From an uncultured Acidobacteriota bacterium (lineage in GTDB: Bacteria > Acidobacteriota > Polarisedimenticolia > J045), in contig CAVPCQ010000016.1 in assembly GCA_963702425.1 (NCBI GenBank), positions 52,073 through 116,072 on the forward strand: 64,000 nt of DNA. The letters are read 5' to 3'. The notes under the pieces are model-generated. The model was not told where the DNA came from and made no database searches. It saw only the letters and a list, made by a program, of their open reading frames with translations. The position numbers and the translations under genes are program-made. Of the stretch, positions 1-64,000 are shown one piece after another; the first letter of the stretch is position 1; each line of letters begins with the position of its first letter.

Positions 1-2
1 GC

Positions 3-497
3 GGCCGCCGGCTGGCGGCGTTCGACACCCGCTTCGGGCGGGCCGGCATCCTGGTCTGCGAAGACCTCTGGCACCCGACCGCGACGACCGTCCTGGCGCT
101 CGACGGGGCGGTCATGGTCTACGGGATCGCGGCCAGCCCGCTGCGCGGCCAGGGGGTCGGCTCGGCCGACCCGTCGCACCTTTCGGGCCGGCAGTTGGCC
201 GAGGTCCTGGCGCGCTTCCACACCGTGCCGGTGGTCTACGTCAACCGCAGCGGGTACGAGGAGGGGCTGGCCTTCGGCGGCGGCAGCTTCGCGATCGGCG
301 CGATGGGCGAGACGCTGGCCGAGGCGCCGCTGCTCGAGCCGGCGCTGGTGATCGCGACGATCGACCCCGACCGGACCCGCGCTGCGCGCGCGGCCTACCC
401 GCTGGTGCGCGACGAGCGGCCGGGCCTGCTGGCGCGCGAGCTGCGGCGGATCGCGCGGGGCGAGGGGCTCGAGGCGGACGAGGAGGACGGGCGATGA
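3..497 (+). CDS. carbon-nitrogen hydrolase (nitrilase superfamily), 5' end cut by window edge; probable glutaminase partner of NadE
   Basis: Frame 3 is open from nt 3. The translation GRRLAAFDTRFGRAGILVCEDLWHP... carries the C-N hydrolase catalytic-Cys motif. The stop overlaps the nadE start (ATGA at 494-497). Confidence 0.75.
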   Translation, partial: GRRLAAFDTRFGRAGILVCEDLWHPTATTVLALDGAVMVYGIAASPLRGQGVGSADPSHLSGRQLAEVLARFHTVPVVYVNRSGYEEGLAFGGGSFAIGAMGETLAEAPLLEPALVIATIDPDRTRAARAAYPLVRDERPGLLARELRRIARGEGLEADEEDGR

Positions 498-1333
498 GCG
501 AGCGGATCGAAGTCACCTCCCCGCTCGAGCTGCCCGACCTCGAGAAGCTGCTGGTCGGCTTCCTGCGCGAGGAGATCGGCAAGGCGGGGTTCGCACGCGG
601 GGTGGTCGGCGTCTCGGGCGGGCTCGACTCGGCGGTGGTCCTGCTGCTCGCGGCGCGCGCGCTGGGGCCGGAGCACGTGCTGGGGCTGCTCCTCCCCTAC
701 CGGGCTTCCTCCGAGGACAGCGTGCGCGACGCCCGCGCGGTGCTCGCGGTGGCCGGGAGCCCGTCGGAGGAGATCGACATCTCGCCGATGGTCGACGCCT
801 TCGCGGCGGCGGCCGCATGCGACGACGCGCTGCGGCTGGGCAACCGGATGGCGCGCGAGCGGATGGCGCTGCTGTACGACCGCGCGGCGCGCGACCGGGC
901 GCTGGTCGTCGGGACCTCGAACAAGACCGAGTTGCTGCTGGGCTACTCGACCCGCTGGGGCGACGGCGCCTACGACCTCAATCCGATCGGCGACCTCTAC
1001 AAGAAGCAGGTCCGCGCGCTCGGTGCGCACCTCGGCGTGCCGAAGGCGATTCTCGCGAAGGCTCCTTCGGCCGACCTCTGGCCCGGCCAGACCGACGAGG
1101 CCGAGCTGGGCCTGACCTACGCCGACGCCGACCGGATCCTCTGGTACCTCGTCGACCAGCGCGGCCGCCCGGAGCGCGCGGCCGAGGAGCTGGGGGTCGC
1201 GCAGGCGGCGGTCGACCGCGTGATGCGCCTGCTGACCGCGACGCAGTTCAAGCGCAACCTGCCGCTGATCTGCAAGGTCCAGCTGCGGACGATCGGGATC
1301 GACTTCCGGCTGCCGCGGGACTGGGGACGGTAG
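494..1333 (+). CDS. nadE: NAD+ synthetase (synthetase domain only)
   Basis: PP-loop motif GVSGGLDSAVV, plus GTSNKTELLLGYSTRWGDGAYDLNPIGDLYKKQV, typical of NadE. Confidence 0.9.
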   Translation: MSERIEVTSPLELPDLEKLLVGFLREEIGKAGFARGVVGVSGGLDSAVVLLLAARALGPEHVLGLLLPYRASSEDSVRDARAVLAVAGSPSEEIDISPMVDAFAAAAACDDALRLGNRMARERMALLYDRAARDRALVVGTSNKTELLLGYSTRWGDGAYDLNPIGDLYKKQVRALGAHLGVPKAILAKAPSADLWPGQTDEAELGLTYADADRILWYLVDQRGRPERAAEELGVAQAAVDRVMRLLTATQFKRNLPLICKVQLRTIGIDFRLPRDWGR

Positions 1334-1358
1334 GGTCGTCCACCGGCACCGCTGGGTC

Positions 1359-2303
1359 CTACGGAGCGGCCTTGCGCCACGCCTCGATGAAGCGGACCAC
1401 CCCCTCGACGCGGTAGTCGACGGCCAGCCGTCCCAGCTCGACATTCGCGGTCTTCACGTCGTCGGCGGTCACGACCCCGTTGTCGGTGAACTCGCGCGTC
1501 GAGGTGTGCTTGCCGGAGCGCTGCGGCTGGAACAGCAGGGCGTCCAGCAGCGCGGCCTGGTCGCCGCCGGTCGTCTTCTCGAGGATCGCCTGCACCTCCG
1601 GCGGATAGGTGAGCCGGGGGTTCTCGGCCCTCGCCATCTGGACCAGACCCGGGGCCAGGAACAGCATCATCGAGGTCTCCTCGACGCCGGCGTGGGAGTC
1701 GGACTTCAGGCCGGTGATCTTCGGGTCCGGGTCGGGGAACTCGACGTTCAGGAGATCGATCGCGAGCGCCGGCGTCTCGCGGTTGACGCGGAAGGCGACG
1801 TTGTGGACCGAGGTGTAGTTCCCGCCGTGACCCGAGTAGAAGATGATCCGGCGGAAGCCGTGGGCGATCAGGCTCTGGGCGGTCTCGTACAGCACGGCCT
1901 CGAACGTCGCTGGAGAGAGCGCGATCGTTCCCGGGAACGCCATGTGATGCTCGGAGACGCCGGCGAGCACGACGGGGGCAACGAGGACGCTGGCGCGCTG
2001 TCCGATGCGCAGGCAGATCTCGGTCGCCTGCACGATGTCCGAGTCGAGCGGCAGGTGCCTGCCGTGCTGCTCGATCGAGCCGACGGGAACGATCACCAGG
2101 TCCGAGGTGAGCAGGTACTGCTCGACCTCGCCCCACGTCATGTGCGGCAGATAGAACGGCGTGCGGGAGTCGAGCGCCGCCGTCCCGCGGGCCGCGTCGC
2201 CGGCCGCTGCGGGCAGGGCGGTGGCCGCGACCGCCGCCGCGGCCAGGACGAGTCCAGGGAACAGCGTTGCGGCGATCCGCCGCCGGAGCGTCGTGCCGTG
2301 CAT
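1359..2303 (-). CDS. creatininase-family amidohydrolase with N-terminal signal peptide
   Basis: Motif VPVGSIEQHGRHLPLDSD and SGHGGN. The start is placed at Met 176 of the 1359..2828 ORF (MHGTTLRRRIAATLFPGLVLAAAA...); the upstream part of that ORF is Arg/Asp-rich shadow sequence. Confidence 0.8.
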   Translation of the reverse strand: MHGTTLRRRIAATLFPGLVLAAAAVAATALPAAAGDAARGTAALDSRTPFYLPHMTWGEVEQYLLTSDLVIVPVGSIEQHGRHLPLDSDIVQATEICLRIGQRASVLVAPVVLAGVSEHHMAFPGTIALSPATFEAVLYETAQSLIAHGFRRIIFYSGHGGNYTSVHNVAFRVNRETPALAIDLLNVEFPDPDPKITGLKSDSHAGVEETSMMLFLAPGLVQMARAENPRLTYPPEVQAILEKTTGGDQAALLDALLFQPQRSGKHTSTREFTDNGVVTADDVKTANVELGRLAVDYRVEGVVRFIEAWRKAAP

Positions 2304-2396
2304 GGGGCGCCTCCTCGCGTGGGCTCCATTCTGCACCGGCGCCACCCCTTTCGAGGGCAGGAGACCGGGCGAAACTCGCGCTAGAATCGTTTCCTC

Positions 2397-3452
2397 ATGA
2401 ACGAAGGCCGCAGGATCCGGCTGACGTCGTACTCGAACTGCGCGGGTTGAGCGAGCAAGCTCGGTCCCGAGCTGCTCGCGCAGGTGCTGCGCGGCGTCAC
2501 CGAACGCGTCCCCGACCTCGCCGGCGGGGACCAGCTGATCGTCGGGCTGGCCGAGCCCGACGACGCGGCCGTCTATCGCCTCGGTGGCGGGCGGGTGCTG
2601 ATCGCGACGGTCGACTTCTTCACGCCGATCGTCGACGACCCGTTTGCCTACGGGCAGGTCGCGGCAGCGAACTCGATCTCCGACGTCTACGCGATGGGCG
2701 GCGACCCGTTCCTGGCGCTCTCGGTCGCCGCCTTCCCGGCCGACCTGCCGGCCGAGATCCTGTCCGAGATCATCGCCGGAGCGGCGATCAAGGTGCGCGA
2801 GGCGGGAGCGGTGCTGGCCGGCGGCCACTCGGTGCGCGACGCCGAGCCCAAGTTCGGGCTGACGGTGCTCGGCTTCGGGCGCGAGGAGTCGCTGATCCTC
2901 AAGCGCGGCGCGAGGCCGGGGGATCTCCTTTACCTGACCAAACTGCTTGGCACCGGCGTGCTCGCGACCGCGCTGAAGGAACAGGCCCTCTCAGCGGCGC
3001 ATGAGCGCGAGCTGGTCGCGTCGATGGCGCGGCTCTCGGGCGGCGCGTCGCGCGCGGCGGTCGCGGCGGGGGTGCGCGGCGGGACCGACGTCACCGGCTA
3101 CGCGCTCGCCGGCCACGCGCTCGAGATGGCCGAGGCCTCGGGCGCGCGGCTGGTGCTCGAGTGGGGCCGGGTCCCGCTGCTCGCCTTCGCGCGCGAGGCG
3201 GTGGAGCGGGAGTTCGTCCCGGGCGGGACCGCCACCAACGAAGCGGCCTTCGCGCCGCGCGTGGCCGGGCTCGAGCGGTTGTCCGAAACCGACCGCGCGC
3301 TGCTGTTCGACCCGCAGACCTCGGGCGGCCTGCTGCTCGCGGTGCCGCCCGACCGCGAGCCGGTCTTCCGCGCCGCACTGGCCGCCGAGGCGGCGGACGG
3401 CTGGCGGATCGGGCGGGTCGAGGCGGGCGCGGGTCTCGCGCTGGAGCCCTGA
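2397..3452 (+). CDS. selD: selenide, water dikinase (selenophosphate synthetase), Sec-containing form; in-frame UGA at 2448-2450
   Basis: The ORF track starts at GTG 2484, but the frame is open back to ATG 2397 except for one TGA. MNEGRRIRLTSYSNCAG-U-ASKLGPELLAQVL aligns with the SelD N-terminal active-site loop (E. coli ...SHGAGCGCKI...). Downstream, DFFTPIVDDPFAYGQVAAANSISDVYAMGG is the SelD core. Confidence 0.85.
2451..2479 (+). promoter_or_regulatory. bacterial SECIS-like hairpin directly 3' of the selD UGA
   Basis: GCGAGC-A-AGCUCG-GUCC-CGAGCU-GCUCGC: a 12-bp stem with one bulged A and a GUCC loop, starting 1 nt after the UGA. Confidence 0.6.
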
Positions 3453-3453
3453 G

Positions 3454-4497
3454 GTGACGGCTCCCGCGCGCGGGCGGCTGCTGGTCGTCGCCACCCCGCT
3501 CGGCAACCTCGGCGACCTCTCGCCGCGCGCGGCCAAGGCGCTGGCGGAGGCCGACCTCGTCGCGGCCGAGGACACGCGCCGCACGCTCCCCCTGCTGTCG
3601 CACCTCGGGCTGTCGAAGCCGCTGGTCTCCAGTCACAAGTTCAACGAGGTCGCGGGGCTGGCCGGACTGCTGGCCACGCTGGCCGAGGGGAAGACGGTCG
3701 CGCTGGTCACCGACGGCGGCACGCCGGCGATCTCCGACCCCGGCCACCGGCTGGTCGCGGCGGCACACGCCGCGGGGCACGCGGTCGTCGCGATCGCGGG
3801 GCCCAGCGCCGTCGCGGCGGCGCTCTCGGTCGCCGGCTTCCCGGCCGACCGCTTCCGCTTCGCGGGTTTCCTGCCGGCAGCGGCGGCCGCGCGGCGGCGG
3901 GCGCTCGCGGCGCTCGCGGCGGAGCCGGAGACGCTGGTCTTCTACGAGGCGCCGCACCGCGCGCTGAAGGCGCTCGACGCGATGATCGACGCGCTCGGCG
4001 ACCGCGAGGCGACGCTCTGCCGCGAGCTGACGAAGCTCTACGAGGAGGTGCTGCGCGCGCCGCTGTCGGCGATCCGGGCCGCGCTCGCGGCGCGCGACGC
4101 GATCCGCGGGGAGATCGTGCTGGTCGTGGCCGGCGCGGGCGAGGGGCGCGAGCGGGCGGGTGCAGTGCGGACGGGTGCAGGGCGGGCCGGTGCCGGGCGG
4201 GCCGGCGCGGGGCGGGCCGGTGCCGGGCGGGCCGGCACGGAGGCCGGCCCCGACGGGGTGCGAGACGGTTGGTCTGCTGCGCCAGCCGTGGGGGCCGGCC
4301 TCCGTGCCGGCCCGCTCCGTCGCGGTCCGATCGACGCGGCCGCCTGCGGCGTCCTGTTCGCGCTGGCCCGCGAGTTGGAGGATGGCGACGCGCGGCGCGC
4401 GCTCCGTCGCCTGGCGCGCGAGCTGGGCCGGACGCGCGCGGAGGTCAAGGCACTGCTCGCGGCGGCCGGCGTCCCGCTCGAGGACGGACCGGGCTGA
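3454..4497 (+). CDS. rsmI: 16S rRNA (cytidine1402-2'-O)-methyltransferase with a REP-derived ~60-aa insert
   Basis: From GTG 3454: LLVVATPLGNLGDLSPRA...EDTR...VTDGGTPAISDPG...FRFAGFLP...LVFYEAPHR...RELTKLYEE, the tetrapyrrole-methylase-fold RsmI motifs. A C-terminal helix follows the insert. Confidence 0.85.
   Translation: MTAPARGRLLVVATPLGNLGDLSPRAAKALAEADLVAAEDTRRTLPLLSHLGLSKPLVSSHKFNEVAGLAGLLATLAEGKTVALVTDGGTPAISDPGHRLVAAAHAAGHAVVAIAGPSAVAAALSVAGFPADRFRFAGFLPAAAAARRRALAALAAEPETLVFYEAPHRALKALDAMIDALGDREATLCRELTKLYEEVLRAPLSAIRAALAARDAIRGEIVLVVAGAGEGRERAGAVRTGAGRAGAGRAGAGRAGAGRAGTEAGPDGVRDGWSAAPAVGAGLRAGPLRRGPIDAAACGVLFALARELEDGDARRALRRLARELGRTRAEVKALLAAAGVPLEDGPG
4154..4313. repeat. REP pair (4229-4254 and 4288-4313, inverted) preceded by degenerate 15-nt tandem repeats, inside the rsmI coding sequence
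   Basis: GGGCCGGCACGGAGGCCGGCCCCGAC and GTGGGGGCCGGCCTCCGTGCCGGCCC. Upstream are four copies of GGGCGGGCCGG(T/C)GC(C/G)-like units, encoding GAGRAGAGRAGAGRAGAGRAGTEAGP. Confidence 0.85.
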
Positions 4498-4665
4498 TAA
4501 ACGGCCGGCCGGGGGGGTAGGATGGCGCCCGCCGCGGGACGCTCCGCCCATCCCGCGCGGGAGGCGCTGTGAGCTGGGCTCTGTGGGTCGTCCTCGCGTA
4601 CCTGCTCGTCCTCGCTCGGCTTCAACTTCGTCCGCTCGCGGCAGATCCAGTCGCAGGAGGACTTC

Positions 4666-6273
4666 ATGGTCGCGGGGCGCAAGCTCTCGATGACCGTGAT
4701 GGTGTTCACGCTGGTCTGCACCTGGATCGGCTCCGGCTCGTTCATCGCCGGCGCCGAGTACGCGGCCAAGGCCGGCTGGTCGTCGCTGTGGCTGCCGGCG
4801 GGCGCCTGGGTCGGGATCGCGGTGATCTACTTCCTGGCCGCCAAGATCCGGGGCTTCGGCCAGTACACGGTCGGCGACATCCTCGAGGTCCGGTACGGCA
4901 AGTTCGCCCGGCTGTTCGGCGCGATCGCGCTGATCATCGCCTTCACGACGATCGTCTCCTACCAGTTCCGGGCCGGCGGCTACATCCTCAACGTCGCCTC
5001 CGGCGGCGCGATCTCGGTCCCCGTCGGGCAGGCGATCGCGGCCGGCTTCGTGATCCTCTTCACCGCGCTCGGCGGGATGCTGGCGGTCGCCCACACCGAC
5101 CTCCCCAACGGGATCATCATCGTCCTGGCCTGCGCCGCGGCGCTGCCGTTCACGATCGCGGCGGCGGGCGGCGCCGGCGCGGCCGCGGCGGCGCTCCCCG
5201 CGCAGCACTTCACGGTCTTCGCCTCGGACTTCGGCGCGCACCCGGCGCTCAAGGCCGGCGGCTACTTCCTGGCCACGCTGCTGCTGCTGATGGGCATTCA
5301 GTCGATGTACCAGAAGTTCTACTCGGCCCGCTCGCCGGCCGAGGCGCGCAAGGCGGTGGCGCTCTGGATCGTCGGCACGATCGTCGTCGAGACGCTGGTC
5401 GTGGCGATCGCGATCTACAGCTCGGCCCGGCACTGGCCGGAGGTCACGGCCTTCCGGATCGCCGGCACCGTCAAGGAGCAGGTCGCGTCGGGCGCGCTCC
5501 CGCCGGGGGACGCCGTGGCGCGCGCGATTCAGCTCGCGCAGGAGGCGGCGACGCGCGGCAACCTGATGCCGTCGCAGGTCGCCCCGCTGCACACGCTGCT
5601 CAACGAGGGGTTCAGCGGCGCGACCAACGCCGCGGCGATCGCCCACGCGAAGATCGGGATCGACCCGGCGTCGCTCGTGCTGCAGGCCGCCGGCGACCTG
5701 ATCGGCAGCTCCGGGATCGCCGTCTTCGTCGGGCTGCTGCTGCTCGGGGCGGCCTGCGCGGTCGTGATCTCGACCGGCATGAACTACCTGCTGTCGCCGA
5801 CGACCAACATCATGCGCGACATCTACCAGCGCTTCGTCAGCCCCGGGGCCGACCAGAAGTCGATGGTCGCGCTGCAGAAGGTCTTCGTCGTGCTGGTCGG
5901 CCTGGCGGCCTTCATGATGATCTGGATCCCGACCTATTTCGGCCTCAACATCTCCGTGCTGAAGTACTCCTACTTCGCCTACACCGTGTACGGCGTGTCG
6001 ATCACCCCGGCCCTGCTCGCCGCGCTGGCCTGGAAGCGCGCGACCTGGCAGGGCGGCCTGGCCTCGATCGTCGGGGGCGCGGCCGCGGTGCTGGCGCTCG
6101 ACGTCGCGCTGCCGATGCTGGCGCCGGCGGTGATGGTCGACGGCGACCCGTGGGGGATCCCCAGCATCTACTTCTCGGCCGCGATCTCGATCGGCCTGCT
6201 GTTCCTGGTCAGCCTAGCGACGCCGCCCCCGACGAAGGCCGAGCTGGCGCCGCTGTTTCCGGAGGAAAGGTAA
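4666..6273 (+). CDS. sodium:solute symporter (SSS) family transporter; the N-terminal TM1 appears displaced into another frame (4569-4616)
   Basis: FMVAGRKLSMTVMVFTLVCTWIGSGSFIGAEY... and multi-TM sequence throughout. See the finding on the frameshift at about 4617. Confidence 0.8.
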   Translation: MVAGRKLSMTVMVFTLVCTWIGSGSFIAGAEYAAKAGWSSLWLPAGAWVGIAVIYFLAAKIRGFGQYTVGDILEVRYGKFARLFGAIALIIAFTTIVSYQFRAGGYILNVASGGAISVPVGQAIAAGFVILFTALGGMLAVAHTDLPNGIIIVLACAAALPFTIAAAGGAGAAAAALPAQHFTVFASDFGAHPALKAGGYFLATLLLLMGIQSMYQKFYSARSPAEARKAVALWIVGTIVVETLVVAIAIYSSARHWPEVTAFRIAGTVKEQVASGALPPGDAVARAIQLAQEAATRGNLMPSQVAPLHTLLNEGFSGATNAAAIAHAKIGIDPASLVLQAAGDLIGSSGIAVFVGLLLLGAACAVVISTGMNYLLSPTTNIMRDIYQRFVSPGADQKSMVALQKVFVVLVGLAAFMMIWIPTYFGLNISVLKYSYFAYTVYGVSITPALLAALAWKRATWQGGLASIVGGAAAVLALDVALPMLAPAVMVDGDPWGIPSIYFSAAISIGLLFLVSLATPPPTKAELAPLFPEER

Positions 6274-6280
6274 GCCCGCG

Positions 6281-8530
6281 ATGCGCAAGTCGCTCGCTCG
6301 CCTGGGCCACTTCGTCTGCGCCGCGGTCGTGCTCGCGGCCCTTTCCGCGCCGGCCGGGCGGGCCGGCACGGAGGCCGGACGGGCCGGCACGGAGGCCGGC
6401 CCCTACAGGTTGGTGGATGCCGAGGGGCGGCCGGTCGCGGAGGCGCGGGTCTCGGTCACGGGCCGCGCCGGCTCGGTCTTCACCGACGAGGACGGCCGCT
6501 TCGCGCTCGACCCCCGGCCGCCGATCCCCTTCGAGCTGGTCGTGCTCGATGCGCGCGGGGCGTTCCTCGGCACGGTGCTGGTCGAGCGCGACGATGCCGT
6601 CGAGCTGCGGCTCCCGGAGTCGGCGAAAGCGGAGCTGACCGTCCGCAGCGACGTCGCGCCGACCACGCTGGGCCCCCCCGCATCGGCACCGAACCTGGTC
6701 ACGCGCGAGGAGATGAACCGGCGCCAGCCGGCACGGCTGACCGACGCGCTGATGGACATCCCGGGCGTCGGGCGACTGGAGGAGGGCCAGTCGGTCGTCC
6801 CGTCCGTCCGGGGCCTCGCGCGTGGAAGGACGCTGATCCTGATCGACGACGGCCGCGTCACGGCCGAGCGCCGCGCCGGCCCCTCGGCGAGCTACCTGCA
6901 GCCCTTCATGCTCCAGGGGCTCGAGATCGTGCGCGGGCCGGGTTCGGTGGCCTACGGTTCGGACGCGATCGGCGGAGTGATCCACGCCCGCACGCCGCTC
7001 CCCCAGCCGGGGGCGTCGTTCGGGCGCTACGAGGTCTCGGGCGGCGCCGGGCAGCCGATGGCGACCGGTGGTGTCTCGCTCAACCTGCCGGTCGGCAACG
7101 GGGCGATGACCTTCGCCGGGCAGCAGCGCTGGTTCGGCGACTACAGCTCCCCCGACGGGACCGTCGACAATTCGAGCGCACGTGACCGGAACCTGGGGCT
7201 GGGCGGCCTCTGGCCCGTCGGAACCGCGCGCGTCTGGTTCAACGCCTACGACGGCCAGGCCTGGGACATGGGCAAGCCGGCGCAGGACTCGAACCTCACC
7301 CGGGCCTGGTACCCGGAAGAGGACGCGACCCGCCTGGCGCTCGGCGCCGACCTGCCGGGGGGGCTCGGCTTCGACACGCTGGAGCTGCGCGGCTTCGTCG
7401 GCCGCTACGAGCTGGTCACCGAGCGCGAACGCTTTCCGCAGGCGGGGCCGCCCGCCGTCACGCGACGGATCCAGGAAGCCGACGTCACTTCGTACGACGC
7501 CTCGCTGCGCGCGGTCGGCGCCCGCAGCTTCGGCGCGCTGCGCTTCTCCTCCGGCATCGAGGCGATCTCGCGCTTCGGACTCAACGCGATCGACACCACG
7601 ACCCGCTACGACACCGCGGGCCAGGTGACCAGCGTCGTCCGCAACGAGTCGATCGAGGACGCCAGCCGGCTCGACCTGGGGGCGTTCGTCGAGGCCTCGC
7701 TCCCCTTCGCCCGGGACCGGTTCGTCGCCTCGGCCGGCGTGCGCGGCGACTGGTTGAAGACCGAGAGCACCGGCGCCAGCTTCGGCGACCAGTCGAGCCG
7801 GGAGGACGCGATCACCGGGTTCGCTGCGCTGACCTGGCACTTCGCGCCGGCCTGGGAGACTGCGCTGCAGTGGGCGCGGGCCTTCCGCGCCCCCGGGCTC
7901 TCCGACCTCTACTTCGTCGGGCCGACCGGGCGCGGCGTCGTCACCGGGAACCCCGACCTGCTGCCGGAGACGACGAGCCAGTGGGACCTCGCGGTGCGCC
8001 GCACCGCCGGGAGCTGGCGCTTCGCCGGCTACGCCTACAGCTACCGGATCTTCGACCTGATCGAGCGCTACGAGGAGCCGCCCGGGAGCGCCAACTTCTT
8101 CTTTCGCAACGGCGGCACGGAGCAGCTCACCGGGATCGAGCTGGAGACCGAGATCGACATCGGTGCGCGATTCGTGCTTGGCCTCGGCGCCAGTTGGACG
8201 CAGGGCGAGATCGTCGAGACCGGCAGCTTCCCGGCCGACGTCCCGCCCCTCTACGGCATGGCGACGCTGCTCTACCGCCCGGCCGACCGCTGGTGGCTGC
8301 GGCTGCGGGGAGAGGCGGTCCTGGCAGACGACCGGCCCGGCCCGACCGAAATCGACACACCCGGCTACGGGCTCGTCGGGATCGGCGCCGGCTACCAGCT
8401 CTCGCCGCTCTTCGGGCTCGAGCTGATCGTCGGCAACCTCTTCGACCACGCCTACCCCGCGACGCCCGACGCGGTCGCCGCCGACGGGCCGGGGATCAAC
8501 GCGCAGCTCGTGGTGCGCGGGGGGTGGTGA
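6281..8530 (+). CDS. TonB-dependent outer-membrane receptor with N-terminal carboxypeptidase-regulatory-like domain
   Basis: Signal peptide; plug motifs DALMDIPGV, VRGLARGRTLILIDDGR, LEIVRGPGSVAYGSDAIGGVI; and a C-terminal beta-barrel ending ...QLVVRGGW. Confidence 0.85.
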   Translation: MRKSLARLGHFVCAAVVLAALSAPAGRAGTEAGRAGTEAGPYRLVDAEGRPVAEARVSVTGRAGSVFTDEDGRFALDPRPPIPFELVVLDARGAFLGTVLVERDDAVELRLPESAKAELTVRSDVAPTTLGPPASAPNLVTREEMNRRQPARLTDALMDIPGVGRLEEGQSVVPSVRGLARGRTLILIDDGRVTAERRAGPSASYLQPFMLQGLEIVRGPGSVAYGSDAIGGVIHARTPLPQPGASFGRYEVSGGAGQPMATGGVSLNLPVGNGAMTFAGQQRWFGDYSSPDGTVDNSSARDRNLGLGGLWPVGTARVWFNAYDGQAWDMGKPAQDSNLTRAWYPEEDATRLALGADLPGGLGFDTLELRGFVGRYELVTERERFPQAGPPAVTRRIQEADVTSYDASLRAVGARSFGALRFSSGIEAISRFGLNAIDTTTRYDTAGQVTSVVRNESIEDASRLDLGAFVEASLPFARDRFVASAGVRGDWLKTESTGASFGDQSSREDAITGFAALTWHFAPAWETALQWARAFRAPGLSDLYFVGPTGRGVVTGNPDLLPETTSQWDLAVRRTAGSWRFAGYAYSYRIFDLIERYEEPPGSANFFFRNGGTEQLTGIELETEIDIGARFVLGLGASWTQGEIVETGSFPADVPPLYGMATLLYRPADRWWLRLRGEAVLADDRPGPTEIDTPGYGLVGIGAGYQLSPLFGLELIVGNLFDHAYPATPDAVAADGPGINAQLVVRGGW
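6360..6406. repeat. REP, 1.7 copies (6360-6378 truncated, 6381-6406 complete), inside the TonB-receptor coding sequence
   Basis: GGGCCGGCACGGAGGCCGG + AC + GGGCCGGCACGGAGGCCGGCCCCTAC, translated as GRAGTEAGRAGTEAGPY just after the signal peptide. Confidence 0.85.
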
Positions 8531-8560
8531 TCGAGGCCGGCGGGACGGGAAGCCGAAGGA

Positions 8561-9286
8561 CTAGTCCTGCCCGGCGGCGCCGTCGGCCCGCCGGTCGCGG
8601 CTCTCCCGCTCCGCGTCTCCCACCTCGTAGCGCAGGCAGCACATCAGGCGCCCGCACTGCCCCGAGATCTTGGCCGGGTTGACCGGCAGCCCCTGGACCT
8701 TCGCCATCCGCATCGAGACCGGGGCGAAGCCGTCGAGCCACGTCGAGCAGCAGAGCGGGCGCCCGCAGTGCCCGACGCCGCCCTGGCGGATCGCCGCGTC
8801 GCGCACCCCGATCTGGCGCAGCTCGACCCGCGCCCGCAGCTCGCGCGCCAGGTCGCGCACCAGCTGCCGGAAATCGACCCGCCCCTCGGCCACGAAGAAC
8901 AGCGTGATGCGCCGCCCCGCGGCCACCGGGTCGGCCCGCACGAAGCGCATCGCCAGGTTCAGCTCGGCGGCACGGCGGGAGGCGATCCCCAGCGCCTCGC
9001 GACGCCGCTGCTCGAGCCAGCCTTCGGTCTCGTCGTCGGCCGGGGTCGCCACGCGCAGGACGGGAGCGGGCGGCGCCCCGGAAGGCTCCGCCTCGGAGGG
9101 GACGCGGACCACGGTCCCCAGCTGGGTCCGCCCGGCGTCGACCGCGATCACGCAGCGGTCACCGACCTCGAGCGGGTCGTCGCCGGCGCGGCAGCAGACC
9201 GGGCGAAGGCTGCCCGAGAACGCGATGCGGACGAGAGAGGCGCGAGCCAAGGGGTCCTCCGGGATCCTGACAAAAGGATAATGCAC
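8561..9286 (-). CDS. PSP1 C-terminal domain protein (YaaT/RicT-like)
   Basis: GVRDAAIRQGGVGHCGRPLCCSTWLDGFAPVSMRMAKVQGLPVNPAKISGQCGRLMCCLRYE is the PSP1 Cys-rich signature. GTG start, position uncertain. Confidence 0.7.
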   Translation of the reverse strand: MHYPFVRIPEDPLARASLVRIAFSGSLRPVCCRAGDDPLEVGDRCVIAVDAGRTQLGTVVRVPSEAEPSGAPPAPVLRVATPADDETEGWLEQRRREALGIASRRAAELNLAMRFVRADPVAAGRRITLFFVAEGRVDFRQLVRDLARELRARVELRQIGVRDAAIRQGGVGHCGRPLCCSTWLDGFAPVSMRMAKVQGLPVNPAKISGQCGRLMCCLRYEVGDAERESRDRRADGAAGQD

Positions 9287-9354
9287 TCTCGATTCGTTTC
9301 GGAGGCCGGAAACCGGTCGCGCCGCGGGACGGTTCGCGCGACCATGGGGTCACG

Positions 9355-9837
9355 ATGGGGCCGGGCGCGAAGGGATCCGACAGCGAAAGTGAGAAGAACC
9401 TCGCCGTCAACCGGCAGGCGCGATTCGACTATTCGATCGAGGAAACCTACGAGGGAGGCCTCGTCCTGGTCGGCACCGAGGTCAAGTCGGCCCGCGGAGG
9501 AAAGGTCCAGATCAAGGACGCCTACGCGCGCTTCAAGAACGGCGAGCTGTGGCTGATCGGGCTGCACATCGCGCCCTACACCCACGCCTCGTTCGAGAAC
9601 CACGAGCCGGAGCGGCCGCGCAAGGTCCTGCTCTCGCGGCACGAGCTGAAGCGCCTGACCGGGAAGATCGAGCGCGCCGGTTACACGCTGGTTCCGCTGC
9701 GGGTCTACCTCAAGGGGGCTTGGATCAAGGTCGAGCTGGCGCTGGGCAAGGGCCGGCTGCGCCACGAGAAGAAGGAGGTCCTCAAGAAGAAGATCCACGA
9801 GCGGGAGATGCGCGACGCGGTCCGGAGGCGCGGCTGA
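9355..9837 (+). CDS. smpB: SsrA-binding protein
   Basis: NRQARFDYSIEETYEGGLVLVGTEVKS...LLSRHELKRL...GYTLVPLRVYLKGAWIKVELALGKG. Confidence 0.9.
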   Translation: MGPGAKGSDSESEKNLAVNRQARFDYSIEETYEGGLVLVGTEVKSARGGKVQIKDAYARFKNGELWLIGLHIAPYTHASFENHEPERPRKVLLSRHELKRLTGKIERAGYTLVPLRVYLKGAWIKVELALGKGRLRHEKKEVLKKKIHEREMRDAVRRRG

Positions 9838-10552
9838 GCGCCGGTTCCGGGGCCCCGTCTTCGGCTGCGGCACCCAATGGCACCCGCAGACGCCCGCCGC
9901 CCGGCCCGCGCTCGGCGGCGAAGATCAGCGCAGCCGCCGCGGGGGGTACGACCACCGCGACCGGCGCCTCCCCCGCGTCGTCGGCCTCTCCGGTGTAGAC
10001 GGTCACCGGCGTCACGCCGCGCCCGACCACTCGGGCCCAGATTCGGGCTCCGGCGGCCGGTGCTCCGTCGGCAGCGCGGCGGACCGCGAGCCGGCCGGCC
10101 AGTCCGCGGCTCCCGGCTGCGCTGGCGAAGGTCAACTCGAGCGTCTCAATCTCGTCGTCGGTCGCGAGCAGGGCCGCGAGGTGGTCGGCGAGAGGCCCCT
10201 GCTCGGCGGCCGGCGCCGCCCCGGCCGTCGGGAGACCGCTGGCGCCGCGGGCCGCGTCCCCGAACTCGCCGTGGCGGGCCCGCCGCACGAGGTTGCGGTG
10301 CTGGTGGTCCAGCAGTCCCGCCACCTCCGCCTCACCGGCTCCCCGGAGCACGAGGTCGTCGTAGGGGGTCCGTTCCTGGTGGAGGATCTGGCCGCCACAG
10401 TAGACGAGGCTCTCCAGGACCGGGTTGGCGCGGCCGCGGTCCTCGCTCTGCACGTGGTAGGTCTGCCCCTCGAACCGGACGTCGGTGTTGTAACCCGTCA
10501 GCAAGCGGGAGCCTCCTCCGTCGAATATGTCCGTCCGCGATTTCCTGTCCAT
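9782..10552 (-). CDS. hypothetical protein
   Basis: Start set at Met 55 of the ORF (MDRKSRTDIFDGGGSRLLTGYNTDVRFEGQTYHVQSEDRG...). The N-terminal part looks like a real domain and the C-terminal half is low complexity. The 3' end overlaps smpB by 56 nt (convergent). Confidence 0.4.
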   Translation of the reverse strand: MDRKSRTDIFDGGGSRLLTGYNTDVRFEGQTYHVQSEDRGRANPVLESLVYCGGQILHQERTPYDDLVLRGAGEAEVAGLLDHQHRNLVRRARHGEFGDAARGASGLPTAGAAPAAEQGPLADHLAALLATDDEIETLELTFASAAGSRGLAGRLAVRRAADGAPAAGARIWARVVGRGVTPVTVYTGEADDAGEAPVAVVVPPAAAALIFAAERGPGGGRLRVPLGAAAEDGAPEPALSRASGPRRASPARGSSS

Positions 10553-10676
10553 TCTCCGTGGACAGGGGGGGCCTCGGCCCCGATAATCGCGGCCGTCTGC
10601 GCGGACCACAAGGGTTTTCCCCCCGGAACCGACAGCGAGACCGGGCCGGTACGCCGGCTCTGGGAGGGTTGGCCAG

Positions 10677-12599
10677 ATGGCGATCCGACTGCCCGTCGAG
10701 GAAGCCCTCGACATCTACGACATCCACCTCTGGGGCGCGGGCTTCTTCGGGATCTCGCCGGAAGGCGACCTGACCGTCCGGCCGACCCGCAACCCGCGCC
10801 TCGAGCTCTCCCTCCCGCGCGTGGTCGCCGACCTGCGGCGGCAGGGGCACAGCACGCCGCTGCTGTTCCGGTTCCCGCAGATCCTGCACACCTCGGTCGA
10901 TGAGATGGTCAAGGCCTTCCGCGCCGCGATGGACGAGTTCGGCTTCCACGGCGGCGATTACAGCCCGACCTTCCCGATGAAGGTGAACCAGAACCGCTGG
11001 GTGGTCGAGGCACTCCTGGCGGCCGGCCGCCCGAGCCGGCTGGGGATCGAGGCCGGCTCGAAGCCCGAGCTGATGGCGGCGCTGGCGATGGACGTCGCGC
11101 CCGGCGCGCTGACGACGCTCAACGGCTACAAGGACCCGGAGACGCTCGATCTCGCGATCATGGGCGCGCGGATGGGGCGGCGCGTCGTGATCGTGATCGA
11201 GAAGCCGTTCGAGGTCGAACTGCTGCTGCGCGCCTTCGAGAAGGCGGGCGACGGGCCGCTCCCGGAGGTCGGGCTGCGGGTCCGGATGTTCGCCCGCGGG
11301 GCCGGCAAGTGGCGCGAGTCGTCGGGCCTGACCGCCAAGTTCGGGCTGACGACAGGGGCGCTGCTCGAGGCAGTGGCGGCGTTCCGGGCGGCCGGCCGGC
11401 TCGATCGGCTGGCGATGGTCCACTTTCACATCGGCTCGCAGATCCCCGACATCCGCCGGCTCAAGTCGGCCTTCCGCGAAGGGGCCCGGATCTACGCCAA
11501 GCTGCGGAAGATGGGCGTGCCGCTGTCGATCCTCAACATGGGCGGCGGGCTGGCGATCGACTACGACGGCTCCAACACGGCCTCCGACGCGTCGCGCAAC
11601 TACTCGATCGCCGAGTACGCCAACGACGCGGTCTACATCGTCAAGGAGGTCTGCCTCGAGGAGCGCGTCCCCTACCCGCTGATCACGACCGAGAGCGGAC
11701 GGGCCCTGACGGCGTTCCACTCGATGCTCGTGACCGACGTCCTGGCCCGCATCACGCCCGACCTACGGACCGGCAACGGCGGCAAGGGAGCGACGCGTGA
11801 GCACGCCCGCGTGGTCCAGGAGCTGCGCTCGATGCTCGAGGACATGTCGGGGAAGAACTACCGCGAGTACTTCCACGACGCGACCGAGCAGCGCGACGAG
11901 ATGGCCACCCTGTTCAACCACGGCCTCGTGACGCTGGAGGACCGGGCGCTGGCCGAGCAGTTGTTCTGGGACATCGCACGCCGCGCGCTGGCCTTCGCCA
12001 AGCGGGAGAAGATCCCGCTCGAGGAGTTCCAGGAGCTGGAGCAGGCGCTGGACCAGAAGTACATCGTCAACTTCTCGGTCTTCCAGAGCGTGCCGGACCA
12101 CTGGGCCCTGGAGCAGCTCTTCCCGATCGTTCCGACCTCGCGCCTGCGGGAGGCGCCGGAGCACAAGGCCACGCTCTGCGACATCACCTGCGACAGCGAC
12201 GGCCAGATCGACCATTTCGTCGACATCAAGGACGTGAAGGAAGTGCTCCCGCTGCACGACCCGATTCCCGGGGAGCCGTACGACCTGGCGATCTGCCTGC
12301 TGGGCGCCTACCAGGACGTGATGGGCGACCTGCACAACCTCTACGGGGCCCCCGACGAGGTCCACGTCTCGATCGACTCCGAAGGGCGGACCAAGATCGA
12401 CCGGGTCGTGCCCGGGGACACCGTGGGCGAGGTCCTGTCGGTCTTCCACTACGACGAGGCGGCGCTCGCCGGCGCAGTGGAGCGGCAGCTCGCCGTACAG
12501 GTCGAGGCGGGGACGCTCCCGGCCGCCGAGGCGGCGGCGCTGATCGCCGAGTACCGCGGGCTGTTCGCCCGCGGCACCTACCTGCGGCAGCCCGGGTAG
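10677..12599 (+). CDS. speA: biosynthetic arginine decarboxylase
   Basis: FPMKVNQNRWVVEAL, GIEAGSKPEL, HFHIGSQI, GGGLAIDYDGS, and 640 aa length, typical of SpeA. Confidence 0.9.
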   Translation: MAIRLPVEEALDIYDIHLWGAGFFGISPEGDLTVRPTRNPRLELSLPRVVADLRRQGHSTPLLFRFPQILHTSVDEMVKAFRAAMDEFGFHGGDYSPTFPMKVNQNRWVVEALLAAGRPSRLGIEAGSKPELMAALAMDVAPGALTTLNGYKDPETLDLAIMGARMGRRVVIVIEKPFEVELLLRAFEKAGDGPLPEVGLRVRMFARGAGKWRESSGLTAKFGLTTGALLEAVAAFRAAGRLDRLAMVHFHIGSQIPDIRRLKSAFREGARIYAKLRKMGVPLSILNMGGGLAIDYDGSNTASDASRNYSIAEYANDAVYIVKEVCLEERVPYPLITTESGRALTAFHSMLVTDVLARITPDLRTGNGGKGATREHARVVQELRSMLEDMSGKNYREYFHDATEQRDEMATLFNHGLVTLEDRALAEQLFWDIARRALAFAKREKIPLEEFQELEQALDQKYIVNFSVFQSVPDHWALEQLFPIVPTSRLREAPEHKATLCDITCDSDGQIDHFVDIKDVKEVLPLHDPIPGEPYDLAICLLGAYQDVMGDLHNLYGAPDEVHVSIDSEGRTKIDRVVPGDTVGEVLSVFHYDEAALAGAVERQLAVQVEAGTLPAAEAAALIAEYRGLFARGTYLRQPG

Positions 12600-12651
12600 G
12601 GGCCGCCCGTGCGGGCCGCCCGTGCGGGCCGCCACGGAGGGCGGCCCCTAC
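12596..12651. repeat. REP stem-variant doublet abutting the speA stop codon
   Basis: GTAGGGGCCGCCCGTGCGGGCCGCCCGTGCGGGCCGCCACGGAGGGCGGCCCCTAC. Same head and loop as the main REP, but with GGCCGCC/GGCGGCC stems. Confidence 0.75.
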
Positions 12652-12660
12652 AGACACGGC

Positions 12661-12843
12661 GCGTCAGACGTCGGCGCGGCGGCGTTCCCGCGGCCCGTAG
12701 GGGCCGGCCTCCGTGCCGGCCCGTTACGCGTCAGCGCGGCGGCGTTCCCGCGGCCCGTAGGGGCCGGCCTCCGTGCCGGCCCGTTACGCGTCGGCGCGGC
12801 GGCGTTCCCGCGGCCCGTAGGGGCCGGCCTCCGTGCCGGCCCG
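12661..12843. repeat. three tandem 60-bp units, each holding a copy of the OPT gene 3' end plus one REP
   Basis: Units at 12661-12720, 12721-12780 and 12781-12840 are near-identical (CCGTTACGCGTC(A/G)GCGCGGCGGCGTTCCCGCGGCCCGTAGGGGCCGGCCTCCGTGCCGGC). REPs lie at 12697, 12757 and 12817. Confidence 0.9.
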
Positions 12844-14883
12844 TTACGCGTCGGCGCGGCGGCTGTCCCAGTACATGTAGGCCAGCAGCAGCGCGTAGAG
12901 ACCGAGCGCCAACAGCTCGGCCCCCGGACCGGCGTCGTTCCCGAACAGGCCCACGCCGAGCCAGCTGACCCCCATCTCCTGCTCGAGCCACTTCAGGAAG
13001 GCGGCGATGACTCCCATCACCGCTCCGCCGGCAATGAACCCCGAGGCGATCAGCGTCCCGCGGTTGTTGCGTGCCCGCTCCAGCGCCTCGTCGCCGTGCG
13101 CCGACTTGGCGACGAAATGGGCGATGATCCCGCCGACCAGGAGCGGCGTGTTCAGCTCCTGCGGCAGGTACATCCCCAGCGCGAACGGCAGCGCGGGGAC
13201 CTTCACCATCTGCAGCACGAGGATCAGGATCCCGCCGACGCCGTAGAGCAGCCAGGGGACCGGTTCGTTGGACATCAGGGTCTTGATCACCGCGACCATC
13301 GCGTTGGCCTGCGGCGCCGGGAGCGGCGTCGGGTGGGCCGCGCTCTCGACGAAGCCGTAGACCTGGTTGAGCAGCAGCATGACGCCGCCCACGGTCGCCG
13401 AGGCGACGAGGGTGCCGAGCAGTTTCGAGCGTTCCTGCAGCGCCGGCGTCGCGCCGATCCAGTAGCCGACCTTGAGGTCCGTGATCGTCCCCCCCGCAGT
13501 CGACAGCGTGGTGCAGACGACGCCGCCGATCAGGAGCGCGGCGAGCATGCCGGGCGTTCCGGTCAGCCCCAGCTTGACCAGGATGACCGACGCCAGGATC
13601 AGCGTCATCAGCGTCATCCCGGAGACCGGGTTGCTCCCGACCGTGGCGATCGCCTGGGCGGCCACGGTCGTGAACAGGAACGAGATGACCATCACCACCG
13701 CCAGCGCGGCGAGCGACAACACCACCCAGTTCGGCTGGTCGGCCAGCACGCCGAACATGAAGAAGACCAGCATCGCCAGCGCCGTCACGAGGATCCCGAG
13801 CAGCACCGTGCGCATCGGGAGATCGCGGTCCGTCCGCGTTCCCGCGTGCTCCACCGGCTTCTTGCCGCCCAGCTCCTTGAACCCCAGCGAGAAGGAGGAC
13901 TTGATGACCCGCCAATTCCGGAGGATCCCCAGCGCCCCCGCGGTCGCGATCGCGCCGATGCCGATCAGCCGCACGTAATTCCGGAAGATCTGGTCGGCGG
14001 TCATCTGGCCGATCAGCGTCCCTCCCGCCGCGACGCCGATCGGTTGCGCCAGCCCCTCGCCGAACCAGCCGATCAGCGGGACGATCAGGAACCAGGAGAC
14101 GAAGGAACCCGCGGTGATCACCGCCGCGTAGCGCAGCCCGATGATGTAGCCCAGGCCGAGCACCGAGGCCAGCACGTCCATCTTGAACACCATGCGCGAC
14201 TTCGTCGCCAGCGTCTCGAGAAACGGCACCGAGCGCGACGTGAAGACCTCGGCGAAGGCGTGGAAGTGGATCGTCAGGAAGTCGAACAGGCCGCCGACGA
14301 GCGCCGCAACGCTGAGCACCTTGGCCTGCGAGCCGCCGGCCTCGCCCGCGACGAGGATCTCCGTCGTCGCCGTGGCCTCCGGGAACGGGTACTCGCCGTG
14401 CATGTCGGCGACGAAGTAGCGTCGCAGCGGGATCAGGAAGAAGACGCCGAGGAAGCCCCCGAAGACGGCGACGATGAACAGCTTGACGAGATCGACCGGC
14501 AGCCCGAGCACGAACAGCCCGGGCAGCGTGAAGATCGAGCCCGCGACGATCAGCCCCGAGGCCGCGCCGATCGACTGCACGATGACGTTCTCGAGGATCG
14601 TCGACTTGCGGGGCAGCGCGACGCCGAGGCCGACCGCCAGGATCGCGATCGGAATCGCCGCCTCGAAGACCTGGCCGACCTTCAGGCCGAGGAAGGCCGC
14701 CGCGGCCGAGAAGACGATCGCCATGATCAGCCCCAGCGTGACGGACCGCGGCGTCCACTGCGCCATCGTAGAAGAGGCCGGAACGATCGGCTGGTACGTC
14801 TCTCCGGGCTGGAGCTTGCGATAGGCGTTGTCGGGCAGCGAGCGGGTCGTCGGCTCCATGACGCACGGCCTCCTTGGGGTCAC
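12844..14883 (-). CDS. OPT-family oligopeptide transporter
   Basis: 679-aa polytopic protein. The N-terminus YRKLQPGETYQPIVPASSTMAQWTPRSVTLGLIMAIVFSAAAAFLGLKVGQ is typical of bacterial OPT proteins. Confidence 0.85.
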   Translation of the reverse strand: MTPRRPCVMEPTTRSLPDNAYRKLQPGETYQPIVPASSTMAQWTPRSVTLGLIMAIVFSAAAAFLGLKVGQVFEAAIPIAILAVGLGVALPRKSTILENVIVQSIGAASGLIVAGSIFTLPGLFVLGLPVDLVKLFIVAVFGGFLGVFFLIPLRRYFVADMHGEYPFPEATATTEILVAGEAGGSQAKVLSVAALVGGLFDFLTIHFHAFAEVFTSRSVPFLETLATKSRMVFKMDVLASVLGLGYIIGLRYAAVITAGSFVSWFLIVPLIGWFGEGLAQPIGVAAGGTLIGQMTADQIFRNYVRLIGIGAIATAGALGILRNWRVIKSSFSLGFKELGGKKPVEHAGTRTDRDLPMRTVLLGILVTALAMLVFFMFGVLADQPNWVVLSLAALAVVMVISFLFTTVAAQAIATVGSNPVSGMTLMTLILASVILVKLGLTGTPGMLAALLIGGVVCTTLSTAGGTITDLKVGYWIGATPALQERSKLLGTLVASATVGGVMLLLNQVYGFVESAAHPTPLPAPQANAMVAVIKTLMSNEPVPWLLYGVGGILILVLQMVKVPALPFALGMYLPQELNTPLLVGGIIAHFVAKSAHGDEALERARNNRGTLIASGFIAGGAVMGVIAAFLKWLEQEMGVSWLGVGLFGNDAGPGAELLALGLYALLLAYMYWDSRRADA

Positions 14884-14928
14884 GCCGGAGAGGGACGGGC
14901 GGAGCCTACGGAAGTCGGGAGTGCCGCG

Positions 14929-15174
14929 TCAACCTCGGGTTTCGACGGGCGGGCGGACGTGCCCGAGACGGCTGACGGCGTGCGCGATCTTGCGGCGGAA
15001 CGCCTTGAGGTCACCGGCCGAGAGCTGCTCGAGGGCCTCGTCGAGGATCGCCGTGATCTCGGCAAGCTCCTGGCGCGCCGCGTGCTCGCGCACCTCCTCC
15101 ACCCGCCGCCGCAGCGAGGAGATCTCGCCGACGGACAGCGAGTTGAGCGCTTCGATCATGCCCCGGAGGTGCAT
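14929..15174 (-). CDS. small hypothetical helical protein (81 aa) upstream of the OPT gene
   Basis: The Met-initiated tail of ORF 14929..15792 (MHLRGMIEALNSLSVGEISSLRRRVEEVREH...) has non-shadow composition. It lies 45 nt upstream of the OPT start on the same strand. Confidence 0.4.
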   Translation of the reverse strand: MHLRGMIEALNSLSVGEISSLRRRVEEVREHAARQELAEITAILDEALEQLSAGDLKAFRRKIAHAVSRLGHVRPPVETRG

Positions 15175-15238
15175 CGCGGGCGCATTGTAGCGGCGGGTCC
15201 CGGGGACGCAACACGACCCCTGTCCGGTCCCGCCGCGG

Positions 15239-17062
15239 ATGCTATCCTTCCCGCCCATGTCGAAGTCGTCCCCCGGCAAGCGCGCCGGTTCCGCCCGTGT
15301 GAAGCCCCCGAAGACCACCGCCCGCCGGACCCGTGCGGCGGGGCGCCCGGAGCACGAGCAGGCCAGCCTGTTCGAAGTCGCGGCTTCGCCGCCGGCGACG
15401 CCGGCGGCTGCGCCGTCACGCGTGCCCCGCTCGACCGCCGAGGAACCCGCCGGGCCGGTCGCGGCTGAGGCGACGGCCCGCCGGGCCGGCCGCTCCCGCG
15501 CCGGGCGCCGCCCCGTCGGCGCGCAGGAGATGGCGACCCGCCAGCGCGACATCTCGGTCTCGGAGTTCTTCACCAAGAACCGGCACCTGCTGGGCTTCGA
15601 CAACCCGCGCAAGGCCCTGCTGACGACGGTCAAGGAGGCGGTCGACAACGCGCTCGACGCCTGCGAGGAGGCCGGGATCGTCCCCGACATCGACGTCGCG
15701 ATCGAACAGCTGGCCGAGGACCGCTTCGTCGCCAAGGTGCGGGACAACGGCCCCGGCATCGTCCGCGAGCAGATCCCGAAGGTCTTCGGCAAGCTGCTCT
15801 ACGGCTCCAAGTTCCACCGCTACCGGCAGTCGCGCGGCCAGCAGGGGATCGGGATCTCCGCCGCCGGGATGTACGGCCTTCTGACGACCGGCCGCCCGGT
15901 CGTCGTGACCTCCAAGACCGGGCCGCGCAAGGCGGCGCACCACTACGAGATCGCGATCGACACCCGCGCCAACAAGCCCGAGATCCTGCACGACGCGACG
16001 ATCGAGGACGCCGCGATCCCGCAGGGGACCGAGGTCGCGATCACGCTCGAGGGCCAGTTCCAGCGCGGCCGCCGCAGCGTCGACGAGTACATGGAGCTGA
16101 CCGCGCTGGCCAACCCGCACGCCACGTTCCGCTACCGCTCGCCGGGCAGCGAGCCGGTGGTCTGGGAGCGCGTGACGAGCGAGCTGCCCCCCGAGGCGCG
16201 GGAGATCAAACCGCACCCGCACGGGGTCGAGCTGGGAACCCTGCTCAAGATCCTGCGCGACAGCGACAACCGGCACCTGGTCGAGGCCCTGGTCGCCAAC
16301 TTCTCGCGCGTTTCCCCGCAGGTCGCCGCCGAGATCTGCGCCAAGGCCAAGGTCTCACCCAAGGCCAACCCGCGCACGCTCGACACCCGCGCCGTGGAGC
16401 TGCTCTACCGCGCGATCCCGCACGTCAAGATCCTGGCCCCGCCGACCAACTGCCTGGTCCCGATCGGCGCGGAGCTGATCGAGCGCGCGCTGCGCCAGCG
16501 AATCAAGGCCGACTTCTTCGCCGCCTGCACCCGGCCGCCGGCGGTCTACCGCGGCAACCCGTTCCTGGTCGAGGTCGGCCTCGCCTACGGCGGCGGTCTG
16601 CCGGCGGAAGATCTGGTCGACGTGCTGCGTTTCGCCAACCGCGTTCCCCTGCTCTACCAGGCGGGCGCGTGCGCCGTCACGAAGGCGGTCGTCGGGACCA
16701 ACTGGCGCGGTTACGGTCTTCCGCAGTCGAGGGGCGCGCCACCGTCCGGCCCGGCGATCCTCTTCATCCATGTCGCCTCGGTCTGGGTGCCGTTCACGTC
16801 CGAGAGCAAGGAAGCGGTCGCGTCGTACCCGGAGATCGTCAAGGAGATCCGGCTGGCGCTGATGGATGTCGGCCGCCGGCTCGGCAGCTTTCTCAAGCGC
16901 CGGGCCCGCGCCGCGGCCGAGGAGAAGAAGCTCGGCTACATCACCAAGTACATCCCGCAGATCGGGATTGCGCTGCAGGACATCCTGGCGCTCGAGGACC
17001 CGCAGCGCGACGCCGCGGTGGCGCAGCTCAAAGACATCCTGGAGCGCTCGCGCACCGTCTAG
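15239..17062 (+). CDS. top6B: DNA topoisomerase VI subunit B (GHKL ATPase) with an Ala/Arg/Pro-rich N-terminal extension; start uncertain
   Basis: ISVSEFFTKNRHLLGFDNPRKALLTTVKEAVDNALDACEEAG...VRDNGPGI...FGKLLYGSKFHRYRQSRGQQGIGISAAGMYG matches the Top6B Bergerat fold, followed by transducer-domain-length sequence. Confidence 0.8.
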   Translation: MLSFPPMSKSSPGKRAGSARVKPPKTTARRTRAAGRPEHEQASLFEVAASPPATPAAAPSRVPRSTAEEPAGPVAAEATARRAGRSRAGRRPVGAQEMATRQRDISVSEFFTKNRHLLGFDNPRKALLTTVKEAVDNALDACEEAGIVPDIDVAIEQLAEDRFVAKVRDNGPGIVREQIPKVFGKLLYGSKFHRYRQSRGQQGIGISAAGMYGLLTTGRPVVVTSKTGPRKAAHHYEIAIDTRANKPEILHDATIEDAAIPQGTEVAITLEGQFQRGRRSVDEYMELTALANPHATFRYRSPGSEPVVWERVTSELPPEAREIKPHPHGVELGTLLKILRDSDNRHLVEALVANFSRVSPQVAAEICAKAKVSPKANPRTLDTRAVELLYRAIPHVKILAPPTNCLVPIGAELIERALRQRIKADFFAACTRPPAVYRGNPFLVEVGLAYGGGLPAEDLVDVLRFANRVPLLYQAGACAVTKAVVGTNWRGYGLPQSRGAPPSGPAILFIHVASVWVPFTSESKEAVASYPEIVKEIRLALMDVGRRLGSFLKRRARAAAEEKKLGYITKYIPQIGIALQDILALEDPQRDAAVAQLKDILERSRTV

Positions 17063-17073
17063 CCTGGCCCCCG

Positions 17074-18024
17074 TCAGGGCGTAGCCGGACCCGGCGGAGC
17101 CCGACGTCCCCGCAGCATGTGCAGCCCGAAGAGGATCGTCGCCAGCACGAGCGGAAGCAGGTAGTACAGCGCGCGGAACGCGATCAGCACGCCGGCGATC
17201 TGCGCCGCCGGCAGGTGCGGGGAGAGCAGCCACAGGGCGACCGTCTCGAAGACGCCGAGCCCGCCCGGTACCTGGCTCGCGTTGCCGGCGAAGGCGGCGA
17301 TCAGGAAGACCGTCAGCGCCAGCGGGTAGCTGATCCCGGACGCCTCGGGCAGCAGCACGAAGAAGGCCGCCGCCGCCAGCAGCCAGTCGACGGTGGAGGC
17401 CCCGAACTGCGCCAGCGCCAGCTTCCAGCCCGGCCGTCCGAGCTCGACGCCATTGAGATCGACGGTCGTCTTCCGGCCGCCCGCGGCCCAGTAGAAGTAG
17501 GCCGCGCTGAGCAGCAGCATCGCCACACCGAGCGGCCGGACCCAGGCCGGAGGGATGTGCAGCTCCGGCGGCAGCGGGGCCGGATGCCCGAGGAAGACGA
17601 CCCCCGCGAGCAGCAGGAAGCCCAGCCAGAAGGTCGCGCCGCCGAAGAGAATCAACGCCCCGATCTCGGTCGTGGCGAAACCCCAGCGCTTGTAGAAGCG
17701 CAGCCGGACCGAGCCCCCGGTGATCAGCGGCAGGCCGAGGTTCTGCGACAGCGCGTAGCTGAGGAACGAGGCGAAGACGACTTTGGGCAACGGAAGGCGA
17801 AGCCGCAGGTAGCGCAGCCCGAGCAGGTCGTAGCTCGAGAGGGCCAGGTAGTTGAGCGCGACGAGGAGCGCGGACAGCGCGAGCCGCCGGCGCGGGATGC
17901 CGTCGAAGGCGACCCGGATTTCGCTCCAGGGGGTGTCGCGCAGCGCCGTCCGCAGCGCGTAGAACGCGAGCGCAAAGAGCGCGACCCCGACGATCCGGCC
18001 GAGGTGGCGGGGAAGACGCATCAT
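17074..18024 (-). CDS. integral membrane protein, lysylphosphatidylglycerol-synthase-TM-region / flippase-like family
   Basis: Starts MMRLPRHLGRIVGVALFALAFY (Met 174 of the ORF). About 8 TM segments, with GLPLITGGSVRLRFYKRWG and GNASQVPGGLGVFE motifs. Confidence 0.7.
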   Translation of the reverse strand: MMRLPRHLGRIVGVALFALAFYALRTALRDTPWSEIRVAFDGIPRRRLALSALLVALNYLALSSYDLLGLRYLRLRLPLPKVVFASFLSYALSQNLGLPLITGGSVRLRFYKRWGFATTEIGALILFGGATFWLGFLLLAGVVFLGHPAPLPPELHIPPAWVRPLGVAMLLLSAAYFYWAAGGRKTTVDLNGVELGRPGWKLALAQFGASTVDWLLAAAAFFVLLPEASGISYPLALTVFLIAAFAGNASQVPGGLGVFETVALWLLSPHLPAAQIAGVLIAFRALYYLLPLVLATILFGLHMLRGRRAPPGPATP

Positions 18025-18298
18025 GCCGGGCGGGCCATGGATGGTGGCGCGGATTGTAGCCGCCTGGACGGACCGAGGGGGCCGGACGAGAGCCGACAGG
18101 CTCTGCCGACCGGGGCGACAAGCGCGAAGTCGGGCCGCCGGATGGCGGGCAGGGTTGCGACGGCGGGGGTTGCGGCGGCTCGGGCGATTCGAACGAAGGT
18201 CGGCAGCACGGACCTCCTCTCCTCCCCAGGTTCGCGACGCGGGCAGGCTCCAGCCTGCCCCGCGTCGTCTTCGCGGGTAAGATCCAGCCTGCCCGCCG

Positions 18299-20782
18299 AT
18301 GATCCGCCCCGACACGCCTGAGCCGCCGAGCCAAGCCGCACCGGGCGGAGCGCCGCCTCGTGCCCGGCGCGGTCGGCTGGGGCTGGTGGCCACCGGGATC
18401 GTCGTGGCGCTCGTCCTGGCCGGCTTCTCGACGGTCGGCGTCGTGCGGCAGGTGCTGCGCGCGAGCCTCCCCCAGCTCGACGGCTCGCACCCGCTCGCGG
18501 GCCTCGCGGCACCGGTCACGGTGGAGCGCGACACCCTCGGCATTCCGACCGTGACGGCGTCGAGCCCGCTCGACGCCTACCGCGCGCTCGGATTCCTGCA
18601 CGCCCAGGAGCGCTTCTTCCAGATGGACCTGGCGCGGCGTGCGGCAGCGGGCGAACTGGCCGCGCTCTTCGGTGCGGTCGCCGTGGACGCCGATCGCGCG
18701 GTGCGCATCCACCGCTTCCGCGCCCGCGCCGAGGCTGCGGTCGCGGCCGCCGGCCCGGACGCGCAGGCCACGCTCGTGGCCTACACGCAGGGGGTCAACG
18801 CGGGCCTGGCCGCCCTGCGGGCGCGGCCGTTCGAGTACTTCCTGCTGCGGGCCGACCCGGTCGCGTGGCGCCCCGAGGACACGCTCCTCGTCGTCGACTC
18901 GATGTACCTGGAGCTGCAGGACGACCGCGGCCGGCGCGAGGAGCGGCTGGCACTGCTCTACGGCGCGCTTCCGGCAGCGCTGGCCGACTTCCTCGCCCCG
19001 CGCGGCACGCCGTGGGATGCCCCGCTCGAGGGCCCGGCGTTCGAGCTCCCCGAGGTCCCGGGACCCGAAGTGATCGACCTGCGCACCGCCCCGTCGCCGC
19101 CGAAGAGCTCCGCCGCGCGGATAGCGGGTGAGCCGGACCAGCCCGCGTCGCTCGGCAGCAACAACTGGGCGGTCGCCGGCCGGCGCACGGCAGACGGCCG
19201 GGCGCTGCTCGCCGGCGACATGCACCTGCCGCTCGCCGTACCCGCCACCTGGTACCGCGCATCGCTCGCCTGGCCGCGCCGCGACGGCGCGACGGGCGAG
19301 GTGCGGGTCAGCGGTGTGACGCTCCCCGGCGTTCCCGCGGTTGTTGCGGGCAGCAACGGCCGCGTCGCGTGGGCCTTCACGAACAGCTACGTCGACACCG
19401 GCGACCTGGTCCTGCTCGACCCGGCGCCAGGTGCCGTCGACAGCGAGCCGCCGCGCTACATGACCCCCGAAGGTCCGCGCGCGGCTGAACGATTCGTGGA
19501 GCGGATCGAGGTCCGGGGCGGCGCTGCGGCCACGGTCGAGGTGCAGGAGACGATCTGGGGCCCGATCGTCGGCAGCGGGCCCGACGGCCGCGTGCGCGCC
19601 TTCCGCTGGACGGCCCACGATCCGGACGCGGTGAACCTCGAACTGCTCGCCCTGGCCGAGGCCGGAACCGTCGACGAAGCGCTGGCGATCGCCCCGCGTT
19701 GCGGCATCCCGGCCCAGAACCTCGCGGTCATCGACACCGCGGGCCGGATCGGCTGGACGATCGCCGGGCACGTGCCGCGGCGCTTCGGCTTCGACGGGCG
19801 CCTTCCGACCTCCTGGGCCGACGGCACGCGCGGCTGGAACGGCGTGCTCGCACCGGAGGAGCAGCCGCGCGTCGTCGATCCGCCGGGGGGCACCCTCTGG
19901 ACCGCCAATGCGCGCGTCGTCGGCGGAGAGGCGCTGGCCCGGCTCGGCGATGGAGGCTACGACCTCGGCGCGCGCGCGAAGCAGATCCGGGACGGGCTGC
20001 AAGCGCTGGAACAGCCCGACGAGCAGGCCATGCTCGCACTGCAGCTCGACGATCGGGCGCTCCTGCTCGCCCCCTGGAGGGATCTCCTGCTCGAGTCGCT
20101 CGGTCCGGAGGTCGCGGCGACCGACCCGCGGCGCGCGGAGGCCCGCCGGCTGATCGAGACCTGGGGAGGTCGGGCCGCGACCGCTTCCGCGGGCTACCGG
20201 ATCGTCCGCGGCTTCCGGCTCAACTTCGCGCGCCAGACCTTCCGGGCCCTGGTCGCCCCCTGCGAGAAGGCCGACCCGTCGTTCAGCATCTTCGCGCTCC
20301 CACAGTGGGAGGGGCCGCTCTGGCAGCTCGTGCGCCGGCGGCCGGGCCACCTGCTCGACCCGCGCTTCTCGAGCTGGAACGACGCGATCCTGTCCGCGCT
20401 CGACGCGACGCTGGCCGAGCTGACCGCCGACGGCGCCGCGCTGGCCACCGCGACCTGGGGCCGGCGCAACACGCTCGCCATCCGGCACCCGCTGTCGGGT
20501 GCGATCCCGTTCGCCGGAACGTGGCTCGACATGCCGGCGATGGAGATGCCGGGCGACGACGACATGCCGCGCGTGCAGATCGGGTCGCTGGGCGCATCGC
20601 AGCGGATGGTGGTCTCGCCGGGGCACGAGGCGCAGGGCTTCTTCCAGATGCCCTGCGGCCAGAGCGGGCACCCGCTCTCGCCGCACTACCGCGACCAGCA
20701 GCAGGCCTGGGCGCGCGGCGCTCCGGCGCCGTTCCTGCCGGGGGCCGCGGTCCACCGGCTCGAGCTCGGCCCGGCCCGCTGA
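18299..20782 (+). CDS. penicillin acylase family (peptidase S45, Ntn hydrolase; possibly an acyl-homoserine-lactone acylase)
   Basis: N-terminal TM anchor. The processing-site nucleophile context is ASLGSNNWAVAGRRTADGRALLAGDMHL. 827 aa. Confidence 0.85.
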   Translation: MIRPDTPEPPSQAAPGGAPPRARRGRLGLVATGIVVALVLAGFSTVGVVRQVLRASLPQLDGSHPLAGLAAPVTVERDTLGIPTVTASSPLDAYRALGFLHAQERFFQMDLARRAAAGELAALFGAVAVDADRAVRIHRFRARAEAAVAAAGPDAQATLVAYTQGVNAGLAALRARPFEYFLLRADPVAWRPEDTLLVVDSMYLELQDDRGRREERLALLYGALPAALADFLAPRGTPWDAPLEGPAFELPEVPGPEVIDLRTAPSPPKSSAARIAGEPDQPASLGSNNWAVAGRRTADGRALLAGDMHLPLAVPATWYRASLAWPRRDGATGEVRVSGVTLPGVPAVVAGSNGRVAWAFTNSYVDTGDLVLLDPAPGAVDSEPPRYMTPEGPRAAERFVERIEVRGGAAATVEVQETIWGPIVGSGPDGRVRAFRWTAHDPDAVNLELLALAEAGTVDEALAIAPRCGIPAQNLAVIDTAGRIGWTIAGHVPRRFGFDGRLPTSWADGTRGWNGVLAPEEQPRVVDPPGGTLWTANARVVGGEALARLGDGGYDLGARAKQIRDGLQALEQPDEQAMLALQLDDRALLLAPWRDLLLESLGPEVAATDPRRAEARRLIETWGGRAATASAGYRIVRGFRLNFARQTFRALVAPCEKADPSFSIFALPQWEGPLWQLVRRRPGHLLDPRFSSWNDAILSALDATLAELTADGAALATATWGRRNTLAIRHPLSGAIPFAGTWLDMPAMEMPGDDDMPRVQIGSLGASQRMVVSPGHEAQGFFQMPCGQSGHPLSPHYRDQQQAWARGAPAPFLPGAAVHRLELGPAR

Positions 20783-20801
20783 CGGCGTGGTCGAGCCGCC
20801 G

Positions 20802-21989
20802 ATGCCCGCCTTCGTCACGCTGCTCGCTCTTTTCGCCTCGGCCTGCCTCGCCGGCGCGATCGTCTCGGGTGCGGCGCTGCTCGTCGTCGCGCGCGGGCTC
20901 CGATTCCTGCGCGACATCCCGCCGGCCATGGGCGACCGGCTTCCCGCGGTGAGCATCGTGATCGCGGCGCGCGACGAGGCGGCAGGCGTCGAGCACACGG
21001 TTCGCTCGCTGCTGGCCCAGGACTACCCACAGCTCTCGATCGTCGCAGTGAACGACCGCTCGACCGACGGGACCGATGCGATCCTCGACCGGCTCGCTGC
21101 GACGGACCCGCGCCTCACGGCCGTGCACCTGGCCGAGCTGCCGCCCGGCTGGCTCGGCAAGAACCGCGCGCACTCCGTCGGCGCCGCGCGGGCGGAGGGA
21201 GAGTTCCTGCTCTTCACCGACGGCGACGTCCTCTTCGCCCCGGACGCCCTGCGCCGCGCGATCGGCCTCGCCCTGCACGAGCGCCTGGACCTGCTCGCCG
21301 CGGCGCCCGAGATTCACGCGCGCGGGGCGCTGCTGCGCGCGGTCGTGGCCGCGTTCACCTTCTACTTCGCGCTGGCGATCCCGCCCTGGCGGGTGCGCGA
21401 CCCGCGCCGCCGGGAGGCGATCGGGATCGGGGCCTTCAACCTCGTGCGGGCCGACACCTACCGCGCGGCCGGTGGTCACGCGGCGTTCGCGATGCGCCCC
21501 GACGACGACCTCGCGCTGGCACGGGCGCTCAAGCGCGCCGGGGCGCGGTCCGCGGTCCTTTCCGGGATCGGAGTGGTCGCGGTCGAGTGGTACCCCGGCG
21601 TCCGCGCGCTGGTGGACGGCCTGCAGAAGAACATCTTCTCCGGCTTCGACTTCAGCGCATCCCGGGCGCTGGCCGCGGTGGCGGCGATCCTGTCCGGCAA
21701 CGTGCTCCCGTTCGTGGCGCCGTTCGTGACGCCGTCCCCGGCGCGCTGGATTTTCGCCGCGGCCGCCGCGCTGCTCGTGATCCAGGTCGGCGCGGCCGCC
21801 CGCGGCGCGGGGCTGCCGTGGCGCTCGGGCCTGCTCTTCCCGGCCGCGGCGCTCGTCTGGGCCTGGATCGTCCTGCGCGGGACGATCGTGCCCCTCGCCC
21901 GCGGCGAGATCGAGTGGCGCGGGACACGCTATCCGCTCGAGGAGCTGCGACGGGCCGGGGAAGGAACGCCGGGCGCGAAGTCGGCCTGA
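20802..21989 (+). CDS. family 2 glycosyltransferase, membrane-anchored
   Basis: VSIVIAARDEA...VNDRSTDGT...PPGWLGKNRA...FTDGDVLF, followed by C-terminal TM segments. An alternative GTG start is at 20787. Confidence 0.75.
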   Translation: MPAFVTLLALFASACLAGAIVSGAALLVVARGLRFLRDIPPAMGDRLPAVSIVIAARDEAAGVEHTVRSLLAQDYPQLSIVAVNDRSTDGTDAILDRLAATDPRLTAVHLAELPPGWLGKNRAHSVGAARAEGEFLLFTDGDVLFAPDALRRAIGLALHERLDLLAAAPEIHARGALLRAVVAAFTFYFALAIPPWRVRDPRRREAIGIGAFNLVRADTYRAAGGHAAFAMRPDDDLALARALKRAGARSAVLSGIGVVAVEWYPGVRALVDGLQKNIFSGFDFSASRALAAVAAILSGNVLPFVAPFVTPSPARWIFAAAAALLVIQVGAAARGAGLPWRSGLLFPAAALVWAWIVLRGTIVPLARGEIEWRGTRYPLEELRRAGEGTPGAKSA

Positions 21990-22042
21990 GGTCGGCGGGC
22001 CGGACCGGGCTCTGATAAGCTCCCGCCCTTTCCGGAGGCTCG

Positions 22043-23866
22043 ATGAGAAGGCTCGCCGCCGTCACGCTGCTCTGGCTCCTGGCGCCCATTCTCGCCGGAT
22101 CCGTTGGCCACGCCTGCACCAACTTCCTGGTCTCGAAGGGCGCGAGCGCCGACGGGTCCACGATGATCACCTACTCCGCCGACTCCCACGAGCTCTACGG
22201 CGAGTTGTACCACTGGCCGGCGGCCAAGTACCCGCCGGGGGTGCAGCGCGACATCATCGAGTGGGATACGGGGAAGTTCCTGGGCCGGATCCCGGAGGCC
22301 GCGGAGACCTACGCCGTCATCGGCAACATCAACGAGCACCAGGTGGCGATCGGCGAGACCACGTGGGGCGGGCGGCCCGAGCTGGCCGGATCGGATGGGC
22401 TCATCGACTACGGCAGCCTGATGTACATCGCGCTGCAGCGCGCCCGGACCGCCCGCGAGGCGATCGCGGTCATGACCAGCCTCGTCGCGGAGCACGGGTA
22501 CGCCAGCACGGGGGAGTCGTTCTCGATCGCCGATCCGCAGGAGGTCTGGATCCTCGAGCTGATCGGCAAGGGGAAGGGCCGCAAGGGCGCGGTCTGGGTG
22601 GCCCGTCGCGTTCCCGACGGCTACATCTCCGGGCACGCCAACGCCGCGCGGATCCGACAGTTCCCGCTGAACGACCCGCAGGCCGAGACGCTCTACGCCC
22701 CCGACGTGATCACCTTCGCCCGCGAGCTGGGGTGGTTCAGCGGCAAGGACGAGGAGTTCTCGTTCGCCGACACCTACAGCCCGACCGACTTCGGCGCCCG
22801 GCGCTTCTGCGACGCGCGGGTCTGGTGCATGTTCCACCGCGCGGCCCCCTCCCGGCAGATTCCGGTCTCCTGGGCCGACGGGAAGGACGCGTCCGCCGAA
22901 CCGCTCCCGCTCTGGGTCAAGCCCGATCGCAAGGTGAGCGTCTCCGACGTCATGGGCTTCATGCGCGATCACTTCCAGGGGACTCCGCTCGACATGACCC
23001 AGGACATCGGCGCGGGGCCGTACGGGCTGCCCTACCGCTGGCGGCCGCTGACCTGGAAAGTCGACGGCGTCGAGTACCTCAACGAGCGCGCGGTCTCGAC
23101 GCAGCAGACCGGGTTCTCGTTCGTCAGCCAGTCGCGCTCGTGGCTCCCGGATGCCATCGGCGGGGTCCTGTGGTTCGGCGTCGACGACACCTACAGCACC
23201 GTCTACTTCCCGGTCTACGCCGGGATCGAGAAGATCCCGGTCAACTGGGCCGTCGGAACCGGGTCCTTCGACGAGGTGACCTGGGACTCCGCCTTCTGGG
23301 TCTTCAACCAGGTCTCGAACTTCGCCTACTCGCGATTCAACGACAAGATCCAGGACATCCAGAAGGTCCAGCGGGAGCTGGAGGGGAGGTTCCTCGCGGC
23401 TCAGCCGGAGGTCGACAGGGCCGCCGCGGCGCTCTACGCGCAGTCGCCCCGCCTGGCCAGGGACTACCTGACTCAGTACACCGCCGAAGCCGGCGCCGAG
23501 GTCGTGAGCCGCTGGAGGGAGCTCTCGAAGTTCCTGCTCTACAAGTACCTCGACGGGAACGTGAAGGACGCGACCGGGAAGGTGACGCACCCCGGGTACG
23601 ACGAGGACTGGTACAAGCTGGTCGCGAGCGCGACCGGGGACCGGCTCAAGACCGCGAAGCTCCCGGCGGAGATCGAGGCGGAACGCGCCCAGAAGGAGAA
23701 GGCGGCGAAGCTCTCCCAGGCGGTCCTCGCGGTCTTCCAGGCCCGGGGGCTCGAGGTCAGCGCCGCAACGCGCGAGAAGATCCTGGCGGCGGATGACCCC
23801 GGGAAGCTCGAGTCCTGGCTCGTCAACGCCGCGACGGCCTCCACCCCCGCGGCGGCCATCGACTGA
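22043..23866 (+). CDS. peptidase C69 family dipeptidase, secreted
   Basis: A signal peptide, then the N-terminal nucleophile context GHACTNFLVSKGASADGSTMITYSADS. Confidence 0.8.
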   Translation: MRRLAAVTLLWLLAPILAGSVGHACTNFLVSKGASADGSTMITYSADSHELYGELYHWPAAKYPPGVQRDIIEWDTGKFLGRIPEAAETYAVIGNINEHQVAIGETTWGGRPELAGSDGLIDYGSLMYIALQRARTAREAIAVMTSLVAEHGYASTGESFSIADPQEVWILELIGKGKGRKGAVWVARRVPDGYISGHANAARIRQFPLNDPQAETLYAPDVITFARELGWFSGKDEEFSFADTYSPTDFGARRFCDARVWCMFHRAAPSRQIPVSWADGKDASAEPLPLWVKPDRKVSVSDVMGFMRDHFQGTPLDMTQDIGAGPYGLPYRWRPLTWKVDGVEYLNERAVSTQQTGFSFVSQSRSWLPDAIGGVLWFGVDDTYSTVYFPVYAGIEKIPVNWAVGTGSFDEVTWDSAFWVFNQVSNFAYSRFNDKIQDIQKVQRELEGRFLAAQPEVDRAAAALYAQSPRLARDYLTQYTAEAGAEVVSRWRELSKFLLYKYLDGNVKDATGKVTHPGYDEDWYKLVASATGDRLKTAKLPAEIEAERAQKEKAAKLSQAVLAVFQARGLEVSAATREKILAADDPGKLESWLVNAATASTPAAAID

Positions 23867-23883
23867 CGGGTCGACGCGCCCTG

Positions 23884-24708
23884 CTAGTCCCCGCCGTAGG
23901 CGATCTCGAGCCGCCGCGCCCGCTGCATCGCGAGCCAGACCAGCGCCGCCGCCAGCGCGAGCACGCCGAGCACGGCCAGCCAGACCGGCGGCGGGTCGGC
24001 CACGATCGCGAACGGCCCCTCGTTGATCGGCACCGGCCGCAGCGCGTTCAGGTAGTGGATCACGCTGAGCTGCTTGAGCCAGCCGGGCAGGAACGGGTTG
24101 GCGGCCTCGACGGCCCAGATCGCGACGGCCGGCAGCAGCGGGTTCTTGAACATCATCCCGGCGAGCGTGAAGACCGCGCCGTAGCCGACGACCGCCAGCA
24201 GCACGATCGCGAGGTACCAGGGGATCAGGTAGGCCTGCCGGGAGAGGGTCGCCGTACCGAGCGGCAGGAACCCCAGCACGAGGGCGACGAGCGTCACCGT
24301 CCCGAAGACCGCCCAGCCCGCCGCGACCCCGGCCGCGTACTTCCCGGCGACCAGCACCTCGCGCCGGATCGGCGCGAGCAGGAAGTAGTGGAGCGTGCGG
24401 TCCAGCAGGTCGCCGCGGAACAGGTTCATGAAGATCCAGACGCAGCCCAGGTAGACCGCGAAGCGCAGCACGAGGAACTCGAAGAAGTTGGCGAGCCCCT
24501 GCGTGAAGTTCGCGATCGAGACCGTGCGGTCGGGTGACATCGGGATCACCGCGCGCAGCACGGGCGGCAACAGCGCCAGCGCGGCGAGCCCGTAGACCAG
24601 CAGCGCACGCTTGCCGAACAGTGCCTTCTTCAGCTCCATCCGGAACAGCGCGGCGAACTGCTGGCGCCACACCGGCCACGGCAGCGCGCGGATCTCGGCG
24701 GTCGTCAC
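23884..24708 (-). CDS. ABC-2-type transporter permease
   Basis: GTG start overlapping the upstream stop (GTGA). Six hydrophobic segments. Last gene of the sigma/anti-sigma/ABC operon. Confidence 0.65.
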   Translation of the reverse strand: MTTAEIRALPWPVWRQQFAALFRMELKKALFGKRALLVYGLAALALLPPVLRAVIPMSPDRTVSIANFTQGLANFFEFLVLRFAVYLGCVWIFMNLFRGDLLDRTLHYFLLAPIRREVLVAGKYAAGVAAGWAVFGTVTLVALVLGFLPLGTATLSRQAYLIPWYLAIVLLAVVGYGAVFTLAGMMFKNPLLPAVAIWAVEAANPFLPGWLKQLSVIHYLNALRPVPINEGPFAIVADPPPVWLAVLGVLALAAALVWLAMQRARRLEIAYGGD

Positions 24709-25697
24709 GAGCCCCCCCGTCCGGCGTCCTGGATCAGGTACTGGTAGACCGACTGGACGTCGTCGTCGGCCGGCGCCACGGCGTCGATCCGCGCCCCCGA
24801 CGCGAGCACGACGCGATTGAGCGCCAGGAAGAAGGCGTCGGCGTCCTCGGTCCGGACGAACAGGCCCCCCTTGTCGGCGTGCAGCTTGACCTCGACCACC
24901 CCGTCCTCCGCCATCAGGCTCGCGGCGAGGACCTGCGGGGCGTCGCAGCGGATCAGCACCTGCAGCGGGTGGCGCCGCATCTCGCCGCGGACCGCCTGGA
25001 TGTTCCCTTCCGCGACGACGTAGCCCTCGTTGAGCAGCACGACCTGGTCGGAGAGCAGGTCGACCTCGTGCAGGATGTGTGAGGAGAGGATGACGTGCCG
25101 GCCGGCGCGGGCCTGCACGCGCAGCAGCGCGATCACCTCGGCCCGGGCCAGCGGGTCGAGCCCGTTGAGCGGCTCGTCGAGGATCAGCACCTGCGGGTCG
25201 ACGGCGAGCGCGAGGCCCAGCCGCAGCCGCTGGCGCATCCCCTTCGAGTAGCCCGCGACCCGTCGATCCGCAGCCTCGGAGAGGCCGACCTGCTCGAGCA
25301 TCTCGGCCGCACGCTCCCGCGCCCACGCGGCGCCGTGCCCGCTCAGCGCCAGGAGCGAGACCAGGAACGAGCGCCCGGTCGCCCCCGGCGGGAACGCGTC
25401 CTGCTGCGTGCAGAAGCCGACCCGCTGGAACAGCTGCTCGGGGTGCCCGGGGGAGATCCCGAGCACCGAGACCGTCCCCGCGCTCGGGCGCAGCAGGCCG
25501 GTCATCAGCCCCATCAGCGTGCTCTTGCCGGCGCCGTTGGGGCCGACCAGGCCGGTGATCCCGGGCGGGATCGCCAGCGTGACGCGGTTGACCCCGAGCG
25601 TCTCGCCGTAGAACTTCGAGACGTTGTCGAAGATCACCAGTTCCTCACGCGGGCGGCGGACCGGTGCCTCTGCGCCGCTCCCGCTGGCCGCGCTCAC
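24705..25697 (-). CDS. ABC transporter ATP-binding protein with extra C-terminal domain
   Basis: Walker A GPNGAGKST, signature YSKGMRQRL, Walker B LILDEPLNGLD. GTG start overlaps the upstream stop. Confidence 0.85.
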   Translation of the reverse strand: MSAASGSGAEAPVRRPREELVIFDNVSKFYGETLGVNRVTLAIPPGITGLVGPNGAGKSTLMGLMTGLLRPSAGTVSVLGISPGHPEQLFQRVGFCTQQDAFPPGATGRSFLVSLLALSGHGAAWARERAAEMLEQVGLSEAADRRVAGYSKGMRQRLRLGLALAVDPQVLILDEPLNGLDPLARAEVIALLRVQARAGRHVILSSHILHEVDLLSDQVVLLNEGYVVAEGNIQAVRGEMRRHPLQVLIRCDAPQVLAASLMAEDGVVEVKLHADKGGLFVRTEDADAFFLALNRVVLASGARIDAVAPADDDVQSVYQYLIQDAGRGGS

Positions 25698-26572
25698 CGG
25701 ACCACCTCGTAGGCCTTGACGCGGCGGTGGAGCAGCACGACGCACCCGGCGCAGACCAGCCCGAGCACGACGAATGCCGCCCACGGCGGCAGGTCGCCGA
25801 CCTCGCTGCTCAGCGTGGTCCCGAACAGCCAGGACCAGGCGGTCTGGATCAGGTGGTTGATGTCGAGCAGACGCCCCCAGCTGGTGTCGAGCAGGGCGTT
25901 CATCGCCAGGCCGAACGGAGCGCCCGCGACGAAGATCGCGAAGATCACCGCCCCCGCCAGCGGCTTCCATTTGACCAGCGCCGAGATCGACAGCGCCAGC
26001 AGCGTCAGCACAGCGATCAGCAGCCACGAGCCGGCGAACACGCCGACCGCCAGGCGCAGGTTCTCGGACCACCACGAGCCGCCGGCCAGGGCGGCCTGAA
26101 AGAGCCAGAGCAGGAGGCCGGGGACCCAGGTCATCAGCGACAGCACCAGCGCGAGGACCAGCCCCTTGCCGACGAGGTACTCGGTGCGGGTCAGCGGCCG
26201 GCTGAAGTAGAGCGGCAGGGCGTTGTTGCGCAGGTCGGGCGAGATCAGCCCGGGGCCGACGAAGAGCGTCGTGAAGAACGCGAAGATCAGCCCCTGGACA
26301 TAGAGGAAGTTGAGGAAGTACTTCGCGCCGATCGAGAACGAGAGCGCCCCGCCGACACTGATCCCGAGCGGCTTGAGGATCTCGAGATTGTTGATCCCGT
26401 AGAGATAGAGGGCGTTGCCGATCGGCCAGGCCAGGCAGGCCACGAACCAGCCGACGAACTTCCTGTTGGCGAGGAGGTCGGCCAGCGCGTAGCGCGTGAC
26501 GACCGTCCGCCGCGCCGCCTCCGAGGCGACCGGTCCGGCGTAGGCCCGGTAGGCGCGCTCATAGACGGCCAT
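25694..26572 (-). CDS. ABC-2-type transporter permease-like membrane protein
   Basis: 292-aa polytopic protein lying between the two ATPase genes. Confidence 0.65.
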
Positions 26573-27488
26573 CGATCTCCCCCATCGCCGCCAGGAAGAT
26601 CTCCTCGAGCGAGGTGCGTTTGACTTCCAGCCGCCGCAGCTGCACGCCGCGCTCGGCCGCCGCGCGGAAGAGGTGGGTGACGTCGAGCCCCTCCGGGAGG
26701 AGGACCTTGATCCGCTTGCGCGACCCGGCCGTGCACTCGCCGCCGAGCTGCGCCACCGCGGCGACGAAGGCGTCGCTGTTCCCGACCGCCTCGACCTCGA
26801 CCAGGCGCTGCTGTGCGCGGCGCTCTGCAGCCAGGTTGCACTGCGCGGCGATCGCGCCGTTCTTCAGCACCAGCACCTCCTCGCAGCTCTCCTCGACGTC
26901 GCGCAGCAGGTGCGAGGAGAGGATCAGGTGCATGTCACCGCGCTCGCGGATGTCCCGGATCAGCTCGATCATCCGGACGCGGTGCGGCGGGTCGAGTCCG
27001 TTGGTCGGCTCGTCGAGGATCAGGAGCCTCGGCCCGTGGACGATCGCCTGGGCCAGCTTGGCCTGCTGCTTCATCCCCAGTGAGTAGGTGCCCAGCGGCC
27101 GGTAGCGCGCCTCGCCGAGGCCGACCCAGAAGAGCGCCTCGTGGGCCCGCTCGAGCGCCTGCTCGGCCGGGAGGCCCGACAGCTCCGCCATCAGCCGCAC
27201 GTACCGGACGGCCGACATCTCGGCGATGAAGCTGTCGTTCTCGGGCATGTAGCCGACCAGCCGGCGGATCGCGCCGATCCCGGTCCGGATGTCGTGGCCG
27301 AAGACGCGAGCGGTGCCGTCGCTCGGCGGGAAGAAGCCGAGCAGCGTGTGCAGGAGGGTCGTCTTCCCGGCCCCGTTCGGGCCGAGCAGCCCCAGCGTAC
27401 GACCGCCCAGCCCGGCGGTGAGGCCCTTGAGGATGGGCCTCCCGCCGAGCCGGACCGTCAGCTGGTCGAGTTCGATCGCCGGCGTCAT
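26559..27488 (-). CDS. ABC transporter ATP-binding protein
   Basis: Walker [10 protein letters not shown], signature LGMKQQAKL, Walker [12 protein letters not shown]. Confidence 0.85.
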
Positions 27489-30178
27489 CGAGCCGCGGAT
27501 TCTCCCTCGGGAAGGGGCGCCGGCGAAACCGGCTGATCGGAACCGCCGAGCAGGGCCGGGAGCAGCATCCGGGTCAGGCTGCGCCGTGCGCCGGCGACCG
27601 TGATCCGATCGGCCTCGCCGTAGGCGACGTCGAGCATCGGTCCGGTGTCGAGCGCCCCGAGCTGCGCCGTCGCCTCCTTGGGGAGAGGCATCGCGCCGAG
27701 CGCGTCGATCAACCGGCCGGTGTCGCGCCAGACGAAGGCCGAGACACTGGCGTGGCCGTCGCGCGGCAGCCGCGAGACGAAGGCCGGGGCGCCGGCGAGG
27801 GACACGCCGGCGCGCGCGTTGGCGAGCGCCTGCGCGAGGAGCGTGCGCTGGGAGGCAACGATCACGTAGCCGTCGGCGAAGGTGTAATGGATCTCCATCG
27901 TCGGCGGGGTCGTGCCGACCTGGTAGTAGGTGCGCCCGTTCTCTTCGGCGCTGGTCAGCACCGGGACCGGCCGCTGCGCCTCGGCCGCCTTGATCGCGGC
28001 GCGGGCCACGAGCTGCTCGATCGCATGCTGCAGCCGCGCCGGGTCGTAGACCTCGGCCGCCACCTTCCAGGCCGGCGTCGGGAAGACCGGGCCGTCGAGC
28101 GCGACCACGAACTCGCCGCCCAGCGGGACCAGCAGGTCCTCGCGGAGGTCGAGCCCGAGTTCGGCGCCGATCGAGCCCATCTTCTCCCGGACCGCGGAGG
28201 CCTGGTCGCCCAGCAGCGCGAACGACTCGTCGAGCATCACGGCCGGGTCCTTGACGACCGCCCCGGCGGCGAACGTCGCGTCCGGCGAGATGAAGCGCAG
28301 CGCGCCCATCGGCGAGGGCTCGTCCAGCCAGGCCAGAGCACCCTTGCGCGGGCCGTCGAAGATCAAGGTGGCGTGGAGCGTCGCGGCCTCTCCTTCGCCG
28401 TCGCCTTCGACGACGAGGAACTTCGCCCCGGCGAGACCGGACAGCGCGAAGGCCCGCTGCGCGTCCGCGCGAGCGGTCTCGCTCGCATCCGCCGGCACGC
28501 TGCGGGCGAGCAGCGTGGCGACGTCGATCCCACCCAGCCAGACCGCGCCGTCACGGTAGGCCGCAGCCAGCTCGGCGTGCAGCGAGGTTCCCCCGAAGCC
28601 GCCGCGTCCCGACGCGGCCGCGGTGGCGAGCGCCTCGAGCGCCGCGCGCCCAGTTGCCGCGAGCATCAGGTCGCCCTGCGTCATCAGGTAGAGCGCCGGA
28701 GGGCCGTGCGGCGTGTCGACGCCCGGGAGTGCGAAGGCGTCGACGGGGACGTCCGCCGGGCCGGCCACCAGCCGGAACGGCGCGCCGCCCTTCGCAGCGA
28801 GTGCGGTCACTTCCTGCTCGACCAGCGCCCGGAACGACGCCTCGTTCTTCAGCGTCGCCGCGATCGCCAGCCCGGCGAAGGGCCGTCCGTCGCCGGCAAG
28901 CGCCGCGATCGCCACCTCGTCGCCGAGCTCACCGCCAACCAGGCGGACCTTGTCGACCACCGCCGAAAGCTGGGCCTCCTGCTCCGCGCCCGCGTGCTCG
29001 CGCCACCAGGCGCCGAGCGTCTCGTTGCCGTGCGCGCGCTCGAGGAACATCCGCCAGGCCTCGTCGATTCGCCCGCTCAGGTTCGGGAGCGCGGCGAACA
29101 GGACCGCGTTCTGCGGCATCAGGTCCATCAGGCGCGTCGACGTCCGCGGGGCCGGACCGGGCAACCGGTCGATCTCCTGCGCCAGCGCCTGCAGCTCGGC
29201 GAGCAGCGCCCGGTGCTTGTCGGCATGGCGCGACCAGCCGATCTCGTCCTCGAGCGTGGTCCCGAAGAGGGCCGGCGAGCTGGAGAACTGCTGGCCGGGC
29301 TTCAACAGCGCGCGCTCCGTGCCGTGATCGACCTCGACCGCGCCCTCCAGCACCGAGACCCGCGTCCCCTTCTCGCCGCTGACGACCGAGAAGACGGTCC
29401 CCTTGACCGCCACGCGGCTGTCGCTGGTCGTGACGTAGAGGTGACCCGAGCCCTGCTTGCTGGCCTCGACGATCACCTGGCCGCCGGCCAGCGCGAGGTC
29501 CGTTCCGTCGGCCGCGCGCTGCAGCGTCAGCTCGGTGCGAGGCGCCAGCTCGATGCGCGAACCGTCGGCCAGGACGATCACAGCGCCGGTTTCCTTGCCG
29601 GTCCGCACCGTCTCGCCGTACGGGACCTTGGCGCCGCGCGCGATCGGCATCGCGCTGACGCGCCCGACGTTGAGCAGCAGGCCGTCCAGTTCCGCGACCG
29701 TGGCGCTGTTCGGAACCAGCCCGATCCAGCCCGGCTGCAGCAGCCAGGTGCCGGCGCCAACGGCGACGAGCACGGCGGCGGCGGCGGCCCAGGCCCAGGC
29801 GCGCGAGCGGCGCGAGGCCGGCGCGGCCGCGACGGTCCGCCGCCGGTCGGTGACGGCCGGTGCCCCGGTGCGCACGCGCTTGTGCGCGGCGCGGCAGGTC
29901 ACGCACCCCTTCAGGTGCTCGTCGACGATCAGCGCACGGTCGCGGGCGAGCGTCCCGTCGTGACGCGCCGGGAGCAGCGCCTGGATCTCCGTGCACCCGA
30001 GCAGCGGGTGTTCGGCACCGCGGCCGCCCGCGGGCATGGCGGCGCGCTCGCCGGCCAGCGCGTCACCGACCCGCCGAGCGGCGGAGGCGACCTCGGCCTC
30101 GGACAGCGACTCCGCGCGCACGGCGCGCGCGGCCTCGTCGATCAGGGCGTCGAACTTGTCGTCGTGAGGGGCGTTCAT
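27485..30178 (-). CDS. anti-sigma factor: zf-HC2 + TM + FecR domain + large uncharacterised periplasmic domain
   Basis: Start at Met 66 of the ORF (MNAPHDD...), overlapping the sigma-factor stop (ATGA). HLKGCVTC zinc-finger motif, TM segment [17 protein letters not shown], and FecR-like [14 protein letters not shown]...VKGTVFSV...VLEGAVEV. Confidence 0.75.
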
Positions 30179-30753
30179 GGCGTTTCTCCCGGGCGCGGCC
30201 CCGCGATCTCCTCGCGAAGCTGGCGCCGTGCGCGGTGCAGCAGGACGGCGACGTTGTTGCGCGTCGTCCCCATCGCCTCCGCGATCTCCTGGTGCTCCTT
30301 GCCCTCGAGAAAATGCAGCGCGAACGCTTCCGCCGCCTGGGGCGGCAGCCGCGTCAGCGCGGAGCGCAGCCACGCCGCCAGCATGCGGCGGCGGTGCCCG
30401 GCATCGGGCGGCTCCCCCGCCTCGTCCGCCACCAGCGACTCGATCTCGTCCAGCGGCGTCTCGGCCTCGCGCCGCCGCCGGCGGGCGAGATCGAGCGCCG
30501 CGTTGACCCCGGCCCGCTGCAGGTAGGCGCCGGCCTGCTCGGGGGCTACCGGAAGCGTGTCTTGCCGGCGGGCCAGCCTCAGGAACACGGCCTGCAGCGC
30601 ATCCTCCGCGTCGGCGGCGTTGCCGGTGACACGGTAGGCGGCCTGCAGGACCCGGGCGTGGTGGGCGCGGAAGACCGCCTCGAGGTCGGGGGGCGAGATC
30701 GTCAGCGGGTGGGCGGCAGTCACGGGGATCTCCTCGTTGGGGCCTCCACTCAT
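30175..30753 (-). CDS. ECF-type RNA polymerase sigma-70 factor
   Basis: Region 2 (FRAHHARVLQAAYRVTGNAADAEDALQAVFLRL) and region 4 (FLEGKEHQEIAEAMGTTRNNVAVLLHRARRQLRE). Confidence 0.85.
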   Translation of the reverse strand: MSGGPNEEIPVTAAHPLTISPPDLEAVFRAHHARVLQAAYRVTGNAADAEDALQAVFLRLARRQDTLPVAPEQAGAYLQRAGVNAALDLARRRRREAETPLDEIESLVADEAGEPPDAGHRRRMLAAWLRSALTRLPPQAAEAFALHFLEGKEHQEIAEAMGTTRNNVAVLLHRARRQLREEIAGPRPGETP

Positions 30754-30873
30754 CGAAACGCTCCCTCGGGGGTCATCATTACACCGGCCGGAGCGCGGGG
30801 GGCGCGGCGGCCGTGAACGGCCGCGGCGCAGGGGCGAACGGTCGGTGGCCGGGTGGCGCGCGGAGGCCGGCCG

Positions 30874-31650
30874 CTACGGGCCCGCGGCGACCTCCCTGAA
30901 GGAGCGCTCGAACACGGCCCGTACGGCGTCGAAGAAGGCGCGCTCGTCGGCGTAGTCCCGCGGCTCGAGCGGCGGCTCCACCCGGTAGGGGACGGTCACG
31001 CCCCGCCGAACCGCAAGCTGCTTCTCGTTGAGGACGGACTCGGTGTGCGCGGTCATCACGATCTGCACCGGCATCCCGCGACGGAAGGCGTAGCGAACCA
31101 TCCCCGCCTTCAGCGGCTGCGGCCGGTCGCCCTGGCTGCGGTGCCCCTCGGCGTAGACGATCAGCCCGTCGAGCGGGCAACGCTCGAACTCGCGATCGAG
31201 CCAGCGGTAGAACGCCTCGCGGGTGTGCGCGCGGTCGCGGCGGAAGAACCAGACGGAGCGATCGAGGTGAGCCAGGACCCAGAAGACCGGGAAGATCCCC
31301 GCGACGAGGACGCGAGAAAGCGTCGCGGCCCGCCCCTCGAGGATCTCCTTGTGGACGAAGAAGTCGGCGACGCTGCGGTGCGGGCAGATCCAGAGGCAGG
31401 GCCCGCCGGACAGGACCGGCGCGGAACGCTCGTCCCGGCTGAGCCGCACGTCGTAGCGCCGCAGCAGCAGCCGGCACCACTCGCGCGTCACTCTCTCGCG
31501 GACCCGCGGGCGGCGAAGCCCGTGCGACAGCAGGGCGCGCACCGGGTAGACGTACCCCAGCACCAGCACCTCGCGGATCGCAATCAGCCGGCCGCTGCGC
31601 GCGCTGGCCGCTCCTGGTCGCGCGCGCTCGGGCGCGGGACGGTCGGTCAC
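30874..31650 (-). CDS. lysophospholipid / 1-acyl-glycerol-3-phosphate acyltransferase family protein
   Basis: H(X)4D motif CPHRSVADFF and a YAEGHRS block. Confidence 0.7.
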   Translation of the reverse strand: MTDRPAPERARPGAASARSGRLIAIREVLVLGYVYPVRALLSHGLRRPRVRERVTREWCRLLLRRYDVRLSRDERSAPVLSGGPCLWICPHRSVADFFVHKEILEGRAATLSRVLVAGIFPVFWVLAHLDRSVWFFRRDRAHTREAFYRWLDREFERCPLDGLIVYAEGHRSQGDRPQPLKAGMVRYAFRRGMPVQIVMTAHTESVLNEKQLAVRRGVTVPYRVEPPLEPRDYADERAFFDAVRAVFERSFREVAAGP

Positions 31651-31723
31651 GGGTTTCGCTCCCCAGCCAGTCTACCTTGGCACCGCGGGGCTTCGGGACA
31701 GGGGATTTCTTCTTTGACGGGCC

Positions 31724-31783
31724 GCGTTCGCACCTGTAGCCTAGTGGGGTTCAATGAATCCCCCGGCAAGAGCGGGCGCGCCA
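31724..31783 (+). other. degenerate tRNA-like remnant (acceptor stem, D-arm-like and T-arm-like pieces, CCA; no anticodon arm)
   Basis: GCGTTCG...TGTAGCCTAGTGG GGTTCAATGAATCCCC...CGGGCGC-G-CCA. The 5' and 3' heptamers pair (with 2 G-U). 13 nt (CGGGCGCGCCATC) are identical to the 3' end of tRNA-Arg at 37344-37356. Confidence 0.3.
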
Positions 31784-32026
31784 TCGTCGCCTCTGACGGT
31801 TGCTCCCGCGGGTTCGGTTGCCGTCCGGCGACCGAAGGCCAAGAGGAGAGGGTCGGGCCGCCCTCTCCCCAACGCGCGTGGCGCTGCCACTTCGCCATCC
31901 GGCGCGGGATCCCCGCCCGCTCCACGGCACGCCTCGCCAGCGATCGCGCTCCTCCACGTCGCGGCCTGTTCCCGTTTCGGAGCTGCCGCTTCGCACGGCG
32001 CGCGGTCGCGCCCGGAGGACCGGATC

Positions 32027-33487
32027 ATGGAAGAAGTTTCGCGGTTTGGGCCGCCTGAGTCTCTCGTCGTGCTCTCGAACCGTCTGCCCTACAACCTCCC
32101 CGCGGCGCGGGAAGGAGGCACTCCGCGGCGCAACGTCGGCGGGCTGGTCAACGCCGTCGAACCGGCGCTCGCCGCGCGCGGCGGACTCTGGGTCGGCTGG
32201 GACGGCTCCGTGCTGCCGAATCTGGCGGCGATCGAGACCGCCCTCGCCGAGCCGAGGCGGTGGACCTCCCCCGCCGGCGTCGGGTTCGTCGGGGTGCCGA
32301 TCTCCGAGCGCGAGCTGGCGCGCTTCTACCACGGCTTCTGCAACGCGGCGCTCTGGCCGCTGTTCCACGACTTCATCGGGAAGGTCCGCTACCTGCCCGA
32401 AGAATTCGCGCTCTACGAGCGGGTCAACCGCAGGATGGCCGAGGTGGCGCTCGCCCAGGCCGGCCCGGACGCCCGGATCTGGGTCCACGACTTTCACCTG
32501 ATGCTGGTGCCGGCGATCCTGCGCGAGCTCGGCTTCCGCGGCCTGATCAACTTCTTCCTGCACACCCCCTTCCCGCCGGGAGAGATCTTCCGCACGCTGC
32601 CGTGGCGCGACCGGCTGCTCGCAGGGCTGCTCGCGGCCGACGGCATCGCCTTCCACCACGAGCGCTACCGCGAGAACTTCGTCCGGACGGCCCACGGCCT
32701 GGCCGCGCTCGACGTCGTGCCGTTGGGCGAGCAGATCGCGCTCGTCGGCGCTGCCGGAACGAGCCGGGCCTCGGTCTCGCCGATCGGGATCGACGTCGAG
32801 GACTTCGAGCGGCTGGCGGGAGCTCCCGCGGTCCTCGCGCGGGCGCACCGGATCCGCGCCGCGCACGGCGGGCGCCGCCTGCTCTTCGCCGCCGACCGTC
32901 TCGACTACACCAAGGGGATCCGCAAGCGCCTCTACGCGATCGAGCGCCTGTTAGACCTGCGTCCCGACCTCGTCGGCCGGGTCGACCTGGTGACCGTCGT
33001 CGTGCCGAGCCGGCACCAGGTCGAGGAGTACCGGGCGCTCAAGCGGGAGGTCGACCGCGAGGTCGGTCGGATCAACGGCGAGCGCGGCGAGGACGGCTGG
33101 CTGCCGATCCACTACCGCTACCGCGCGCTGGACCGGCGGGAGCTGGTCGCCCACTACCTTGCCGCGGACGTCGCGCTGGTGACGCCGCTGCGGGACGGCA
33201 TGAACCTGGTCGCGTCCGAGTTCGCGGCGGCCCGCGTCGATGGCGACGGCGCGCTCGTCCTGAGCGAATTCGCGGGCGCCTCGGACCGGCTGCCGGGGGC
33301 GCTCCTCGTGAACCCCTACGACGTCGACGGCGTCGCGGCGGCGATTGCGCGCGCGCTCGACATGGCTGAGGAAGAGCGGCGCGGACGGATGGCCCAGATG
33401 CGCCGCCGCGTGCGCGCGCTGACGGCGGTCTCCTGGGCCGATCACTGTCTGTCGGTCCCGCGGGGGTGCGCCGAGGGGGCCGCGTGA
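32027..33487 (+). CDS. otsA: alpha,alpha-trehalose-phosphate synthase (GT20)
   Basis: [10 protein letters not shown]...[11 protein letters not shown]...LWVGWDG...[11 protein letters not shown]...FFLHTPFP...[16 protein letters not shown]. Confidence 0.85.
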
Positions 33488-34296
33488 GCGGCGGCCGTCA
33501 GGATCCGGCGGCGCGCCTCGCCGGGCGGGCCCACGCGGCGGCGGGGCGACCGGGGGCCGTGCGCACGCTTCTGCTCGATCTCGACGGAACGCTGGCGCCG
33601 ATCGCGGCGCATCCCGCGCTGGCGCGCGTTGTCGAGCCCCCGCGTGACGCGATCCGCGCGCTGCGCCGGGCCGGCTGGCGGGTGGCCGTCGTCTCCGGGA
33701 GATCGCGCCGGGAGGCCGCCGCGCTGATCGAGATCCCGGGTCTTCCGGTCTTCGGGAGCCACGGGCTGGAAGGCCCGGCGGCCGCTGACGTCGCACCTGT
33801 CGATCGCCGCGTCGCCCAGCGCCTGGCCGCGATCGAGCGCGAGGTCCGCCGGCTGGCGGCCGGTACGCCGTCCGTGCTGATCGAGCGCAAGGCGGGTTCG
33901 GTCGCGTTCGGCGACCGCGCACTGCCTCGCGCGGACCGCGCGCACTGGCGTCGACGGCTCGCGGCGGCGCTCGAGCGTTGCGACCTCGCGGGGCTCGAGC
34001 TGCTGCGCGGCCGGTGCGTGATCGAGGTCCGGACGCCCCAGGCGACGAAGGCGCGCGCGTTGGGCGCGCTGGGCGTCGTGCTGCCGCGGAGCGTGCGCGA
34101 CGAGAGCCTCATCGCCGTCGGGGACGACCGGACCGACGAGGACCTCTTCTTCGCGCTCGCCGGCACGGGGCTCGGGATCCTCGTCGGGCGGCCCCGCCGG
34201 ACGCACGCCCGGGCCCGCCTCGCGTCGCCGGCGGCGGTCGGCCGGTTCCTCGCGCGCCTGGCCCAGCTCGCGTCGTCGCGGGAGGAAGTCCGGTGA
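33484..34296 (+). CDS. otsB: trehalose-phosphatase (HAD superfamily)
   Basis: LLLDLDGTLAPI motif. The GTG at 33484 overlaps the otsA stop (GTGA); the ORF is also open from GTG 33466. Confidence 0.75.
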   Translation: MSGGRQDPAARLAGRAHAAAGRPGAVRTLLLDLDGTLAPIAAHPALARVVEPPRDAIRALRRAGWRVAVVSGRSRREAAALIEIPGLPVFGSHGLEGPAAADVAPVDRRVAQRLAAIEREVRRLAAGTPSVLIERKAGSVAFGDRALPRADRAHWRRRLAAALERCDLAGLELLRGRCVIEVRTPQATKARALGALGVVLPRSVRDESLIAVGDDRTDEDLFFALAGTGLGILVGRPRRTHARARLASPAAVGRFLARLAQLASSREEVR

Positions 34297-34976
34297 GGCC
34301 GCTTCGCGACCGACGGGCAGGGGCTCCCTTCCGCTTCTGCGACTACGAAGGGCTCGCCATGCCGACCGGCCAACGGGCGTCGAACCTGCGCGAGCTGCTC
34401 GAGATCGTGCGCACCGCGCCGCTGGCCGTGCTGCATCACCACCTCTACCGGTCCCAGCTCCGGCATCGCTTCGGGGCGTGGGACTTCCCCAACGACTTGC
34501 GCTCGTGGGCCGCCGATGCCCTTGAGGACCGTGCGCTCGCCGAGAAGCTCTCCGCGCTCGATCCCTTCGCGCACGCCGATCTCGAATCGGCGAGAAGCGC
34601 GCTGGCCGACGTGATGGAAGACCACCTCGACGGCCTCGCCTTCGTCCCGTGGGCCCGCCCGGGCGCCGAGTTCCACCTCTCCAGCGGGCACTACTTCGCG
34701 CTGCCGGGCGACCGCGAGGCGTGGACGCTCGGGGAGCTGCGGCACCACCTGGCCGAGGCAACGCTCAACTCGCTCTACTACCACTTCCACGAGGCGCGGC
34801 TGCGCGGGCCGGGCGACGACAGCGACGATTTCTCGCGCTGGATCGAGGGGCAGTTCGGTCACCTCCCGCTCGTGGACGCCTTCCGGCGGATCGACTTCTT
34901 CTTCTACGGTCTCGAGGAGCTGCGGGCCCGGCTGATCGGCCTGCTCGACCAGGCGCTGGCGGAGGACGCTGCATGA
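34293..34976 (+). CDS. conserved hypothetical protein of the trehalose cluster (DUF5752-like, from memory only)
   Basis: The GTG start overlaps the otsB stop and the stop overlaps the treT start. Sequence NLRELLEIVRTAPLAVLHHHLY...SLYYHFHEARL. No catalytic motif recognised. Confidence 0.5.
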   Translation: MRPLRDRRAGAPFRFCDYEGLAMPTGQRASNLRELLEIVRTAPLAVLHHHLYRSQLRHRFGAWDFPNDLRSWAADALEDRALAEKLSALDPFAHADLESARSALADVMEDHLDGLAFVPWARPGAEFHLSSGHYFALPGDREAWTLGELRHHLAEATLNSLYYHFHEARLRGPGDDSDDFSRWIEGQFGHLPLVDAFRRIDFFFYGLEELRARLIGLLDQALAEDAA

Positions 34977-36184
34977 GCGCGCCGCGGCTGGACGACTACG
35001 CCGCGATCGTGGGGGTCGAGCGGATCGCGGTGCTGCGCCGGATGGCGCGGCGGCTGGAGGGGCTCTCGGTCGCGATGGTCAACTCGACCCGCGTCGGGGG
35101 CGGGGTCGCCGAGATTCTCACCCGCCAGGTCCCGCTCCTGAACGAACTCGGCATCCGGGTGCGGTGGGAGGTGATCGAGGGGACGCCGGAGTTCTTCGAC
35201 GCCACCAAGGCGATGCACAACGCCCTCCAGGGGACGCCGGCCGAGCTGACGCCGGCCCGCCGGGAAGCCTACGTCGCGACCAACCGGCGCAACGCCGGGC
35301 GTCTCGACCTGGAGGCGGACGTCGTGGTCGTGCACGACCCGCAGCCGGCGGCCCTGGTTGAGTTCGCGAGGACCCCGGTGCCGTGGGTGTGGCGCTGCCA
35401 CATCGACGCGGCGCGGCCCAACCGTGCCTGGTGGTCGTTCCTGCGGCCGTTCGTCGCGCGCTTCGACGCCAGCGTCTTCTCGATGGCTGCTTTCGCCCGG
35501 AACCTGCCCCACCCCCAGTACCTGATTCAGCCCGCGATCGATCCGCTCGCGCCCAAGAACGCGCCGATGAAGCCGCAGGAGGTCGACCAAGTGCTGGCGC
35601 GCTTCGGGCTCGACCGCTCGCGGCCGCTGATCGTGCAGGTCTCCCGCTTCGACCGCTTCAAGGACCCGCTCGGGGTCATCGCTGCCTTCCGCCTCGTGCG
35701 ACGCCGCGACGACGCACGGCTGGTGCTGGCGGGCGGCTCCGCGGACGACGATCCGGAGGGGACGGAGGTCCTCCGCCAGGTCCGCGAGTCAGCGGGGGGC
35801 GATCCGGACATCCAGGTGCTCAGCCTGCCGCCGGACAGCCACCGCGAAATCAACGCGCTGCAGCGGGCCGCGACCGTGGTGGTGCAGAAGTCGCTGCGCG
35901 AAGGGTTCGGACTGACGGTCACGGAAGGGTTGTGGAAGGGACGACCGGTGCTCGGCGGCGCGGCGGGCGGGATCGTGGTGCAGGTGATCGACCACCAGAC
36001 CGGGTTCCTCGTGCACTCGGTCGAGGGGTTGGCCTACCGCCTGCGCTACCTCCTGAACCGCCCCCAGCTCGCCGACGAGATCGGCGCCCGCGGGCGCGAG
36101 TTCGTGCGCCACCACTTCCTGCTGACCCGGCACCTGCGCGACTGGCTCACGCTCCTGCTGGCGGTAACGAGGCGAGACGCCTAG
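34973..36184 (+). CDS. treT: trehalose glycosyltransferring synthase-like GT4 glycosyltransferase
   Basis: VNSTRVGGGVAEILTRQVPLLNELGIRVRWEVIEGTPEFFDATKAMHNALQG and QKSLREGFGLTVTEGLWKGRPV resemble archaeal and bacterial TreT. Confidence 0.75.
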   Translation: MSAPRLDDYAAIVGVERIAVLRRMARRLEGLSVAMVNSTRVGGGVAEILTRQVPLLNELGIRVRWEVIEGTPEFFDATKAMHNALQGTPAELTPARREAYVATNRRNAGRLDLEADVVVVHDPQPAALVEFARTPVPWVWRCHIDAARPNRAWWSFLRPFVARFDASVFSMAAFARNLPHPQYLIQPAIDPLAPKNAPMKPQEVDQVLARFGLDRSRPLIVQVSRFDRFKDPLGVIAAFRLVRRRDDARLVLAGGSADDDPEGTEVLRQVRESAGGDPDIQVLSLPPDSHREINALQRAATVVVQKSLREGFGLTVTEGLWKGRPVLGGAAGGIVVQVIDHQTGFLVHSVEGLAYRLRYLLNRPQLADEIGARGREFVRHHFLLTRHLRDWLTLLLAVTRRDA

Positions 36185-36564
36185 CCCCCTCCGCGCCAGG
36201 CTTCGACCACCGCCTCCCCCGCCTCCCGGAAGGCCCGCGACACCCCGCCGACGCCCAGCTTCACGCCGCCGAAGATCCGCGAGACGACGATCCCCCCTGC
36301 GAGATCGTGCCGGCGCAGGAGCTCGAGCAGCACGCGCCCGGGGTGCCCGACCTCGCCGTCGTCTTTCGCGCGCTCGACGATCGCGCCGTCCGGCCCCGGG
36401 GCGCGCCACGCCCAGCAGTGGTGGACCGCCTTGTGGAACTCCCTGCGCTGGCGCTTCAGCACCGCCTCCAGCGCCGCCTCATCGTCCGCCGGGAAGAGCA
36501 GCGCATGGAAGCGCGAGCGCTCGACCGTCGACTTGTGCGCAGCTTCGCGGGCGACCGGCGTCAC
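36181..36564 (-). CDS. IMPACT/YigZ family protein (N-terminal domain only)
   Basis: KSRFHALLFPADDE...HHCWAWR...DDGEVGHPGRVLLELL...GGIVVSRIFGGVKLGVGG. Confidence 0.7.
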   Translation of the reverse strand: MTPVAREAAHKSTVERSRFHALLFPADDEAALEAVLKRQRREFHKAVHHCWAWRAPGPDGAIVERAKDDGEVGHPGRVLLELLRRHDLAGGIVVSRIFGGVKLGVGGVSRAFREAGEAVVEAWRGGG

Positions 36565-37187
36565 CGCGGTCCCCCCAGGATCGCGGTCAGCCCCTCCGTG
36601 ACGTAGCGCACGCCCCAGGCGAGCGTGATCAGCCCGAGCGTCGTCGAAAGGACCTGGATCACCGTGCGGTTGACGACGCGCCGCACCAGGGATGCCGACA
36701 GGAACAGCGCGGCCGTCCCGGCCAGCACGATCCCCACCGCCAGCGCGGTGACCGGCCTCCCGTAGTCCTGCACCGAGACGATGATCGCCGTGATCGTCGC
36801 CGGGCCGGTCAGGAGGGGGGTCGCGATCACCGCCGCGACCGCCTGGGCCGAACGCTCCTGGCCGGGGGCCTCCGGCTCAAAGACGCCGCCGAGCGACATC
36901 TTGATCCCGAGGAGGCCGAGCACGATCCCGCCCGCCACGCGGAACTGGTCGACCGTCGTGTCGAACAGTGTCAGGAGCGCCGGCCCGGCGAGCAGCACCA
37001 CCAGGGAGAGCGCGGCCGCGACGAGCAGCCCCAGCAGCGCGGTGCGACGGCGCTGCGCCGCCGCCATCTCCTCGGTCAGCGCGAAGAAGACGGCGAAGCT
37101 GGCCAGCGGGTCGAAGATCACGAAGAAGAGCACGACCAGCTGCGGCAGGTGCGTCAGGTCGGCCATCGAGCGCCGCTCCTTCCCCAA
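36561..37187 (-). CDS. MarC family (UPF0056) membrane protein
   Basis: LVVLFFVIFDPLASFAVFFALT motif and 6 TM segments. The real start may be the Met at 37166. Confidence 0.75.
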   Translation of the reverse strand: MGKERRSMADLTHLPQLVVLFFVIFDPLASFAVFFALTEEMAAAQRRRTALLGLLVAAALSLVVLLAGPALLTLFDTTVDQFRVAGGIVLGLLGIKMSLGGVFEPEAPGQERSAQAVAAVIATPLLTGPATITAIIVSVQDYGRPVTALAVGIVLAGTAALFLSASLVRRVVNRTVIQVLSTTLGLITLAWGVRYVTEGLTAILGGPR

Positions 37188-37278
37188 GGGGCGGCTCCAT
37201 TATCGGACGACCGGGGGCTCCGGCTGGCGGGGCGCGCGCGCCGGCCGTTCTCGCGCGACAATGGAGTCGCCACCTCGC

Positions 37279-37354
37279 GCGCCCGTAGCTCAACGGATAG
37301 AGCATCGGCCTTCGGAGCCGGTGGTTGGGGGTTCGAATCCCTCCGGGCGCGCCA
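37279..37354 (+). tRNA. tRNA-Arg (anticodon TCG), CCA encoded
   Basis: Manual cloverleaf: acceptor GCGCCCG/CGGGCGC, D arm GCTC-AACGGATA-GAGC, anticodon arm TCGGC-CTTCGGA-GCCGG, variable TGGTT, T arm GGGGG-TTCGAAT-CCCTC, discriminator G, CCA. Confidence 0.9.
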
Positions 37355-37440
37355 TCCCCGGCCGCGGCAGCGCACTCCCCGCCGGCAGCGCGGCGGAGTA
37401 GTGGTGCCTGGAGCGGTTACGGGAGGGGGGGGCCGATCTC

Positions 37441-37483
37441 AGAAGAAAGCCCCGGCCGGAGCGGCGATCGCTCCGGCCGGGGC
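37441..37483 (-). terminator. rho-independent terminator of the Cys-rich protein gene
   Basis: Perfect 15-bp GC stem (37449-37463 / 37469-37483) with a 5-nt loop. On the minus strand it is followed by UUUCUUCU, 10 nt after the stop codon. Confidence 0.7.
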
Positions 37484-37493
37484 GCATCGAACG

Positions 37494-39683
37494 CTACCTG
37501 TTCAGGACGAAGCCGGCAACGTACTCCTTGCGCTCTGCCACGCGCAGCCTCAGCACGTAGGTCCCGGGCGACAGGTCCGCCGTGCGCAGGTTGAAGTGCC
37601 ACTGCTTGCTGTTGGGGTTGTTGCGGAAGTAGCGGTCCGTCGACCCCGAGTCGTCGTTGAGGTCGATCGTCGAGAGGTCGATCGGGCCGGTCCCCACCCG
37701 GGTCAGCCCGACGATCTCCGTCGGCACGATGTCGCCGTTCTTCAGCACGTAGCCGCCGCACTTGAGGTACAGCTTGAGCGGTACGACGGAGCCGCGCTTG
37801 AACGGCTTCGGCGGGAAGGAGGGAGCGTCGCCCTCGGGAACCAGGCGCGACATCGGGGTTTGCAGGCCCCAGAGTCCGTCGTAGCTGCCGAAGTCGATCG
37901 CCGGGTCGCAGCGCCCGGTGATCCCCAGGTTGAAGGGGACATCCTGCTGCCAGGGCTGGCCGTCCACGGTTCCCATGACGCGGAGCACGAACGGCCGCGC
38001 CACGTCGCCCGGGTGCTCCGGCGGAAGCGCCAGCTCGAACGAATCGAGGCTGGCCTGTGGCGACAGTGTGACCGGCGAGCAATCCGGTACGGCGTCCAGG
38101 CTCAGCGCGGGAATGGTCGGGAAGTTCGCGCGATCGTCGGAGAAGAGGACGTTGAACGGCGCCCCGTCCGGGGTCCCGTCGCCGTCCTGATCGACCAGCT
38201 GGACCGGGTCGCTCATGAGCTTCGCCGTCACGCCCGTGATCGGGCGGGAGCCGACGTTCAGCACGGTGATCCACACACGGCCCGATTCGCCCGGGCTGAG
38301 GAGGCCGTCGCCGGTGCCGTCCTCGACCCGCACTGCGTACGGCGTGACGAAGGCCGGCCCCGGGTCGCCTTCGACCGGCTCGAGCCGGTTGAAGCTGCCG
38401 GCGGAGGCACTCTGGCCCTCGGTGCAGAACTCCTGCTCGCCGTCGGGGATGGAGTCGCCGCAGGCCCGGAGCACGCCGACGACCTCGCGCGCGAAGAAGA
38501 ACCGGCCCGCGCGGCAGATCGTCACGCTCTCGCCGGGGGGCACTTCCTGCTTCACGGTCGGTTGGTTGCAGGGGGTCGCCTCGGCGAAGCAGACGCTCGC
38601 CGAGCAGACCTCGCCGGCAGCGCAGGCGGTCTCGCAGCTGCCGCAATGGAGCGGGTCGCGCGCGGGATCGACGCAGTCGTCCCCGCAGCGGATCGTCCCG
38701 TAGGGGCAGCCTTCCGTCGGCGAGTCGGTGGAACCGCTGGAGAACCCGTAGACGCCGTCGGTGCCGAACTCCTGGCAGACGCCGTCGCCGCACGCCTGGC
38801 CTTCGCTGCACGCGCTGCCGCAGCCGCCGCAGTTCGCCGGGTCGGAGAAGATGTCCACGCTCTGGCCGGCGCAGCAGCTCTCGTTGTGATTGGCGGGCTG
38901 GAAACAGGCCCCGCAGTGCCGCTGGTCGTAATCGGTGTCGGTGCACTCGCCGTTGCAGCAGGTCTTCGTTCCCTCGCAGACGATGCCGCAGGCCCCGCAG
39001 TTGAGCTCGTCGTCGAGGTAGGAGACGCACTCGCCGTCGCAGAGCGTCTGGTGCTCCCCCTCGCAGCAGTCGGTCGTGCTGGTGACCTCGATCGCGATCG
39101 AGTCGGGCGTGTTGTTGGTGATCGTCTCGAACACCCCTTCGCCCGGGATGAACTCGCTCGTCGCGGTCGCCAGGACCTGCGGCGGGCTGAAGAACGAGAT
39201 GATGCTGGAGGTCAGCGAGGCCGCGGAGAGGGTCACGTCGGTGCGGGACAGCGAACGGCCCGGGACGCTGAACGGCCCGCGCGGGCCGACCGAAGAGTTC
39301 GTCGGCGTGAAACAGACGTCCTTGTCGCAGACCGAGCCGGTGTAGGAGTAGAGCGTCTGCCCGGTCTCCCAGTCCCAGATCGTGCCGACGCCGGCCGCGG
39401 TTCCGGCGCCCAGGCTGCTGGTGAAGCCGCCCGGGCCGGCCGACGGCCAGCGGAAGGTGAAGGTCTTGCCGACCGCCTTGTTGGTGATCTTGTTACGAAC
39501 CTTGGCCGGATAGCTGGAGATCACAGTCAGGTCGACGATGCTCTCGTTGGAGCCGTTCTTGTCCAGGTCGACGTTCTTGCTCGCGGCGCCGACGGGGAGC
39601 GCGATGCTCCCCATGAGCGCGATCCCGGCGAGCATCCCTCGCAGCGAACACAGGAATCGCGTACTGCGCATCTTCTCGATCAT
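37494..39683 (-). CDS. secreted cysteine-rich repeat protein
   Basis: Signal peptide (MLAGIALMGSIALPVGAAS). The central region carries repeated (D/N)xxxCGxCGxxC units (LNCGACGIVC, RHCGACF, ANCGGCGSAC, LHCGSCETAC). The C-terminal part looks like beta-sandwich sequence. Confidence 0.7.
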   Translation of the reverse strand: MIEKMRSTRFLCSLRGMLAGIALMGSIALPVGAASKNVDLDKNGSNESIVDLTVISSYPAKVRNKITNKAVGKTFTFRWPSAGPGGFTSSLGAGTAAGVGTIWDWETGQTLYSYTGSVCDKDVCFTPTNSSVGPRGPFSVPGRSLSRTDVTLSAASLTSSIISFFSPPQVLATATSEFIPGEGVFETITNNTPDSIAIEVTSTTDCCEGEHQTLCDGECVSYLDDELNCGACGIVCEGTKTCCNGECTDTDYDQRHCGACFQPANHNESCCAGQSVDIFSDPANCGGCGSACSEGQACGDGVCQEFGTDGVYGFSSGSTDSPTEGCPYGTIRCGDDCVDPARDPLHCGSCETACAAGEVCSASVCFAEATPCNQPTVKQEVPPGESVTICRAGRFFFAREVVGVLRACGDSIPDGEQEFCTEGQSASAGSFNRLEPVEGDPGPAFVTPYAVRVEDGTGDGLLSPGESGRVWITVLNVGSRPITGVTAKLMSDPVQLVDQDGDGTPDGAPFNVLFSDDRANFPTIPALSLDAVPDCSPVTLSPQASLDSFELALPPEHPGDVARPFVLRVMGTVDGQPWQQDVPFNLGITGRCDPAIDFGSYDGLWGLQTPMSRLVPEGDAPSFPPKPFKRGSVVPLKLYLKCGGYVLKNGDIVPTEIVGLTRVGTGPIDLSTIDLNDDSGSTDRYFRNNPNSKQWHFNLRTADLSPGTYVLRLRVAERKEYVAGFVLNR

Positions 39684-40058
39684 GGCCGTTGTCTCCTCCC
39701 GCGCGTGCCGACCGCGACCCGTCCCTTGGCCGAGGCCCCCCGTGGGCCGTCGTGAAAGCCGGTCAGCGGAAGAAGGGTACGCCGTGTCCGGCGCGAAAGC
39801 GTCCTGAAGTTACAGATACCTAATAGTAAGTTTTCCTTGTTCGGCCGAGACCGTTCCGGGGCGGCTATCTTGAATCCCCTGTATGGTTTGCCGCGCGGCC
39901 GAAGACCCGGCTTACCGAAAAAGGTGATTGACCTTCCCCGTCCATCAGCGTACGAAGTCGTTGGTTTGGTCTGCTCGGACGGCGCCCACCGCCCGCCGGC
40001 GTTCGGCGGGCTTCGCGCTCGTCCAGCGCAGCGAGCCTCGATTCAAGGGGAGGTCGGC

Positions 40059-43000
40059 ATGTCCGTTGGCGTGGCGTCACGCGTCGTGATTCGTCCGGCA
40101 ATTCTCGTCGTCGCTCTCGCGCTCCTCCTGGCGTTGCCTGCGGCAGCCTTCCAGCCGCGGCCGACCGCCGAGCGGTTCGACCACCTCGCCGTGGCCCACC
40201 CGGGCGCCACGATCGGGCGCGTGGGCGTCTCAACGACCGCCCTCCCCTCAGGCGACCCGCTCCGCACCGGTTGGGAGGCGTTCGTCGCCCGGCAGGACGG
40301 AGGGTGGGAGGCCTGGATCGACGAGCGCTCCGGCCTGCCGTCGCTCGCGATCGGCCGCGGCATCTCCTGGACGCCGGCCGGCGCGGCGACGACCCTCGAC
40401 GAACTCGCCGCGAAGGCGCTGCAGTTTCTCGAACAGAACCGCCTCCTCCTCGGCGACTGGGCGGGCCAGATCGAGCTCGACCGCGCGGCCTCCGGGCTGC
40501 TCGACGGGCGGATCTGGCAGATCTCGTTCCGCCAGGTGGTCAACGGCGTGCCGGTCGAGGGCTCGCGCTACGACTTCCAGGTCGCGGACGGGAACCTGGT
40601 CGCGTTCGGCGCGACCGCCTGGGGCAAGGTGCGCACCTCGCCGATCCCGCGCCTCTCGGCGGACGAGGCCCACGCCTCGCTGATGCAGAATCTCGGCACC
40701 GCGGCGCCGTCGACGCTGGAACTGCGCGGCATCCCGGAACTGCGCCTGGTGCCGGTCGACCCCGCGGGCGCCACCGCGGCCGCCTGGAATGGTCCGCGCG
40801 GCGAAGGGTACGGCCATCGCCTCGTCTGGCGCTTCACGCTCTCCGTGCCGGGCGAGTCGCCGACCTGGGTGGCCGAGATCGACGCCGCCACGGGGACGGT
40901 TGCCGCGCTCTTCGACGACACCCGCTACGAGCGGATCAAGGGCGGGGTCTACCCGATCTCCGATGACCAGCTCTGCCCGTCCGGCTGCGAGCAGCCGGAC
41001 TACCCGATGCCGTTCGCCGACTACTCCGTCGACGGCGTCGCGCAGCCCCCGACCGGCGACCACGGCCTCTACGAGTGCAGCCCCCCGGGCGCGACCGTCA
41101 CGACCCGCCTCGCCGGCCCCTACGTCCGGGTCCAGGACAACTGCGGGCCGATCTCGGAGAGCACGACCTGCGACAACCCGCTCGACCTGCGGGCCGGCCC
41201 GGGCACCGACTGCGTCGTGCCGGAGGGCTCGTCGGCCGGCAACACGCACTCCTCGCGCTCCGGCTTCTTCCACCTCAACCGTTCGATGGAGAAGGGCCGC
41301 GCCTGGCTCCCCGCCAACAACTGGCTCAAGCAGCAGCTGGTCGACAACGTCAACATCAACTCGACCTGCAACGCCTACTGGAACGGCGCGGTCAACTTCT
41401 ACAAGTCGGGCGGCGGCTGCCGGAACACCGGCGAGATCATGGGCGTCTTCGTCCACGAGTGGGGCCACGGGATCGACGCCAACGACGGCGGCGGCTACGA
41501 CAACCCGTCCGAGGCCTACGCCGACGTCGTCGCCCTGTTCGAGACCCGCGAGAGCTGCGTCGGACGCGGCTTCTACGAGTCGCAGAACTGCGACGGCTAC
41601 GGCAACGCGTGCATCAACTGCACCGGCATCCGTGACCAGGACTGGGACAAGCACGTCAACCACGCACCGTCCACCCCGTCCGGCTTCATCCAGAACAACT
41701 GCGGCGGCGGCGGCGGACCGTGCGGCAAGGAAGAGCACTGCGAAGGCTACCTGGCCGGCGAGACGGTCTGGGACCTCGCGGCGCGCGACCTGGTCACCAC
41801 CGGCGGCCTCGACCCCGATTCGGCCTGGCAGTTGGCGGAGAAGCTGTTCTACGTGTCGCGCGGAGGTTCGGGCGGCAACGCCTACAACTGCTCGCTCCCG
41901 AATGCCGACGGCTGCGCGACGACGAGCTGGTTCCAGAAGTTCCGCGTCGTCGACGACGACGACGGCAACCTCAACAACGGCACGCCGCACGCGGCCTCGA
42001 TCTTCGCGGCCTTCAACCGCCACGGCATCGCCTGCGGCACGGCCGCCGACAACTCGAACAAGAACTCCTCGACCTGCCCCGCGCTGGCCAAGCCGGTCAT
42101 CACCACGAAGGCCCTGACCAACGCGGTCGAACTGACCTGGGGCGCGGTCACGAACGCGGCGAAGTACAAGATTCTCCGCTCGGACCTGGGCTGCGACCGC
42201 GGGCAGATCATCATCGACTCCCCCGCGGCGCCGGCGACGACCTACACCGACTTCGACCTGGCGAACGACTTCACGGTCTACTACCGCGTGCAGGCGGTCG
42301 GCAGCAACGGCGCCTGCGAGAGCGCGGTCTCCAACTGCGTCGGCGCCTCGGCCGCCCCGTTCGCCGGCAACGTGCGCTTCCTGGCCGGGACCTACGGCTG
42401 CAGCAACACGATCACGCTCCGCGTGCGGGACGCCAACGTCGTCGGCTCCTCGGTGACGGTCACGGTCTGGTCGACGACCGAGCCGGTCCGCGAGACCCTC
42501 GTGCTCAACGAGACCGCGCCCGGTTCCGGCAAGTTCGAGGGGACGATCGTCACCACCTCCGCGCCCCCGCAGACCGGCGACGGCGCGCTCTCGATCCAGA
42601 ACGGCGACACGCTGACCGCGGAGTACATCGACGCCAACGACGGCTCGGGCGGTTTCAACATCGCGCGGCAGCACACCGCAACCGGCGACTGCGTCTTCCC
42701 GGTCGTCACCGGCGTGCGCGACGAGGGGGTCACAGACGTCGCTGCGACCGTCAAGTGGGACACCGACGAGCTCTCCGACACCCTGCTGCTCTGGGGCCCG
42801 ACGAAGCCCCCCTCGACCAGCACCGCGGGCGCGCCCCGCGTCGCGGCCCACGAGGTGCGGCTGAACGGGCTGACCTCCTGCACCACCTACTGGTACGAGG
42901 TTCGTTCCACCGATCCGGCCGGCAACATCGCACGGTCCGACAACGGCGGCGCCTGGTACCACTTCGAGACGCTCGGCAACTTCGGCGACGGTCTCCAGCC

Positions 43001-44771
43001 GTGTCACGCCGGCCGCGTCACATTCGACCGGCCGACGTTCTCCTGCGCCGACGGTGTCACCTTCCGCCTCGTCGACCAGGACCTGAACCGCAGCCCGGTC
43101 GCGGTCGACACCGCGGTCGTGCTCGTGACCAGCACCACGGAGCCCACGGGCGAGTGGGTGACGATCATCGAGACCGGTGCCAACACCTCACGCTTCAACG
43201 GCTCGATCGCGACTGCGGGCGGCGCGCCGGCCGCGGACGGGACGCTCCAGACCTCGAACGGCGACGTCATCAGCGTGACCTACCAGGACGCCGACGACGG
43301 CACGGGCGAGTCGCACATCTCCTACGCGACCTCGGTCGCGGACTGCGCCGGGCCGAAGATCGCCTCGGTCTCCGTCGACACGATCACGAACGCCCGGGCG
43401 ACGATCCACTTCACGACCTCCGAGCCGTCGGACACGGTCGTCGAATGGGGCACCACGCCGGCCCTGGGCCAGGTGACGAGCAATACCTCCAGGGTCACCA
43501 CCCACGACACCCTGCTCAACCAGTTCGACTCCTGCCAGACGGTCTGGTTCCGGGTCAAGACGACCGACCAGTACGGCAACCTGCGCGTCGCGGACGACGG
43601 CGGCCAGCCGTTCTTCTTCCACACCTCGCTGATCCCGGGCCTCTACTACCACGAGTCGTTCGAGAACAATCCGGTGGGCTGGACGCTCCAGGGGGAGTGG
43701 GAGATCGGCGAGCCCAGGGGGCTCGGCGCGTACGGCGGCGGCGCGGACCCGGCCGCGGCGTACAACAACCGCAGGACCCTCGGTCACGACCAGACCGGCC
43801 GCGGGGCGAACCTCGGCCGCTACGAGCCCGGCGTGAACGAGAAGGCACGGATGCCGGTGCAGACTGCGACGACGTGGACGCACACCAAGCTGATGCTCTA
43901 TCGCCACCTCGTCGCCGGCTCCGGCGACGACGCCGCGATCTGGATCTTCGCACCGGCCGGCCTGCCGCTCTTCCGCACCGACAACGCCCTGACGATCGAC
44001 CAGGGCTACCAGCTCGCCACGTGGGACCTCAGCGGGCAGATCGACGGCAAGCCCTCGGTCTTCCTCGAGTTCCAGCAGAAGGCGAACGGCGCGGACCAGT
44101 ACGCCGGCTGGACGGTGGACGAGATCATCTTCAAGGACGGCAGCAAGCCCGACTTCGGACCGTGCGGCAACTGCGGCAGCGCGCCGACCTTCGCCGGCGC
44201 GACGTCCGCGATCGACAACAACGCCTGCGGCGCGACCGGCGTCACGGTCTCCTGGGACGGCGCCCCCGCGTGGGGGACCGGTGCGAGCGGAACCTACTCC
44301 GTCTACCGCGGCACCACGCCGGGCTTCGCCGCGGACCCGGCGCACCGCGTCGCCAAGGGCGTCGTCGGGCTCTCCTACAACGACACTACCGCGCCCGCGG
44401 GGACGCTCTACTACCTCGTCCGGGCGGAGAACGACGAGACCTGCTCCAGCGGACCGCAGAACGGCGGCCTCGTCGATGACAACGCGGTCTATGTCCCGGT
44501 GACGGAAACGACCAGCCGGCCGACGCCCGCGGGAATCGGCGGCCTGGCCGTTTCCCGGCCGTCGCTGTCCCACATTCGGCTGTCGTGGTCGGCCGCCTCC
44601 GGCGCCACGGCCTACCGCGTCTTCCGCTCGCTCTCCCCCGCTCCCGGCGGCTTCGGCGTGCTGGGCGAGGCGAGCGGGCTCACCTTCGACGATCTCGGCT
44701 CGGGCGCCACGCTCGAGACCTACTTCTACCTGGTCCGCGGCCTCAACCCCTGCGGCACGGAAGGTCCTTAG
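40059..44771 (+). CDS. giant secreted zinc metalloprotease (FTP/PepSY-like propeptide, HExxH head) on the shared multi-domain stalk (protease A)
   Basis: SD AAGGGGAGG 6 nt upstream of ATG 40059, signal peptide, and GVFVHEWGHGIDAN...SEAYAD. Then FN3-like, two X-Y module pairs, a MAM/lectin-like domain and two FN3-like domains, ending TYFYLVRGLNPCGTEGP. Confidence 0.8.
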   Translation: MSVGVASRVVIRPAILVVALALLLALPAAAFQPRPTAERFDHLAVAHPGATIGRVGVSTTALPSGDPLRTGWEAFVARQDGGWEAWIDERSGLPSLAIGRGISWTPAGAATTLDELAAKALQFLEQNRLLLGDWAGQIELDRAASGLLDGRIWQISFRQVVNGVPVEGSRYDFQVADGNLVAFGATAWGKVRTSPIPRLSADEAHASLMQNLGTAAPSTLELRGIPELRLVPVDPAGATAAAWNGPRGEGYGHRLVWRFTLSVPGESPTWVAEIDAATGTVAALFDDTRYERIKGGVYPISDDQLCPSGCEQPDYPMPFADYSVDGVAQPPTGDHGLYECSPPGATVTTRLAGPYVRVQDNCGPISESTTCDNPLDLRAGPGTDCVVPEGSSAGNTHSSRSGFFHLNRSMEKGRAWLPANNWLKQQLVDNVNINSTCNAYWNGAVNFYKSGGGCRNTGEIMGVFVHEWGHGIDANDGGGYDNPSEAYADVVALFETRESCVGRGFYESQNCDGYGNACINCTGIRDQDWDKHVNHAPSTPSGFIQNNCGGGGGPCGKEEHCEGYLAGETVWDLAARDLVTTGGLDPDSAWQLAEKLFYVSRGGSGGNAYNCSLPNADGCATTSWFQKFRVVDDDDGNLNNGTPHAASIFAAFNRHGIACGTAADNSNKNSSTCPALAKPVITTKALTNAVELTWGAVTNAAKYKILRSDLGCDRGQIIIDSPAAPATTYTDFDLANDFTVYYRVQAVGSNGACESAVSNCVGASAAPFAGNVRFLAGTYGCSNTITLRVRDANVVGSSVTVTVWSTTEPVRETLVLNETAPGSGKFEGTIVTTSAPPQTGDGALSIQNGDTLTAEYIDANDGSGGFNIARQHTATGDCVFPVVTGVRDEGVTDVAATVKWDTDELSDTLLLWGPTKPPSTSTAGAPRVAAHEVRLNGLTSCTTYWYEVRSTDPAGNIARSDNGGAWYHFETLGNFGDGLQPCHAGRVTFDRPTFSCADGVTFRLVDQDLNRSPVAVDTAVVLVTSTTEPTGEWVTIIETGANTSRFNGSIATAGGAPAADGTLQTSNGDVISVTYQDADDGTGESHISYATSVADCAGPKIASVSVDTITNARATIHFTTSEPSDTVVEWGTTPALGQVTSNTSRVTTHDTLLNQFDSCQTVWFRVKTTDQYGNLRVADDGGQPFFFHTSLIPGLYYHESFENNPVGWTLQGEWEIGEPRGLGAYGGGADPAAAYNNRRTLGHDQTGRGANLGRYEPGVNEKARMPVQTATTWTHTKLMLYRHLVAGSGDDAAIWIFAPAGLPLFRTDNALTIDQGYQLATWDLSGQIDGKPSVFLEFQQKANGADQYAGWTVDEIIFKDGSKPDFGPCGNCGSAPTFAGATSAIDNNACGATGVTVSWDGAPAWGTGASGTYSVYRGTTPGFAADPAHRVAKGVVGLSYNDTTAPAGTLYYLVRAENDETCSSGPQNGGLVDDNAVYVPVTETTSRPTPAGIGGLAVSRPSLSHIRLSWSAASGATAYRVFRSLSPAPGGFGVLGEASGLTFDDLGSGATLETYFYLVRGLNPCGTEGP

Positions 44772-44798
44772 TCCACCGGAAAGGTGAAGGTACAGATC

Positions 44799-47700
44799 AT
44801 GACGCGCGCGCTCGTCGCCCTGGTGGTGGTGCTCGGCTTCACCTTCACGCTGGGCGGCGAGCCCGCGCTGCTGATCCGGCTCGATCGGCGCGGGCCGTCC
44901 GACCTTTCTGCGCTTGCCGCGGACGGTGTTCCGGTCGTCCTCGATGCCCAGACGCTGCTGCTGGTCCACGGTGACGCTGCGCGACTGGCGTGGCTGCTGG
45001 AGCGCGGCTGGAGCGCCTCCGTCGTCGACACCGGCCCCGGCCGATGGGACTACGTCCAGGCCGGGCTGCGCGACGACAGCGACATCGGTGCGCTCACGGT
45101 CGCCGGGCCGATCGTGATGTCGGCCGAGAACTGGGTCCTGGTGCGGATCCCGGCCGGCGCATCGCTCGAGCCGCTGACCCGCGCCGGGGCCTTCCTCTAC
45201 CGGCTCCCGCGGCACGGCATCGCCCCGCCGCGGGTCCCCTCCGAACCGGCCGAGACGCGCTCCGACTTCGGCTCCCCCGACCCGATCGTTCAGAAGATCG
45301 TGTCCGCCGTCAGCCCGGCACAGATCGACGACAACTGGCTCGACCTGACCACCAACCCACCGACCGGCACGCGCTTCTCATCCGCACAGGGTTGCCGCGA
45401 CTCCGCGACCTACTGCCGCGACGTCTTCGCCGGCCTCGGCCTCGGCGCCGAGCTGCAGAACTGGAGCGTCTCCCACGCGCCGAACGCGATCGGCACCCGC
45501 CAGGGGGCGATCGACCCCTCCAAGGTCTACATCGTGATCGGACACCTCGACGACCTTCCTTCGAGCGGGCCGGCCCCGGGCGCCGACGACAACGCCTCGG
45601 GCACCGTCAACGTCCTCGAGAACGCGCGCGCGATGAACTGCTGGGCCTTCCGCAACACCGTGAAGTACATCGCCTGTACCGGCGAGGAGCAGGGCCTGCT
45701 GGGCTCCGACGCCTACGCCCAGGACGCGCTGAACCGCGGCGAGGACATCCGCGGCGTGATCAACATGGACATGATCGCGTGGGCCGGGAACAACGCCCCC
45801 AATCCGGAGAATCTCGACCTCAACTACAACGGCCCGTCCCAGTGGCTGGGCGAGAAGTTCGCCGACGCGGCCACGACGTACGGCACCGGCCTCGTGGTCG
45901 ACGCCTTCTACTGCCCGTCGCTGACCGCCTCCGACCACGCCTCGTTCTGGGAGCGCGGCTGGCCGGCCGTCTGCGGGATCACCGACAACGAAGGCTACTG
46001 CGGCCACGCCGGGAATTACCCCTACTACCACCAGTCGACCGACACGATCGCCAACTGCGGCGACAAGCAGTTCTTCTACTCCGTCGTGAAGACCTCGGCC
46101 GCGACGCTGGCGGAGCTCGCCGGGGCGTTCAAGATCTCGTTCTCGAAGCCGACCTACGCCTGCGGAACGAACCTGACGGTCGTGCTCGGCGATCGCGACA
46201 AGGACACCAACCCGGCCACGCGCGAAACGGTGGCGGTCGAGGTCTGGAGCGACACCGAGACCGTGCCCGAGACGCTCGTCCTCACCGAGCGCACGGTGCA
46301 CTCGATGATCTTCGACGCCGTCCTGCCGACGACGACCGCCCCCCCGCTCACCGGGGACGGGCTGCTGTCGGTGGCCCCCGGCGACGCGCTTCACGCCCGC
46401 TACGTCGACGCGCTCGACTGCGACGGCGGGACGAACGTCCCCTACCTCGCCGACGCGCGCGTCGACTGCGTCGGCCCGGCGATCTCGGCGGTCGGCACGA
46501 CGGGGGTCAGCGACACCGCGGCGAGGATCGTCTGGACGACCGACGAGGCCTCCGACAGCGTCGCGACCTGGGGACCCGTGAAGCCGCCGGCCACGACGAC
46601 GCCCGGGAACCGCGACACGACCGCGCACGAGGTCAGCCTCTCGGGGCTGCAGTCCTGCACCGTCTACTGGTTCGACACGCGCTCAGCGGACGGCGCCGGC
46701 AACCTCGCGCTGGCCGACAACGGCGGCACGTACTTCCACTTCGAGACGCTGGGGAACTTCGGCAGCGGGCTGCAGCCCTGCCACGCGGGCCGCGTGTCGA
46801 TCGACAGGCCGACCTTCGCCTGCTCCGAGGCGGCGACCTTCCGGGTCACCGACATCGACCTCAACACCAATCCCGGGGTCGCGGAAACGGTGCTGCTCCA
46901 GGCCTCGTCGACCACGGAGCCGGCCGGCGAGTGGATCACGGCGACCGAGACGGGGCCGAACACTTCGGTCTTCGCCGCGTCGATTCCGCTGCAGGCGGGC
47001 TCGCCCACGCCCGGCGACGGCGTCGCTGGCCGTCGCAGACGGCGACACGCTGACCGCGACCTATCGCGACGCCGACGACGGCGCGGGGGCGCGCGCGATC
47101 TCGTACGCGACGGCGGCGCTGGACTGCGCCGGACCGCTCGTCTCGAACCTGCGCGCCGAGGCGATCACCGACGTCCGGGCGACGATCCGCTTCACGACCG
47201 CCGAGCCTGGCGACACCGTCGTCGAGTGGGGCACGACCCCGGCGCTCGGCCAGACGATCACGAACGCTGCGCTCGTGCTCGAGCACGCGGCGACGATCAA
47301 CCAGGGGAACAGCTGCCAGGCGCTCTACTTCCGCGTCCGGTCGAAGGACCAGTTCGGCAACGAGCGGGTCGCCTCGGAGGGGGGCGCGCCGTACCAGCTC
47401 CAGGTCGGCCGGATCCCGGGGCTCTACTGGAAGGAGAGCTTCGAGAGCGGAACGAACGGCTGGACGCTGCAGGGCGACTGGGAGATCGGTGCGCCGCAGG
47501 GCAAGGGCGGCTCCGGCGGCGGCCGGCCCGATCCCGCCGTGGCCTACAACCAGGGCAGGTCGCTCGGCCACGACCTGAGCGGCAAGGGGACCTTCCCCGG
47601 CGACTACGAGCCGGGGAGGACGGAGTTCGCCCGCAGCGCCGCGCTCAACGGCACGACCTGGCAGCGCACGAAACTGCTCTTCCAGCGCCGGCTGAACAGC

Positions 47701-48555
47701 GGCGCCGGTGACCAGGCCACCGCCTGGATCTACGCGCCGAGCGGCACCAGTTTCTACAACTCGAACAACCTGCCGGTGATCGAAAGCGAATGGTCGCTGC
47801 AGAGCATCGACGTGCGCTCGGCGGTCGACGGCAAGCCCTCGGTGCAGATCGAGTTCCGCCAGAAGTCCGACGGCGCGGGCAACTTCTCGGGCTGGAACGT
47901 CGACGAGATCATCTTCAAGGACGGCGCGCTGCCCGACTACGGCGCCTGTGGCGGCTGCGGGGCCGCGCCCTCCTTTGCCGGGGCGAGCGGCGCCGTGGAC
48001 ACCGACGCCTGCGGCGCCGGCGGCGTGACGGTGTCCTGGCAGCGGAGCGCCGCCTGGGGCTCGGGAGCCGGCGGCAGCTACGCCGTCTACCGCGGGCCGG
48101 CTCCCGGTTTCCCGGCCGACGCGGCGCACCGCGTCGCGAGCGGCGTGACCGCGCTCGCCACCACCGACGCCGGCGCGCCGGATGGCGCGCTCCACTACCT
48201 CGTCCGCGCCGAGAACGACGAAACCTGCTCGACGGGTCCCGGCAACGGCGGCGTGATGGACGACAACGCCGTCTACGTTCCGGTGACCAACACGGGGGTC
48301 CGGCCGCTGCCGGCCGAGGTCCGGACGCTCGCGGTCTCGATCGTCGGCGGTGCGCACGTCCACCTGGCCTGGAGTCCCGTGGCCGAGGCGCCGCGAACCC
48401 GCGTCTACCGCGCGCTGGCGCCGGAGCCGGGCGGGTTCTCGACGATCGGCGAGAGCACCGGGGCCGCATTCGACGATCTCGGCCAGGGAGCCGACCTCGA
48501 GACCTACTTCTACCTGGTGCGCGGCGTCAACGCCTGCGGCCAGGAAGGCCCCTAG
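44799..48555 (+). pseudogene. M28 aminopeptidase head on the shared stalk (protease B); one +1 frameshift at about 47022-47025 in the sequence as given
   Basis: M28 motifs IVIGHLDD...GADDNASGT...ACTGEEQGLLGSDAY...SDH. Frame 0 is sensible up to ...SPTPGDG, then frame 1 continues SLAVADGDTLTATYRDADDG..., collinear with protease A to the stop at 48555. Confidence 0.75.
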
Positions 48556-48566
48556 CGGCGCGCTCG

Positions 48567-48956
48567 ATGACAAAGCGCCCGAACAGGACGATCGATCGCG
48601 AGCGGCTGGTCGGCGGCTGGCGGCTCGTCACCTATGACCACATCGACATACGCGACCGCCGTCGTCCGGCGGCGGCCTGGTTCGACGGTCTCGTCGTCTT
48701 CGAGCCCGGCGGCTACCTGACCGTCGTGATCAACCGCGACGCGCCTGCCGACCGGCCGCAGGACGGGACGATCGCCTACGGCGCACGGTACGAACTGGAC
48801 GGCAACACGATCCGCAACGAGGTCCGCGTCGCGAGCGTGCGCCACTGGGTCGGCACCGTGCTCGAGCGGACCGCGACCCTCGACGGCGACCGGATCACCT
48901 TCGCGACCGCGAAGTCCGAATCCGGCCACTACGAGCTGATCTGGGAGCGGCTGTAG
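48567..48956 (+). CDS. lipocalin-like domain protein (129 aa)
   Basis: LVGGWRLVTYD...GYLTVVI...YGARYELDGNTIRNEV...LDGDRITF..., the pattern of small lipocalin-like beta-barrel proteins. The assignment is tentative. Confidence 0.55.
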   Translation: MTKRPNRTIDRERLVGGWRLVTYDHIDIRDRRRPAAAWFDGLVVFEPGGYLTVVINRDAPADRPQDGTIAYGARYELDGNTIRNEVRVASVRHWVGTVLERTATLDGDRITFATAKSESGHYELIWERL

Positions 48957-49113
48957 GGGCCGGCCTCTGTGCCGGCCCGAAACGGGCCACGCGTTGGCCG
49001 GGCCGGCACAGAGGCCGGCCCCTACGGCGCCACGCGGAACGCGGTCGAGGCGAGCCGGGCCGGCACGGAGGCCGGCCCCTACGGCGCCACGCGGAACGCG
49101 GTCGAGGCGAGCA
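48953..49113. repeat. REP cluster: one GTAG-form copy (48953-48978), then two opposite-orientation copies (49000-49025, 49057-49082) within a 57-nt tandem duplication
   Basis: GTAGGGGCCGGCCTCTGTGCCGGCCC ... GGGCCGGCACAGAGGCCGGCCCCTAC+31 nt ... GGGCCGGCACGGAGGCCGGCCCCTAC+31 nt (31-mers identical except for the last base). Confidence 0.9.
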
Positions 49114-51211
49114 GCCCCGGCGGGCGCGCGGCGGCGGGCGCTCCGGCCGTGCCGATCGACCCGGCCACCAACTCCGGATCCGCTGCCGTGTCGACGACGG
49201 CGAAGGTGTAGTGCCCCTCCGTCAGCGTGAACTCCGGGATCGTCAATCGCGCCTGCGTGCAGAAGGTCCCCGGGCCGTCCGGCTCGGCCAGCGCCAGCGC
49301 CGACTCGGGCATCGGCTGGACCGAGCGGGCCCCGTCGGGCGCGGTCGAGATCAGCAGGTGACGGACCTTCCGGCGCGCCTCGGCGCGATCCGGCCCGCAC
49401 AGGACGTAGCTCAGGGACACGCGGTCGCCCCCGTCGGCCGGTCGCCCCTCGGTCACGACGCGGAACGACCCGCGCCCGCTCTCGCGCTTCGCCGCGGTCA
49501 TGCCGGGCCGCCACACCAGATCGAGCCCCGACGCGGCCTCGACCCGCGCCGCCATCGCCGTCCACTCGTCGCGGCCCCCCTTGCGGAACACGACCGTACT
49601 CCGACCCGCGCCGGCGGCGTCGGCCTCGAGATCGGTGATCACGCCGCGCGCGACGTGGATGCCGTCCTTGCGGTAGGCGCAGGGCACCTCGATCGTGAAC
49701 CCGGCACGGGCCCTGGGCGAAGGCAGCTTCGGCAGCCGGAGCGCGACCTCGCCGAGCGTCTCGCCGCCGACCTGGCAGACCGGGTCGAGCCCCGCCCCGT
49801 TGTCGCGCTGCACCACGGCATCGACGAGCAGGCGCGCGCCGAAGGTCCCGTCGGAAGCGGGGATCCAGGTCAGCTCGGACAGCGGGACGCGGAAGCGGGC
49901 GAGCAGGACCTCCTTCCCCTGGATCGTCGACGGGTAGTCGAGCATCACGGACACCGGGGGACGAACGAAGTCGTCGGGCGCCAGGAGGGCGGCGACGCGC
50001 CGGTGGGTCAGGCGCTCGGCCCGGGCCTCGATCGCGACCTGCGAGGGGGCCATCACGCGCAGCCCCCAGAGGTCCTTGAAGCGCTCGGTGTCGAGCTTGA
50101 CCGCGAGAGAGTGGCGTCGCGTCGGACCGCCCGGCGGGACCGGCAGGCTGAAGAGGTAGTAGCACGAGAGCTGCTCGGCGGCGCCCGCGAGCGCCGCGCC
50201 GAGATCGGTGACGTTCCGGACGGCCCGGCCGCCGGAGTCGTTCGCCAGCGACGAGAGGATCTCCGAGTTTCCGCCCCCGCCGCTCAGCCCCTCGACGTCG
50301 ACGGTCCAGATCGCGAACCCCTGCTGCGCGAGGTCGAGCACCGGGCGCAGGGTGCGCTCGAGCTTCTCGGATTCGGCCCCGAGGAAGCGGAAGCGCGGCG
50401 AGGAGAAGAGCACCGCCGCCTTGCGGCCCGGGAGGTGGGTGTGAGCCTGCAGCATCCCCTCCAGCGCGGCCAGCGTCGCCTGCGGGGAGTAGAGCCCGGC
50501 GCCGGACGTCGGCGCCGCGCCGGAGGTGTTGAACTCGAAGCTCTCCGCCCGGAGAGCGGTCGCGGCGGGCATTCAGCCCGAGCAGCCGCCCTTGCCCGAG
50601 CCGGCCGCCGCGACGACCGAAAGATCGTCGCTCGCCAGCACGCCCGCGATCGCGGCCTGGCCGCCGTCCCCGCGGAAGGCGACCGCGCGGATCGCCGCCG
50701 CCGCCTCGCGCAGCCGCGCCGGATCGCGCGTGAAGCCGGCCGTCAGCTCGCGGACCTGGCGGGTCAGGGCGTAGACCTTGTAGACCTCCGGCCGCGCCGC
50801 GGCGCCCGCCGCGACGCCGTCGATCGCGTCCGCGACCTTCGCGCGGCCGCGCGCGTCGACGTAGTTGAAATCGACGATCACGAGGATCGGCCGCGGCATC
50901 CCGTCCCCGACCGCGTCGCAGATCGGGTCGAAGCGCAGCGCCGCGCGCTCTTCCGTCGTCAGCGGCTGGCCGTCGAGCCGGAAGTCGAACTGCTCGGCGG
51001 TCAGGCCGGGGACGGACCGGTAGCTGCCGGCCTTGGGATCGACGACCGAGACGTCGACCTGCACGAGGCGAGCCTCGGCGCGCTCGACGAGATCGGTCGC
51101 CGCGTCCGGAGACGGGGCCGCCGGCGCCTCGGCGGGGCCGGCCCACGCGGCGGGGCACCCCGCCAGGATCGACGCGACGACGAGACGCGAGAAGAACGGT
51201 GAAGGCCGCAC
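49079..51211 (-). CDS. VWA-like lipoprotein (acidobacterial VWFA-related domain architecture) with an in-frame UGA at 50573-50575; candidate selenoprotein
   Basis: ORFs 50573..51340 and 49079..50572 are contiguous and in the same frame. GTG 51211 gives the signal plus lipobox SRLVVASILAGC. The domain elements are split by the UGA (see finding). Confidence 0.6.
50540..50557 (-). promoter_or_regulatory. hairpin 15 nt downstream of the in-frame UGA (candidate SECIS)
   Basis: On the minus-strand RNA: GCUCUCC-GGGC-GGAGAGC, a perfect 7-bp stem with a G-rich tetraloop. Confidence 0.35.
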
Positions 51212-51397
51212 GGTCTCACCCCCCGGCGCAGTGCCGCTACACCGTTGGCAGGTTACGCGCCTCCGCGGCCTCCTGTCGAGTGGCATCGGGCTCGGGGACG
51301 CGGCCCCCCGCGGACCGGCTGCGAGCGCGTCCGCCCGCATCCGGGGTTCCCCCGGCGGTGCTTTCCCGGTACATTCCGGCAGCTCGGGGAGGTTCTC

Positions 51398-54300
51398 ATG
51401 AGGCCGATGTCCCGCCGTGCGGCGTGCGCCGCGTCCGTCCTGTTCGCCGTCCTGCTCGCGATCGTATCGGTTCCGCTCGCGTCGGCCGCCGGTTCAGCCG
51501 CGGCCCCGACCGGAGCCAAGCTGATGGGCGACCTGCCCGCGGTGCTCGACGCCGCGGGGCCGGGGGAGCGGATCCCGGTCTACTTCGTGCTCGCCGACCA
51601 GCTCGAGGGGGACGCGCTGCGCGCGCGGGTCGCCGCCCTCACCGCCGGGGCCGCGCCGCCGGCCGGCGCCGCGGGCAAGGCCGCGCGCCGCCAGGCCACC
51701 GTGAGCGCGCTGCGCGAGCACGCGACGCAGGCGCAGGCCGGGCTGCTGGCCGCGCTCCGCGCGCTCGAAGCGCAGGGCGCCGCCGCGCGCGTCCGCCCGC
51801 TCTGGATCGGCAACGTCGTCGGCGCCGACCTGGCGCCGGACGCGGTCCGCGCGCTCGCGGCGCGGCCGGAGGTCGTGCGCGTCAACTGGAATCCCAAGCG
51901 CGACGTCTTCCTCGGCGCGCGCGCGAGTGCCGGACCGAGCGCCGCGCCGGCCGGCTGGCGCGCCCGCTACGGCCTGTCGCCGCTGGCGCCGGCCGGGACC
52001 GACGGCCCGGGCATCGACGCCCTCGAGTGCGGCGTCGTCAAGATGCGCGCACCCGAGGTCTGGAACGAGCTGGGCAACACCGGGGCCGGGGCCGTGATCG
52101 CGGTGATCGACACCGGCGTCTGCTGGACCCACCCCGACATCGCGAACCAGATCTGGGTCAACCCGGGCGAGGACCTCAATCACAACGGCGTCGTGATGGA
52201 CGCTGCCGACATGAACGGCGTCGACAACGACGGCAACGGCTTCATCGACGACCTGATCGGCTGGAACTTCGACCTCAACACCAACCAGCCGACCGACGAG
52301 AACTCGCACGGCTCGCACTGCGCGGGGACGGTGGCGGGGGACGGGACGGGCGGGAGCCAGTCCGGGATGGCGCCGGACGCGAAGATCATGGCGGTGCGGG
52401 TCGGGGTCAACTTCTCGGACGAGGTCGACGTCTGGAACGCGATGCAGTACGCGGCGGCCAACGGCGCCGACGCGATCTCGATGAGCCTGGGCTGGCCGCA
52501 CGGCCAGAACCCGGACCGGCCGACCTGGCGCACGAACTGCGAGAACACGATCAACGCCGGGACGGCGATGGTGATCGCGGCCGGCAACGAAGGCCAGGGC
52601 GCGGAGCCGGACAACGTCCGGACGCCGGGCGACGTGCCGCGGGTGATCACGGTCGGGGCGACCGACTGCAGCGACGTCGCGGCGGGGTTCTCGTCGCGCG
52701 GGCCGGTGACCTGGCAGGGGATCGCGCCGTGGAACGACTGGCCCTGGCCCCCGGGGCTGGTCAAGCCGGACATCTCGGCGCCGGGCGTGGACACACTGAG
52801 CCACGACGTCTGCTCGGGTTACTCGTACAAGTCGGGAACGTCGATGGCGACGCCGCACGTCGCCGGCGCGGTCGCGCTGATCGTGGCGGCCAACCCCGGG
52901 CTCGAGCACGACGACATCAAGGCGCTCTTGGAAGAGACCTCCGTCGACCTCGGCGAGCCGGGCAAGGACAACACCTACGGCACCGGGCGCGTCGACGTCT
53001 ACGAGGCGGTGCTGCTCTCCGGCTCGCGCGACGGGCGGATTGCGGTCAAGGAGCAAGCGGTGCGGTGCGGCGGGTCGCTCAACGTCACCGTCTCGGACAC
53101 CGATCTCAAGAACTTCGGGACGATCCAGGTCACGGCCGTCTCGACGACGGAGACCGCACCCGAGAGCATCACGCTGACCGAAACCAATCCCGGCAGCGGC
53201 GCCTTCAAGGGCGTGGTCCCGATCGGCGGCGGCGCGCCGCAGGCCGACGGCGTGGTCCAGGCCGCCGACGGCGACACCGTGACCGTGACCTACGTCGACG
53301 CCGACAACGGCGCCGGCGGCCTCAACGTCCCCAAGTCCGACAGCGCCCCGGTCGACTGCAGCACGCCGCGGATCTCGGGCGTCAGCGCCGAGCCGACGAT
53401 GACCTACGGCGCGATCATCCGCTGGACCACCGACGAGGCGTCCGACAGCCTGGTCGACTACGGCAAGCAGATCCCGCCCGACCGCAGCACCCTCAACGGC
53501 GCCCCGACGACGCAGCACCAGGTGACGCTGACCGGGCTCGAGCAGTGCACGATCTACCGCTACCGGGTCAGCTCGACCGACCGGGTCGGCAACAAGGCGA
53601 CCGACGACAACGGCGGCGCCTACTACTACTTCGAGGTGATGGGCGACTTCGGCCAGGGGCCGCAGTCGTGCCACGCCGGCAAGACGACGCTCGACCGGGC
53701 GGTCTACTCCTGCGCCGACACGGCCACGCTCGAGGTCTCGGACATGGACCTCAACCTCGATCCCGGCGCGATCGACGGCGGCGATGCTGCTGGTCACGAG
53801 CACCACCGAGCCGGCGGGCGAATGGATCGCGGTGACGGAGACCGGCGCCAACAGCTCGCGCTTCCGCGGAACCGTCGCGACTGCCGGCGGGGCGCCCGCG
53901 CCCGACGGCCGGCTCCAGCTCGCCGAAGGCGACACCCTGACGGTCAGCTACCACGACGCCGACGACGGCGTCGGCAACCCCCGCTGGACGCTATGCGACC
54001 GCGATCGCCGACTGCGCCGGCCCCCGCATCTCGGACCTTCGGATCGACACCATCACCGACGCGCGCGCGACGGTCCGCTTCACGACGGACGAGCCGGCGA
54101 GCGCGGTCGTCGAGTGGGGCACGACGCCGGCGCTGGGTCAGACCACGTCCCGCGCGTCGCTCCAGACGGCGCACGACGATGCTGCTCAACGACTTCAGCT
54201 CGTGCCAGCGCGCCTACGTCCGCGTGCGCGTCACCGACGAGCACGGCTACGAGACCGTGGCCGACAACCTCGGAACGCCGCACGCCTTCAGCCTCGGCCT

Positions 54301-55443
54301 GATCCCGGGCCTCTACTGGAAGGAGAGCTTCGAGGGCTCGACCGCGGGCTGGACGCTGGGCGGCGAGTGGCAGGTCGGCGCGCCGCAGGGCGAAGGGCGG
54401 ATCGGGCGGCAGTCTCCCCGACCCGACCAGGGCGTACAACAACGGCAAGGTGCTGGGACACGACCTGACAGGCCTCGGCGGCAACCCGGGGGCCTACGAG
54501 CCGAGCCGCACCGAGAAGGCGCGCTCCCCGAACCAGAATGCGACGACCTGGCACAACACCAGGCTGCTGCTCTACCGCCAGCTCAACGCCGGCGACGGCG
54601 ACGAGGCCTCGCTCTGGCTGTACGCGGGCCCGGGCCTCCCGCTGTTCCGCAGCACCGGCGCGGTGATCGAGGGCGACTGGTCGCTCCAGACCTTCGACAT
54701 CGCGTCGCAGGTGGACGGGAAGCCGGTCGTCTCGCTCGAGTTCAGCCAGAGGTCGGACGCGTCGGGCCAGTTCTCCGGCTGGAACGTCGACGAGATCGTC
54801 TTCAAGGACGGCACCAAGCCCGACTACGGACCCTGCGGCGGATGCAGCGGGGCGCCCACGTTCAGCGGGGCGGTCTCGGCGCTGGACAACAACGCCTGCG
54901 GCGCCGGTGGGGTGACGGTCAGCTGGACTGCGGCCCCGGCCTGGGGTACCGGCAGTGCCGGGACCTACGCCGTCTACCGCGACACGACACCCGTCTTCAC
55001 GCCGTCCGCCGCCAACCGCGTCGCCGCCGGCCTGGGCGGCCTCTCGTTCAACGACGCCGCGGCCCCGAACGGCGCGCTCTACTACCTCGTGCGCGCGGAG
55101 AACGACGAGACCTGCTCCTCCGGCCCGAACAACGGGGGGCTCACGGACGCCAACGCGCACACCGTGCCGGTGACGAACACGGCGACCCGCCCGCTGCCGG
55201 GCGCGATCGGATCGCTCGCGGTCTCGGTCGTCGGGGGCAGCCACCTGCGGCTCTCCTGGAGCGCGCCAGCCGACGCCAGCGGCTACCGCATCTACCGCTC
55301 GACCTCGCCGCTCCCTGCGTCGTTCGCAGGCGGTCGGCGACACGGCGGGGCTGACCTGGGACGACACCGGCCGCGCGGCCGATGCGTCGACCTACTTCTA
55401 CCTGGTCCGCGGGACCAACCCCTGCGGGCAGGAGGGGCCCTGA
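51398..55443 (+). pseudogene. subtilisin-like S8 serine protease head on the shared stalk (protease C); five +1 frameshifts in the stalk in the sequence as given
   Basis: SD GGGGAGG, signal peptide, and the S8 triad contexts VIAVIDTGV, HGSHCAGTVAG, SGTSMATPHVAGAVAL. The stalk is collinear with A and B only if the frame is advanced by one at about 53777, 53978-53982, 54178, 54395 and 55329. Length minus 5 nt is divisible by 3. Ends TYFYLVRGTNPCGQEGP. Confidence 0.75.
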
Positions 55444-55466
55444 TCGCGGGACGGGGCCTGATTCTG

Positions 55467-55540
55467 GTAGGGGCCGGCCTCTGTGCCGGCCCGCCCGTCG
55501 CCGACCGGCATTGCGGGCCGGCACAGAGGCCGGCCCCTAC
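55467..55540. repeat. inverted REP doublet
   Basis: GTAGGGGCCGGCCTCTGTGCCGGCCC (55467-55492), a 22-nt spacer, then GGGCCGGCACAGAGGCCGGCCCCTAC (55515-55540). Confidence 0.9.
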
Positions 55541-55573
55541 CGTCGGCGGCGGGCGCGAGGGACAATCCCCGCC

Positions 55574-57739
55574 GTGCGCGCCGCCGCCCTGCTCCTGCTC
55601 GCCGCCGCCGGCCTGGCCGGGGCCGCCGTCGCCGCGCCCCCCGCCGCGCCCCCGAACCCGCCCGCCGCCGCGACCCCCCGCCCCAGCCTCCTGCTCGTCA
55701 CCTTCGACACGACCCGCGCCGATCGCATCGGCTGCTACGGCGCGAAGGACGCCGCCACCCCGGCGCTCGACGGCCTGGCCCGGCGCGGCGTGCGCTTCGC
55801 CGAGGCGCTCTCCCCTGCCCCGCTGACCCTCCCCGCCCACGCCTCGATCCTGACCGGCCGGTCCCCGCGCGAGCACGGCGCGCGCGACAACGAGGGCTAC
55901 CGGCTGGCCGAGGCGCAGGTCACGCTGGCCGAGCGGCTGCAGGCGGCGGGCTACACGACGGCGGCCTTCGTCGGCGCGGCGGTGCTCGATCGCATCACCG
56001 GCATCGGGCAGGGGTTCGCGACCTTCGACGACCAGGTGCGCGTCGGGCCCGAGCGCTGGTTCGCCTGGCAGGAACGCGCGGCCCAGCAGGTGGTCGACGC
56101 GGTCGACGCGCGGCTGGCCGGGCTGAAGCCGCCCTTCTTCCTGTGGGTCCACTTCTACGACCCGCACCTGCCCTACGTTCCCCCCGAGCCCTGGGCGGCG
56201 CGCTTCGCGAAGAGCCCCTACGACGGCGAGATCGCCTACGCCGACGCGCAGCTCGCGCGGCTGCTGGCGCGGCTGGCGGCGCGCGGGCTCGACCGCAGCC
56301 TCGTCGTCGCCGTCGCCGGCGATCACGGCGAGAGCCTGGGCGAGCACGGCGAGCCGGCGCACGACGTCTTCGTCTACCAGGCGACGCAGCGCGTGCCGCT
56401 GATCCTCGCCGGGCCGGGGGTCGCGGCCGGGCGCGTCGTCGAACAGCGGGTCGGACTGGTCGATCTGGCGCCGACGCTGGCCGAGCTGCTGGGCGTTCCC
56501 TTCCCGGAAGCGAGCGGGCGCTCGCAGGCCCCCTGGATCCGGCCGGCTCCCGCGCCGCCGAAGCCCGCCGAGCCGCGCCTTCTCGAGATCGAGAGCGTCT
56601 TCCCGGCGCGCGCCTACGGCTGGGCGCCGCTCTTCGGCGCCGTGCAGGGGAATCTCAAGTACATCGACGCCCCGCGGCCGGAGCTGTACGACCTGGCGCG
56701 CGACCCGCGGGAGTCGACGAACCTGCTCGACGGCGCGTCGCGCGACGCCGCCGCGCGCGACGCGATCGACCGCGGACGGGCGCTGGCCGCGCGGGTCCAC
56801 GAGCTGTTCGCGAAGGACGCTGCCGCCCTCGCTGCGGGGGACGCGCCGGCGGGCGAGGCCGTCGTCGATCCCGAGCAGCGCGAGCGGCTCGCCGCGCTCG
56901 GTTACGCGGGCGGCTCGGCGTCGCGGCCGGGCGACCCGCGGATCGATCCCAAGGACGGCATGACCTTCATCGGCGACCTCGACCGCGCCCGCGAGCGGCT
57001 GCAGCGGGGCGACCCGAAGGAGGCCGCCGCGCTCGCCGCCCGCGTGCTCGCGAGGAACCCGCAGAACCTCCCGGCGCGACTCGCGCTGGGCCAGGCGCAG
57101 CTCGCGTCGGGCGACGCGCGGGCCGCGCAGGCGACCTTCGAGCAGGCGATCGCCCGCGCGCCCGACGACCCGCTGCCGCGGCTGCAGCTCGGCAACGCGC
57201 TGCGCCGCCTGGGCGCGACCGATCCCGCCGCGGCCAAGGCCGCGGCCGAGAGCTACCGCGAAGCGCTCGCGCTGCAGCCGCGCCACGCCCCGACCGTCTA
57301 CGCGCTGGCCTCGCTGCTGGTCGAGCGCGGCGACCTCGCGGGCGCCTGCGCCGTGCTCGAGGATGCCGAGCGGCGCGGCGTCGCCGACGGCGCGCTCCTG
57401 ACGCTGCGCGGTGCGAGCGAGGCGGCGCGCGGCCGCGCCGAGGCCGCCGACGCCGCCTTCGCGCGCGCGCTGGCGCTCGACCCGTCGGCGGCGCAGGCGC
57501 TGGAAGCGCGCGGCAAGCTGGCGTACGCACGCGGCGACGCGGCGGCGGCGGCGGGGTTCTACCGGCAGGCCCTGGCCGTCGAGCCGTCGGCCGCGCTGGC
57601 GCGCACGCTCGGCGCGATCCTCTGGTTCGACCTGAAGGACGCCGCCGGTGCGCGGGCCGCCCTGCAGCAGGCGCTCGTGCTGGAACCGGCCGGCCCGGAC
57701 GCGGACGAGGTCCGCGCCCTCCTGGCGGAGATCCGCTGA
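55574..57739 (+). CDS. sulfatase-like (alkaline-phosphatase superfamily) hydrolase fused to C-terminal TPR repeats
   Basis: GTG start and signal peptide. LLLVTFDTTRADRIGCYG, HFYDPHLPY, VAGDHGESLGEHGE, then TPR-like Ala-rich repeats. Confidence 0.75.
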   Translation: MRAAALLLLAAAGLAGAAVAAPPAAPPNPPAAATPRPSLLLVTFDTTRADRIGCYGAKDAATPALDGLARRGVRFAEALSPAPLTLPAHASILTGRSPREHGARDNEGYRLAEAQVTLAERLQAAGYTTAAFVGAAVLDRITGIGQGFATFDDQVRVGPERWFAWQERAAQQVVDAVDARLAGLKPPFFLWVHFYDPHLPYVPPEPWAARFAKSPYDGEIAYADAQLARLLARLAARGLDRSLVVAVAGDHGESLGEHGEPAHDVFVYQATQRVPLILAGPGVAAGRVVEQRVGLVDLAPTLAELLGVPFPEASGRSQAPWIRPAPAPPKPAEPRLLEIESVFPARAYGWAPLFGAVQGNLKYIDAPRPELYDLARDPRESTNLLDGASRDAAARDAIDRGRALAARVHELFAKDAAALAAGDAPAGEAVVDPEQRERLAALGYAGGSASRPGDPRIDPKDGMTFIGDLDRARERLQRGDPKEAAALAARVLARNPQNLPARLALGQAQLASGDARAAQATFEQAIARAPDDPLPRLQLGNALRRLGATDPAAAKAAAESYREALALQPRHAPTVYALASLLVERGDLAGACAVLEDAERRGVADGALLTLRGASEAARGRAEAADAAFARALALDPSAAQALEARGKLAYARGDAAAAAGFYRQALAVEPSAALARTLGAILWFDLKDAAGARAALQQALVLEPAGPDADEVRALLAEIR

Positions 57740-58704
57740 TGGAAGTCCTCGAGCTGGCGCGCACCAACCTGCTCTCGCCGATCGTGCTGGCGTTCGTGCT
57801 GGGCGTGATCGCGACGCTGGTGAAGAGCGACCTCGAGATTCCCGAGCCGCTGGTGCAGGGGCTGTCGATCTACCTGCTGCTGGCGATCGGGATCAAGGGC
57901 GGCGCGGCCCTGTCCGAGGCCAGCCTGGCCCAGCTCGCCGGGCCGGCGCTCGCGACGATTCTGCTCGGCGTCGCGATCCCGGTCGTCTGCTACGCCGTCC
58001 TGCGCCGGGTCGGGAAGTTCGCGGCCGCCGACGCGGGAGCGGTCGCGGCGGCGTTCGGCTCGGTCTCGGTCGTGACCTTCATCGCCGCCAACACGCTCGG
58101 CCAGCTGCGCGGCACGCCGCCGGAGGGGTTCATGCCGGCGCTGGTCGCGATGCTGGAGGTCCCCGGCATCCTCGTCGCGCTCGGCCTGGCGGCCAGCGCG
58201 GAGCATCGCAAGGAGCCCTGGGGCGCGGTGCTGCGCGAGACGCTCTTCGGCCAGAGCATCGTCTGCCTGCTCGGCGGGCTCGTGATCGGCTGGGTCACCG
58301 GCAAGCCGGGGCTCGACGAGGTCGCCGGCTTCTTCGTCACGCCGTTCAAGGGGGCGCTGGTGCTCTTCCTGCTCGAGCTGGGGATGGTGGCGGCCAAGCG
58401 GCTGCGCGACCTGCGTGCCGCCGGCCCGTTCCTGGTCGGCTTCGGGCTGGTGGCCGCCCCGGTCTTCGGGATCGCGGGCGTCTTCGCCGGCCAGCTCTCC
58501 GGGCTCTCGCCGGCGGGCGCGGCGGTGATGGGGGCGATGGCCGGCTCGGCCTCGTACATCGCCGCCCCGGCCGCGGTCCGCGCCGGCCTGCCCGACGCCA
58601 ATCCGGCCTACTACCTGCCGCTGGCGCTCGGCGTCGTCTTCCCGTTCAACCTGACGATCGGGATCCCGCTCTACTACGAGCTCGCGAAACTAACGGCGCG
58701 GTAA
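57739..58704 (+). CDS. SbtA-family (sodium-dependent bicarbonate transporter-like) permease
   Basis: NLLSPIVLAFVLGVIATLVKSDLEIPEPLVQGLSIYLLLAIGIKGGAAL and a polytopic remainder. The ATG overlaps the upstream TGA by 1 nt. Confidence 0.65.
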   Translation: MEVLELARTNLLSPIVLAFVLGVIATLVKSDLEIPEPLVQGLSIYLLLAIGIKGGAALSEASLAQLAGPALATILLGVAIPVVCYAVLRRVGKFAAADAGAVAAAFGSVSVVTFIAANTLGQLRGTPPEGFMPALVAMLEVPGILVALGLAASAEHRKEPWGAVLRETLFGQSIVCLLGGLVIGWVTGKPGLDEVAGFFVTPFKGALVLFLLELGMVAAKRLRDLRAAGPFLVGFGLVAAPVFGIAGVFAGQLSGLSPAGAAVMGAMAGSASYIAAPAAVRAGLPDANPAYYLPLALGVVFPFNLTIGIPLYYELAKLTAR

Positions 58705-58753
58705 GCGTATCAGGCCGCCCCATGGCGTCTCTCCTGGGCAAAGGAGAGACACC

Positions 58754-59554
58754 ATGAGCCGCTCGATCCGCACCGCCGTTCTCTCGCTCCTCGCGCTGGG
58801 CGCGATCTCCGTTGCTGCACCTCCCGCCCGGGCCGCGAGTTCCTCCCTTCCGACGATCGTCGCGCTGGTCAACGCCGGCGTCGACGGCAACGCTGCCGGC
58901 AAGGCCCGGTACGAGGTCCGCCGCGACCGCACGCGGTTCTCGGTCGAGGTCGAGAAGCTCGACGCCGGGAGCTACGAGCTTCGGGTCGGCGGCGCCGCGC
59001 AAGCATCGCTCGCCGTGAACTCGCTCGGCCGCGGCAAGGCCGAGTTCTCGACCAAGCGCACCGGCGCCGACCGGATGAAGCTGCCGCTCGACTTCGATCC
59101 CAGCGGGCAGCTGATCGAGGTCGTGCAGGGCGGCACCGTGTTCCTGTCCGTCGTCTTCCCGAGTGCCACGGGCGGCAACGGTTCGGGCGGCGGCAGCGGC
59201 TCGGGCGGCGGCGGCGGCGTCCCGGCCGACCAGCGCACCCGGGTCGACCTGGTCTCGACCGGTGCGATGGCCAAGGCCAAGGGCTTCACGGAGTACCGCG
59301 TCGACTCCGGCCGGATCCGCTTCAAGGTCGAGATCGAGGACGTCCCGGCCGGATCCTACGCGGTCGCCGTCGACGGCATGCAGCGCGCCACGCTGGTGGC
59401 GGCGCGCGACGCCTCCACCGGCGAGATCCAGGGCGAGGTCCAGTTCGACACGAAGAGCGAGGCCGGCAAGCTCCCGCTCACCTTCGACCCGCGCGGCAAG
59501 CTGGTCGCGGTGCAGGACGGGGCCACGACGATCCTGCAGGTCGTCTTCCCCTGA
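58754..59554 (+). CDS. secreted protein with two tandem ~100-aa homologous domains joined by a Gly/Ser linker
   Basis: Signal peptide. Domain 1 (...ARYEVRRDRTRFSVEVEKLDAGSYELRV...LPLDFDPSGQLIEVVQGGTVFLSVVFP) is repeated as domain 2 (...TEYRVDSGRIRFKVEIEDVPAGSYAVAV...LPLTFDPRGKLVAVQDGATTILQVVFP). Confidence 0.6.
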   Translation: MSRSIRTAVLSLLALGAISVAAPPARAASSSLPTIVALVNAGVDGNAAGKARYEVRRDRTRFSVEVEKLDAGSYELRVGGAAQASLAVNSLGRGKAEFSTKRTGADRMKLPLDFDPSGQLIEVVQGGTVFLSVVFPSATGGNGSGGGSGSGGGGGVPADQRTRVDLVSTGAMAKAKGFTEYRVDSGRIRFKVEIEDVPAGSYAVAVDGMQRATLVAARDASTGEIQGEVQFDTKSEAGKLPLTFDPRGKLVAVQDGATTILQVVFP

Positions 59555-59714
59555 GGTTTCAAGGGGCCCCTCCCCCGGGGCCCGCCCCAGCCCGTCCCCG
59601 GGACCCCCCTCCCGGGGGCGGGCGTTCTCCTGCCGGATTCGGGCTGGTCCCCCGCGCGGCACGAGGCGCCCGTCCGCGCTTTCGTTGGGAATGGAACGGT
59701 TGCCGGGGGGCATG

Positions 59715-60308
59715 TCAGCGGCGTGGACCAGCGGCATCACGGCCGTGCCGGCCCGTGTGCTGCGCACTCCTGAGTGGCCACACCACTTCACCACGACGAG
59801 AAGCGGGCTCCAGCAGTACGACTGCCTTCTCTGCCAGCCGGCGAGCGGACTCAGTTCGCCCGCCGACAAGATAGCGCCGGATAGCCGTTGCGGGATCTTC
59901 ACCTTCGTTGGCGTCGATGGAGCGGCCGATGAGATCGACGCAGCGCCCAAGATACTCGGAGCGCACCGTGGACCGACCGAACCGAGGGTCGCCCAGCGCG
60001 CGCTCGCCCCGTCGCCTGGGAGGGAAAGCGCCTTCGGGATGAAGGCGGAAGAAAGTCCACACATCCCAGTCCTTCACGCCGTTTCGGCCGTCGACGAAGT
60101 GTAGGGCCGCGCCCTGGCAAAGCGCAGTGCACAACACGCGTGCTCGATAGAGCCGGCCCCAGCGTGGATTGCGACGAAAGAACGCCTCGCGGTCTTCCGC
60201 CGCGATCAACGCCAGTCGGGCGAGAACCGCGTCGTCGATCGGCAAGTAACTGCGCTCCGTGACCCCGTTTGCGTCAGGCATCGCACCTCCTGCAGAGGCG
60301 GTATTCAT
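59715..60308 (-). CDS. hypothetical protein
   Basis: 197-aa ORF with ordinary (non-shadow) composition in the lower-GC region. No motif recognised. Confidence 0.4.
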   Translation of the reverse strand: MNTASAGGAMPDANGVTERSYLPIDDAVLARLALIAAEDREAFFRRNPRWGRLYRARVLCTALCQGAALHFVDGRNGVKDWDVWTFFRLHPEGAFPPRRRGERALGDPRFGRSTVRSEYLGRCVDLIGRSIDANEGEDPATAIRRYLVGGRTESARRLAEKAVVLLEPASRRGEVVWPLRSAQHTGRHGRDAAGPRR

Positions 60309-60439
60309 GCGGTCCAGCGCTCCGGTTCAGCGGCGGCGAGAAACGCCCTCCGCTGCATGCTGTTGTTCGGCGCCCCCTCGCCGATGACTTGGTCCACGTG
60401 AACCGAGGGAATGTGCGCCCGAGTTGCGATGCCCGCCGC

Positions 60440-61969
<1,530 letters not shown>

Positions 61970-61973
<4 letters not shown>

Positions 61974-63439
61974 AGGTCGGCGGTCAACTCCTCGAGGTCC
62001 TGAGGGATGTAGCCGGCGCGCTCGGCGGCGAGACGCGTGTCCGGGGAGTGGCGGGTGGCGATAGCGGCCTTCTCGACGCGCCATCCCTGGAGTCGAGCCA
62101 TGTACTTCATGAAGCGCGCGACGTGGGCGTCGAAGCCGGAGAAGTCCGGGGCGAGCGCTTCGGCGGACCGTTTGCAGGTTCCCAGCCGGACGACGCGGTC
62201 GAGCTCGTTCAAGGCGACGAGATCGATCTCCGTGTCGCCCCGGTCCCAGAACCCCTGAACTCGCTGAGTCAACCGGAACCCCTCCAACCCCTTGCGGCTG
62301 CGTTCTTCGTATAGGGTGGCCACGAGCTTCTCGAAGCCGTGCCCCTCCGCATCGGCGAGGCGCTGGTCGGCCTCTTTCACGAGATCGTCGACTGGTCGGA
62401 AGTTCACCGACGCGGCGGGCGCCGCGAGGGCGGCGAGCCACGAGCGGAGGAAGTTGTCGGAGATGTAGTAGCGGCCGTTCCGCTCCGTGCTCTTCGCGAA
62501 GATCGGCTGCAGCTGCTCGACCATGCGGTAACGCTCCCGTAGAACCTTGACGTAGCCGCCGATCTGTTTCTCGGCGTCGGGCTCGACGGAGCGTGCGTGG
62601 TCGTGGATCTTCCCGTTCGTGCAGCCGGGATGACGAGCGATGTATTTGAGCACCAGGTCGTAGCGCCCGCGCAACTCACGCAGGAACCAGTTCTCGGCCT
62701 CGGTGCGCAGCGGCGACGAACTCGAGAAGAACAACTCGCGCAGGAGTTCGCGCCGGTCCGCGGACAAGACCCCTTCTTCGTAGGCGTCGCGGTAGAACTT
62801 CGGGACGCCCTCAAAGAGGTTCCAGAGGAACAGCAGGCGCTCTGCCTCGGACCTGGTGTGTGCGCGCAGAATCTCCAGCACGGACGCGATGTCCAGGTGA
62901 GGGACATCGAGGGAGTGCGTCAGCCGTGCGAACAGAGGTGCGCCTCGGTCCTCCAGGAGGGCCGCCATCTCGGTGTGGATCGACCCCAGGACGACCAGGC
63001 CGCCTTCGACCTCGGCCGCGTCCCGCGCGAGCCGGTCGACCTCCAGCTGCAGGTGCGAGGTGAATTCGAACAGCGCCTTGCGGTGGAAGTACTGGAACTC
63101 GTCGACGGCGACGACGTAACCGCGCCGGACGAGCTCGCCGATCGAGGAGGCGAGCGACCGGAGGTCCGTGGGCGGAGGGACGTCGACTCGGAACAGCTCG
63201 AAAAAGTCGCGCGCGGTGGCGACCACGCCGGCCGGGTCCGAGTCGGGCACCTGGATGTACAGGACCTTCTCGTGGCCCTCCGCCTGGAGGGCCTGCTGGA
63301 CCAGGCTGGTCTTTCCGATGCGGCGCCGGCCGGACACCTTGAGGAAGAACCAGCGCCGGCGGCGGAGGATTCCCCGGAGGGTGTCCAACTCGTCGCGACG
63401 GCCGTAAAAGGCCCATTTGCCTGAGTTTAGAGCGTTCAT
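61970..63439 (-). CDS. AAA-type ATPase (archaeal-ATPase-like N-domain plus DUF234-like C-domain), intact
   Basis: FYGRRDELDTLRGIL...LKVSGRRRIGKTSL (Walker A), VVAVDEFQY (Walker B), C-terminal ...FWDRGDTEIDLVALNE...LGTCKRS. The stop overlaps the hsdM ATG (ATGA). Confidence 0.8.
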
Positions 63440-63443
63440 AGAT

Positions 63444-63467
63444 TTAAGGTAAAAACTTTTACCTTAA
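63444..63467. promoter_or_regulatory. perfect AT-rich 11-2-11 palindrome 4 nt upstream of the ATPase start codon (candidate operator)
   Basis: TTAAGGTAAAA-AC-TTTTACCTTAA. The two arms are exact reverse complements. Strikingly AT-rich for this window. Confidence 0.5.
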
Positions 63468-63507
63468 ACTTGGCGGCCATGCAAGCCCTTTCTGGGGCCC
63501 GCGTCGA

Positions 63508-64000
63508 TCAGGCGCGGGCGTTCGTCCTGACCCGCGCGCGGCGAGGGCTCCGCGCCGTCTCGTCGCCGGTGGATTTGCGCTCGGCGCGGATGCGTTCGAG
63601 GAGGACGGACGCGGGCTCGTCGGTTGGGTCCTGGTCCACGAGGCGGCCCTCGAAGGCCCACTTGAGGATGGATTGGCGGAGGCGGGAGCAGCGGACAACT
63701 TCGCGTCGACATCGCTCCTAGCAAAGCGTCGGCCACAGAGAGGTGCGCTCGACCACCGAGTCGCGTATTCGCCGCTGCTCGGCGCGCGGAGGAACGGGGA
63801 CGGGGAGTCCGCGAAGCTTCGTCATGTTGATCGACCTAGGTTCGTGGTGTGCTTGCCCTCGTCGAAGAAGTACTGCTGCCCGGCCTGTGTTGCCGTACCA
63901 AGAGAGCAGCTCGGGAAGAAGATCATCCGTAAGGATGCGAGCCCGAAACACATGGTTCTGATGGATGCACTCAGGCAACTCTTCTCTCCAGATCCACCCT
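63508..64000 (-). pseudogene. hsdS: type I R-M specificity subunit, 3' part (runs off the window), with at least 4 indels
   Basis: Blocks in shifting frames: AGQQYFFDEGKHTTNLG / SINMTKLRGLPVPVPPRAEQRRI / HLSVADAL / ERCRREVVRCSRLRQSILKWAFEGRLVDQDPTDEPASVLLERIRAER...stop at 63508-63510. Confidence 0.65.

Follow-up and report, generated by a model that had tools for sequence, protein, structure and literature searches.

A probable new selenoprotein family on an exported VWA-like scaffold in Acidobacteriota

On the minus strand of the window, the whole 64-kb stretch of DNA that was analysed, two open reading frames (50573..51340 and 49079..50572) lie next to each other in the same frame, and a single TGA triplet is all that separates them (Table 1). 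The peptide around this triplet reads GKGGCSG-U-MPAAT, and past the UGA the frame stays open for 497 more codons. An earlier note on this DNA had proposed that the two adjacent frames and the TGA make up one protein of about 710 residues, and the sequence, its translation and the homologues all agree with this: homologues without the split (700-712 aa) are continuous, are collinear with both halves, and start at the position equivalent to the GTG at 51211. Neither half contains a frameshift or an additional stop, and both are under purifying selection, with dN/dS of 0.17-0.31 in close pairs. Gene callers reported two ORFs in every assembly examined. TGA is also the normal terminator of about half of the window ORFs with high third-position GC content, which was taken as the mark of a real gene, and the genetic code is therefore not reassigned. 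At the other end of the window lies selD, which has an in-frame UGA of its own.

Table 1. Features of the window that bear on the in-frame UGA.
Feature	Position	Strand	Details
Recoded gene	49079..51211	-	GTG start at 51211; 710 codons including one in-frame UGA; TAG stop 49079-49081
Signal peptide, residues 1-24	51140..51211	-	ILAGC lipobox-like motif and AWA|GP signal-peptidase-I-like site
Cys codon TGC	50582..50584	-	3 residues before the UGA; makes C-S-G-U
In-frame UGA, proposed Sec codon	50573..50575	-	residue 213
Candidate SECIS hairpin	50540..50557	-	7-bp stem GCUCUCC/GGAGAGC, apical loop GGGC; starts 15 nt past the UGA
selD	2397..3452	+	own in-frame UGA 2448-2450; SECIS hairpin 2451-2479

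Only the N-terminal half of the joined protein has a signal peptide, and the half after the UGA is without one. Homologues retain the hydrophobic core of this peptide and the sequence (A/V)WAGP, and do not retain the lipobox Cys, with LAGN, LLGI or LVGF in close homologues at the position of ILAGC in the window. The start position and the ILAGC motif on which a lipoprotein had been proposed are both present, but the lipoprotein assignment itself appears doubtful, because the Cys of the lipobox lacks conservation among homologues. The best and only family-model match of the joined protein was to TIGR03436 (acidobact_VWFA), which covered residues 44-355 and so spanned residue 213 (E 2e-18), at 67 bits and thus under the curated cutoff of 81.25 bits for this model. 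A Pfam scan of the joined protein gave no match, to a VWA model or to any other, and a PDB sequence search with the family profile also gave no match. An AlphaFold model of a homologue (P0001, 82% identical) had a pLDDT of 80 and a pTM of 0.81, and Foldseek matched it to the VWA domains of TFIIH p44, ITIH1, integrin I domains, alpha2delta-1, Rpn10 and a BatA-like protein (E 2.5e-5 to 6e-4, probability ~1.0), with TM-scores that are low because the query is a multi-domain protein. In the model the VWA-like domain comes first and is followed by beta-sandwich domains, and the Sec position closes a Gly-rich loop in the VWA-like domain, directly ahead of a helix, with low confidence in the loop. 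The canonical metal-binding (MIDAS) motif of VWA domains, located where strand beta-1 ends, is DxSxS; here an invariant D-F/L-N-Y-(V/L)-D occupies its position instead. The sub-cutoff TIGR03436 match and the structural modelling are in agreement, and they support the suggestion that a VWA-like fold of the acidobacterial VWFA type spans the UGA site. As in TIGR03436 proteins, the host belongs to the Acidobacteriota, the predicted fold is VWA-like, and the protein is collinear with continuous homologues (700-750 aa); in contrast to them, it scores below the cutoff, contains a UGA and a hairpin inside the domain, and has D-F/L-N-Y in place of DxSxS.

At least 14 other assemblies, and 11 distinct sequences, share the in-frame TGA at this column of the alignment, down to about 45% amino acid identity (loci L001/L002, L003, L004, L102, L016, L017, L010, L018, L101, L100, L183 and L184/L185). 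These assemblies derive from different samples and were obtained from JGI, from Logan (public sequencing runs), and from NCBI and ENA MAGs. A search with a profile through 1.84 billion cluster representatives gave at least nine clusters (50% identity) of N-terminal fragments that end in CSG, CFSG or CGSSG right before the stop. The C-S-G-U of the window had been described as a CxxU-type motif, and this description holds for the family with some latitude in spacing: every UGA form has a Cys 3-5 residues before the UGA (CSGU, CFSGU or CGSSGU, that is, x2 to x4). The two ORFs are related by a frame of 0 at every locus. In the window and most other forms the UGA is directly followed by ATG; the codon at this place is CTG in L010, GTG in L183 and CTC in L184/L185.

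The hairpin that follows the UGA starts 15 nt after it in all UGA forms. Perfect 7-bp hairpins 8-20 nt after a TGA occur at 2.6% of the TGA triplets of the window (72% GC), so that one such hairpin alone is not significant and the weight of the evidence rests on conservation and covariation. Across the 11 distinct sequences 97% of the cells of the stem are paired, compared with 35-55% in slid controls. Three of six pairs covary; these are the outer three, with three to four pair types each (GC/AU/CG; CG/GC/GU/UA; UA/CG/GC/UG), and the covariation score of 0.448, compared with 0.147 for shuffled alignments, was reached in none of 500 shuffles. The inner three base pairs are invariant, which is partly a result of the codon usage of L-R-A-E. 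Judged from these alignments, the constraints on peptide and on RNA at the hairpin come apart. In L010, L100 and L183 the peptide encoded by the hairpin is altered (SLQLEA, SLRAGV and LLLRAEQ, respectively) and the pairing is kept, whereas UGA-free homologues keep the peptide ALRAE and have a degraded hairpin, in which only 3/7, 4/7, 6/7 and 6/7 positions pair. Among five UGA forms, synonymous variation was seen at none of five conserved-residue codons within the hairpin, compared with 56% gene-wide (approximately p = 0.016). The earlier note's observation of a hairpin with SECIS-like spacing therefore extends to the UGA forms as a group, in which it is kept at a fixed distance and covaries. 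The thermodynamics of single sequences do not back the hairpin in the way that its conservation does, since the z-scores for folding of the 61-nt region (-0.7 to -1.4) do not stand out. The covariance-model scan for SECIS elements that had been suggested, run with Rfam, gave no match either in the window at gathering thresholds or at the site at permissive E-values; the scan also missed the bona fide SECIS of selD, and this null result is therefore uninformative.

These data bear directly on whether the gene is truly split, with the TGA ending a secreted protein of about 212 residues and a TGAATG restart giving a separate protein of 497 residues, a reading that we consider improbable. Two ORFs are called in every assembly and an ATG directly follows the TGA in most forms, as would be expected from such an arrangement, but stop-restart does not fit the family because in some lineages the codon after the UGA is CTG, GTG or CTC, the last of which is not a start codon. 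In L184, which has 528 open in-frame codons after the UGA, the next called start lies 48 codons downstream, while the frame is still open and homologous. Met or Leu at the position after the UGA is also seen in UGA-free forms. A split gene would, in addition, export its N-terminal product and leave behind a C-terminal product without a signal peptide, placing the halves of one fold in different compartments. Finally, the frame relation is strictly 0 throughout, and simple coupling of two genes offers no function for a covarying hairpin that always follows the stop at the same distance.

The organism, which is uncultured and known only through metagenomes, encodes the selenophosphate synthetase SelD, and this is evidence that it reads UGA as Sec. 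A tblastn search with E. coli SelD as query identified selD (42% identity, E 1e-67), and its in-frame stop aligns with the active-site Cys, giving the Sec motif AG-U-ASK; a regex for the U-G-C-K motif of SelD gave no match. Five related MAGs, among them all three with the UGA form of the VWA-like gene, have retained both the SelD UGA and its hairpin, in agreement with the earlier claim that the window encodes a Sec-containing SelD. Neither the 64-kb window nor the loci fetched from this lineage yielded selA, selB or tRNA-Sec; as a control, ARAGORN found tRNA-Sec beside selD in unrelated Firmicutes loci, indicating that the method works. The hairpins of selD (2451-2479) and of the VWA-like gene both follow a UGA, both have a 4-nt apical loop containing G, and occur in the same organism, where they presumably share one SelB. 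They differ in that the selD hairpin starts right after its UGA, which brings its loop about 10 nt nearer to the UGA, and in that it has a longer stem, of 12 bp with one bulged A.

A conserved readthrough element need not insert Sec, and the UGA could instead be read by a near-cognate tRNA (as Trp, for example), or the hairpin could modulate termination or mRNA stability. Some features leave room for this: SelB is a partner that we infer for the hairpin, and Cys is absent from the Sec column in all homologues. The G-U dinucleotide of the loop matters in the SECIS of E. coli fdhF, and the GGGC loop of the window lacks it. The apical loops of the family as a whole are GGGC, AGGC, AGUU, CGUGCC and CGUGCU, however, each of which contains a G, and the CGUGCY loops of two lineages do include G-U. 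A small apical loop containing G is a feature of bacterial SECIS elements, and the loops and spacing found here fit such features (PMC1088965). The SelD of this lineage carries its own UGA, and the Cys located 3-5 residues upstream tracks the UGA of the VWA-like gene, recalling the CxxU motifs in known selenoproteins (PMC13188914). Recoding or regulation of this kind without Sec therefore appears to us to have a small chance of being correct. That the TGA reflects an error in sequencing or assembly, or marks a recent pseudogene, can be regarded from the alignments as effectively refuted, for although probable 1-nt indels do occur nearby (five frame changes in an S8 peptidase gene and one in an M28 gene), at least 14 other assemblies, drawn from several sources, contain the TGA as well, and both halves are free of frameshifts and additional stops and have dN/dS below 1.

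We consider it highly likely that the UGA of the VWA-like gene is read as Sec by means of the downstream hairpin, yielding one exported VWA-like protein, because at least 14 other assemblies show the same UGA together with a covarying hairpin. The two annotated ORFs would then be one gene, in which the ribosome inserts Sec at the UGA and goes on for 497 codons; the hairpin would act as a bacterial SECIS that brings SelB-GTP-Sec-tRNA(Sec) to the ribosome, and the product of about 710 residues would be exported by its N-terminal signal peptide. The candidate VWA-family selenoprotein put forward in the earlier note has in this way gained a conserved UGA, a covarying hairpin and a SelD(U) in the same lineage, and no VWA selenoprotein was present in the 2026 selenoprotein catalogues searched. 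Taken at the level of sequence, this is probably a new selenoprotein family. CxxU motifs are known from bacterial selenoproteins including GrdA and SelW-like and AhpD-like proteins (PMC13188914 Table 1). These likewise have an in-frame UGA, a stem-loop within the ORF with a G-containing loop, a Cys 3 residues upstream and a host with SelD, but they have thioredoxin-like or other oxidoreductase folds, whereas here the motif would lie in a low-confidence loop of a secreted VWA-like scaffold, with a Cys-Sec spacing of x2 to x4 and with no Cys-for-Sec homologues found. Another selenoprotein family, recently recognised by computation, is likewise a cell-envelope, non-oxidoreductase family with CxxU, and has an unrelated fold; Cys homologues were reported for that family, in contrast to the VWA-like family.

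The UGA-free relatives are informative as to what may take the place of Sec. The earlier note had asked whether homologues are continuous and carry Cys or UGA at the Sec column, and the outcome is mixed; they are indeed continuous, and many carry the Sec codon, but Cys was found at this column in none of the 37 full-length UGA-free representatives, which instead have Pro (P0001-P0006 and P0010), Ala (P0012) or a loop that cannot be aligned. A Cys anywhere in the loop segment was seen in only one of these 37 (P0010), and the other 36 are without one, so that the upstream Cys of C-x2-4-U disappears along with the UGA, with one lineage excepted. Because the loss of one goes with loss of the other in UGA-free relatives, we propose that Cys and Sec may act jointly in an extracytoplasmic loop, as a selenenylsulfide redox pair or as a metal- or ligand-binding pair. 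We also considered whether UGA forms are confined to genomes with SelD and Pro forms to genomes without it. This was refuted by the MAG CAWDCL01, a close relative: at a synteny-anchored locus whose flanks are about 93% identical in nucleotide sequence it has the Pro form, and yet it encodes a SelD(U) of 95.7% identity. The Pro forms are therefore not accounted for by loss of the Sec trait, and Sec is dispensable in this MAG.

Nearly all selenoproteins known have homologues with Cys (PMC13188914), and the presence of Cys homologues is used as a filter in standard SECIS-independent search pipelines (PMC1088965, PMC1976440, PMC13188914), so that families of the present kind are invisible to those surveys. 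More tentatively, the Cys-x(2-4)-Sec pair may be one for which Cys is no alternative to Sec, held in a flexible loop on an exported VWA-like, adhesion-type scaffold and serving a selenium-specific, non-classical extracytoplasmic role, for example as a selenenylsulfide switch or latch, or in soft-metal or chalcogen capture. Such a pair would have been kept over deep divergence and deleted elsewhere, even in relatives that use Sec. We regard this as possible, with the balance of probability against it; if it is true, selenoproteome surveys based on Cys homology would miss such families systematically. If the selenoprotein reading itself is confirmed, it would place a new Sec family on a scaffold not known for Sec, an exported VWA-like protein of the poorly studied Acidobacteriota, and would be a clear exception to the rule that selenoproteins have Cys homologues. 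It would also correct a recurrent misannotation, in which a single gene appears as two hypothetical ORFs. The Sec/Cys form of the window and the Pro form of CAWDCL01, which occur in near-identical contexts, offer a natural comparison for the contribution of Sec.

The VWA-like gene (window 49079-51211, minus strand) very probably contains a genuine selenocysteine (Sec)-encoding UGA with a bacterial SECIS element, and would define a new family of exported proteins with a VWA-like fold. Recoding by this kind of mechanism is already known; what makes the case interesting is that Cys homologues are lacking and that the scaffold is extracytoplasmic and not that of an oxidoreductase. As the earlier note had claimed, sequence and translation give two same-frame ORFs split by a lone TGA, with a perfect hairpin downstream; read jointly from GTG 51211 they comprise 710 codons, and the peptide around the TGA is GKGGCSG*MPAAT. 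In the window (72% GC), TGA terminates approximately half of the ORFs with high third-position GC content, the criterion for a real gene in this count, and the genetic code is therefore not reassigned. Hairpins of equal quality follow 2.6% of all window TGA triplets, and so the lone window hairpin proves nothing by itself.

Features of the recoded gene, hairpin variants of UGA forms, selD and the shared C-terminal module
Feature	Window position	Strand	Detail
Upstream ORF	50573..51340	-	same frame as downstream ORF, TGA alone between
Downstream ORF	49079..50572	-	directly adjoins upstream ORF, frame 0
In-frame TGA	50573-50575	-	residue 213 of joined protein
Hairpin, window clade	50557-50540	-	GCUCUCC-GGGC-GGAGAGC; perfect 7-bp stem, start 15 nt past TGA
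Hairpin, L003			loop AGGC
Hairpin, L010			AGCCUCC-AGUU-GGAGGCU
Hairpin, L018 and L101			GCUCUC-CGUGCC-GAGAGC
Hairpin, L100			GCCUCC-GGGC-GGGGGU
Hairpin, L183			CUGCUC-CGUGCU-GAGCAG
Hairpin, L184			GGC(U)CUC-CGUGCU-GAGGCC
selD (SelD)	2397-3452	+	TGA at active-site position 2448-2450 (AG*ASK)
selD SECIS hairpin	2451-2479	+	12-bp bulged stem
C-terminal module copy	42600-44771		in ORF 39756-44771
C-terminal module copy	46230-48559		in M28 peptidase gene
C-terminal module copy	53130-55443		in S8 peptidase gene

A search of 5.8 billion proteins returned 37 relatives. The closest continuous homologues, proteins P0001-P0006 (73-82% identical), have Pro and not Cys at the TGA column (GISGPLPAATALRAE), which taken alone looks like refutation. 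Three matches were C-terminal halves only, from contigs split in the same way, and at DNA level these loci share with the window the in-frame TGA, the TGC TCG GGN ahead of it and the hairpin. Further loci came from scanning metagenome and genome collections for protein patterns, from N-terminal fragment searches and from contig look-ups, and TGA occupies the column in L001/L002, L003, L004, L102, L016 (MAG CAVPDB01), L017 (JALOKP01), L010, L018 (JAGOJY01), L101, L100, L183 and L184/L185. Such UGA forms, consistently annotated as two hypothetical ORFs, occur in no fewer than 14 further assemblies and, with the window included, comprise 11 distinct sequences with protein identity down to ~45-50%. 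Searching 1.84 billion cluster representatives with a profile gave 88 clusters at E <= 1e-30; counted together with the earlier N-terminal fragment search, at least nine clusters are ~190-230 aa N-terminal fragments ending ...GCSG, ...FCSG, ...CFSG or ...CGSSG right before the stop. With this many assemblies and fragment clusters carrying it, the UGA form is widespread and old. The Cys or UGA sought at this column by the earlier note was thus found as UGA, while Cys was seen there in none of 37 full-length UGA-free representatives. Every UGA form has a Cys 3-5 residues ahead of the UGA, and this Cys is missing in 36 of these 37 representatives, so that Cys and Sec come and go together; this hints at a joint action of the two, a function of the Cys/Sec loop that we infer.

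The hairpin starts 15 nt after the TGA in all UGA forms. In the alignment of the 11 UGA sites and hairpins, 97% of cells pair, each of the three outer pairs occurs as 3-4 standard pair types, and the covariation score is 0.448 versus 0.147 in shuffles (0.448 being reached by 0/500), while sliding the 3' partners lowers pairing to 35-55%; an earlier nine-sequence set gave the same covariation picture. The stem-encoded peptides of L010, L100 and L183 differ with pairing kept, and UGA-free homologues keep the peptide ALRAE in other codons with pairing of only 3/7, 4/7, 6/7 and 6/7. Peptide and RNA constraints evidently dissociate over the hairpin. Among five UGA forms, codons of conserved residues vary synonymously at 56% gene-wide versus 0/5 in the hairpin (p ~0.016); the inner 3 bp of the stem are invariant, partly a free by-product of the L-R-A-E codons. 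As judged from these alignments, the hairpin is evidently under RNA-level selection.

In most loci ATG is the next codon after the TGA, as would suit a TGA that ends an N-terminal protein with a separate C-terminal protein restarting beside it, but this codon is CTG in L010, GTG in L183 and CTC in L184/L185, 528 open, homologous codons lie beyond the TGA in L184, and both ORFs are in frame 0 relative to each other in every locus. The signal peptide is on the N-terminal half only, and the family model and predicted fold span the site, so that separately made halves would land in different compartments. A pseudogene or a sequencing or assembly error, which probable indel errors in neighbouring window genes might bring to mind, is argued against by corroboration of the TGA in independent assemblies and by dN/dS values of 0.17-0.31 in each half among close pairs, the halves being similar to each other in distant pairs.

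Pfam gave no match on the joined protein. NCBIfam TIGR03436 (acidobact_VWFA) matched residues 44-355, across the TGA (E 2e-18), with 67 bits, below its curated cutoff of 81.25 bits. In the AlphaFold model of P0001 (pLDDT 80, pTM 0.81) the site (residue 215) ends a low-confidence loop (179-216) just ahead of helix 218-231. Foldseek against the PDB found the VWA domains of TFIIH p44, ITIH1, integrin I domains, alpha2delta-1, Rpn10 and a BatA-like protein (E 2.5e-5 to 6e-4), and Ig-like and transglutaminase beta-barrels for the C-terminal domains. The acidobacterial VWFA-related domain proposed earlier is thus favoured by the match and the predicted fold across the UGA, though with a score under the cutoff. 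The canonical VWA metal-binding (MIDAS) motif is DxSxS; the VWA-like gene and its homologues share the predicted fold with canonical VWA domains, but an invariant D-F/L-N-Y stands in place of this motif. The proposal of a lipoprotein is doubtful, as the homologues conserve not the lipobox Cys but an AWA|GP site.

In a neighbour-joining tree of C-terminal halves the UGA forms are scattered, with L010 basal, L018 sister to P0012 (a UGA-free tandem paralogue), the window clade sister to a Pro clade, and L003 sister to P0010. The simplest reading of this tree would be that the UGA is ancestral and was lost three times or more. UGA-free and UGA-containing paralogues lie in tandem on the same strand in two distant lineages, L018 (5300-7435 with 9902-11992) and L010 (~816-2771 with ~2850-4881). 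MAG CAWDCL01 (L015/L103, contig_62847) is syntenic with window 39058-59695 and ~93% identical to it in the flanks (range 90-97%), while its VWA-like gene is a Pro form just 83-91% identical to that of the window, with ~15 substitutions and a 6-nt insertion packed into 54 nt around the former UGA, suggesting either local relaxation after Sec loss or allele replacement. P0010 (L006/L007) reads GCSGPMSAAA at the site, keeping GCSG and Met, with CCG (Pro) replacing TGA and one mismatch in the hairpin. Its gene is a possible intermediate form, apparently a selenoprotein gene converted not long ago in which the SECIS persists as a relic.

The Sec-containing SelD reported in the earlier note was confirmed, with an in-frame TGA at the active site and its own hairpin, both conserved in at least five related MAGs; gene callers would truncate selD too. 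No selA, selB or tRNA-Sec was found within the 64-kb window or the fetched loci of the lineage. That Pro-form genomes are without SelD was ruled out by CAWDCL01, which has the Pro form and a UGA-containing SelD. A 2026 review tabulates 119 prokaryotic selenoprotein families (PMC13188914); neither its table nor BSepDB or deep-Sep mentions a VWA or TIGR03436 family, and full-text literature searches for such a selenoprotein gave nothing relevant, in agreement with the earlier note, which knew of none. Standard selenoprotein pipelines demand at least two Cys homologues (PMC1088965, PMC1976440, PMC13188914), which this family cannot provide.

Next to the VWA-like gene in the window are genes for a sulfatase-TPR protein and for secreted peptidases of types M28 and S8, and peptidase neighbours were found again at homologous loci. 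A ~2.1-kb C-terminal module (~70% nucleotide identity) is common to three large genes nearby that encode secreted proteins, and is also present in related loci L001 and L015-L017. The S8 peptidase gene (51245-55354) has five frame changes, each +1, near 53778, 53990, 54175, 54390 and 55328, and the M28 peptidase gene has one near 47024, exactly where the close relative L015 has one base fewer; the probable cause is indel errors in the assembly of the window, gene decay being less likely. Within the long ORF 51245..55354 there are Arg-rich stretches that are apparently out of frame. A 57-bp tandem duplication (48997-49112; two copies, 98% identical) covers the 3' end of the VWA-like gene (last 30 nt and stop codon), and a 30-nt inverted repeat (48950-48979/48999-49028), probably a bidirectional terminator, lies between this gene and a convergent lipocalin-like gene; over this region (48950-49112) identity with L015 falls to 75%. 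Elsewhere, ORF 15191-17062 (+) has the topoisomerase VI B-subunit transducer and GHKL ATPase domains, a combination uncommon in bacteria, and 31810-31866 (+) matches the Rfam nhaA-I RNA, a riboswitch-type cis-regulatory element, over the gathering threshold (44 bits, E 1.9e-5).
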